The notes below the pieces were generated by a model that was not told the origin of the DNA, ran no database searches, and saw only the letters and a program-made list of their open reading frames with translations. A stretch of 40,765 bases of DNA, from positions 1 to 40,765 of the forward strand of contig JAYZQJ010000008.1 in assembly GCA_036149055.1 (NCBI GenBank). The letters are read 5' to 3'. Each line of letters starts with the position of its first letter. Position 1 is the stretch's first letter. Source of the DNA: Myxococcota bacterium (GTDB lineage Bacteria > Myxococcota_A > Polyangia > Polyangiales > Sandaracinaceae). Both the position numbers and the translations under genes were made by a program. Shown here in pieces: positions 1 to 40,765 of this stretch.

Positions 1-2594
1 CCCCGAAGATCGACTGGGAGCAATGGATCGGCGTCCGCGGCGCCGCCGCCTTCGGCGCCTGCATCCTCGTCCTCGCCGGCGTCTACTTCTTCGAATACTC
101 CATCGAGCACGGCTGGATCACCCCCGCCATGCGCGTCATCGCCGGCACCCTCGTCGGCCTCGGCTGCATCCTGGGGGCGGAGCTCCGGCTCCGGAAGACG
201 CACACCGTCCTCGCGAACTGGCTGGACGGCGCCGGCATCGCGATCCTCTACGTCGCCTTCTGGGCCGGCAAAGCCCTGTACGGTCTCTACCCCACCTGGG
301 CCGCCTCCGGCATGTTGATCGCGGTCACCGCCGCCTGCGTCACGCTCGCGGTGAAGCGGGACGCGCCCGCGGTCGCGGCGCTCGGCCTGCTCGGCGGCTT
401 CGCCACCCCGCTCGCGCTCAGCACCGGGCAGGACCGACCCTACGCGCTCTTCAGCTACCTGCTGCTGCTCGACGGCGCGATGCTCTGGGTCGCCTACCGC
501 CGCCGCTGGGCGTGGATGGCCATCCTCTGCCTCGTCGCCACCGCCTTCTACCAGCAGGGCTGGCTCCTCGCGCGCCTCGACCAGCCGCGCGTCCTCCTCG
601 GCGTCGCGCTCGTGGCCATCTTCGCCGCCGTCTTCGCCGCGCTCCCGAACGAGCGGGCGACCCAGAAGGAGAGCGCGCTCTGGAAGCTCGCGCGGAGCGC
701 CGGCGTGCTCATCCCGCTGCTGTTCACCGTGCCCCTCGCGGTGCGCGGCGACCTCGGAGACACCTACTGGCCGACCGCGGTGCAGCTCGTCTTGCTCAGC
801 GCGGCGGCGTGCTGGGTCGGGCGGCGGCACGGCAGCTTCCTGCTGCCCACCGGAGCGGCGCTGATCTCGCTCGGCACCCTGCTCGGCTGGGGCGTGGCCC
901 ACGTCCCGGAGACCGCGCTCGAGGTGTGGAAGCTCGCCGGCCTCGCCATCGCCCTCGGGGTGGTCTTCCACGGCGCGGCCGAGCTGCGCCGGGACGCGGC
1001 GCCGAGCTGGGTGCCGGCCGCGACCTTCCACGTCGGCGGGCTGATCGTGCTTGCCCTCAGCGCGGCGTGGGTGGACGACGCCGGGCCGTGGCCGTGGCTC
1101 GCGGTGGCCGGCGCGCTCGCGGTCTTCGTCGCGCGGCTGTCGCACCGGGCGGAGCGCTCGATGCTGCAGCTCGCCTCGGGCGTGCTGTGCGCGGTGGGCC
1201 TCGGGACGGCGATGGCCGCGCAGGCCGGGCGCGACGGACAGCCCGACGCGGCCCTCTACCTGGGCGTCGTCGCCGGCGCGGCCGCGCTCTTCCAGCTCGG
1301 CGGGCTCTTCCGCCGCGCGCCCGAGGCCCGCGCGGGCGGTGATCACGCGGCCATCCTCTTCGCGCTCGGCGCGATGGTGTTCGTGCCCGCGCTCGCCTGG
1401 CGCGAGGTCGCGGGGCAGCACCTCTTCCTCTACCTCGCCACCGGCGCGCTCTCGATGCTCGCGCTCCTGGGCGCGGCGCGCCGCGGCAGCGGCCTCTGGA
1501 TGGCGGCCACGCTCGCCGTCACCGCCCTCGTCCAGCAGTCGTGGCTGCCCGAGCAGACCACCGGCGTGGACCTGGTGGGGCTCGGCGCCTTCGCGGTGCT
1601 CTTCGCGCTGGCACCGGTCCTCGCCCCGCGCCGGCTCCGGGAGCAGCCCTGGGCCTGGCGCACCGCGGCGCTGTCGGGCCCCCTCTACCTCCTCGGCCTG
1701 CGCCACGCGTGGCTCGAGGTCCTCGGGCCGGACGCCATCGGCCTGCTCGCGCTCGGGCTCGCCGCCCTCTCGATCGGCGCCGCCTACGCGGTGCGGGCGC
1801 GCGGCCCCGAGAAGGACGAGGCGCGCCGGGTCGCGATGGTGTGGCTGACCGCGAGCGCGGCCGGCTTCGTCACCCTCGCGATCCCGCTCCAGCTCTCGAA
1901 CGAGTGGATCACCGTCGGGTGGGCGCTCGAGGCGCTCGCGCTGACCGCGCTCTGGCGCCGCTTCGATCACACCGGGCTCAAGTACCTCTCGGCCGCGCTC
2001 TCCACCGCGGTGCTCGTGAGGCTCCTGCTCAACCCCTACGTGCTCGACTACCACCCCACGAGCGCCATGCCGGTGCTCGGCTGGCTGACCTACACCTACG
2101 TGGTCCCGGCGCTCTGCCTGGTGGGGGCCTGGGCGCTGCTCCGCGGCGAGGAGGCCTCGCGCCGCCGGCCCTGGGAGCGCTCGCTCTTCGGCGACAAGCA
2201 CGCGATCGTCGCCAACTACTCGGCGGCCGGCGCCCTGCTCCTCGTGTTCGCGTGGATCAACCTGACGATCTTCGAGTACTTCGCTCCCGGAAGCGAGCTG
2301 GTCATCCCCTTCGACCGGCTGCCGGCCCGCGACCTGACGCTCTCGATCGCCTGGGCGGTGTACGCGCTCTTCCTGCTCGCGCTCGGCATGTGGCGTCGGA
2401 GCACCTCGCTCCGCGTGACGAGCCTCGCGCTCATCCTCGGGACCAGCGGCAAGGTCTTCCTCTACGACCTCGCGCACCTCGCGGATCTCTACCGGGTGGC
2501 CTCGCTCGCCGGGCTCGCCATCTCCCTGATCGTCATCTCGCTCGCCTATCAGCGCTTCGTGTTCCGCAGCCAGACCCCCGAGGAGGCCCGATGA
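1..2594 (+). CDS. DUF2339-like polytopic membrane protein, 5'-truncated by the window edge
   Basis: The frame of ORF 129..2594 is open from position 3 (PKIDWEQWIGVRGAAAFGACILVLAGVYFFEYSIEHGWITPAMRV). It has many hydrophobic helices, GLLGGFATP, and a C-terminal KVFLYDLAHLADLYRVASLAGL typical of DUF2339. Confidence 0.85.
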   Translation, partial: PKIDWEQWIGVRGAAAFGACILVLAGVYFFEYSIEHGWITPAMRVIAGTLVGLGCILGAELRLRKTHTVLANWLDGAGIAILYVAFWAGKALYGLYPTWAASGMLIAVTAACVTLAVKRDAPAVAALGLLGGFATPLALSTGQDRPYALFSYLLLLDGAMLWVAYRRRWAWMAILCLVATAFYQQGWLLARLDQPRVLLGVALVAIFAAVFAALPNERATQKESALWKLARSAGVLIPLLFTVPLAVRGDLGDTYWPTAVQLVLLSAAACWVGRRHGSFLLPTGAALISLGTLLGWGVAHVPETALEVWKLAGLAIALGVVFHGAAELRRDAAPSWVPAATFHVGGLIVLALSAAWVDDAGPWPWLAVAGALAVFVARLSHRAERSMLQLASGVLCAVGLGTAMAAQAGRDGQPDAALYLGVVAGAAALFQLGGLFRRAPEARAGGDHAAILFALGAMVFVPALAWREVAGQHLFLYLATGALSMLALLGAARRGSGLWMAATLAVTALVQQSWLPEQTTGVDLVGLGAFAVLFALAPVLAPRRLREQPWAWRTAALSGPLYLLGLRHAWLEVLGPDAIGLLALGLAALSIGAAYAVRARGPEKDEARRVAMVWLTASAAGFVTLAIPLQLSNEWITVGWALEALALTALWRRFDHTGLKYLSAALSTAVLVRLLLNPYVLDYHPTSAMPVLGWLTYTYVVPALCLVGAWALLRGEEASRRRPWERSLFGDKHAIVANYSAAGALLLVFAWINLTIFEYFAPGSELVIPFDRLPARDLTLSIAWAVYALFLLALGMWRRSTSLRVTSLALILGTSGKVFLYDLAHLADLYRVASLAGLAISLIVISLAYQRFVFRSQTPEEAR

Positions 2595-4690
2595 GGTCCG
2601 CGCTCACCTTGCTCTGCTCGCTCGCGCTGCCGCTGACCGCGGCCGCCCAGTCCCCGCACGATCCGGCGCGCCTGTTCCCGCGGGAGGCCGCGGTCAGCGC
2701 CCCCGCCGGTCGGCCCATGCGCCTGCCGCTCCCGGCGGAGGTCCTCGCCGAGACCCGCGGCGACCTGAGCGACCTGCGCCTGCACGACGCCGAGGGGCGC
2801 GAGGTCAGCTACCTCGTCGACAGCGGCGCGCGCCCCAGCCGAGATCCGGTCTCGTTCGAGATGGAGCCGCTCTCGGTCCGCCGCCGGGTGCAGCGCGGCG
2901 ACTCGCTGATCGCCGAGTGGGAAGAGATTCTCGAGGTCTCGACCCCCGGAGACGCGCCGCCCGACAGCCGCTGGCGCCTCTGGATCGAGGCGGGCGCGGC
3001 GGACTTCGTGCGCGACGTGGTGGTCACGCGCCTCGACGGTGAAGCCCCGGAGGAGCTCGCCCGGGCGACGGTCTTCCGGTTGCCCGCGCCGGTCCGCGAG
3101 CGGCTCTGGGTCGACCTGCCCGCGAGCGTGAGCGGGGCGGCGCGGCTCGAGGTGAAGGTGACGGGGGAGGGCGGCTACCTCGAGCCGACCCTGCGCTTCA
3201 CCGCCAGCCCCGGCGTGGTCGAGCCTCCGGTGCATCGGGTGCCGCTCGAGGCGATCGGGGTGCGCGCCGCCGACGGCTCCACCTTCCTGGAGCTCGAGCG
3301 GCCCGGCGGCCTGGTCCCGGACCGGCTCGTGCTCCGCACCGAGACCGGGAGCTTCCACCGCCGGGTCCGGGTGCACGACGTGCAGCAGGGGCGCGCGGCG
3401 GTCGAGATCGCGGCGGCCGACGTGTTCCGGGTGCGCGAGATCGAGGGCGCCGAGCAGCTCGAGATCGATCTCCGCCGCGCGCGCGGCGAGCGCCTGCGGG
3501 TGGAGATCGTCGACGGCGACAGCCCCCCGCTCGAGGGCCTGGAGATCACGGCCGAGGTGCGGGCGCCGGCGCTCATCTTCGATCCGCACGCGGAGTCGCT
3601 CTGGCTCCGGTTCGGCGGCGGGCGGGCCCGGGCGCCGCGCTACGACCTGCAGGTGCTCGGCGGCACCCGGCTCGGGGCGCGGCTCCTCGAGATGGCCGAC
3701 AACCTCCCGGTCGCCACCCTCGGGCCCATCCGCGACAACCCCCGCTTCGACGACGGCCCGGCCCTCGCCTTCGCGATGCGCCCCGGTCGCGCGCCCGAGG
3801 CCGCGTCCTTCACCCACGTCGCCCCGGTGACGGTGAGCGGGGCGCGCGAGGGGCTCAGCCGGCTCCGCCTCCCGCCGAGCGTGCTCGCCGCCGCGCGAGA
3901 GGACCTCGCCGACCTGCGGGTGGTCGGCGCCGACGGTAGGCAGTGGCCGTACCTGCGCTCGCCTTCGGATACGGTCGACCTCGTCGACGCCACCGTCGAG
4001 CCGGGCGAGGCCGACGCGCGCGCCTCCCGCTACGTCCTCGTGCCGCCGGCCGCGCCGGCCCGCGCCAACGGGCTCGTGCTGCACACCGACGCGCCCTACC
4101 TCGCCCGGGACTACGTGCTCTGGGCGCACCCGTCCGAGGGGGAGCGCTTCGTGATCCAGCGCGGGCGGCTCGAGCGGGCGCCCAACGACGCGGCGCCGAT
4201 CCGGGTCGACTTCTCCGACACCCGGGCCGACCGGTTCGAGCTCGAGATCCTCGACGGGAGCGACGCGCCGATCGCCATCGACCGGGTGCGCCTCTCGCTG
4301 CCGAGCCCGACCCTCTTCCTCGCGGCGCCCGACGGCGACTACCAGCTGCTCGCGGGCGACCCGCGGGCCGAGCCGCCGCGCTACGAGATCGAGGACGCCA
4401 CCGATCTGCTGCTCTCGGTGCGCGCGGCGGACGCGACGGTCGGCGCGGCGACCACGAACCCGCTGCACGTCGAGCCCGAGTGGTGGGAGGGCGCCGACGC
4501 CCACACCTGGATCCTCTGGGCGGTGCTGCTCCTCGCGGTGCTGGTGCTCGGCGGGCTGACCCTGCGGCTCGCCGCACAGCCCGAGCCCGAGCCGGCCGGG
4601 GAGGGGGCGCCGGCCGACGAGGAGTCCGAGGAGCCCCCCGCCCAGGAGCCGCCCGCCGGGGGCGAGGGCGGCGAGCCGACGACGTTTTGA
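2591..4690 (+). CDS. DUF3999-like exported protein with signal peptide, two similar modules and a C-terminal TM anchor
   Basis: ATG 2591 overlaps the upstream stop (ATGA) after AGGAGG. Signal peptide MRSALTLLCSLALPLTAAA; motif DLSDLRLHDAEGREVSYL recurs as DLADLRVVGADGRQWPYL; C-terminal WILWAVLLLAVLVLGGLTLRL. DUF3999 genes commonly neighbour DUF2339 genes. Confidence 0.7.
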   Translation: MRSALTLLCSLALPLTAAAQSPHDPARLFPREAAVSAPAGRPMRLPLPAEVLAETRGDLSDLRLHDAEGREVSYLVDSGARPSRDPVSFEMEPLSVRRRVQRGDSLIAEWEEILEVSTPGDAPPDSRWRLWIEAGAADFVRDVVVTRLDGEAPEELARATVFRLPAPVRERLWVDLPASVSGAARLEVKVTGEGGYLEPTLRFTASPGVVEPPVHRVPLEAIGVRAADGSTFLELERPGGLVPDRLVLRTETGSFHRRVRVHDVQQGRAAVEIAAADVFRVREIEGAEQLEIDLRRARGERLRVEIVDGDSPPLEGLEITAEVRAPALIFDPHAESLWLRFGGGRARAPRYDLQVLGGTRLGARLLEMADNLPVATLGPIRDNPRFDDGPALAFAMRPGRAPEAASFTHVAPVTVSGAREGLSRLRLPPSVLAAAREDLADLRVVGADGRQWPYLRSPSDTVDLVDATVEPGEADARASRYVLVPPAAPARANGLVLHTDAPYLARDYVLWAHPSEGERFVIQRGRLERAPNDAAPIRVDFSDTRADRFELEILDGSDAPIAIDRVRLSLPSPTLFLAAPDGDYQLLAGDPRAEPPRYEIEDATDLLLSVRAADATVGAATTNPLHVEPEWWEGADAHTWILWAVLLLAVLVLGGLTLRLAAQPEPEPAGEGAPADEESEEPPAQEPPAGGEGGEPTTF

Positions 4691-4730
4691 CCGTAACGCG
4701 AGGGCGTCGGGCCCCTACGTGATGGGCGGA

Positions 4731-5339
4731 ATGACCGACGCCTTCGTTGATGACCGGCGCGGAATCGGGGATGCTCGCCCTCGCATGGCCGTGGCCGCCG
4801 AAGACGTCGAGCTGGTGGTGTCGCTGGCTCGCGGAGACCGCGAGGCGCTGGGGCACCTCTACGATCGGCACGGGGCGCCGATGCTCGCCCTCGGCATGAA
4901 GCTCCTCCGCGACCGGGGCGAGGCGCAGGAGATCCTCCACGACGTCTTCCTCGAGGCGTGGAAGCACGCGGGCGACTACGACCCGTCGCGGGGCGCGGTC
5001 CGCACCTGGCTGATGCTCCGGATGCGCTCCCGCTGCCTCGATCGGATCAAGAGCGCGGCCCGCAGCCGCACCTCGTCGGCGGGCGAGCAGCTCGAGCGGG
5101 TGGTCGGCGCCGCGCCGGCCGAGGCCGCGCAGCACGCCGACGCGCAGCGGGTGCACGGCGCCCTGGCCGAGCTGCCCGACGACCAGCGCCGCGTGCTCGA
5201 GCTGGGCTACTTCGCCGGCCTGAGCTGCTCCGAGATGGCCGAGGAGCTGTCGATCCCCATCGGGACGGTGAAGTCTCGCATGCACGCGGCGATGAAGAAG
5301 CTCCGGGCCACGTTCAGCGCGGGGAGGCTCGACGAATGA
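4731..5339 (+). CDS. ECF sigma-70 family RNA polymerase sigma factor
   Basis: Region 2 (ALGHLYDRH..EILHDVFLEAW..YDPSRG..WL) and region 4 (LPDDQRRVLELGYFAGLSCSEMAEELSIPIGTVKSR). The start could be 4719, 4731 or 4785. Confidence 0.9.
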   Translation: MTDAFVDDRRGIGDARPRMAVAAEDVELVVSLARGDREALGHLYDRHGAPMLALGMKLLRDRGEAQEILHDVFLEAWKHAGDYDPSRGAVRTWLMLRMRSRCLDRIKSAARSRTSSAGEQLERVVGAAPAEAAQHADAQRVHGALAELPDDQRRVLELGYFAGLSCSEMAEELSIPIGTVKSRMHAAMKKLRATFSAGRLDE

Positions 5340-5403
5340 ATCCGCGTTGCGATCGAACCGATCCGCGGCACGCTTCGTACGAACACCTGGGACCGAGACC
5401 CTC

Positions 5404-5985
5404 GTGAGCCGCTGGGAGAAAGACCTGATCGACGCGTTCCTCGCCGAGGTGGAGGCGGAGGACGTCGACGCCCTGGTGAGCGCGACCGCGCCCGAGGGCG
5501 CGCCGCCGCCGGCGGATCTGCGCGCGAGGCTGCTCGCCGACGCGCGGCACGAGGGCCGCTTCGCCCGCTTCGTGCCCTCGGTGGCCTCGCTGCTCGACGT
5601 CGACGACGCGACGGCGCAGCGCCTCCTCGACGGCATCGCGGTGCCGGAGAACTGGTACGACTCCCCGATCGAGCCGATCCGCCTCTACGACCTCGAGGGC
5701 GGCCCGAAGGTGCAGAACGCCATCCGCGGCTTCGTCCGGATGCCGGCGGGCTCGAGCTTCCCGGAGCACGAGCACCTCGGCACCGAGCACGTGCTCGTGG
5801 TGCAAGGCTCGTTCGTCGACTCGAGCGGCGAGGTGCACCACCCGGGCGACGTCGTGCGCATGGAGGGAGGCACCTCCCACGGGTTCGAGGTCCGCCCCGG
5901 TCCCGACCTCGTCTACATGTTCGTCGGCGAGAACGGCGTACGCATCGGCGACGTGGTGTTCGGGCCGGATACCGACGCGCTGTGA
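5404..5985 (+). CDS. ChrR-like cupin-domain protein, probable anti-sigma factor
   Basis: PPPADLRARLL anti-sigma-type linker, then cupin motifs FPEHEHLGTEHVLVVQG and PGDVVRMEGGTSH. Directly downstream of an ECF sigma gene. Start GTG 5404 (TTG 5347 possible). Confidence 0.8.
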   Translation: MSRWEKDLIDAFLAEVEAEDVDALVSATAPEGAPPPADLRARLLADARHEGRFARFVPSVASLLDVDDATAQRLLDGIAVPENWYDSPIEPIRLYDLEGGPKVQNAIRGFVRMPAGSSFPEHEHLGTEHVLVVQGSFVDSSGEVHHPGDVVRMEGGTSHGFEVRPGPDLVYMFVGENGVRIGDVVFGPDTDAL

Positions 5986-5991
5986 TTTGTC

Positions 5992-6015
5992 GGGAGGGGC
6001 TTTCAAGCCCCTCCC
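5992..6015. terminator. Perfect hairpin just after the cupin stop; possible terminator or first stem of a larger structured element
   Basis: GGGAGGGGC-TTTCAA-GCCCCTCCC, a 9-bp perfect inverted repeat. No U-tract follows. Confidence 0.4.
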
Positions 6016-6320
6016 TCCCGCTGCGCCGTCAGACCCGTGTCCGCTCCGGGTGCGTCCGCACCTCCGCCGACACGGGTCAGCCGGCTCCGCGGGGCCCCCC
6101 CACCCAAGTCGCGCGCCTGCGGCGCGCGTATCCCGCGCGCCGCGCGTGAGCCACGCGGCTCGCGCTCGCGCTGCGCGCGAGCTGGCCGCCCGCTGCCGCG
6201 GGATCGAACGGGCGGGGTGGTGCGTGCGGCGACGTCGCTGCGCTCGTCGCCTGCCGTCGTCTCGGGGCCTCCGCCGCGGTTGGCTCGGCGGCTGTAGGAC
6301 GGGATCACCCCTTCGCTTCG

Positions 6321-6405
6321 CTTGGTTCCCGCGCCTTCGTTCCCGCGCCTTCGTTCCCGCCCCCTTGGTTCCCGCGCCTTCGTTCCCGCCCCCCTCGTTC
6401 CCACC
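6321..6405. repeat. Tandem 14-15 nt repeat, about 6 copies (CTT[CG]GTTCCCGC[GC]C)
   Basis: cttggttcccgcgc / cttcgttcccgcgc / cttcgttcccgccc / ccttggttcccgcgc / cttcgttcccgccc / ccctcgttcccacc read directly. Confidence 0.85.
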
Positions 6406-6506
6406 CATTCCTCCTCGCCTCCGTTCTCCCCTCTCCCTGACACCGGTGGCCGAGCCGGCGGCAGTCGTCGGGGACGCGGCGAGCCGCCGATGCGCGCCGC
6501 CCCAGG

Positions 6507-6557
6507 TCTCTCTTCCTTGCTTCTTCCCTTCCTCGCTTCCTGTGAGTAGGGAGGACC
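6507..6557. repeat. Dispersed pyrimidine-rich repeat, copy 1 (copy 2 at 17277-17327)
   Basis: tctctcttccttgcttcttcccttcctcgcttcctgtgagtagggaggacc aligns with tctctctctcctcgcttccctctttcctcgcttcctgcgagtcggaggtcc. Confidence 0.7.
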
Positions 6558-6579
6558 GAGCGGGCGGGCGATCGAGGGA

Positions 6580-8874
<2,295 letters not shown>

Positions 8875-8938
8875 GGTTGCAGGTTCGGGATAGTGCCGCC
8901 GAGCGACGGATGCGAGTACGGCCGCCGGGCCCGCTTCT

Positions 8939-10681
8939 TCAGCGCGCGCGTCGGCGGCGGCGCTGCTCCCGCCGTCGCTGCCGTCGCTCGCGGCGCAGAC
9001 GCCGCCGCCGCTCGCGCGCGGTCTCCGCCGGGGGCTCGGCCTCGGGGGGCGGCTCCTCGGCCGCCGGCTCTTCCGGCGCGGGGTCGGGCGAGGGGGTCGC
9101 GCCGCCGGTGCCCGCCGCCTCGCCCTGCAGATACCAGGGAGTCGAGGGGTCGGCGCTCGTGCCGACCGGGGCCGCCGGCTCGGTCTCCCGGGGCTCCTCG
9201 GCCGCCGGCTCCGGCTCCTCCGCGTCCTGGGGCTCGGTCCCCGGCCCGCGGATGTGACCGGCGTCGAGGCGCCAGCGCACGGTGAGTCCGAAGAACGGGG
9301 CCCCCATCTCGTAGTCGCCGTTGCCGACGTAGACCGTCTCGACCTCGCTGCCCGGGGGCCGGATGGGGTTGGCCTGCGGCACCGCGCTGTTGCGCACGCT
9401 GCGGCTCGCCATCCAGAGGTAGCCGACGACGGCGTCGAGCGAGACCTCGTCGGAGAGGTTCACGGTGGCGCCGCCGCTGAAGATCAGCTTGTCGCTGTCG
9501 ATGGTCAGCGGGGTCAGGTAGGCGTCGGAGAACGCGCCGTTCTCGAAGCTGAAGCCGAGGCGCGCGGTGACGATGTCGATGTCGAGCTCGCCGCCGAGCC
9601 GCAGGCTGATGGTGTCGTTCATCTGGCGGGGGATGCTCAGCGGCCCGACCTCGTACTCGAGGCCGCCGCCGAGCGCGCCCTCGATCCAGACGTCGCGCGG
9701 CACGATGCGGGCCGCGTCCTGCACCGACCAGGTCTCGTACACGGCGGCGGCCTCGATCCGCAGCCCGGTCATCGGCGTGACCTCGACGCCGAGGCGGAAC
9801 ACCCAAGGGAACTCGAGCTGGGTGTCCGCCCGGGTGTTCTCGCGGCACGGGTCGGTCTCGTCCTCGTGGTCGCACCCGGCGCCGCGGTTGACGACCTCCG
9901 CGCCCTCGAAGGCGGCGGCCGGCGGCGGTCGCACCCGGAGCCGCGCGCTGCCCTCGAGGTTGAACGGCGTCGAGACGCTGAAGCCGATCTTGAGCGCGTC
10001 GATCGGCTGGACGACCGCGCCGAGCACGAAGAGCGGGAAGACGGTCGGCAGCGCGATGTTGGCGACGCCGTCGTACTCCGGGTCCTCGGGGAACGAGCAG
10101 ATGACGCCGTCGCAGGCGCTGAGCGCCACGGTGGCGTCGAACGAGCCGATGAGCAGGTGCGCGGCGAGGCCGATCGACAGCTCCTCGATGGGACGCCACG
10201 CGGCGGCCGCGGCGGCGGTGGCCAGGAGGCTCCCCTCGAGCGAGAGCAGGGAGTAGCGCTGCGGCGCGTCCGGCTCCTGTGGCCAGTCCATCAGCGCCGA
10301 GTTCGGCGCCTGGAGCGTCAGCGCGAACGTCCACTCGGGCAGCTCGTCGAGCGAGAAGGAGCCGCCGAGCGTGGGGATGGGCAGGTAGGTGTGGTAGCCG
10401 CGCGCCGGGCGCAGCGTGTTGCCGCCGCCGTCGATGCGCGTGAACGTGGTCTCGAAGAGGGTCAGCGTGCCGTCGAGCAGCAGCTGATCGCCCGACCACG
10501 CGAGGCCGGCCGGGTTGTACCAGACCGCGTGCGGGTCGTTGGCGCCGGCCACGAACGCGCCGCCGCGCCCGAGCGGACCCGTCCCCCGCGGCGCGAGATA
10601 GAACCCGCCCGCCGACGCGCGGTCGGCGGGCAGGAGCGCGGCGAGGATCGCGAGGGCGATCAGGGACGCGCGCAGCGCCAC
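8939..10681 (-). CDS. FadL/TodX-family outer-membrane channel for hydrophobic compounds, with a low-complexity C-terminal extension
   Basis: Signal peptide, then GGFY..GRGGAFVAGANDPHAVWYNPAGL (FadL N-terminal hatch with NPA motif) and amphipathic beta strands. Likely start GTG 10681, overlapping the upstream gene by 22 nt. Confidence 0.85.
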   Translation of the reverse strand: MALRASLIALAILAALLPADRASAGGFYLAPRGTGPLGRGGAFVAGANDPHAVWYNPAGLAWSGDQLLLDGTLTLFETTFTRIDGGGNTLRPARGYHTYLPIPTLGGSFSLDELPEWTFALTLQAPNSALMDWPQEPDAPQRYSLLSLEGSLLATAAAAAAWRPIEELSIGLAAHLLIGSFDATVALSACDGVICSFPEDPEYDGVANIALPTVFPLFVLGAVVQPIDALKIGFSVSTPFNLEGSARLRVRPPPAAAFEGAEVVNRGAGCDHEDETDPCRENTRADTQLEFPWVFRLGVEVTPMTGLRIEAAAVYETWSVQDAARIVPRDVWIEGALGGGLEYEVGPLSIPRQMNDTISLRLGGELDIDIVTARLGFSFENGAFSDAYLTPLTIDSDKLIFSGGATVNLSDEVSLDAVVGYLWMASRSVRNSAVPQANPIRPPGSEVETVYVGNGDYEMGAPFFGLTVRWRLDAGHIRGPGTEPQDAEEPEPAAEEPRETEPAAPVGTSADPSTPWYLQGEAAGTGGATPSPDPAPEEPAAEEPPPEAEPPAETARERRRRLRRERRQRRREQRRRRRAR

Positions 10682-13600
10682 TGGAGCGACCCGCTCATGT
10701 CCATGCACTGACACGACGCGCCTTCGTAGCACAGACCCGCCGACTCCATCTCGGCGCCCATCGCGCCGCAGCTCGTGCCGTGCTCGGGGAAGCAGCGGCG
10801 GTGCTGCACGACCCCGTTGAGGCGCTCGAGGCCGTGGTCCTCGTCGAGCATGAAGTCGGTCACCTCACCGAAGACGGCGCGGTAGTCGTCGGCGCGGAGG
10901 CTGCCGCCGGCGTTGGGCGCGGCGCGGTTCACCTCGGCGATGACGTCGAGGATGGTCTCCAGCGGCGTCACCGGGTCCCCGGCCGCCGGGAGCGACACCG
11001 CGTTCTGGAGGATGCGCCGGAGCGTGCGGTCGTCGTCGACCGCCTGGATGTCCTGCACGAGGTCGAGCGCGTCGATCACCGCGCTCCCCTCGAGGTCCAG
11101 CGCGCCGCCGCTACGGACGACCTCGCGCGCGTTGGGGGCGAGCCCCTCGCTGAGCGCGTTCATGAGCGGGACGATGTTGCGGTCGTCCTCGAGCACCATC
11201 AGGGCGTCGGCCGCGCCGTAGAGGGTCGAGGCGAAGGCGTCGTTCTCGCTCGCCTCGCTCACCAGGTAGCCCATGAGCTGCGCGAGCGCGGCCCGCGCCT
11301 CCGGGTCCTCGTTCACCGCGTCGAGGAAGCGGATGAGCGCGGCCATCAGCGGCTCGCGCATCGTCTCCTCCATGCGCTGGTCGAGGCCGGTCGCCCACTC
11401 GAGCAGGTCCCCCCGGGCGCGGTGGTCGTCGATGCGGTCGCGCATGAAGGGCAGGGCGGTGAGCAGGATGGCGCGGGCCCGCTGGTTCTCGAGGCGGAAG
11501 CCGGCGCCGAGGGTGCGCGTGCCGAGGAACTGCTCGGCCATCGCGCGCCGCGCGATCAGGAACTCGGCCCGCCGCTCGGGCTCCGCCTCCCACGCCGCGT
11601 CCATCGCCGCGAAGGCGTCGAGGAGCAGGTAGAGCGGGGTCACCGACAGCTCGCGCGCGCCGTCGTTGGTGCGGGTCGTCCCGTTGCCGAAGCGATCGGT
11701 CAGGCCGACGTTGCGGCGCGGGTCGATCATCACCTCGCCGGCGGCCGCGAGGGCCGCGACGCCGTCCACGCCCGGCTCCACCTCGACCTCCTCGAGCGCG
11801 AGGTTCATCCGGTGCAGCCGCTGGGTGAGCTGCCCCTCCTCGAAGCCGGCCGCGACCAGCTCCTCGTAGCCGCGCACGTTCGACGCGTGGCTGAAGTTCG
11901 GGTCGCCGGGGCGGCACGCGGGCGCGAGGCAGTACTGATCGTTGTCGGGGGAGGCCCAGTGGGCGTGCAGGGTCCCGAGCAGGTCGCCGAAGAAGTAGTT
12001 GCCTTCGGGATCGTAGGTGTAGCCCGGTCGGTGCAGCACCTCGATGAGCGGCTGCATGGCCTCGTAGAACCCGGGCGCCTCCCACGCGAAGATCGTCCCG
12101 TGGTAGCGCTCGACGACGAGGTTGCCGTGCCGGTCGCGGACCGGGTCGAAGACCTGGCCGGCGAAGGCGCTGTTGCAGTCGCCGCCGTCCTCGTCGGGCG
12201 TGCAGCTCCGCAGCCCGGTCTCGTCGGAGAGGCCCCAGAAGACCAGCCGGTTGAGGGCCTGCGGGGTCGGGCGGCGGGTGAGGCCGTCGATGCCGGCCGA
12301 GATCTCGAGCGCCTCGTCCACGTCGACGCTCAGCGCGGAGGCGACGTCGACCATCGCGTCGAGGAAGCCGTCCTGGAGCTCGAGCTCGTAGTCGCCCTGG
12401 ATCGCGCGGGCGTAGGCCTCGGCGACGTTCTCGATGCGGATCAGCTCGCAGCGTCCGGCGGTCCGGCCGAAGAGCGGATAGGCGAGGTTGAACGAGAAGG
12501 GCCCGACCGTGAGGCGCAGGTCCAGCCGAGCGCCCGCCCGGTTGCAGACCTCCACCCCGTTGAGCGCGTCGATGAGCGCGACGGTGCGCTGCCAGAGGCT
12601 CTCGTTGTCGAACGAGTCGGGCATGCGGCGGTCGACCGCCTGGTCGAGCGGCAGACCGAGCGGCGGGCCGTTCGGGTTCCTCGGATCGAAGGTGACCCGG
12701 TCCCGGTTGCGCATGAAGGCCGCGAAGAGCTGACCGCCGTTCTCGCTGCGCGGGTCGCTGAACGACCGCATCACCGCCTCGAGCATCCCCGGCCGCTGGC
12801 TGATCCGCACCAGCACCTCGATCAGGTCGTCCCAGAAGACGTTGGGCTGGGTCAGCACCGCCTCCGGGTGGAGGTCGCTCTCGTTGGCCATGAACCGCGC
12901 GCTGCGCACGATGCCGGCGGCGGCGGACTCGTGGTCGCGCAGCAGCAACTCGGTCGCGATGAGCGCGCCCTCGGTCTCGTCCCGGTGCATCAGCTCGCCC
13001 AGCGCGTGCACCGCGTCGAACATCGGCCCGCGCGTCGTGTCGAACGCGGCGTAGCGGTGCGTGTAGGCGCCGTAGCTGAACGAGGTGTCCGCCGGCGGGC
13101 CCATCAGGACCGGGAGGCCGCGGCTCATCTGCATGAGCGTCGGCGCGTCGGGCTCGAACCAGGGGGCCAGCTCCGCGGTCGTGCCGGCGAGCATCGTGCG
13201 GCTCGCGTCCAGGTAGGCGTAGTAGCGGGTCCCGTCGGTCCGGATCGCGCGGCCCGAGGGATCGCGAGGCACGCCGGTCTCGTCCTGGATCCGGAAGGGC
13301 GTCGGCACGTCGAGCGCGGCCCCCGACCCGTCGACGAAGCGCCCGAGCCCGTCCACGTCGGCGAGCCCGTCGGCGTCGAGGTCGACGAACGGCGCGAGGG
13401 AGGCGGCCGGGTTCGGCAGCGCCATGCCGCGCGCGTCGCGGAGCAGGACGTAGCTCGGCTCGCCGGTCCGGAAGAGGTCGTCCTGGGTGAACATGAGCTC
13501 GCGCATCAGGGCCAACGTCGTCTGGTCCGCGGCGTCGTCGCTCGGATCGGCCTCCATCGTCGCCAGCTCGAGCGCGAGCGCGGCCTGCAGATCGAGGAAC

Positions 13601-14247
13601 TCCTCGCGGGCCGATCCCTCGAGCAGGGTGTGCAGCGCGACCTCGGCGAACTCGTCGAACCGGGGGTAGGCGAGGGTCGGCCGGGTGACGCCGAGCGCGA
13701 GGCGCAGCGGGCGGTAGCCCTGCCGGGTCCCGAGCCGCTCGAGCGCGGCCACCGCCTCGTCGTCGCGGGAGAGCCGGTCGAGGAAGTCGGCGAGCCGCCG
13801 GGTCTGGGTCGGGAGCCGCTCGTCGGGGGTGTCGAAGAACGGGAGCAGCTCGCCCATGAAGAGCCCGAGGTCGTCGCTCATCGACTCCGGCAGCGTCCGG
13901 TCGAGCGCCTCGGCGAGGCGGGTCCGGTTCTCCATCAGGGCCACGAGCCGCGGGGGCGCGTCGGCGGGAACCGGCGCGTTGGCCTCGCACACCGCCTTCC
14001 AGCGCGCCCCACTCACGTCGCGCGGCTCTCCCTCGGGGCGCGCGCGCTCGGCGTCGGCCGCGATCCGCTCGCAGAAGACCTGGACGATCTCCTCCCCGAG
14101 GCTCCCGTGAGCCACCGGCACCGGCGTCGTGTCGAACTCGGCGCACCCGGGAGAGGTCACCCCCCCGCCGATGGCCGCGCACCCGAGCGCGAACATGATC
14201 GAGAGGCGACGCGCACCCGCACGCCGCCCCGTCTCGCTGTCGTCCAT
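10660..14247 (-). CDS. Large (~1195 aa) putative lipoprotein of unknown function
   Basis: Long ORF with GC-rich third positions. N-terminal hydrophobic stretch ending in a lipobox-like SPG-C, a DxDxDG motif (DLDADGLAD), several Cys clusters and a Cys-rich C-terminus. Start chosen at ATG 14247. Confidence 0.75.
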   Translation of the reverse strand: MDDSETGRRAGARRLSIMFALGCAAIGGGVTSPGCAEFDTTPVPVAHGSLGEEIVQVFCERIAADAERARPEGEPRDVSGARWKAVCEANAPVPADAPPRLVALMENRTRLAEALDRTLPESMSDDLGLFMGELLPFFDTPDERLPTQTRRLADFLDRLSRDDEAVAALERLGTRQGYRPLRLALGVTRPTLAYPRFDEFAEVALHTLLEGSAREEFLDLQAALALELATMEADPSDDAADQTTLALMRELMFTQDDLFRTGEPSYVLLRDARGMALPNPAASLAPFVDLDADGLADVDGLGRFVDGSGAALDVPTPFRIQDETGVPRDPSGRAIRTDGTRYYAYLDASRTMLAGTTAELAPWFEPDAPTLMQMSRGLPVLMGPPADTSFSYGAYTHRYAAFDTTRGPMFDAVHALGELMHRDETEGALIATELLLRDHESAAAGIVRSARFMANESDLHPEAVLTQPNVFWDDLIEVLVRISQRPGMLEAVMRSFSDPRSENGGQLFAAFMRNRDRVTFDPRNPNGPPLGLPLDQAVDRRMPDSFDNESLWQRTVALIDALNGVEVCNRAGARLDLRLTVGPFSFNLAYPLFGRTAGRCELIRIENVAEAYARAIQGDYELELQDGFLDAMVDVASALSVDVDEALEISAGIDGLTRRPTPQALNRLVFWGLSDETGLRSCTPDEDGGDCNSAFAGQVFDPVRDRHGNLVVERYHGTIFAWEAPGFYEAMQPLIEVLHRPGYTYDPEGNYFFGDLLGTLHAHWASPDNDQYCLAPACRPGDPNFSHASNVRGYEELVAAGFEEGQLTQRLHRMNLALEEVEVEPGVDGVAALAAAGEVMIDPRRNVGLTDRFGNGTTRTNDGARELSVTPLYLLLDAFAAMDAAWEAEPERRAEFLIARRAMAEQFLGTRTLGAGFRLENQRARAILLTALPFMRDRIDDHRARGDLLEWATGLDQRMEETMREPLMAALIRFLDAVNEDPEARAALAQLMGYLVSEASENDAFASTLYGAADALMVLEDDRNIVPLMNALSEGLAPNAREVVRSGGALDLEGSAVIDALDLVQDIQAVDDDRTLRRILQNAVSLPAAGDPVTPLETILDVIAEVNRAAPNAGGSLRADDYRAVFGEVTDFMLDEDHGLERLNGVVQHRRCFPEHGTSCGAMGAEMESAGLCYEGASCQCMDMSGSLQWRCARP

Positions 14248-14389
14248 CCCTGGTATCCCCGAAGAAAAGATCCGGAAACAAGGTACCGGCACCGAGGCCC
14301 CGCGCCAACCCGGAGCGGCGCTCGTCGATCTGGAGGGCGGGGCTCGACGCCCGCGAGCGGCGCCTGCGCCCGACGCGGTCGATTCCCAC

Positions 14390-14412
14390 TTGACCCTGAC
14401 ACTAGTGGCAGG
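14390..14412 (+). promoter_or_regulatory. Candidate MerR-family operator next to a TTGACC -35 element
   Basis: TTGACC (14390-14395) overlaps by one base the 18-bp dyad CCTGACACT|AGTGGCAGG (14395-14412, one mismatch), upstream of the SDR-MerR pair. No convincing -10 was found. Confidence 0.6.
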
Positions 14413-14471
14413 CCCCCAGAGCTTCGCTGCGCCCCAGGGCGCCAACCACGATTCCGGGAGGCGAAGCGAAC

Positions 14472-15236
14472 ATGACGAGCGAAAACGAGTGGCAGAGCAA
14501 GGTGGCGATCGTGACCGGGGGGAGCTCCGGCATCGGGCGGGCGGTGGCGCTGGCCCTGGTGGCTCGCGGCGCGAACGTCGTCATCACGGGGCGCGACGCA
14601 GAGCGGCTCGACCGGGTCGCCGCGGAGCACGACGCCATCGAGTCGGTGCGGGCCGACAGCGCGGATCCGACGAGCGCCGAGCGCGTCGTGCGCGCCGCGC
14701 TCTCGCGATGGGACAGGCTGGACTTCGTCGTCAACAACGCCGGCGCGGGTCGACCGCTGCCGATCGAGTCCTATGACTTCCATGCCATCGCCGGGATCTG
14801 CGCAGTGAACATCATCGCGCCTTCGCTCCTCGTGAAGGAGGCGCTGCCGGCGCTGCGGCTGACCCAGGGCGCCATCGTGAACATCGGGACCGCCGTCTCA
14901 CGGAACGCGGCGCCGATGCTCGCGCACTACGCGGCCACCAAGGCGTCCCTCGAGCACCTCACCCGGGCCTGGGCGATGGAGCTCGCGGGCGACGGGATCC
15001 GCGTGAACGCCGTCGCGCCTGGGCCGGTGCGGAGCGGCGCTCTCACCGGGATGATGGGGCTGTCCCAGGAGACCGCGCACGCCGTGGAACGAGAAGAGGC
15101 CGCCCAGGTCCCCCTGGGTCGGCGTGGCGTCACGGATGACATCGTCCCCTGGATCTTGCGCCTCGGGAGCCCCAGGAACGAGTGGACCACCGGGCAGGTC
15201 GTCACCGTCGACGGCGGGTGGTCGTCGCGAACCTGA
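14472..15236 (+). CDS. Classical SDR family NAD(P)-dependent oxidoreductase
   Basis: TGGSSGIG, NNAG, YAATK (YxxxK), RVNAVAPG, TGQVVTVDGG; GGAGG upstream. Confidence 0.95.
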   Translation: MTSENEWQSKVAIVTGGSSGIGRAVALALVARGANVVITGRDAERLDRVAAEHDAIESVRADSADPTSAERVVRAALSRWDRLDFVVNNAGAGRPLPIESYDFHAIAGICAVNIIAPSLLVKEALPALRLTQGAIVNIGTAVSRNAAPMLAHYAATKASLEHLTRAWAMELAGDGIRVNAVAPGPVRSGALTGMMGLSQETAHAVEREEAAQVPLGRRGVTDDIVPWILRLGSPRNEWTTGQVVTVDGGWSSRT

Positions 15237-15258
15237 AGGCGAAGCGGGAGAGCGCGCG

Positions 15259-15615
15259 ATGAGGATCAAGGAAGCGGCCGAGAAGCTCGGAATCACGGAG
15301 CGCATGCTTCGGCACTACGAGAAGGAGGGCCTCATCGAGGTCTGCCGCGCGGCCAACGGCTACCGTCGCTACGGCGAGGCCGACCTGCGCCGGGCGGCGC
15401 GCATCCGAGACTTCATCGCGACGGGCTTCTCGACGCGCGAGCTTCGAAGGATGGCCGACTGCCTCTCGGACGAGGGAGCCGGGCCGTGCGAGGCGGGGGT
15501 CCACCAGCTGGTGGAGAAGCTGGAGAGCATCGATCGGCTGCGCGCCGAGCTCGACGATCGTCGCGAGCTCGTGCTCGCGCGCCTCGCGAGCCTTCGCGCG
15601 TCGCTGCCGAGCTGA
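15259..15615 (+). CDS. MerR family transcriptional regulator
   Basis: MRIKEAAEKLGITERMLRHYEKEGLI..ANGYRRY HTH, followed by a coiled coil with two Cys (DCLSDEGAGPC). Confidence 0.93.
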   Translation: MRIKEAAEKLGITERMLRHYEKEGLIEVCRAANGYRRYGEADLRRAARIRDFIATGFSTRELRRMADCLSDEGAGPCEAGVHQLVEKLESIDRLRAELDDRRELVLARLASLRASLPS

Positions 15616-15628
15616 AGCAGCGGGGGAG

Positions 15629-15693
15629 AGCGGCAACGAGATCGGGGGTGGCTGCTCGCGTCCGCGGGGCTCGGCTGGGTCGAGCAGGAGGCC
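15629..15693 (+). pseudogene. Frameshifted fragment of a second four-helix-bundle gene
   Basis: Translates as SGNEI(frameshift)RGWLLASAGLGWVEQEA, matching SAGEARVWLLAAAGLGYVSQET in the intact gene at 16528-16593. Confidence 0.65.
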
Positions 15694-15732
15694 CGAGGGG
15701 TGACCGTGACGCACCCATCGAACCTGCGAGTC

Positions 15733-15864
15733 GACTCCGAGTCCGAGCCCGACTCCGAATCCGAATCCGAGTCCGAACCCGAGTCCGAATCCGAATCCGA
15801 GTCCGAGTCCGAGTCCGAATCCGAGTCCGAGTCCGAGTCCGAGTCCGAGTCCGAGTCCGAGTCC
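15733..15864. repeat. Hexamer microsatellite (GA[GAC]TCC)n, about 22 units
   Basis: Direct reading: gactcc gagtcc gagccc gactcc gaatcc ... gagtcc. Confidence 0.95.
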
Positions 15865-15970
15865 GATCTCTTCGTCGACGCAGAACGAGGGTAGGGGGCT
15901 GAGGAGGAGTGGTCTGGAGGCTCGCCAAAGCCGCTTGGCCGCTCCCGCTGCCGGTTGTGCTCCCGGCTCC

Positions 15971-16098
15971 GCAGCCGGTCCCGCAGCCGGTCCCGCAGCC
16001 GGCCCGCAGCCGGTCCCGCAGCCGGTCCCGCTGCCGGTCCCGCAGCCGGCCCGCAGCCGGTCCCGCAGCCGGTCCCGCTGCCGGTCCCGCTGCCGGCC
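15971..16098. repeat. 11-12 nt tandem repeat GC[AT]GCCGG(T)CCC, about 11 units
   Basis: gcagccggtccc repeated with gcagccggccc and gctgccggtccc variants. Confidence 0.93.
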
Positions 16099-16140
16099 TC
16101 GCGGTCCTCGTCGCGCTTCGCGCCCGTATGAGAGGTAGAC

Positions 16141-16305
16141 GTGTTGGCGCCTCGTCCTCCTCCTCCGACGGTGCCGGACGCGGCCGGGCGAGTAAAGGAC
16201 GCCTGCGGCGCCGGCTTCGCCGGCTGCGGGCCCTGCGGGCCCTTGTCCCTGACTAGCCCGGCCGCGCCCGGCCTGAGAGGAGGCGGAGGACGATGCGGGG
16301 CACAC
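16141..16305. other. Long branched inverted repeat upstream of the four-helix-bundle gene
   Basis: 16173-16200 pairs with 16245-16272 (24 of 28). Outer stem cgtcctcc/ggaggacg. The loop holds two small hairpins, gccgg-cttcg-ccggc and gggccc-tgc-gggccc. Confidence 0.7.
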
Positions 16306-16335
16306 CGTCGCGCGGGCCGCCTCTCGGAGAACACG

Positions 16336-16656
16336 ATGCTGAACATCACCTCGGACGCGATCGACTGGCTCACGCGGGTGCGGCCGGTCTGGGAGGCCAT
16401 CGCGAAGCAGGACAAGGACCTCGCTCGGCAGCTGCGGGACAGCGCGTCGAGCGTGGTCGGCAACCTCGGCGAGGGCGAGAGCCGGCGGGGCGGACATCAG
16501 CGCGAGCGGTTCGAGACGGCCTACGGCTCGGCCGGCGAGGCGCGGGTGTGGCTCCTGGCGGCGGCCGGGCTCGGCTACGTCAGCCAGGAGACGGTGGCGC
16601 CGCTCGCGGACTGGGCGGACAAGGTCCGGGCGGTGACCTGGAAGATGATGAACTGA
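16336..16656 (+). CDS. Four-helix-bundle protein (23S rRNA IVS protein / Avd-like family), 106 aa
   Basis: GGAGA RBS, then MLNITSDA..DLARQLRDSASSVVGNLGEG..RFETAYGSAGE..W..A..LGY, matching the family pattern QLxRAxxSxxxNIAEG..F..A.GS..E....L..A..LGY. Confidence 0.88.
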   Translation: MLNITSDAIDWLTRVRPVWEAIAKQDKDLARQLRDSASSVVGNLGEGESRRGGHQRERFETAYGSAGEARVWLLAAAGLGYVSQETVAPLADWADKVRAVTWKMMN

Positions 16657-16662
16657 CGAATC

Positions 16663-16694
16663 GCGGCGGCTCCGGCTTCGGTCGGAGCCGTCGC
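16663..16694 (+). terminator. 14-bp stem with cUUCGg tetraloop just after the four-helix-bundle stop
   Basis: gcggcggctccggc-ttcg-gtcggagccgtcgc, with two G-U pairs on the + strand. No U-tract. Confidence 0.5.
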
Positions 16695-16862
16695 TCGCTC
16701 CTCGCGCAGCTTCCTGTCGAGAGACCGGGGACGATCTTCCCCATCCCCATCTCGCGCGAGACCCGACCGCCGGAGAGTCGTGAGAGGAGGGGGCCGCGGT
16801 GTCGTCTCGAACAGGGACGATCCTATTCGTTCATCGAACTCCGTCCGCTCCGGGCTGCGACC

Positions 16863-17030
16863 GACTCCGACTCCGACTCCGAGTCCGAGTCCGAGTCCGA
16901 TTCCGATTCCGATTCCGATTCCGATTCCGATTCCGAGTCCGAGTCCGATTCCGATTCCGATTCCGAGTCCGAGTCCGAGTCCGAGTCCGAGTCCGAGTCC
17001 GAGTCCGAGTCCGATTCCGAGTCCGAATCC
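16863..17030. repeat. Hexamer microsatellite (GA[GTC]TCC)n, about 28 units, same orientation as 15733-15864
   Basis: Direct reading of gactcc, gagtcc and gattcc units. Confidence 0.95.
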
Positions 17031-17276
17031 CTCGTTGTCGACGTACATCAGGGGAGGGGGGAGGTGGGAGGCGAAGAGGAACAGGTAGCGCTGGCGAGGT
17101 GAGCTCGGCGCTGCGCCCGGTGCCGTTCTCGCCTCCGCTGCCGTTCTCGCTGCCGCAGCCGTCTCGCTGCCGCTGCCGCGTCCGCCTGCGCTGCCCGCGA
17201 GTCGCGCCGCGCTCGATGGGCGTCCCTGCGGGCTGGCTGTCTCGCGAGCCAGCAGCTCGGGCCGCCTCGCTTCCAC

Positions 17277-17327
17277 TCTCTCTCTCCTCGCTTCCCTCTT
17301 TCCTCGCTTCCTGCGAGTCGGAGGTCC
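17277..17327. repeat. Dispersed pyrimidine-rich repeat, copy 2
   Basis: Aligns with 6507-6557; shared core TTCCTCGCTTCCTG[TC]GAGT. Confidence 0.7.
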
Positions 17328-17344
17328 AGCTGGGCGTGCGGTGC

Positions 17345-17690
17345 TGTACCCCCCTCTCGACAGCACCGAGTGCTCCCTCCGGGCATGCGACCACTCCCTC
17401 GGGGTGCACCGAGAGCTCGCGTCGAGGGGGGGCACCCCCTCCGCACGAGCACCGAGTGCTTCCTTCGCGGGGGTCGAGGGCCTCGCGTCGAGCTCTCGGT
17501 GCTCGCCAAGGGGGGGCTGCCCCCCTCGACGCGAGCTCCGACACCTCCTGCGTCGCCGCTCGTTCGCGCGAGAGGTGCTGTCCGTGCTCCTCGAGGGGAG
17601 GTGACCCCCCGTCTCACGAGCTCTCGGTGCTCCCGAGAGGGAGGTCCACCCCCGCCCGGAATGCACCGAGCGCTCCGCAGTCGGAGGGGA
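17345..17690. repeat. Degenerate 43-bp-period array with quasi-palindromic cores (GAGCACCGAGTGCTC / GAGCTCTCGGTGCTC), 8 units
   Basis: Cores start at 17363, 17406, 17449, 17492, 17535, 17577, 17620 and 17663, separated by G-run/C-run linkers. Confidence 0.75.
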
Positions 17691-17695
17691 CGCGG

Positions 17696-18736
17696 TCAGG
17701 CGAGGGCGGCGCGCGCGACCTCGACGTCGACGAGGCCCTCCTTGACGAGCTCCCGGAGGTGCATCTCGAAGGTCTGCATGCCGTAGGGGTGGCGGCCGCG
17801 CTCCATGATGTCCTTGAGCGGGACGTTGCCCTCGGGCTTGCGGATGGTCTCGCGGGCGGTCCCGGTCACCACCAGGATCTCGGCGGCGAGGACCAGGCCC
17901 TGGCCGTCGGCGCGGGGGAGGAGGCGCTGGGCGATGATGCCCTTGAGGTTGTCGGCGAGGCGCTCGCGGGTCTCCTGCGCGTCGCGCTCCCCGACCAGGG
18001 CGAGGATGCGGCCCACCGTGCGGCTCACGTCGGGGGTGTGCAGGGTCGAGAGCAGGAGGTGGCCGGTCTCCGCCGCCTTGAGGCCGATGTCCATCGTCTC
18101 CTCGTCGCGGATCTCGCCGACGAGGATCACGTCCGGGGACTGCCGCAGGGCGGCGCGCAGCGCGGTCGCGAAGTCGTCGGTGTCGATGCCGACCTCGCGC
18201 TGGCTGATGAGGCTGTTGCCGTCCTGGTGGATGAACTCGATCGGATCCTCGATGGTCACCACGTGCGAGCGGCGCTGCTCGTTGATGTGGCCGATCATCG
18301 CGGCGAGGGTGCTCGACTTGCCGTTGCCGGCCGCGCCGCAGACCAGGATCATGCCGCGCTCGATCTCGGCGAGCTTGCGGGCCACCGGCGGGAGGCGCAG
18401 CGCGTCGAAGCTCGGGATGCGCAGCGGGATGGCGCGGAGGGCGAGCGCGAAGGTGCCGCGCTGGCGGTAGACGTTCGCCCGGTAGCGGCCGACGCCGGGC
18501 ACCGAGTAGGCGGTGTCGTACTGCTGCAGCCCCTCGAGGGTGCCGGTGAAAGGAGAGCTCGCGAGCACGATGCGGGCGAGGTCCTTGGTCTGCTCGGGCT
18601 TGAGCTTCTCCCCCTGCAGATAATGCAAAGAGCCGCCGACGCGGAACGCCGGCGGCTGACCCACCTTGAGCAAGATGTCGCTGGCTGCGTACTGCTGCCC
18701 CTTCTTCAAGAGGGCATGGAGCGCCGACTCTTCCAT
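17696..18736 (-). CDS. pilT: PilT/PilU-family type IV pilus retraction ATPase (paralog)
   Basis: Walker A GAAGNGKSST, Asp box TIEDPIEF, ALRQSPDVILVGEIRD, His box AAETGHLLLSTLHT, GMQTF. Not inside a pil cluster here. Confidence 0.88.
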   Translation of the reverse strand: MEESALHALLKKGQQYAASDILLKVGQPPAFRVGGSLHYLQGEKLKPEQTKDLARIVLASSPFTGTLEGLQQYDTAYSVPGVGRYRANVYRQRGTFALALRAIPLRIPSFDALRLPPVARKLAEIERGMILVCGAAGNGKSSTLAAMIGHINEQRRSHVVTIEDPIEFIHQDGNSLISQREVGIDTDDFATALRAALRQSPDVILVGEIRDEETMDIGLKAAETGHLLLSTLHTPDVSRTVGRILALVGERDAQETRERLADNLKGIIAQRLLPRADGQGLVLAAEILVVTGTARETIRKPEGNVPLKDIMERGRHPYGMQTFEMHLRELVKEGLVDVEVARAALA

Positions 18737-18757
18737 CGGCGCCCAGTCTATCCGAAG

Positions 18758-19552
18758 TCAGGCCTCCGCGGGGTCGCGGCGGCGGACGACGAGCGTGTTC
18801 ATGCGCTCCGTCTCCTCGAACTGGCGACGGTAGGCGCGGGCCTCGCGCATCGTCTCGAAGGGGCCGATGCGGACGCGGTACATCGTGCCGCGGTTCTCGA
18901 CCTCGGCCCGCACCACGAAGGCGCGGTGTCCCCGGGAGCGCAGCCCGGCGGCGAACGCCTCGGCGCCCTCGGGCGAGTCGTAGCTGATCACCTGCACGGT
19001 GTACTCGCCGTCGTGGCCCGCGGGCGCCGGCTCGGCCGGGGCGGCCGGGAGCGACGAGGCGACGAGCGGATCGGTGGCCGCGGTGCGGGCGAGCGCGTCG
19101 CTCCCCGGGCCAGCGAGGGTGCCGGCGGGCAGGGCGGCGGGCAGCGCCGCCTCGACCCGGGCCCGGTCCAGCCCGGCCTGCATGGGCGGCAGGTGCTCCA
19201 GGGGATCGGGGTGGGCCAGCTCCGCCGCCGCGGCCGCGACGACCGCCGCGACCTCGGGCCGCTCGTCGGCCGGGCCCAGCGCCTCGGGGAAGCGGAGGTC
19301 GGTGCGGTCCAGCTCCGGCAGCGGCGCCTCCTCCTCGTCCTCCACTGGCGCGAGGCCGGCGGCGCGATCGAGGCGCGCGAGCGGATCGTCCTGGGCCACG
19401 TCCTCCTCGGCCGACCAGCCGACGACGCTGCCCATCGCGAACACGAGCGCGACCGTCACGCCGATGAGCAGCGCCACCAGGGCCAGGGGCCGACCCTCTC
19501 CCTCGTCCTCGCGCTCTCGGATCTGCTCGAGATCCCGCATCGCACTGTCCAT
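18758..19552 (-). CDS. Membrane-anchored SPOR-domain protein
   Basis: One N-terminal TM, an Ala/Pro-rich linker, and a C-terminal SPOR domain YTVQVISY..A....L...G..A.V......MYRVRIGPF. Confidence 0.88.
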   Translation of the reverse strand: MDSAMRDLEQIREREDEGEGRPLALVALLIGVTVALVFAMGSVVGWSAEEDVAQDDPLARLDRAAGLAPVEDEEEAPLPELDRTDLRFPEALGPADERPEVAAVVAAAAAELAHPDPLEHLPPMQAGLDRARVEAALPAALPAGTLAGPGSDALARTAATDPLVASSLPAAPAEPAPAGHDGEYTVQVISYDSPEGAEAFAAGLRSRGHRAFVVRAEVENRGTMYRVRIGPFETMREARAYRRQFEETERMNTLVVRRRDPAEA

Positions 19553-19637
19553 CCGTACACTCCCTTACGTTGTGCTACCTGTCCTACATGTAGGAGACAG
19601 GAGCACCGGGAGTCAAAGAAAGTGCGGCGGGGGCGAT

Positions 19638-20249
19638 CTACCAGGTCAACTTGAACGAGAAGTCGAGCGGGGTCTTCTGGTCGAGCTCGATCTTGCAGTC
19701 GGCGCCGTGCACCAGCTTCAGGGCGGTGTCGAAGGTGCCGAGGTTGTGCACCGGGCCGAGGAACTCGCCGGTGAAGTCGAAGACGCCGGTGTTGGCGCCG
19801 GTCTGCCGGAAGCGCCGCTCGCCGTAGGAGGCGAGCAGCCCGTAGCCGTTGGGCGCGGCGCCGAGCAGGCGGGTCGGATCCTTGCCCGCGAGCAGGGCCA
19901 TCGTCTTGCCCGCGATCGAGTCGAAGAAGGTGTCGACCGCGCTCGCCCCGATCCGGTGCACCGCGAGATCGAAGCCGCCCTCGCCCGGGGCGAGCAGGCG
20001 CGCCGCCTCCTCCTCGTAGCGCAGGAAGTCGCCCATCGCGTACTTGCTCATCGCGTCGTGCTTCTGCCCGGGGATGCCGGCCGCCTCCTTGGCCTGCTCC
20101 ACCGCGTCCGGGCCGAGGGCCTTCTCGAGCGCGCGGTCGACGGACTGGAAGACGATGCCGCGCAGGGTCTCACCGCCGGACAGCAGCTCACGGCGGTGGG
20201 AGAGGGCCACCTCTTCGGGGGTCGTGGGGCGAAATTTCATCGAAGTCAT
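19638..20249 (-). CDS. DUF2378 / TIGR02265-like myxobacterial protein
   Basis: 3' end of the long antisense ORF, with AAGGA before ATG 20249. Motifs TLRGIVFQ, IG..AVDTFFDSIAGKTM..LAG.DP.RLL...P.GY....SYGER and a terminal W. Confidence 0.8.
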   Translation of the reverse strand: MTSMKFRPTTPEEVALSHRRELLSGGETLRGIVFQSVDRALEKALGPDAVEQAKEAAGIPGQKHDAMSKYAMGDFLRYEEEAARLLAPGEGGFDLAVHRIGASAVDTFFDSIAGKTMALLAGKDPTRLLGAAPNGYGLLASYGERRFRQTGANTGVFDFTGEFLGPVHNLGTFDTALKLVHGADCKIELDQKTPLDFSFKLTW

Positions 20250-20324
20250 GGTCGCATCCTTCGGAGGGAGTCCGCTATCCTCGTACGGGAGGATGGTCGG
20301 TGCAGTGAACCGACCGGAGCCAGG

Positions 20325-23300
20325 GTGCCGAGAGACAGGCTGCCGAAAGCATTCGATCGAGCCATCGCGGTCGTGGGCGTGGGTTGCGTCCTTCCCGACG
20401 CGTTCCGGGTGGACGCCTTCTGGAAGAACACGCTCGCGGGACATCGCGCGCTGCGCACCCTCTCGGGGGGCCCGTACGCCTGGGAGCGCTACCACGATCC
20501 GGACGGTTTGGATACCGAAAGGTCCGCGTCGATCGTGGGGGCGCGGGTCGACGGATGGTCGTTCGACTGGCGGCGCTTCCGGGTGCCGCCGAAGGACGTG
20601 GAGACGGTCAACCCGCTCGCCTTCATGACCGTCGACGCGGGCGCGCAGGCGCTCGACGCGGTGAAGGTGCTCCCCAAGGAGCGCGCCGGCGTGTTCCTCG
20701 GCGCGACCGGCTTCGGCTGGCAGCGCGACGCCGCGCTCCGCATCCGCATGGGCGAGATCGAGGACGCGCTGCGCGGCGCGCTGGAGGCGAGCGGCCGGAG
20801 CCTCGCGACCCTGGAGACGGTCCGCGCGCGCCTCGACGCCCGCCTCGGCCCGGTCACCGACGACACCATCGTCAACGGCCCCTCCTCGGTGGCCGGCGGG
20901 CGCCTGTCGATGATCTACGACCTGCGCGGCCTGCACTACGCGGTGGACGCGGGCTTCGCGTCGGCGCTCGCGGCGCTCGAGGTCGGCGTGCGCAGCCTCC
21001 GCGACGGAACCCTCGACCTCGCGCTGGTCGGGGGCGCCAGCGAGCTGCTCGCGCCCCTCGAGCTGATCGCCTTCAGCCGGCTCGGCGGGCTGTCGCGCGG
21101 CGACGTGACCCCCTTCGACGCGCGCGCGCGCGGCACGCTGCTCGGGGAAGGCGTGGCGATGTTCGCGCTCAAGCGCCTCGCCGACGCGGTGCGCGACGGG
21201 GACGAGGTCTGGGCGGTCGTGCGCGGCGTGGGCGGCGCGTCGGACGGGCGCGGGCGCTCGCTCCTCGCCCCCGACCCCGACGGGCAGGCCCGCGCCATGC
21301 GGCGCGCCTACGAAGACGCCCGGGTCGATCCCGCGGAGCTCCGCTTCGTCGAGTGCCACGCCACCGGCACTCCGGTCGGCGACCGGAGCGAGATGATGGC
21401 GCTCAGCCAGGTGGCGCCGCGGGGCACCTGGATCACCAGCGGCAAGGCGGCGCTCGGTCACCTCCGCGGCGGCGCCGGCGCGGTCGGGCTGCTCCGCGCC
21501 ATCCTCGCGTTGAAGCACCGCGTCTTGCCCGCGCAGCCGGCCTTCGAGTCGCCGAGCGAGGCGGTCGAGGCGAGCGGCCTCGAGGTGCCCCGCGAGAACC
21601 TCCCGCTCGAAGGCGACGGCCCGCTCTTCGCGGGCGTGAGCGCCTTCAGCTTCGGGGGCGTCGACTACCACGCGGTGCTCGAGCGCTTCGATCCCGAGCG
21701 CCACCGGCCGCCTCCGCGGGCGCGGCCGGCCCCGAAGCCGCAGCCGATCGCGATCGTGGGCATGGGCGGCGTGTTCCCCGGCGCCGACGACGTGCCGACG
21801 TTCTGGGAGCGGCTGCTCGAGGGCTACGACGCGACCCGCGAGGTGCCGAAGGAGCGCTGGGACGTCGACCGCTACCATCAGCCCGACGGCGAGGCCCCCG
21901 ACAAGAGCTACACCCGGCTCGGCTGCTTCCTCGACCGCTTCCCGGAGGCGGACCCGAAGTGGCGCATCCCGCCGGCCGCGCTCGCGACCCTCGACCCCGG
22001 CCACCTCGTCTGCCTGCGCGCCGCCGAGGAGGCGCTCGCCGACGCGGGCGTCGACCCGGAGGGCTGGGGCCCGCGCGCGCGCACCGCGGTGATGCTCGCG
22101 TTCCTCCCCTACCAGGGGAAGAAGTTCCTCGCCGACGTCAGGGTGAACTTCCGCGAGGTCCGCGCCGAGCTCGAGGCGGCCCTCGCCGAGGCGGGCGCGG
22201 CGCCGGAGGAGATCGCGAAGATCTCCGAGGACGCCGCGGCGCGCTTCTCGGCCGGCCTGCCGCCGCTCGGCGAGGACACCCTGACCGGCTACCTCGGCAG
22301 CCTGAACGCGGGGCGCATCGCCCACCGCTTCGATCTGCAGGGGCCCCACTTCGTCGTCGACGCCGCGTGCGCGTCGACCCACGCGGCCGTGCACGCCGCG
22401 GTGCAGGCGCTGCGGCACGGGACCGCCGACTGGGCGCTCACCGGCGGCGTCTGGGCGGACATGCAGCCCGAGTTCTTCGTCGGCGCGTGCCGCTTCAACG
22501 CGCTCAGCCCGACCGGGAGCACGCCCTTCGACGCGAGGGCCGACGGCTTCATCCCGGGCGAGGGCGGCGGGGTGCTCGTCCTGCGCCGGCTCGAGGACGC
22601 GGTCCGGGACGGGCAGCGCGTCCACGCCGTCATCCGCGGCGTCGGCGGCTCGAGCGATGGCAAGGGTCGATCCGTGCTCGCCCCGACGCAGGAGGGCGAG
22701 GCGGAGGCGATGCGCCGCGCGCTCGAGGAGGCCGAGCTGGTCGGCGCCGACATCGGCTACGTCGAGTGCCACGGGACCGGGACCGCGCTCGGCGACGTGG
22801 TGGAGGCGCACGCGTGCGCGGACGCGTTCGGCGCCGACGGGGAGGGCGCGCCGCGCGAGGCCCCGCTCCGCATCGGGTCGGTCAAGTCCAACATCGGCCA
22901 CCTCAACGCGGCCGCCGGGGTGCCGGGCATCATCAAGGCCGCGCTCGCGCTGCGGGAGGGCGTGATCCCGCCGTCGCTCAAGGTCGCCGCGCCCAACCCC
23001 AAGATCGACTTCGCGGGGCGCAACCTCGAGGTGGTGCGGGCCGCCACCCGCTGGGATCGACCGCCCGGGGGCGCGCGCCGGGCCGGGGTCAGCTCGTTCG
23101 GAGTCGGCGGCGCCAACATGCACGTGATCCTGGAGGAGCACCGCGCGCAGGGGACGGCCCGCGAGACCCCGGAGGCGCCGCGGCTCGAGCCCTCCGCGCT
23201 GCCCCCGATCGCGTCGGTGGCGGCGGCCACGCCCGCGGCGCTCGTGCCCCAGTTCGAGGCGCTCGCGCGCGCCTACGCCGACGGAGGCGTCGAGGCGCTC

Positions 23301-26300
23301 GCCCGCCCGGTCGGCGGCGGCCCGGTGCGCGCCGCCATCGTCGCGCCGACGCCGGACGAGCTCGCCCGGCGCGTCCGCCTGCTCGCCGCGGCGGTGGAGC
23401 GCGACCGCGGCTTCGGCTTCCTGCGCGCGCAGGGCGTCTTCGTCGCCGCGGCCGGCTCGCCGGTGGTCGCCACCTTCCCGGGGCAGGGCTCGCACTACGC
23501 CAACATGGGCCGCGCGCTCGCGGGCGCCGAGCCGGTGTTCCGGGCCATCGTCGAGGAGTTCGACGACGCCTACCAGACGATGACCGGCCGGCGCCTCACC
23601 GCGTCGTTCTGGACCGACTCGCCGGAGACCTGGGAGCAGCACGACGAGGACATCCACTGCGCGGTGATGGCGATCAACGTCGCGCTCCACCGCATGCTGG
23701 CCGAGCGGGGCCTCGCGCCCTTCGCGCTGGTCGGGCAGAGCGCGGGGGAGCTGTCGGCGCTCGTCGTCGCCCGCAGCCTCTCGATCGCCGACGGGCTCCG
23801 CGCGGTCTGGGAGCGGACGCTCGCGGTGCTCGCGCTCGAGCGCGACGACCCCGGGCGCATGATCTCGATCCGGGCCGGCAAGGAGCGCGTCGAGCCGCTG
23901 CTGGTCGGCCTCTCGGGCTACGCGGCCATCGCCGCCGACAACGGCCCGGGCGCCTGCATCGTGAGCGCGGACCGGAAGGCGCGGAACATCCTGGTCACGC
24001 GCCTGACCGACAGCGGGATCGAGCACTCGGTGCTCGCGGTCTCGCACGGCTACCACAGCGCCCTGATCGCCGACGCGCGCCCCGCCTACCAGGCCGCGCT
24101 GCGCACGCTGTCGTTCGCCGAGCCGAGCCTCCCCATCTGGTCGACGATCACCGGGGGCCCGCTCTCGGCGGTGCGTCCGGACGGGATGCCCGAGCACCTC
24201 GCGTCCCAGTTCGTCGAGCCGGTGCGGCTCCGCGGCGCGATCGAGGGCGCGCACCGCGCCGGCGGCCGGCTGTTCGTGGAGTGCGGGCCGAAGTGGCCGC
24301 TGACCACCTTCACCGAGGCCATCCTCGGCGAGCGCGAGCACGTGGCGCAGGCGACCCTCCACCCCAAGGTCGGCGAGACGGAGTCCGCGGCCCGCGCGAT
24401 CGCGTGTCTGGCGGTGCACGGGCACCTCGCCGGCTGGCCCGGCGTCCGGCGCAAGCGCTCCAGCTCCGGGGTGATGCCCGCCGGGAGCGCGCCGCCCGAG
24501 CCCGAGGTGGAGGCGCCGTCTCGCGCCGAGGCGCAGGACGAATTGCAGGACGCTGCGCGCTCGGTCGCCGAGCTCGCGTCGGTGGGCGTGCGGGACGGGG
24601 CCCCGAGCCGCGAGGCGCTGATCGCGCTGCTGCGTCAGATCCGGGATCTCATCGACGAGACCCTCGGCGCGCCCCCGGTCGAGGCCGAGGCTCGCCGGCA
24701 GGCGGTGAACGACCCGGAGCGCTTCCCCAGCGAGGCGCCGACCGATCGCCGCGCGCCGGTCGCGCTCGTCCGCGTGCCGAGGCCGGCGCCGCGCCTCCCT
24801 TCGAGCCGGCCCTCGAGCCGGCCGTCGAGCGTGCCGCCGATGAGCGCGTCCGAGCTCGAGGCGCGCCTGCGCGAGGCGTTCGCCGGTCGGACCGGCTACC
24901 CGGTCGAGATGCTCGAGCCGGGGCTCGACCTCGAGGCGGATCTCGGCATCGACACCGTCAAGCAGGTGGCCGTGCTCGGGGGGCTGCGCGAGGAGCTCGG
25001 GCTCACGCTGGACGCGGCCTTCGTGCCGCGGGACCACCCGACCATCGCGGCGATGGCCCGCTACCTCGAGGGGCGCATGCAGGCGGCCGCGCCGACCTCG
25101 GGGACCCGGGAGAGCGCGTTCGCCGCCGCCCGGCGCTCGAGCGCCGCCCTCGCCGAGAAGGGGCTGCTCGACCGGCTGCAGCGCGCGTTCGCCCAGCGCA
25201 CCGGCTACCCGGTGGAGATGCTCGAGCCGAGCCTCGACCTCGAGGCCGACCTCGGGGTCGACACCGTCAAGCAGGTCGCGGTGCTCTCGGCGCTGCGCGC
25301 GGAGCTCGGCCTCGCGCCGGACGAGACCTTCGAGCTGCGCCGGCACCCGAGCCTCGGATCCCTCGCGCGCTACCTCGCCGGCCGGATCACCGCCGCCGCG
25401 CGCGCGCTCCGGGAGCCGTCGAGCGTCCCGCCCCGCGGTCGCACCAGCTGGCCGGCCGCGCACACCCCGGGGACGCTGCGCGCGGACATGCGGCGGCGGC
25501 TCGTCGACGCCTTCGCGCGGCGGACTGGCTACCCGGAGGAGATGCTCGAGACCGATCTCGACCTCGAGGCGGATCTCGGCATCGACACCGTGAAGCAAGT
25601 GGCGGTGCTCTCCGAGGTCCGCGAGTCGATCGGCCTCGAGGTGGACGAGACCTTCGAGCTCCGCGTGCACCCGACGCTCGGGCACCTGGTCGACTACTTC
25701 GTCGCCCGGGTCGGCGGGACCCGGCGCTCGCCGGCGCCGCGGGAGCGCCGCTCGAGCCTGCCGGCGGCCCCGACCAGCGAGGTGGGGGCCCTGCTGCGCC
25801 GCGCCTTCGCCGAGCGCACCGGCTACCCCGAGGAGATGCTCGACGAGGAGCTCGAGCTCGAGGCGGACCTCGGCATCGACACCGTCAAGCAGGTCGCGGT
25901 GCTCGGGCAGGTGCGCGAGAGCCTGCAGCTCGCGCCCGACGCCGACTTCGTGCTGCGCGACCACCGCACGCTCGCCGACCTCGTCGCCTACTTCCGCGGG
26001 CGCCTCGCCGGGGCCGCGCCGCCCGCCTCGAGCTTGCCTCCGCCGCGCCCGGGCCCCGCCTGGCCGGCCACCGAGGTGGCGAGCGCCGCCTTCTCGCCGC
26101 GGAGCGAGGGCACCGGGCCGTCCCCGCACGATCCGGCCGCGCGGGTGGTGACCGACGGGCGGCTGGTGGAGCTCGCGCTCGGCGCGCTCCCCGACGAGGC
26201 GGCGTTCACCCTGCGCGGGCTCGCCTTCGACCGGCCGGCGCTGGTGCCGGAGGCGGGGCGGCTCACCCTGAAGGTCGAGCGCGAGGAGCGCGCCGCGCCT

Positions 26301-26909
26301 CGGGTCCGGGTCTGCCGGGACGGCGAGCTCTGCCTCGCCTTCGAGGTGTCTCCGGACGCGCCGCCGGGGGCCGCCGCGCTCTCGCCCGAGCTCGCGTCGG
26401 CGCTCGACGCGCGCTGGGGAGACAACGCGAGCGCGATCGGCGAGGAGCTCGGCCGCCCGGCGCCGCTGAGCCGCGGCTTCGTGTGCGCCCCGCGGTGGGA
26501 TCAGGTGGCCAGCGAGCACGCGATGAGCGGGGAGCCCTGGCGACGCCGGGCCGCCGACCTGATCGAGCTCGGGCTCTGGCAGGCGGTGCTCGCCTGGTCG
26601 CATCAGCTCGGCGCGACGCACCTCGTGCGCGGGGCGGCCCGGGTCTGGCTCCGGGCGGTGCCCCCGCCGGGCGCGCGGGTCCGCGCCGTCACCCAGCTGC
26701 GCCCCCGGAGCGGCGGGCGCGCGCGCGCCGACACCCTGCTCCACGACGCCGACGGCGCCTGCTTCGGCGGCGTCGAGGGCATCGAGGGGGTCGCGATCGG
26801 CGCGCCCGCGCTCGACGTCACCCGCGGCGGAGAGGCGGTCGCGCGCTGGCAACACCTCTCGCGTCGCCTCACCGGGCCGATCCTCCCGGGGGAGGACGTC
26901 GGATGGTGA
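20325..26909 (+). CDS. Iterative-type I PKS subunit A: KS0-KS-AT-ACPx4-degenerate DH-like domain (~2194 aa)
   Basis: GTG 20325 after GGAG. KS1 DAGFAS/HATGT/GHL; KS2 DAACAS/HGTGT/KSNIGHL; AT FPGQG..GQSAG..HGYHS; four ACPs TGYPxEML..LEADLG[IV]DTVKQ; C-terminal hot-dog-like segment without the DH His motif. Confidence 0.9.
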   Translation: MPRDRLPKAFDRAIAVVGVGCVLPDAFRVDAFWKNTLAGHRALRTLSGGPYAWERYHDPDGLDTERSASIVGARVDGWSFDWRRFRVPPKDVETVNPLAFMTVDAGAQALDAVKVLPKERAGVFLGATGFGWQRDAALRIRMGEIEDALRGALEASGRSLATLETVRARLDARLGPVTDDTIVNGPSSVAGGRLSMIYDLRGLHYAVDAGFASALAALEVGVRSLRDGTLDLALVGGASELLAPLELIAFSRLGGLSRGDVTPFDARARGTLLGEGVAMFALKRLADAVRDGDEVWAVVRGVGGASDGRGRSLLAPDPDGQARAMRRAYEDARVDPAELRFVECHATGTPVGDRSEMMALSQVAPRGTWITSGKAALGHLRGGAGAVGLLRAILALKHRVLPAQPAFESPSEAVEASGLEVPRENLPLEGDGPLFAGVSAFSFGGVDYHAVLERFDPERHRPPPRARPAPKPQPIAIVGMGGVFPGADDVPTFWERLLEGYDATREVPKERWDVDRYHQPDGEAPDKSYTRLGCFLDRFPEADPKWRIPPAALATLDPGHLVCLRAAEEALADAGVDPEGWGPRARTAVMLAFLPYQGKKFLADVRVNFREVRAELEAALAEAGAAPEEIAKISEDAAARFSAGLPPLGEDTLTGYLGSLNAGRIAHRFDLQGPHFVVDAACASTHAAVHAAVQALRHGTADWALTGGVWADMQPEFFVGACRFNALSPTGSTPFDARADGFIPGEGGGVLVLRRLEDAVRDGQRVHAVIRGVGGSSDGKGRSVLAPTQEGEAEAMRRALEEAELVGADIGYVECHGTGTALGDVVEAHACADAFGADGEGAPREAPLRIGSVKSNIGHLNAAAGVPGIIKAALALREGVIPPSLKVAAPNPKIDFAGRNLEVVRAATRWDRPPGGARRAGVSSFGVGGANMHVILEEHRAQGTARETPEAPRLEPSALPPIASVAAATPAALVPQFEALARAYADGGVEALARPVGGGPVRAAIVAPTPDELARRVRLLAAAVERDRGFGFLRAQGVFVAAAGSPVVATFPGQGSHYANMGRALAGAEPVFRAIVEEFDDAYQTMTGRRLTASFWTDSPETWEQHDEDIHCAVMAINVALHRMLAERGLAPFALVGQSAGELSALVVARSLSIADGLRAVWERTLAVLALERDDPGRMISIRAGKERVEPLLVGLSGYAAIAADNGPGACIVSADRKARNILVTRLTDSGIEHSVLAVSHGYHSALIADARPAYQAALRTLSFAEPSLPIWSTITGGPLSAVRPDGMPEHLASQFVEPVRLRGAIEGAHRAGGRLFVECGPKWPLTTFTEAILGEREHVAQATLHPKVGETESAARAIACLAVHGHLAGWPGVRRKRSSSGVMPAGSAPPEPEVEAPSRAEAQDELQDAARSVAELASVGVRDGAPSREALIALLRQIRDLIDETLGAPPVEAEARRQAVNDPERFPSEAPTDRRAPVALVRVPRPAPRLPSSRPSSRPSSVPPMSASELEARLREAFAGRTGYPVEMLEPGLDLEADLGIDTVKQVAVLGGLREELGLTLDAAFVPRDHPTIAAMARYLEGRMQAAAPTSGTRESAFAAARRSSAALAEKGLLDRLQRAFAQRTGYPVEMLEPSLDLEADLGVDTVKQVAVLSALRAELGLAPDETFELRRHPSLGSLARYLAGRITAAARALREPSSVPPRGRTSWPAAHTPGTLRADMRRRLVDAFARRTGYPEEMLETDLDLEADLGIDTVKQVAVLSEVRESIGLEVDETFELRVHPTLGHLVDYFVARVGGTRRSPAPRERRSSLPAAPTSEVGALLRRAFAERTGYPEEMLDEELELEADLGIDTVKQVAVLGQVRESLQLAPDADFVLRDHRTLADLVAYFRGRLAGAAPPASSLPPPRPGPAWPATEVASAAFSPRSEGTGPSPHDPAARVVTDGRLVELALGALPDEAAFTLRGLAFDRPALVPEAGRLTLKVEREERAAPRVRVCRDGELCLAFEVSPDAPPGAAALSPELASALDARWGDNASAIGEELGRPAPLSRGFVCAPRWDQVASEHAMSGEPWRRRAADLIELGLWQAVLAWSHQLGATHLVRGAARVWLRAVPPPGARVRAVTQLRPRSGGRARADTLLHDADGACFGGVEGIEGVAIGAPALDVTRGGEAVARWQHLSRRLTGPILPGEDVGW
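24850..26010 (+). repeat. Four tandem ACP domains inside PKS A
   Basis: Four copies of F..RTGYP.EML....DLEADLG.DTVKQVAVL..R..L.L joined by Pro/Ser/Arg-rich linkers. Confidence 0.9.
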
Positions 26910-29900
26910 GCCGGGTCATCGGGTGGTCGGCGTGGCTGCCGGGCGCGCGGGGCGCCGACGAGGTGGCGGCGCGGATCGACGCGGCGGAGCCCGCGTTCGA
27001 GACGCTGCCGGAGCTGCGCTGGAGCTGGGACGTCTTCGCGGCCGAGATGCCGCCGGGCCACGCGCGCTGCGAGCGGGGCGCGATCCTCGGCGAGCCGGAG
27101 GTCGACTGGCGCGCGCTGAAGCTGCCGCCGCTCTCGGTCGCGCGCATGCACGCGATGGAGAAGGTGGCGCTCGAGGTGATGGCCACCGCGCTGCGGGACG
27201 CCGGCGTCGCCCCTCGCAGCCCCGCCGGCGAGCGGGTGCGCGTCTATCTGGCGGCCACCACGCTCGGGCCCGATCCCCGGACCGATCACGGCCGCCGGAT
27301 CCGTCGGCACGAGCTGGCGCGGCCGGTCGCGCGGGCGCTGGAGGAGAAGGTCCCCGAGCGCGCGGAGGAGGTGCGGGAGTACGTCGACAGCCTGTTCAAC
27401 CTCGTCGCGCCGCCGGTCGAGCCCGACAGCATGATGAGCTCCGCGAGCATCCTCGCCGGCCGCATCTGCAACCTGTGGGATCTGCGCGGCGGGCACGTGG
27501 CCATCGACGGCTCGGCCGCGTCGTCGCTCGCGGCGCTCGAGGCGGCGCTCGAGGATCTCGCCGACGGCGCCTGCGACGTCGCGCTGGTGGCCGCCGTCTC
27601 GCCGATGCTCACCGCCTCCGGCATGCTCGCGATGGCGCACCGGGGCTTGCTCGGCGCGGCGGCGCCCCGGCCCTTCTTCGCCGGCGCGGACGGCGCGCTG
27701 CTCGGGGAGGGGGCGGCGGCGCTGGTGCTGGACCGCGGCGCGACCGAGGGCGCGCGGACCCGCGGCTGGATCGAGGCGGTCGCCGGGGCGACGCTGCCTC
27801 GCCGGGGCCGCCATCGCCTCCGGGACGCGGTGGCCCGGGCGACCGCGGACGCCTTCGAGCGCGCCGGGGTCTCGGCCGAGGCGGCGGCGTTCGTCGCGTC
27901 CCGCGCCGCGGGCGTCCCGGCGGTGGAGCGCGAGGAGGCGGCCGCCCTCGCCGACGTCTTCGGCAGCGCGGCGCGCGCGCGGGGCCTGCCGCTCGCCTGC
28001 CACAGCCCGGTCTTCGGTCACCTCGGCCCGGCCTCGGGGCTGGTCGCGACGCTGCACGCGCTGATGGCCCTGGAGCGCGGCAGCCTTCGCGCGCCCCTCG
28101 TGGACACGGGCGCGGAGGAGGCGCTCGCGCCGGGGCTGCGGGTCGGAGCCGAAGATCAGCCGCTCGCGCCGGACGCGCGCGCGGGGGTGAGCGACGCGGG
28201 CCTCGCCGGCCGCGCCTACCACGCGGTCGTCGCCGGCCCGGAGGCGCGCCGGGCGCCCCGCATCGAGGCGACGCCGACGCCCGAGCCGCTCGCGATCACC
28301 GGGCTCGGGATGGTCGTGCCGGGCGCGGACGGCGTGGACGCGTTCTGGGACAACGTCGCGCGGCGGGTCGAGTCGATCGGAGATCTGCCGGCGAGCCGCT
28401 GGGACGTCGACTCGTTCATCGACGCCTCGGAGGAGCTGGGCGCGATCCTCAAGACGCGGCTCGCGGCGCCGGTGCGCCTCCCCGCGCCCGACCCGGCGCG
28501 CTTCCGCCTCTCGCCCTCGGCGCTCGAGGAGATCGATCCCGCGGTGCTGCTCTCGATGGCGAGCGCCGAGCAGGCCATCGACGACTCGGGCGGGGTGGAG
28601 GGCTGGGCCAAGCACCGGGTCGCGGTCACCGCAGGGCAGCTCTCGCTGCGCTGGAGCGAGGCCGAGCTGGAGAAGCGCGTGCTCTTCGCCGGGCACGTCG
28701 CCCTCGTCGCCCAGGCGATGCGCGAGTCCGGCTTCGACGGCGCGCGGGTCGACGCCGTCATCGAGGCGGCCCGGGGCGCCTTCGAGGGCCCGCGCTTCGG
28801 CGGCCAGGCGCTCGGCGCCCGCACGAGCCTGGAGTGCGCGGCCCACGTCGCGCGCTTCTGGGGGCTGACCGGCCCGGTGCTCTCGGTGGACGCGGCCTGC
28901 GCCTCCTCGATGGCCGCGATCGAGCGCAGCGCCCGGAAGCTCGCGCGCCGGGAGGCGGACGCCGCGATCGCGATCGGCGTCGCCTACAACCTGCTGCCCG
29001 AGTACTACATCGTGCTCAGCATCCTCGGCGCGCTCTCGCCCCGCGGCGCCCCGCCGTTCCACCTGGGCGCGGACGGCTTCGTGCCCGGGGAGGGCGCGGC
29101 CGCGATCGTGCTCGAGCGGCTGAGCGACGCGCAGGCCCGCGGCGCGAAGGTGCACGCCGTGATCCGCGCCCTCGGCGTGTCGAGCGACGGCGCCGGGCTC
29201 AGCATCTTCGCGCCCAACAGCGAGGGCGAGCAGCGCGCGATCCGGCGCGCGCTCGAGCTCGGCGGGTGGAGCCCCCGCGACGTGGACCTGGTCGAGGCCC
29301 ACGGCACCGGGACGAAGCTCGGCGACGAGACCGAGATCCACTCCTACGCCGCCACCTACGGCGACCGGGATCCGACCCGCCCGCTGACGGTCGGCACGGT
29401 GAAGTCGCAGGTCGGCCACCTCAGCTCGGCCGCCGGCATGGTGGGCATCGTCAAGACGACGCTCGCGGTGCGGGAGGGCGTCTTGCCGCCGACCCTGGGC
29501 GAGGATCCGAGCCCCGAGCTCACCCAGGGGCCCCTGCGGCTGCCGGCGCACGCCCGGGCGTGGGTGGCGCCGGAGGGCCGGGCGCGCCGGGCGGGCGTGA
29601 GCGCCTTCGGGCTCGGCGGGATCAACTACCACGTGCTGCTCGAGGAGGCGCCGACGCCGCCCGAGGAGCGCCGCGAGCGCGCGCGCGGCCTGCCCCAGGC
29701 GCAGCTCCCGGCCCGGGACCCGCTCGCCGATCGCTTCGAGGTCGAGCTGACCCCGGTGAGCCTCGGCGCGCGCGTCCCGCGGACGCCGCTCTCGGGGCGG
29801 GTGGTGTGGGTCCTGCCCGACGCCGGCGGGCTGTGGCGCGCGGTCGGGGCGGCGCTCGAGCAGCGGGGCGCGCGGGTGAGCCTGCTGAGCTCCGGGACCG

Positions 29901-32167
29901 ACGGAGCCCCGCCCGCCGACGGCATCGTCGACCTCGCCACCTTCGGCGCGCCGGTCGAGGGCGACCTCCACGCGCGGGCCAGCGAGGCCACGCGGCGCGC
30001 CCTGAGCACGCTCCGCCCGGTCTACGACCGCTTCGCGCGGGCCCGCCCGGGGGGCGCGTTCTACGCGGCGGTCACCAGCCTCGGCGGAGACCTCGGGCTC
30101 GGCGGCGGGGGAGAGGGAGACCTGGCCGGCGCCGCGCTGCTCGGGCTCGCCAAGGGACTCAAGCAGGAGCTCCCGTCGAGCCTCTGCCGCGGGATCGACT
30201 TCGACCCCCGCGAGGATCCGGAGACGGTCGCCGAGGTGGTGGTCCGGGAGCTCGAGGACGGCAACGACCAGCTCGAGGTGGCGTGGGCCGGGCGCCGGCT
30301 GGTGCCGCGCCTCCGCCGCCTCCCGCTCGGCGAGGACGCGCCCCACCGCCCGATCGAGGCGTCCGACGTGGTCGTGGTCAGCGGGGGCGGCCGCGGCGTG
30401 GTCTTCGAGTGCGCGACGGCGCTGGCCCGGCTCGGCGCCCGGGTGGTCGTCACCGGCCGCACCGCGCTGCCCGACCCCGACGCGCCCTTCCTGGAGCTCG
30501 ACGACGAGGCCTTCCAGCGCTTCGGCCGCGAGCACATGCTGCGACGCCGGAGGGAGGACCCGTCGAGCTCTCCGAAGCGCCTGCGCGCCGAGATCGACGC
30601 CCTCGAGCGGCAGCGCGAGCTGCACGAGAACCTGCGCCGCGCCCGGGCGGACCAGCTCTCGCTCGAGTACGAGGAGTGCGACGTGACCGACCGCGACGCC
30701 GTCACCGCGCTCGTGGAGCGCGTCCGCGCGCGCTGGGGTCCCATCACCGGGCTCGCGCACGGCGCGATGGTGCAGTGGTCGACGCTCGCCTCGCGCAAGG
30801 AGCCGGACAAGGTCGACGCCACCCTCGCGGTGAAGGGCCTGGCGCTCTCGCACCTCCTCGACGCGACCCGGGACGATCCGCTGAAGATCGTGCTCGGCTT
30901 CGGCTCGGGCGCGGGGCGCTTCGGCAACCGCGGGCAGGCCGACTACTGCGCGGCGAACGCGCTGATGGCGGCCCAGATCGCGGCCGCGGGGCAGCGGGAC
31001 CGCCGCGGCGCGCGCTTCGTGACCGTCGACTGGACGGCCTGGGATCAGGTGGGCGCCGCGGTCGAGGACCCGGACCTGACGGAGCTCCTGCGCTCCACCG
31101 GCATCACCTCGATCTCGGTGGAGGAGGGCCTCTACTGGTTCCTCCGCGAGTGGACCGCGGGGGTGAGCTCCGAGGTGGTCGTCTTCGAGGAGCGCATGCT
31201 GCACGACTGGCCGTTCCTCGGCCGGCAGGCGGAGCACGACGCGCGCGGCGCGGTGGAGATCGACGACCTCGGCCGGCCGTTCACGCCGGGCGCGTGGCCG
31301 CTCGTCGACCGGGTGCTGGAGCGCGAGCCGGGGCGCCTCGTCATCGAGCGTCGGCTCGACGCCTCGCGCGACGCGTTCCTCTCGCAGCACCGCTTGCACG
31401 GCGTGCCGATCCTGCCGGCGACCTTCGGCTGCGAGCTGCTCGCCGAGGTGGCCGCGCTCTGCATCCCCGGGATGGAGGTCGAGGAGGCGTACGACGTGCG
31501 CATCCAGACCCCGGCGAAGCTCTTCCGCGAGCGCCCGCTGGTGATCCGGGCCCGCGCGGTGCTCGAGGCGGACGGGGAGGGCGACGCGCTCGTCCGGAGC
31601 GAGTCGCGCTCGCGGCTGACGCTCCGCGGACGCCACCTCGAGGAGCGCGTCCATCACGGCGCGCGCTTCCGCCTGCGGCCGATGGGCACGGCGGCCATCG
31701 AGCCCCGGGTGATCGAGGAGCTCGACGGAGCGGCCAAGGCGCGCTCGTTCTTCCACATGGCGCGCGACCCGGTGACGCTCGGCCCGCTCTACTCCCGCGG
31801 CGAGTGGATCCAGGTGAAGGACGAGGTCGTGGTCGGCCGGATCCGCGCGCCGCGCCAGCGCGACGTCAGCGACCGCACGAGCTACCCGCTCTTCCAGGTC
31901 GATCCCCTCATGATGGACACCGCGTTCCAGATCGCGGCGAACTGGGACGGGCTCGGCGGGGGCCACGTCTCGATCCCTTACGGCCTCGAGCGCCTGCGCA
32001 TGGGCCGCGCGAGGCGCCGCGGGGAGGGCGCGCGGGTGCGGGCGCAGGTCACCCGGGTCGACGACCCCGACGTGTACTACGACATCGACGTGGCGTCGGA
32101 GGACGGCGAGCTGCTCATGGAGATCCGCGGGCTGCATCTCCGGCGCATCGCGAAGGCCGACGGATGA
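26903..32167 (+). CDS. Type I PKS subunit B: KS0-KS-KR-DH (~1754 aa), no AT or ACP
   Basis: ATG 26903 after GGAGG, overlapping the PKS A stop. KS3 DGSAAS/SRAAG (no Cys, no first His); KS4 DAACAS/HGTGT/KSQVGHL; KR SGGGRGV..GRFGNRGQADYCAAN; DH FLSQHRLHGVPILP..MDTAFQ. Confidence 0.9.
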   Translation: MVSRVIGWSAWLPGARGADEVAARIDAAEPAFETLPELRWSWDVFAAEMPPGHARCERGAILGEPEVDWRALKLPPLSVARMHAMEKVALEVMATALRDAGVAPRSPAGERVRVYLAATTLGPDPRTDHGRRIRRHELARPVARALEEKVPERAEEVREYVDSLFNLVAPPVEPDSMMSSASILAGRICNLWDLRGGHVAIDGSAASSLAALEAALEDLADGACDVALVAAVSPMLTASGMLAMAHRGLLGAAAPRPFFAGADGALLGEGAAALVLDRGATEGARTRGWIEAVAGATLPRRGRHRLRDAVARATADAFERAGVSAEAAAFVASRAAGVPAVEREEAAALADVFGSAARARGLPLACHSPVFGHLGPASGLVATLHALMALERGSLRAPLVDTGAEEALAPGLRVGAEDQPLAPDARAGVSDAGLAGRAYHAVVAGPEARRAPRIEATPTPEPLAITGLGMVVPGADGVDAFWDNVARRVESIGDLPASRWDVDSFIDASEELGAILKTRLAAPVRLPAPDPARFRLSPSALEEIDPAVLLSMASAEQAIDDSGGVEGWAKHRVAVTAGQLSLRWSEAELEKRVLFAGHVALVAQAMRESGFDGARVDAVIEAARGAFEGPRFGGQALGARTSLECAAHVARFWGLTGPVLSVDAACASSMAAIERSARKLARREADAAIAIGVAYNLLPEYYIVLSILGALSPRGAPPFHLGADGFVPGEGAAAIVLERLSDAQARGAKVHAVIRALGVSSDGAGLSIFAPNSEGEQRAIRRALELGGWSPRDVDLVEAHGTGTKLGDETEIHSYAATYGDRDPTRPLTVGTVKSQVGHLSSAAGMVGIVKTTLAVREGVLPPTLGEDPSPELTQGPLRLPAHARAWVAPEGRARRAGVSAFGLGGINYHVLLEEAPTPPEERRERARGLPQAQLPARDPLADRFEVELTPVSLGARVPRTPLSGRVVWVLPDAGGLWRAVGAALEQRGARVSLLSSGTDGAPPADGIVDLATFGAPVEGDLHARASEATRRALSTLRPVYDRFARARPGGAFYAAVTSLGGDLGLGGGGEGDLAGAALLGLAKGLKQELPSSLCRGIDFDPREDPETVAEVVVRELEDGNDQLEVAWAGRRLVPRLRRLPLGEDAPHRPIEASDVVVVSGGGRGVVFECATALARLGARVVVTGRTALPDPDAPFLELDDEAFQRFGREHMLRRRREDPSSSPKRLRAEIDALERQRELHENLRRARADQLSLEYEECDVTDRDAVTALVERVRARWGPITGLAHGAMVQWSTLASRKEPDKVDATLAVKGLALSHLLDATRDDPLKIVLGFGSGAGRFGNRGQADYCAANALMAAQIAAAGQRDRRGARFVTVDWTAWDQVGAAVEDPDLTELLRSTGITSISVEEGLYWFLREWTAGVSSEVVVFEERMLHDWPFLGRQAEHDARGAVEIDDLGRPFTPGAWPLVDRVLEREPGRLVIERRLDASRDAFLSQHRLHGVPILPATFGCELLAEVAALCIPGMEVEEAYDVRIQTPAKLFRERPLVIRARAVLEADGEGDALVRSESRSRLTLRGRHLEERVHHGARFRLRPMGTAAIEPRVIEELDGAAKARSFFHMARDPVTLGPLYSRGEWIQVKDEVVVGRIRAPRQRDVSDRTSYPLFQVDPLMMDTAFQIAANWDGLGGGHVSIPYGLERLRMGRARRRGEGARVRAQVTRVDDPDVYYDIDVASEDGELLMEIRGLHLRRIAKADG

Positions 32168-32778
32168 GTGGGCCGCCGGAGGTGCGCGGCGTCTCCTGGG
32201 GCGTCGCGCGCGTCGGCGAGGAGGGCCCCGCGGTGGCGGAGCTCGATCGGCTCGGGCCGCGCGCGACCGAGGCGCGCCGGGCCACCTTCGTCGCCGGCCG
32301 TCGCGCCGCCCACCGCGCGCTCGAGGCCTGCCTCGGCGCCGCGCTCCGGGTGGACGCCGACGCCCTCGGCAAGCCGGTGGTGTCCGCGCCGGGGGTCGAG
32401 CTGTCGATCACCCACGCCGGAGGCTGGGCGCTCGCCGCCGCGGCTCGCGCTCCGCTCGGGGTGGACCTGGTCGAGGTCGAGCCGCTGCCCGACGCGCTGA
32501 TCGAGGACGCGCTGGCGCCGGGGGAGCTCGACGCGTGGCGCGCGCGGATCGCGGACGAGGCGCTCGCCCGCAGCCTCGCCTTCGCGGGCAAGGAGGCCGC
32601 GCTGAAGTGGCTCGGCGTCGGCATGGCGATCCCGCTGCGGCAGGTCCGCCTGACGCCGGGCGCGCAGACGGGAACGCTGCGCCACCCGCACGGCCGGGCC
32701 GAGCTGCCGCTGCGCTGGTTCGAGCTCCGGCCGGCGCTCTGGGCGGTGCTGCTCGGCGGCGGTACCCTCGGGGCGTGA
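32164..32778 (+). CDS. 4'-phosphopantetheinyl transferase
   Basis: ATGA overlap with PKS B. Motifs FVAGR..A, GKP, LSITH, GVDLV and FAGKEAALK. Confidence 0.88.
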   Translation: MSGPPEVRGVSWGVARVGEEGPAVAELDRLGPRATEARRATFVAGRRAAHRALEACLGAALRVDADALGKPVVSAPGVELSITHAGGWALAAAARAPLGVDLVEVEPLPDALIEDALAPGELDAWRARIADEALARSLAFAGKEAALKWLGVGMAIPLRQVRLTPGAQTGTLRHPHGRAELPLRWFELRPALWAVLLGGGTLGA

Positions 32779-33824
32779 ACGCCGCCCTCCGCCCCCTGGC
32801 CACCCTCCGCCTCCTGCCCGCCCTCCGCCTCCTGGCCGTCCTCGGGCTCGCGGCGCTCTGCGCCCTCGCGCCGCCCGACGTGGGCGCGCAGCAGGCGGAG
32901 CCCCAGCACGTGATGCGGCTCGGCTCGCTCATGCCGCGCAACGCGGTGGGCCGCAGAGGCATGGCCCGCTGGAACCGGATGCTCGCCGAGGCCACCGACG
33001 GGCGCCTGCAGGTGCGCATGTACTGGGGCGGTTCGATGGGCGACGAGCGTACGATGGTGCGCCGCATGCGCATCGGCTCGCTGGACGCGGCGAGCCTGAC
33101 GTCCACGGGGCTCTCCATCATTCACCGCCCGGTGCTGGTGATGCAGGCGCCCGGCATCTTCTCCTCCTACGCGCAGGTCGACGCGGTGCGCCGCGAGATC
33201 GGGCCGGAGATGGCGCGGGCGCTCGAGGGGCAGGGCTACGGGCTGCTCGGCTGGGGCGACGCCGGGCGGGTGCGGCTCTTCTCCAAGGAGCCGCTGCGCC
33301 GGCCGACCGACCTGAGGCGCATGCGCCCCTGGGTCCCGCGCACCGACGCCGTCTTCCGCCAGATGCTCTCGGTGGTCGGCGCCAACGGGGTGCCCCTCGG
33401 GGTCGGCGAGGTCTTCGGCGGACTGCGCACCGGCATGATCGACGTGGCCCCCGGCACCGCGCTCGCGGTCGCGGGCCTGCAGTGGTTCACCTCGCTCTCC
33501 TACGCGACCGCGCAGTCGGACGGCTTCCTGATCGGCGGCATGGTGGTGCGCCGGCCGTTCCTCGATCAGCTCTCCGCCGAGGACCGGGCGGCGCTCTTCG
33601 AGATCGCGGAGCAGAACCACGAGCGGCTCCTCCGGCAGACCCGGCGGGCCGACGAGCGCGCGTTCCAGGCGCTCACCCGGCACGGCATCCAGCCGGTCGA
33701 CGTGGAGGCGCATCGGGGCGAGTGGCAGCGCGTCGCGGACCAGACCCGCCAACAGCTGGCCGGTCGGGTGTTTCCGCGGGAGTTGTTGACCCGGGTCGAG
33801 GCGATCGCCGCCCGAACCCGCTGA
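32775..33824 (+). CDS. dctP: TRAP transporter substrate-binding protein (DctP family)
   Basis: GTGA overlap with the PPTase. Signal peptide, then EATDGRLQVRMYWGGSMGDERTMVRRMRIGSLDAA and EVFGGLRTGMID. An 18-nt tandem repeat (about 3 copies, 32781-32834) lies in the signal-peptide coding region. Confidence 0.85.
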   Translation: MNAALRPLATLRLLPALRLLAVLGLAALCALAPPDVGAQQAEPQHVMRLGSLMPRNAVGRRGMARWNRMLAEATDGRLQVRMYWGGSMGDERTMVRRMRIGSLDAASLTSTGLSIIHRPVLVMQAPGIFSSYAQVDAVRREIGPEMARALEGQGYGLLGWGDAGRVRLFSKEPLRRPTDLRRMRPWVPRTDAVFRQMLSVVGANGVPLGVGEVFGGLRTGMIDVAPGTALAVAGLQWFTSLSYATAQSDGFLIGGMVVRRPFLDQLSAEDRAALFEIAEQNHERLLRQTRRADERAFQALTRHGIQPVDVEAHRGEWQRVADQTRQQLAGRVFPRELLTRVEAIAARTR

Positions 33825-33872
33825 AGTAGCGCGGCACAAGCCGCGATTGGCCTGGTATGGTGACAGGGCCGC

Positions 33873-35471
33873 ATGGCGCAGTGGGCTGATCGATACGCGC
33901 TCGAGCAGGTGATCCGGGACGACGGCGCCGGCTCGATCCACGCCGCCTCCGATCGGGAGCGGGGCGACAAGGTGCGTGTGCACCGGGCGGGCGAGGGCGC
34001 GCTCCCGGAGGCGCGCGAGCGGCTCGCCGCGCTCATCGAAGCCCGGGTGGTCCAGCGGGCCTCGAGCCCGGCGCTCGTGCGGCTGCGCGACGGCGGCGTC
34101 GACGAGGAGAGCGGCGACCCCTACCTCGTGGCGCAGGAGATCGAGGGCACCGATCTCGAGGCGCGCCTGGCCGAGGGGCCGCCGCTGACCGTCGAGGCCG
34201 CGCTGCGGCTGGTCATCGATCTGCTGGGCGGGCTCGGGGCGCTGCATCGGCACGACCTCGGCCACGGCGACGTCTGCCCGCGCAACGTGCTCCTCGTGGA
34301 GCGCCCGGGCGGGGTGTCGCCTCGCCTCGATGGGCTGGGGGTGAACGCGGCGCCGTTCCGCGCCGCGCGCGCCCCGTGGCCGGACCACGTGGAGCTCTCG
34401 AGCCTCGCCTACGCCTCGCCCGAGCAGGCCAGCCGCGAGGAGCTCGCGAGCCCGGCGTCGGACGTGTACTCGGCCGCGGCCATGCTCTACGCGATGCTCG
34501 GGGGCCGGGCTCCCCACGCCGGGGAGGACGAGCGCAGCCTCCGGCGCGAGGTCGCGGCCGGGGTCGTGCCCTCGCTGGGCGACGACCCCGTGTTCGCCGA
34601 CTCGCCCCTCGCCGCCCTGCTCGACCAGGCGCTGCATCCCGATCGCGGCGAGCGCATCGACCGGGCGGAGCGGCTGCAGCAGGAGCTCCGCAAGGCCCTG
34701 CTCGGCCTCGGCTCGCTGCGAGGTCAGGAGCTCCCGGTGGGGCCCCGGGTCGCGCTGCCGGCGGCGACGCCCGCGCCGACGGAGGGCGACGGGTTCTTCT
34801 CGGCCGACGACTGGGCCGACGCGGCGCCCGACTCCATCGCGCCGCCGGCGCCGCCCGAGGCGCCGGAGCCGCCCGAGGAGGAGCCGGTCGCCGAGGAGGA
34901 AGCGCCGCCTCCGGAGGCGCCGGCCGCGCGCCGCCTCTACGCGCCGGTGGACCCGTCCGAGTTCGACGACGACGAGGACGAAGAGGAGGAGAGCACCCGG
35001 GTCGGCGTCGTCAGCGAGGCGCTGCTCCTGCAGACGATGCGGGAGCTCGACGAGGCCGAAGGCGACGAGGACGAAGACGAGGACGAGCCGGACGAGCCCA
35101 CCCGGGCCCGCGTCGTCGCGCCGGAGATGCTCGACCTGCTCGAGGCCGAGGACGACGCGGACGGAGAGCCTTCGCTCGAAGCACCGTCGGACGAACCGCG
35201 GTCGGTCGAGGCGCGGTCGGACGAGGCGCCGTCGGTCGGCGCGCTGGCGGAGGCCGCGCCCGAGCCGAGCCCCTCCACGCGTCCGAAGCCTCGCCCCTCG
35301 GTTCGCCCGGTCGGGGCGTTGCCGCCGCCCGACGCGGAGAGCCCCTCCGGCCCGAGCTCGCTCGCCCCGCCGGCGCGGAGGCGAGGGCGCGCGGCCCTGA
35401 CCCTCGTCGCGGCCCTCGCGCTCGGCGTGCTCGCCGCCGCCGTGTGGTTCCTGCTGAACCCCCCGGCTTGA
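33873..35471 (+). CDS. Ser/Thr protein kinase-like membrane protein, probable pseudokinase
   Basis: Kinase C-lobe motifs YASPEQ and SDVYS..AMLY.ML.G..P are kept; the catalytic motifs are degenerate. Acidic Pro-rich linker and C-terminal TM. Confidence 0.8.
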   Translation: MAQWADRYALEQVIRDDGAGSIHAASDRERGDKVRVHRAGEGALPEARERLAALIEARVVQRASSPALVRLRDGGVDEESGDPYLVAQEIEGTDLEARLAEGPPLTVEAALRLVIDLLGGLGALHRHDLGHGDVCPRNVLLVERPGGVSPRLDGLGVNAAPFRAARAPWPDHVELSSLAYASPEQASREELASPASDVYSAAAMLYAMLGGRAPHAGEDERSLRREVAAGVVPSLGDDPVFADSPLAALLDQALHPDRGERIDRAERLQQELRKALLGLGSLRGQELPVGPRVALPAATPAPTEGDGFFSADDWADAAPDSIAPPAPPEAPEPPEEEPVAEEEAPPPEAPAARRLYAPVDPSEFDDDEDEEEESTRVGVVSEALLLQTMRELDEAEGDEDEDEDEPDEPTRARVVAPEMLDLLEAEDDADGEPSLEAPSDEPRSVEARSDEAPSVGALAEAAPEPSPSTRPKPRPSVRPVGALPPPDAESPSGPSSLAPPARRRGRAALTLVAALALGVLAAAVWFLLNPPA

Positions 35472-35475
35472 AGCG

Positions 35476-38126
<2,651 letters not shown>

Positions 38127-38130
<4 letters not shown>

Positions 38131-38504
38131 GCCGCGCCGCCGGGCTCCGGCAGGGGAGCGGTGATGCGCACGCGGTTCCCCGACGGGTCGCGCGCCCGGT
38201 ACTCGAACGCGCCCTCCGCCGACAGGGTCGGCCCGGGCAGCGTCGGCTCGTCGCGCTCGTCGCGTTTCCAGACCCGGTCGAGCACCTCGAGGCTGACCCG
38301 GAGCTCGAGCCGCGGCTTGCCGTCGTCGGGCTCGAGGGCGTCGGTGCGCTCGAGCACGAGCTGTAGCCCGGGGCGCTCCATCACCACCTCGTCGTCGTCC
38401 GCCGCCGCGACGGTGAAGCCGAGCTGCTCGTAGAACGGCGCCGCCTCGCGGGGGTCGAGCACGGGCAGGAGGCAGAGCTCCACGCTGCGGCGGTGGAGGG
38501 TCAT
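38127..38504 (-). CDS. VOC/glyoxalase-like protein
   Basis: PVLDPREAAPFYEQLGF and EYRARDPSGNRVRI motifs; AGGGAG upstream. Confidence 0.8.
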
Positions 38505-38548
38505 CTCCCTTCATTGAACACCCGCGCCCCGGGAAAGTCGAAGGGCGG

Positions 38549-39553
38549 TCAGCGCAAGGTCGTCAGGCGGTGGCGGGCCTGGGCGGCGAGGCGCTCGGGC
38601 AGGCCGAGCGCGAGGGCGCGGGTGAAGGCGGCGCGGGCGCGGGCGGGCCGGCGGAGCTCGTCCATCTCGAGCCGGCCGAGGGTGTAGGCGGCGATGGCCG
38701 CGCGGGGGTCGCCCCGGCGCTGGCTCACCCGGCGGTAGAGCGAGGCGGCGGCGCGGGCGTCGCCCCGGGCGCGCGCGGCGTCGGCGGACGCCATCAGCGC
38801 GGCGACGTCGGCCTCGGCGGGGGGCTCGCTCGGCGGCGATCGATCGGGCGCGGGGGCTCGGACGCGCGCGGGCCGCGCCTCCTCCGCTGGAGCTTCGGGG
38901 GCGGCGGCCTCGGGGGCGGTGGCCTCGGGGGCCGCGGCCGCCGGAGCGGGCGCCTCGGGCGCGGCGGTCACCGAGAGAGCCTCGCCGGCGGTGAGCCGGG
39001 CCACGCGATCCGGGACGCGCTCGCCGCGCACGAGCACCACGCCGCGCTCGACCTCGACCCGCAGCGCGTCCCCGGTGCGGTCGACCGTGAACACCGTGCC
39101 GACCACCTCGACGGTCGCGAGCCCCGCCTCGACCACCCAGCGCCGCGGGCCGCCCGGGGTCACCGAGAAGCGCGCCCGGCCCCGGGTCAGCAGCACGCCG
39201 AAGCGCGCGGCGTCGTTCTGGAACGGCTCGAGGCGCGCCCCGGTCGAGAGGCGGATCTCCGAGCCGTCCTCGAACCGAAGCGCGCGCGGAGCGTCGGCGG
39301 CCTCGACCGCGGGGACCGCTGCGCCGGAGGCGAGCGCGAGCGGGGCGTCGTCTGACGGCGGCGTCTCCCGCGGGAGCATCAGCAGGAGCGCGGCGGCGGC
39401 GGCGGCGAGCGACACGCCGATCGCGACCGGCGCGGCGCGGCGCGGCAGCGGGGGGCGCTCGCGTCGCGCAGAGATGCGGGACCACATGCGGGAGATGCGG
39501 ACCTCGTCGGCGCTCGACTCGAGCTGCCGATGCAGGGGGCGCGGCGCGCTCAC
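38549..39553 (-). CDS. FecR-domain anti-sigma factor with C-terminal TPR-like helices
   Basis: GTG 39553 overlaps the sigma stop. One TM, FecR motifs FEDGSEIRL, LTRGRARFSV, VEVVGTVFTV and VEVERGVVLV, a Pro/Ala linker, then TPR-like AAYTLGRLE. Confidence 0.85.
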   Translation of the reverse strand: MSAPRPLHRQLESSADEVRISRMWSRISARRERPPLPRRAAPVAIGVSLAAAAAALLLMLPRETPPSDDAPLALASGAAVPAVEAADAPRALRFEDGSEIRLSTGARLEPFQNDAARFGVLLTRGRARFSVTPGGPRRWVVEAGLATVEVVGTVFTVDRTGDALRVEVERGVVLVRGERVPDRVARLTAGEALSVTAAPEAPAPAAAAPEATAPEAAAPEAPAEEARPARVRAPAPDRSPPSEPPAEADVAALMASADAARARGDARAAASLYRRVSQRRGDPRAAIAAYTLGRLEMDELRRPARARAAFTRALALGLPERLAAQARHRLTTLR

Positions 39554-40176
39554 GGGGCCTCCTCGATGTGGGCCTCGATGCGGTCCTTCGCCTTGCGGAT
39601 CCAGCGCTTCACGGTCGCGAGCGAGCAGTTGCACGCGTCGGCCGCCTCGGGGAGCGAGAGGCCCTCGACCTCGTGCAGCATCCACGCGATGCGGTGATCG
39701 GGCGCCACCTCGCGCAGCGCGGCGTCGATGCCGGCGAGCTCCAGCCGCACGTCGGCCGGCGTCTCGCGGCTGGCGAAGCGCTCCAGCGTCGCGTCGTCCA
39801 CCGTGTGGTCGAGCCCGAGCGAGCGCATCACCTTGCGCTTGCGGAGCTTGCCCCGGGCCCGGTTCATCGCGATGCGCAGCAGCCACCGCGGGAAGAGGGC
39901 CGGATCGCGGAGCGTGTGGAGTTTGGCGAAGGCCTTGAGGAAGGTGTCCTGGACGACGTCCTCGGCCTCGTCCATCCGGCCGAGCACCCGGGTGGCGGTG
40001 TCGGTCACGCGGCGCACGTGACGCCGATAGAGCGCCTCCTCGGCCCAGCGATCGCCGTCGCGCGCCCGACGCACGAGCTCGGCGTCGTCGGCCGGGCTGG
40101 CCATCTCCCGCACCTCGCCGACGGGCGGCGAGCCGCGCGGCGCGCGAGGCAGCTGGGGATCGGAGGCGCGGTCCAC
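39550..40176 (-). CDS. ECF sigma-70 family RNA polymerase sigma factor
   Basis: AEDVVQDTFLKAF..F..WL.RIA.N and HEVEGLSLPEAA..CSLATVKR. The start is uncertain (40176 or 40104). Confidence 0.9.
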   Translation of the reverse strand: MDRASDPQLPRAPRGSPPVGEVREMASPADDAELVRRARDGDRWAEEALYRRHVRRVTDTATRVLGRMDEAEDVVQDTFLKAFAKLHTLRDPALFPRWLLRIAMNRARGKLRKRKVMRSLGLDHTVDDATLERFASRETPADVRLELAGIDAALREVAPDHRIAWMLHEVEGLSLPEAADACNCSLATVKRWIRKAKDRIEAHIEEAP

Positions 40177-40268
40177 GGGAGGCTCGACGCGCCCGGGCCC
40201 GTGATCGGCTCACGACGCGCGACCTCAGGATAGGGCGACGCCGCTCTGGAGCACGACCCCGCCGTCCG

Positions 40269-40628
40269 TCACGGCACGACGACGGTCGTCTGCATGCCGC
40301 CGGGGTCGGTGCCCTCGAACTGCCAGAGGGTCAGCGTGTCGTCCGACTCGGCGGCGATGCGGAGGCTGAAGTCGCCGGTCATCGGGTCGGAGCGCACGAG
40401 CACGCCCGTCTCGGTCCGCTCGTTCAGGCAGCCCACGAAGGCGCCCTCGCGCGCGTTGCCGCTCACCGTCACGAGCCCGTCGGCGTCCGGCGGGCCCTCG
40501 ACCAGGGCCATCGGCGGAGGCAGCGGCAGGGTCGGCGCGGCGCAGCCCGGCCCCATGGCGGTCGCGGCGATCGCCGCCAGGGCGACGAGGCCGAGAAAAA
40601 GACGCGCGAGCGGGTGAGGTCGAGACAT
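40269..40628 (-). CDS. Small putative lipoprotein (Ig-like beta fold suspected)
   Basis: Signal peptide ending GPG-C, then PTLPLPPP and a beta-rich segment VTVSG..GDFSLRI.A...D.L.LW. Confidence 0.7.
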   Translation of the reverse strand: MSRPHPLARLFLGLVALAAIAATAMGPGCAAPTLPLPPPMALVEGPPDADGLVTVSGNAREGAFVGCLNERTETGVLVRSDPMTGDFSLRIAAESDDTLTLWQFEGTDPGGMQTTVVVP

Positions 40629-40765
40629 CTGCACCCGAGACGGTAGCAACATCGGTGCCTCCTGGCGAGGCGGCCGAAGGGCCCCGGAAATCTGGTGTCT
40701 CGGGCAAGCCTGTTGCGCCGTTCGCCAACGGTGTTGGCGTTGGCCCCCCTCTCGCGCGCGCGTGC

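Follow-up and report, generated by a model that had tools for sequence, protein, structure and literature searches.

The dawenol PKS of Stigmatella aurantiaca (MIBiG BGC0000044), reportedly described by Osswald and colleagues in 2014, is the probable nearest kin of the locus considered here, and several other synthases share part of its design. Hgl synthases (Type F) possess an ER (HglA), a KS-CLF-AT protein and a reductive release protein, in roles attributed to HglA and HglB. Together with the PUFA synthases (PfaA-E, or Pfa1-3 in myxobacteria), they share common KS, AT and ACP ancestry with the present cassette, as well as ACPs in tandem, the pairing of one inactive and one active KS, and the lack of a TE. 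Enediyne PksE and the RerA/RerB system of Rhodococcus resemble it in other respects: iterative KS/AT/ACP/KR/DH activities, no ER, their own PPTase and an expected polyene output (PMC11563203). RerA in particular is a Pfa-like iPKS that has tandem ACPs and no ER, and it produces polyenes up to C22 (PMC11563203). Finally, as described by Shulse and Allen (2011, PMC3098273), Type R secondary lipid synthases consist of KS-MAT-CLF-ACP3-6-KR and a PPTase, accompanied in some cases by ACC; they have in common with the cassette the lack of an ER, an adjacent or fused PPTase, and tandem ACPs.

The locus differs from each of these. Relative to PUFA and Hgl synthases, it has no ER and no FabA-type DH, places the inactive KS first, contains two such pairs, and carries Thr instead of Ser in its ACPs. 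The best NCBIfam E-value for the PKS was obtained with the PfaA model TIGR02813, at 871 bits, under the cut-off of 1010; Pfa enzymes have a KS-MAT-ACPn-KR(-DH) subunit, and here the KR is located on the second subunit. Its KS didomains are reversed relative to KS-CLF, its inactive KS domains (KS0) do not group with the Pfa3 KS in the tree, and neither a PfaD-type ER nor a FabA-type DH was found in the window (the whole stretch of 40,765 nucleotides analysed) or in the ORFs scanned around seven other loci. In comparison with Hgl synthases, the cassette has no ER, a single AT and no reductase domain. PksE is a single KS-AT-ACP-KR-DH-PPTase polypeptide plus a TE, and both PksE and RerA/RerB use a single KS and a TE, whereas the cassette distributes four KS domains over two subunits and has no TE; the initial annotation was right to set the domain order apart from both PUFA synthases and PksE. 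As for Type R, where one gene is followed by a PPTase gene, the cassette has two PKS genes with KS0-KS pairs, and the two fall in separate clades of the KS, AT and KR trees. Loci of Type R architecture (hereafter Type-R-like; the named Type R genomes lie outside this set) also contain Thr ACPs, but encode one polypeptide with a single N-terminal active KS, a GHS/HAFH AT and no KS0-KS pairs, and no DUF2378 gene was seen in them, unlike in the cassette.

Organization and genomic setting of the cassette

The unit is a 13-kb, four-gene cassette (positions 19638-32778) composed of a divergent DUF2378 gene, two PKS genes and a PPTase gene. On the forward strand, the ORFs of PKS subunit 1 (20325-26909, 2194 aa), PKS subunit 2 (26903-32167, 1754 aa), the PPTase (32164-32778, 204 aa) and dctP (32775-33824, 349 aa; Pfam DctP) overlap successively by 7, 4 and 4 nt, in agreement with the initial annotation, and third-position GC is mostly above 0.93 in all four frames. 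That annotation lacked the divergent DUF2378 gene and the Thr present at all four ACP sites, and counted DctP in the operon. In spite of its overlap with the PPTase stop codon, dctP (forward strand) is an ancestral flanking gene outside the cassette, because it lies about 100 bp from a SPOR gene in the PKS-less genomes G002 and G004, and it adjoins the PKS only in the source genome (G000) and in G001; these empty sites rule out DctP as a pathway member. The cassette, compact and mobile, is an insertion between two ancestral genes.

Its distribution is patchy (3 of 32 genomes of the family). Orthologues of the PKS, PPTase and DUF2378 genes occur together in the same five of 73 genomes of one order, representing about two independent lineages, and in genome G013 the PKS is present but no DUF2378 orthologue. 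With the KS0 of the second PKS gene as a query against 401 genomes, orthologues were recovered only in G000 and G001, and the 80 loci recovered by a metagenome scan were all distant, most of them Type-R-like, and none belonged to this PKS family. There are 61 full-length homologue clusters for the KR/DH gene, the named ones being mostly myxobacterial; the name 'enediyne polyketide synthase' borne by some of them is an automatic source label. The cassette is also present in cultured Anaeromyxobacter dehalogenans, Cystobacter fuscus and Archangium spp. In Cystobacter, consecutive accession numbers suggest that a further gene (EPX64880) separates the two PKS genes, and copies also occur in Bacillota.

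Decay into a pseudogene, a possibility raised in the initial annotation, is ruled out by the dN/dS values of the locus against G001 (0.16-0.33) and by catalytic residues that are invariant family-wide. A scan for sigma-70 promoters and terminators gave 0 sites. Contigs from four RNA-library runs, drawn from two studies, cover both cassette and flanks about evenly (28-30 of 30 bins), a coverage that is neutral on expression since DNA carry-over is possible. Among the 27 ORFs scanned in the window, no ER, TE or FabA domain was found, as previously claimed; the accompanying claim that the window holds no reductase does not stand, as an SDR gene is located at 14472-15236, outside the cassette.

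Two subunits with paired KS domains

Subunit 1 (KS0-KS-AT-ACP4-DH0, with Pfam matches to KS, KS, AT and four PP-binding domains) begins with KS0a (20358-21683), in which the catalytic Cys is replaced by Phe (Phe211) and both His are retained; this Cys is missing in 71/71 family proteins. After a linker of 20 aa (median 21) comes KSa (21741-23138), whose active triad (Cys682-His816-His859) is kept in all 71, and of which we infer KS0a to be a CLF-like partner. The AT (23469-24374), the sole one in the cassette, has an HGYH-type specificity loop, a conserved Arg, and a Gln-Ser rather than His-Ser active site (GQS in all 71 family proteins and in 12/12 dawenol-type proteins). Four tandem ACPs follow (24849-26006, the first at 24849-25079), and then DH0 (26127-26906), a dead DH-like (hot-dog) domain without the catalytic His or Asp and with a conserved C-terminal Trp-containing helix. 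DH0 gave an atlas feature match to PS-DH (0.95) and aligned with the profile of the gene-2 DH (hhalign probability 85%, E 6e-6; three control profiles below 1%), and a single-sequence model of this C-terminal domain reached a mean pLDDT of 38. It possibly docks subunit 2.

Subunit 2 (KS0-KS-KR-DH, with Pfam matches to KS, KS, KR and DH) starts with KS0b (26903-28234), a putative structural partner that has lost the Cys (Ala205) and the first His. None of the 61 homologues has the catalytic Cys (three show a Cys one residue later), and the second His, kept here, is lost in 56 of them. In contrast, all 61 retain the active triad of KSb (28283-29647; Cys666-His800-His839), the NADPH motif, Ser1335, Tyr1348 and Asn1352 of the KR catalytic core (30371-31045), and His1496 and Asp1672 of the PKS-type DH (31298-32158). 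The domain order given in the initial annotation is therefore borne out by Pfam matches and active-site residues, and is conserved in the family; likewise, two active KSs must share one ACP array, with only one AT.

Kinship with dawenol-type proteins

Relatives from Stigmatella and Corallococcus are organized as KS0-KS-AT, KS0-KS-KS(C-H-Y)-KS-DH (KS4-DH) and ACP5-KR proteins. According to strain co-distribution and matching contig sizes, P0184/P0192, P0122/P0123 and P0302 are very probably components of the dawenol PKS, ADO69378 and its neighbours being the candidate daw genes. Dawenol-type proteins were found in S. aurantiaca DW4/3-1, the source of BGC0000044 (PMC12211065), and in Corallococcus BB12-1 and M. 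landrumensis SCHIC03, the only two strains with a dawenol cluster listed in PMC10435759; in BB12-1, the contigs that encode the ACP5-KR and KS0-KS-AT proteins are equal in length. The supplements of PMC12766979 and PMC10435759 contain no dawenol entry, a plasmid collection gave modular PKSs only, and no dawenol-type genome appeared in the phylum and class genome samples, in which only 2-6 candidates were scored per genome.

In the KS phylogeny, a check proposed in the initial annotation, the active KSs of both subunits form one clade with the dawenol-type proteins (SH 0.997), and KS0a clusters with dawenol-type KS1 and KS3 (SH 0.935). Clades with these proteins are also found for the AT (0.991) and the KR (0.885), and the link is weak in the DH tree (0.72). 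Identity is 38-43% across KS0, KS, AT and KR. Provided that the components are rightly assigned, both systems have KS0-KS didomains, one GQS-type AT, one KR, one active DH and a Thr-ACP array, and no ER occurs in the three dawenol-type proteins. The cassette thus shows several one-clade KS0-KS didomains sharing one AT, KR, DH and ACP array, a dawenol-type feature defined from proteins that are inferred, not established, as Daw components. The two systems differ in the number of KS0-KS pairs (two in the cassette, three in the dawenol-type set), in gene and domain order (KS0-KS-AT-ACP4-DH0 and KS0-KS-KR-DH versus three proteins), in the extra dead DH of the cassette, and in size (13 kb versus 21 kb for dawenol, PMC8719831). 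The undescribed pathway of the initial annotation is therefore less well supported, the KS0, KS, AT and KR domains grouping with a very probable dawenol PKS, although searches found no characterized cluster with this exact order. The cassette is the simplest dawenol-like design seen here, and offers a direct test of several KSs sharing an ACP array.

Proposed pathway and a possible ER in trans

With somewhat better than even confidence, we regard the cassette as a self-contained iterative dawenol-type PKS for a polyene-type lipid chain. Its PPTase would place phosphopantetheine on the Thr of four equivalent ACPs, and the single AT would load (methyl)malonyl units. In each subunit, the dead and active KSs would fold together into a CLF/KS-like pair within one polypeptide, their order being opposite to that in PfaC, and this would give two elongation stations with differing acyl pockets that would act in turn on chains carried by the shared array. 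One KR and one DH would reduce and dehydrate the cycles, and the product would be a conjugated polyene or a partly hydroxylated polyenoyl chain, whose double bonds would stay because there is no ER. A release enzyme was not detected in any of the loci examined, and this step may be performed by something outside the PKS, for example a host acyltransferase or hydrolase. Such a cassette predicts a further myxobacterial metabolite.

An unlikely alternative, albeit the strongest one, is a secondary-lipid synthase that borrows an ER in trans, either that of the genome's Pfa system or a FAS enzyme; its products would be long alkyl chains, saturated or with one double bond and possibly hydroxylated, that host acyltransferases transfer to membrane or spore lipids. 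The Pfa-like ancestry signalled by TIGR02813, the tandem ACPs and the missing TE are consistent with this, as is the location of acetyl-CoA carboxylase genes next to the related Thr-ACP synthases of Type-R-like loci. A canonical pfa cluster is also present elsewhere in the source genome, with a PfaD-like ER on C47; action of this ER in trans would count against a polyene product. However, the ER is absent from all eight loci examined and the nearest kin is a probable polyene PKS, while the patchy distribution and the insertion between ancestral genes fit a specialized metabolite better than a core lipid.

Threonine carrier proteins and the associated PPTase

In carrier proteins, serine is the rule and is regarded as an unvarying site of attachment, and E. 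coli AcpS is said to modify a Ser-to-Thr ACP poorly. The four ACPs of the cassette have Thr codons at 24954, 25263, 25587 and 25881, and this Thr occupies the position of the attachment Ser when they are aligned with ACPs of solved structure (PigH, 5y08, for example). It is found at the phosphopantetheine site of 133/133 family ACPs, without any Ser within four residues in all 133, and also in 5/5 ACPs of the dawenol-type protein of BB12-1 and in most Type-R-like synthases. All four ACN codons are used (131, 68, 14 and 13 of 226), indicating that the Thr residue itself is selected.

The dedicated Sfp-type PPTase (32164-32778, forward strand; Pfam ACPS and 4PPT_N) has a GxDLV motif, lacks the second metal-binding Glu and is a candidate threonine-modifying enzyme. 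Its gene adjoins the PKS in six of seven loci, the orthologue of the seventh being on a different contig, and G000 has two further PPTases. It is conceivable, at somewhat less than an even chance, that a Pfa-derived lineage both switched from Ser to Thr phosphopantetheinylation through co-inherited PPTases, a chemistry that would be unpublished, and added KS0-KS units around a shared ACP array. This lineage would comprise the cassette, the dawenol-type PKS, the Type-R-like synthases and other tandem-KS enzymes, that is at least 90 clusters at 50% identity.

It is improbable that the Thr ACPs are instead unmodified scaffolds or regulators, with a free-standing host Ser ACP carrying the chain. 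The rule of serine speaks for this, as does the lack of any paper on Thr phosphopantetheinylation in literature searches, and the seventh ACP of P0303, with Ala at the site, means that single copies can be dead. Nevertheless, each protein retains between one and seven Thr copies, in which the helix-II motif is conserved, sites are all-Thr in 90 and all-Ser in 56 of 150 proteins, and the loci examined showed no gene for a free ACP. Moreover, a PPTase is fused to 19/90 Thr versus 1/56 Ser proteins by BLAST (15 versus 0 by motif search), although a PPTase beside tandem ACPs is also usual in Ser-type Pfa clusters (PMC3098273). A Thr switch, if true, would provide an orthogonal carrier/PPTase pair and a possible tool for PKS engineering, and programming by added KS0-KS cassettes would be a strategy intermediate between the iterative and the modular PKS. 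Annotation rules may label Thr ACP domains as inactive, and hundreds of clusters would have been misread if these domains are loaded.

An unlikely head-to-head condensation, and the divergent gene

The initial annotation proposed polyene formation or head-to-head condensation, and the former is the better supported: coupling of two acyl chains by KSb after elongation by KSa (Pks13- or OleA-like), with KR and DH then yielding a long ketone, alcohol or alkene, would account for two active KSs only 41% identical and for a missing TE or release domain, but is very unlikely, as KSa and KSb go back to a common KS0-KS duplication and KSb retains the elongating triad, the Pks13-type (ACP-KS-AT-ACP-TE) model NF040607 gives 613 and 250 bits for a cut-off of 2100, neither an acyl-AMP ligase, a carboxylase nor a further AT is encoded in the cassette, and the condensed product would still be ACP-bound.

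The divergent DUF2378/TIGR02265 gene (19638-20249, reverse strand; Pfam and NCBIfam) occupies the same position in seven of eight loci, and PKS-linked copies group in a clade of their own (SH 0.998), separate from five G000 paralogues. Its profile found no credible match in the PDB. An HNOB match in four of six members (best E 6e-5, under the cut-off) is a weak H-NOX-like signal that suggests a small-molecule-binding fold, and the protein may bind or sense the product.

An intact and conserved two-subunit PKS

The window, contig C8, belongs to a genome of 9.9 Mb and 73% GC whose relatives are myxobacterial, and its PKS is real, intact and conserved. As the initial annotation had it, four ORFs overlap by 7, 4 and 4 nt, and Pfam reads gene 1 (20325-26909) as KS-KS-AT-ACP4 and gene 2 (26903-32167) as KS-KS-KR-DH, followed by a PPTase and then DctP. 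In each subunit, a KS devoid of the catalytic Cys (KS0a, KS0b) is separated from an active one (KSa, KSb) by a linker of ~20 residues (family medians 21 and 19). The DH-like end described for gene 1 is likewise recovered: its last 260 aa resemble the second hot-dog of PKS DH domains (atlas 0.95; hhalign 85%, E 6e-6, controls <1%, with 27 rows used and five more DH-like rows excluded), and the catalytic His and Asp are absent. No ER, TE or FabA domain occurs in the 27 ORFs scanned, as claimed, but the supposed lack of any reductase does not hold, as one SDR lies 5 kb upstream (14472-15236), after an adjoining FadL/TodX-type outer-membrane transporter and 1261-aa ORF without Pfam match (8939-10732 and 10660-14445, both minus strand).

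Among the best 120 of 500 matches, gene 2 has 61 full-length homologues, its own counted; among those that bear a name are Anaeromyxobacter dehalogenans, Cystobacter fuscus, Archangium spp. and Nannocystaceae. All 61 lack the catalytic Cys in the first KS (three have a Cys one residue later), and all keep Cys-His-His in the second, the KR Ser/Tyr/Asn and the DH His/Asp. Similarly, the 71 gene-1 homologues, picked by architecture and identity from the best 120 of 217 matches, agree in 71/71 in that the first KS has no catalytic Cys, the second is intact and the AT is of GQS type; they have zero to four ACPs, the six without ACP stopping at or just past the AT. Gene-1/gene-2 pairs lie on contigs of identical size in 21 cases, which were chosen as matches and give no frequency. 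Distribution across genomes is patchy, with members in 3/32 of the host's family (a fourth, weaker match is Type-R-like) and 5/73 of another order, the unpublished G023 entering these two tallies only, as a negative. Crude dN/dS against the compared genome G001 is 0.24 for gene 1, 0.18 for gene 2, 0.33 for the PPTase and 0.16 for a linked DUF2378 gene.

Several variants were also encountered. Two Bacillota, Ectobacillus funiculus (P0177) and Brevibacillus sp. (P0178), encode KS0-KS-AT-ACP(Thr) gene-1 homologues (45-51% identity per domain), and no gene-2 homologue is named for these taxa among the matches listed. In Cystobacter and Archangium clusters (P0134/P0048), gene 1 has a short helical tail and no dead DH, and, judging by accession numbers, the two PKS genes are separated by an additional gene. 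Proteins P0062, P0207, P0220 and P0223 (about 2800-2900 aa) are KS-KS-AT-ACP(Thr)-C45 peptidase/acyltransferase-KR-DH with Cys in both KSs; their embedded C45 domain might serve in product release or in amide formation.

Kinship with the probable dawenol PKS

Outside its family, the matches listed next for gene 1 have the order KS0-KS-AT and a length of 1362-1395 aa; they come from Stigmatella aurantiaca DW4/3-1 and Sg a15, S. erecta, Myxococcus stipitatus, M. landrumensis, Corallococcus BB12-1 and Hyalangium. In two of these genomes, a four-KS-DH protein is encoded with identical contig size, and in BB12-1, again with identical contig size, an ACP5-KR protein with Thr in 5/5 ACPs. In the accessible parts of the literature, the dawenol cluster BGC0000044 is said to come from DW4/3-1 (PMC12211065), dawenol clusters are listed for BB12-1 and SCHIC03 (M. 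landrumus) (PMC10435759) and as conserved in Stigmatella (PMC12766979), and the cluster is termed 'PUFA-like' (PMC8767328) and described as a 21-kb PKS expressed heterologously (PMC8719831). Judging from strains and contigs, the three proteins are thus very probably the dawenol PKS. Osswald et al. (2014), a paper on dawenol, may already cover both ACPs with Thr and KSs in tandem.

Phylogenetic analysis of 95 KS domains places the active KS of either subunit in one clade with dawenol-type KS2 and KS4 (SH 0.997), and KS0a clusters with dawenol-type KS1 and KS3 (0.935). The AT (0.991) and KR (0.885) trees support the same grouping, the DH tree weakly (0.72), all values being FastTree local supports. 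The window PKS is new in its architecture within the dawenol type, and not a new kind; the 'undescribed pathway' initially proposed is less well supported. The trees also suggest that the KS0-KS didomain was duplicated, the window PKS having two such stations and the dawenol type three.

Threonine at the carrier site

More surprising than the architecture is a lineage-wide Ser-to-Thr switch at the carrier site with a co-inherited PPTase, absent from the initial annotation. All four ACPs carry DTVKQ, whose Thr lines up with the Ser to which the arm is attached in solved ACPs. Across the family, Thr occupies 133/133 ACP motifs (65 proteins), none with a Ser within four residues. Among ACP1 relatives (E <= 1e-10; best 150 of 1951), 90 are all-Thr, 56 all-Ser, one has six Thr and an Ala, and three are unread, a tally biased towards Thr by the ACP1 query; by BLAST, a PPTase is fused to 19/90 all-Thr proteins versus 1/56 all-Ser. 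In de-duplicated loci, Thr is found 226 times, with each of the four ACN codons in use, as against 6 for Ser. These loci are mostly single-gene KS-AT-KS'-ACPn-KR-DH synthases with a PPTase and often ACC, a layout termed Type R in PMC3098273, in the accessible part of which the word 'threonine' occurs 0 times.

Such Type-R-like synthases with two to six ACPs (metagenome loci L066-L145; L177-L180; P0301-P0446) often have a single-chain acetyl-CoA carboxylase of ~1880 aa and a PPTase next in line. Almost all of them have Thr ACPs, a few retaining Ser (P0396 and the Heimdallarchaeota MAG protein P0326). Synthases of about 3900-4000 aa (P0316; P0368, from uncultured Desulfobacter sp.) combine Thr ACPs with several KSs, and P0316 has an N-terminal NMO/ER-family domain (ER match seen), so that Thr carriers exist alongside an ER too.

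Proposed mechanism and alternatives

PfaC carries a KS-CLF didomain, and by analogy the dead and live KS of each subunit would fold as an intramolecular pseudo-dimer, CLF-like half first. Since AT, KR, DH and the ACP array are each present once, the programme can only be set by the KS pairs, of which KSa would start and extend the chain, and KSb continue it. Without an ER, a polyene is the expected product, as for RerA, which forms one without ER (PMC11563203). We regard as moderately probable the whole model of a dawenol-type PKS with loaded Thr ACPs, KS0-KS pairs acting in turn and a polyene-type product.

A lipid made with an ER borrowed from elsewhere is unlikely. The genome does have a separate canonical pfa cluster with ER and Ser ACP, plus two more PPTases. 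That myxobacterial cluster (ER, KS-AT, Ser ACP-KR, KS-CLF) is broken across C47:1-4805 and C191:1-8196. That the Thr ACPs stay unloaded appears still less probable. In its favour, E. coli ACP S36T is a poor AcpS substrate, and the literature searched, largely outside subscription journals, contains no report of threonine phosphopantetheinylation. Head-to-head condensation, one of the examples initially offered, is the most doubtful, the Pks13 model scoring under its cut-off in the window, as does that of PfaA.

Limits of the cassette

A divergent DUF2378 gene precedes gene 1 in 7/8 loci (G013 has none), and these copies form one clade (SH 0.998) separate from five paralogues in the host genome. 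The PPTase follows gene 2 in 6/7 loci, the G494 orthologue lying on a different contig. Of 73 genomes, the same five encode orthologues of AT, PPTase and DUF2378, and the remaining 68 encode none; the five amount to about two independent lineages. By contrast, the inclusion of dctP in the operon is not borne out: it adjoins the PKS in the host and G001 only, and in G002 and G004, which have no such PKS, only ~100 bp separate it from a SPOR gene, the same that forms the other flank of the window's PKS. The cassette is therefore delimited to 19638-32778, and was inserted at, or lost from, the SPOR-dctP site.

DUF2378 has no known function in the accessible part of PMC9257966, and an H-NOX-like signal is weak, in 4/6 members. 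Near the linked copy, a cytochrome P450 follows in G498 (L159:11986-13617), a UbiA prenyltransferase lies close by in G494 and G496 (L161:6091-7041, L181:2005-2976), and amidohydrolases lie beyond; these are possibly local tailoring genes of one lineage, not kept at other loci. Elsewhere in the window, a stretch of lower GC (16141-16656, plus strand) matches the 23S rRNA intervening-sequence (four-helix bundle) family above the Pfam cut-off (E 6e-12), with no rRNA gene identified there.

Follow-up and report, generated by a model that had tools for sequence, protein, structure and literature searches.

The four ACPs encoded by a polyketide synthase (PKS) operon of a Myxococcota bacterium have a threonine at the acceptor position, and this exchange of Thr for Ser is confirmed in every copy. 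Carrier proteins are defined by an invariant Ser, and laboratory work uses a Ser-to-Thr change as a dead control that cannot be modified. The best reading, to which we give a probability of about 0.8, is that the Sfp-type 4'-phosphopantetheinyl transferase (PPTase) of the cluster would phosphopantetheinylate the Thr, thereby serving a two-gene, dawenol-related iterative PKS devoid of enoyl reductase, whose product is probably a polyene. Phosphopantetheinylation of Thr by the coupled PPTase had already been put forward in a preliminary description of this DNA, and now has strong comparative support, from a conserved family, a site varying only between hydroxyl residues, the presence of a PPTase in cis at each of the 22 loci examined, an archaeal assembly in which no Ser carrier was matched (G442), and the proven pigment producer CexF.

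The window, i.e. the whole stretch of DNA that was analysed, is 40,765 nucleotides long. Three of its genes, A, B and that of the PPTase, are translationally coupled via GTGA and ATGA overlaps. The features needed here are the following.

19638..20249, minus strand: divergent DUF2378 (TIGR02265-type) gene beside gene A, a position that it also keeps in the related loci G301 and L057
20325..26909, plus strand: PKS gene A, 2194 aa; KS0 (no Cys)-KS-AT-four ACPs (Thr)-degenerate DH-like domain
20358..21686, plus strand: KS0 or chain-length-factor-like domain of gene A, catalytic Cys replaced (DAGFAS)
21741..23138, plus strand: active-type KS of gene A (DAACAS, HGTGT, NIGHL)
23475..24374, plus strand: acyltransferase (AT) of gene A (GQSAG, HGYHS)
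24864..25067, plus strand: ACP1, Thr codon ACC at 24954
25170..25376, plus strand: ACP2, Thr codon ACC at 25263
25494..25697, plus strand: ACP3, Thr codon ACC at 25587
25776..26000, plus strand: ACP4, Thr codon ACC at 25881
26010..26906, plus strand: PS-DH-like (hot-dog) domain at the C-terminus of gene A, without the catalytic His motif
26906..32167, plus strand: PKS gene B, 1753 aa; KS0 (no Cys or His)-KS-KR-DH; GTGA overlap with gene A
29726..31165, plus strand: KR of gene B (GGGRG, YCAAN)
31298..32158, plus strand: PKS-type DH of gene B, with HxxxGxxxxP His motif and Asp motif
32164..32778, plus strand: Sfp-type PPTase, 204 aa; ATGA overlap with gene B

The ATGA overlap bears out the claimed coupling of the PPTase to the operon. 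The KS, AT, KR and DH had also been described as intact, which holds in part: the AT, the KR, the DH of gene B and one KS per gene, with its Cys-His-His, are kept, but two of the four KS, the first of gene A and the first of gene B (DGSAAS), lack the catalytic Cys, and the DH-like domain of gene A lacks the His motif. The latter is probably a pseudo-dehydratase: it scored 0.94 against PS-DH clusters (ESM Atlas, language-model features), in a profile comparison it resembled the gene B DH weakly (probability 23%), and a single-sequence model of it reached a pLDDT of 37 only. No enoyl reductase or thioesterase was found with Pfam among the 27 window proteins scanned, nor any PfaD enoyl reductase or FabA-type DH; the PF03060 matches of the genome lie on three other contigs. 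The host genome is 9.9 Mb long with 73% G+C, the nearest protein cluster has members named Sandaracinaceae, and near-identical DNA is present in marine metagenomes.

The ACP motifs of gene A all read LG[IV]DTVKQ in one reading frame, and the four ACC codons lie exactly where the preliminary description had placed them. With Pfam, gene A gave four PP-binding stretches (PF00550, 107.9 bits against a cut-off of 20.8) and gene B and the PPTase none. When the entire window was searched with a sensitive profile, no further ACP-like domain came up, only one chance-level match (E 0.14) without the motif, and the four ACPs are thus the only carriers of the operon, as proposed. Upon alignment with solved ACPs (PigH 5y08 and those of A. 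aeolicus and T. maritima), the acceptor Ser of these fell in the column occupied here by Thr. In an AlphaFold model of ACP1 (pLDDT 96, 74 Thr-type sequences as input), helix II begins at T39, which is the Thr of the acceptor position, and the predicted structure has the four-helix ACP fold, with TM scores of 0.82-0.85 to apo/holo ACP and PCP structures. The 72-residue core of ACP1 contains no Ser at all, so that a neighbouring Ser cannot act as substitute acceptor. Over the segments compared, the copies share 58-68% identity as proteins and 72-76% as DNA. Judged by the invariant Ser of PF00550, all 4 of 4 copies depart from it, with Thr at the start of helix II, and we therefore filed these ACPs as a variant of PF00550 rather than as canonical members. 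The genome as a whole gave 28 PP-binding matches, and the other 25 have Ser: a PfaA-type DSIKR domain on contig C191 (at least one such ACP), plus 24 other Ser carriers. Several small free Ser ACPs are encoded in this genome.

The same four Thr were found in three near-identical proteins (P0001, P0124 and P0125) and in four members of the next cluster (P0126, P0135, P0138 and P0139). As these seven close homologues were assembled independently, sequencing error, which the preliminary description had held unlikely, is ruled out. The cluster could also be dead or decaying, given that two KS and one DH-like domain are without catalytic residues, and that RNA contigs from two studies, which may include DNA, span operon and flanks about evenly and do not by themselves demonstrate expression. 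The frames are intact, however, and orthologues keep the layout and the Thr: G301 (78-85% identity) and G313 (36-39%) both have the same two-gene layout, Thr ACPs and PPTase. A third locus, L057 (Nannocystaceae), matches gene A at 61% as far as its contig end. Moreover, KS0 domains are normal in PfaA-like systems, according to the Type B and R descriptions of PMC3098273, and CexF, a Thr-type relative presented below, is active (PMC12144888). Conservation therefore largely refutes a dead cluster or a sequence error, and we regard that explanation as hardly credible. Ser in close orthologues, or a separate Ser ACP, had been named beforehand as arguments against the Thr reading; the orthologues have Thr instead and the operon contains no free Ser ACP, so that the reading stands on both counts. 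The two-gene layout is in the minority in the search for relatives, where 24 loci were read, 4 with Thr (the window itself included) and 20 with Ser.

As far as comparison of sequences can tell, the Thr acceptor is a widespread family trait and not a local peculiarity of this operon. Among the best 120 protein homologues, 100 had Thr-only ACPs, 18 Ser-only, and 2 were mixed (one SVKQ and five TVKQ each), a ranking that favours Thr, the query itself being Thr, and that includes kin which are not independent. Other peptides were used to seed a genome scan, and of the 80 loci obtained 7 had Thr and 73 Ser. Of 476 distinct domains of the class, 99% have Thr at the acceptor site and the remainder Ser (2 reversions); Ser reaches at most 19% in each of the other columns, and no conserved Ser was found elsewhere in these domains. 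All four Thr codons are used at the site (counts include overlapping loci). Compared to 89 Ser-type domains, the Thr class differs at +1 (Ile to Val), +3 (Arg to Gln) and +4 (Val to Ala or Val); positions +1 and +3 and the helix III region changed along with the Thr. In an ACP tree computed with the site masked, one branch splits Thr from Ser, with an SH-aLRT of 85 that is weak support since only 76 columns were available, and the two Ser reversions fall inside the Thr side.

By hit name or record title, Thr carriers were found in Thermoplasmatota archaea, Myxococcota, Chloroflexota, Bacteroidota, Rhodothermota, Acidobacteriota, Elusimicrobiota, Actinomycetota, Leptospiraceae and a cellulolytic clostridium, which we take to represent about ten phyla, the placement of some names being assumed. 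Tandem arrays have 1 to 7 copies, and the commonest layout is KS-AT-CLF-ACPn-KR-DH plus a PPTase. The exact DTVKQ pattern was absent from viral contigs, and three loci read in a plasmid collection had Ser (two) or Thr (one).

The PPTase of the operon is of Sfp type, with PF17837 and PF01648 both above cut-off and an hShxH motif that reads LSITH. Its residues H84, D101, E144 and K148 are equivalent to the catalytic H90, D107, E151 and K155 of Sfp. The second Mg ligand, Sfp E109, is missing, with Val in this enzyme and in that of G301; the position is Glu in 93% of 32 Thr-linked PPTases. One may then ask whether the Thr hydroxyl is used in a different chemistry, either as a direct acyl oxyester or for another CoA-derived prosthetic group. 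A site limited to hydroxyl residues, the joint changes at +1, +3 and the helix III region, and the absence of the E109 carboxylate would all agree with this. But the partner PPTase keeps the Sfp set D107/E151/K155/H90, and Ser reversions occur in the same proteins. Furthermore, the KS domains keep Cys-His-His, and such sites need a thiol arm to reach them. A different chemistry is, for these reasons, of very little probability compared with phosphopantetheinylation of the Thr.

A PPTase lies in cis at all 22 Thr loci with downstream DNA, 11 times fused and 11 times at most 8.6 kb downstream on the same strand; this count omits L057, whose contig ends inside the ACP array, and 10 of the 29 non-self loci were extended. 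A second PPTase is encoded elsewhere in 10 of 10 Thr genomes checked, and the host of the window has two besides that of the operon. A profile made from 19 Thr-linked PPTases retrieved 1579 representatives at E up to 1e-30. Within the best 150 of these 1579 matches, 7 proteins also hold ACPs, and all are Thr (17 of 17 domains), a result to which kinship contributes because the profile was built from Thr loci. Linkage to a PPTase was considered as a Thr-specific trait and rejected, as 6 of 10 Ser-type genomes checked have a PPTase no more than about 7 kb beyond the fetched locus. A figure of 7 PPTases at 73 Ser loci covered 10 kb flanks with a Thr-biased profile only, and the contrast between Thr and Ser loci was dropped.

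In the PPTase tree, the Thr-linked enzymes stand apart from the housekeeping and PfaE groups. In this tree, whose deep branches are weakly settled, they do not appear as one clade: linkage to Thr or Ser changes three times, and the Ser-linked L032 falls inside. No residue exclusive to Thr-linked PPTases was found when 32 of them were compared, and their signature (GRxAAK, SxSH, ExR) is partly common to the Ser-linked L032, L178 and L180. The orthogonal carrier/PPTase pair proposed at the outset is only partly supported, by the separation from housekeeping and PfaE enzymes, and not by a clean clade or a private signature. Since some proteins that contain a fused PPTase have reverted to Ser, these enzymes may well accept Ser too, and any orthogonality is probably one-way. 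It may even be that the Thr is modified by any Sfp-type PPTase, the cluster enzyme being unspecialised and without orthogonality. This would agree with the findings that neither a Thr-specific residue nor a clade is seen among PPTases, and that Ser-type clusters also have PPTases of their own; the failure of an engineered Thr carrier in E. coli, described below, is limited to the enzymes of that host. On the other hand, a PPTase is kept at 22 of 22 Thr loci though a second one was present in 10 of 10 genomes checked. An unspecialised enzyme agrees with our main reading on the core claim and differs only in specificity; we hold it to be rather unlikely, and count it within the probability given to the main reading.

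A characterised member of the Thr family exists. Locus L172, retrieved with a primer from the supplement of PMC12144888, is the cex cluster, since three primer sites follow one another as expected and the lengths of 9 of 9 genes agree with those in Table S6. CexF, from Clostridium (Acetivibrio) thermocellum and belonging to Type T of Shulse and Allen, has three LGIDTVKQ (DTVKQ) ACPs, and shares with the window tandem ACPs of this motif, KS, AT, KS/CLF, KR, a PKS-type DH, the lack of an enoyl reductase, and an Sfp-type PPTase, CexG, encoded directly downstream. Deletion of cexF abolishes the pigment celluxanthene, which identifies its product as a polyene (PMC12144888). CexF differs in being one polypeptide, KS-AT-CLF-ACP3-KR-DH, instead of two, and the cex cluster encodes a free Ser ACP (CexB), two KAS III, a ligase and a hydrolase that are absent from the operon of the window. 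CexB is assigned by the authors to one of two ACP-bound partners (PMC12144888), and because of its presence the activity of CexF, though it makes a strong case, is no proof that its own ACPs are in the holo form. The words 'threonine' and 'TVKQ' are absent from the text and supplement of PMC12144888, as judged by a term search of both.

CexB brings in the alternative that the Thr domains are unmodified docking or structural repeats, and that a Ser ACP acting in trans (CexB there, AcpP or another free ACP here) carries the chain and is the substrate of the PPTase. The AcpP of E. coli with the S36T change, the same acceptor swap, engineered, as the one fixed here by selection, is reported as unmodified and non-functional (PMC3340395), and several small free Ser ACPs are at hand in the genome of the window. 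However, among the Thr loci scanned (21 units, together with G313 and G311), the search turned up such a free carrier in cex alone. In the archaeal G442, a 1.4 Mb MAG whose completeness is not given, the only PP-binding matches are 4 Thr ACPs, without any Ser carrier match, and yet the sole PPTase is kept, in the same 3172-aa frame as these ACPs. In addition, a mere scaffold would not limit the site to Thr or Ser, and the arrays of 1 to 7 copies mirror the working arrays of PfaA. Unmodified repeats are thus improbable, and modification of the Thr itself is preferred.

Other relatives help to place the operon. Two Stigmatella aurantiaca proteins, ADO69379.1 (P0090) and AIS92916.1 (P0084), are probably the dawenol PKS, judging from the strain, the record and a match of C. 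soli to dawenol at 88%; dawenol is made by a PUFA-like polyene PKS of myxobacteria (PMC8767328). All five of their motif-bearing ACPs have Thr, as in the window. Orthology was found for both ACP and KR: the nearest relatives of the window KR outside the genus are ACP5-KR proteins of Stigmatella and Corallococcus (35-37%), and the Stigmatella proteins are the sister group of the window ACPs (support 95). Their domains are split otherwise, as the ACP5-KR protein shows.

Type R secondary lipid synthases are described as KS-MAT-CLF-ACP(3-6)-KR with a downstream PPTase containing hShxH (Shulse and Allen 2011, PMC3098273), and matches with this layout in Acidobacteria, Elusimicrobia and Chloroflexota have Thr ACPs, as in the window. 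With Types R and T (CexF-like) the window shares the DTVKQ tandem ACPs and the hShxH PPTase directly downstream. It departs from them in that Type R is a single gene, a KS-MAT-CLF-ACPn-KR polypeptide with its KS in the Type R group, whereas the window has KS0-KS-AT-ACP4-DH0 and KS0-KS-KR-DH in two genes. In a FastTree analysis with long-branch warnings, the KS domains of the window form their own branches outside the Type R KS group, and the Type R/T KS group is sister to the Ser-type PfaA KS. Neither 'threonine' nor 'serine' occurs in the main text of PMC3098273.

PfaA PUFA synthases (LGIDSIKR) have in common with the window the TGYP...LEADLGID ACP lineage and tandem arrays, gene A having its ACP array after KS-AT. 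TIGR02813, the PfaA model, is the best NCBIfam model, with 871 bits for A and 404 for B, both under the cut-off of 1010. PfaA differs by its Ser acceptor, and PfaE-type PPTases group apart from the type found in the window.

PPTases transfer 4'-phosphopantetheine to a hydroxyl at the start of helix II. We propose that the four domains are working ACPs, a threonine-type subfamily of the PfaA-like tandem ACPs, and that the coupled Sfp-type PPTase, with CoA as donor, would attach 4'-phosphopantetheine to the Thr hydroxyl at this place. The fixed changes noted above at +1, +3 and +4 probably retune the interface with the PPTase and partners for the extra methyl. Room for it may come from the smaller side chains at two of these positions, +1 and +4, which in the Sfp-PCP structure would be PPTase contacts. 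On the resulting holo-ACPs, the AT would load malonyl, the KS/KS0 pairs extend the chain, the KR reduce and the DH dehydrate. As the operon has no enoyl reductase, a polyene lipid similar to dawenol or celluxanthene is the most likely product. A dedicated PPTase would be kept because the S36T ACP of E. coli is not modified (PMC3340395).

A broader proposal is advanced tentatively, at somewhat less than even odds. O-phosphopantetheinyl-Thr would be a real and undescribed modification in iterative type I PKS and lipid synthases of about ten phyla, archaea included; a PPTase subfamily would have evolved to accept the secondary alcohol, and AcpS/EntD-type enzymes would be unable to activate these synthases, a natural one-way orthogonality; and the celluxanthene and probably the dawenol synthases would already use the modification unnoticed.

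We know of no biochemical demonstration of Thr phosphopantetheinylation. The cluster types themselves are known, as Types R and T, celluxanthene and probably dawenol, and the Thr acceptor is the part for which no report was found in the literature searched, mainly that outside subscription journals; the dawenol paper (Osswald et al. 2014) has about one chance in three of remarking on the swap.

The reading is directly testable, because the organism that makes CexF and CexG is a non-pathogen in culture, is open to genetic work and has a coloured product. If it is true, genome mining would change, as such domains are currently read as inactive, and it would be explained why expression of these clusters may need their own PPTase. 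The carrier and its PPTase could also be used together to label proteins orthogonally and to insulate pathways. A natural family with a fixed Thr would, if true, break the rule that the carrier serine is invariant, and would bring with it a post-translational modification of a new type.

The gene upstream of PKS gene A is transcribed divergently from it, and downstream another gene overlaps the PPTase stop codon:

window 19638-20249, (-): DUF2378/TIGR02265-type gene
window 32775-33824, (+): DctP (TRAP solute-binding) gene

The position of the DUF2378/TIGR02265-type gene beside PKS gene A is conserved in the relative G301 (88%) and at the Nannocystaceae locus L057 (52%), so that it is possibly linked to the PKS cluster. 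The DctP gene may be co-transcribed with the PKS. It is followed by a Ser/Thr kinase gene, and the order is identical in G301. Elsewhere, small indels were found by comparison between strains in a repeat stretch, which reads as GLGLG/GIGIG runs:

window about 16500-17500: dinucleotide-like repeats of low complexity, flanked by the SDR and T2SSE genes

Both carrier types, Thr and Ser, coexist in the genome holding the window (G000), which encodes a second synthase:

G000 contig C191, 3-2330: Ser-type PfaA-like synthase (DSIKR ACP-KR-DH), truncated by the contig start

A Nonomuraea gerenzanensis locus (L176, NZ_LT559118.1) carries a variant PPTase, in which Asp stands in the SxSH motif instead of its His, a residue that is otherwise invariant:

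10114-17865: synthase with a single Thr ACP
about 23400-23900: PPTase, downstream of the synthase

Thermoplasmatota archaea encode self-contained synthases of 3200-3800 aa, which combine arrays of Thr ACPs with a PPTase at the C-terminus (P0045, P0047, P0052, P0089, P0117; loci L002, L003). These are candidate archaeal fatty-acyl or polyketide synthases; P0047 has an additional ER-like match (PF03060).

In Stigmatella/Corallococcus proteins (P0034, P0070, P0078, P0084, P0090, P0105), two Thr ACP types, DTVKQ and DT[IV]TQ, occur together in a fixed order, which suggests specialised carriers within one array. In P0052 and P0089, a natural Thr-to-Ser reversion (DSVKQ) is confined to the first ACP, the most divergent one, and constitutes a useful internal control for PPTase specificity.
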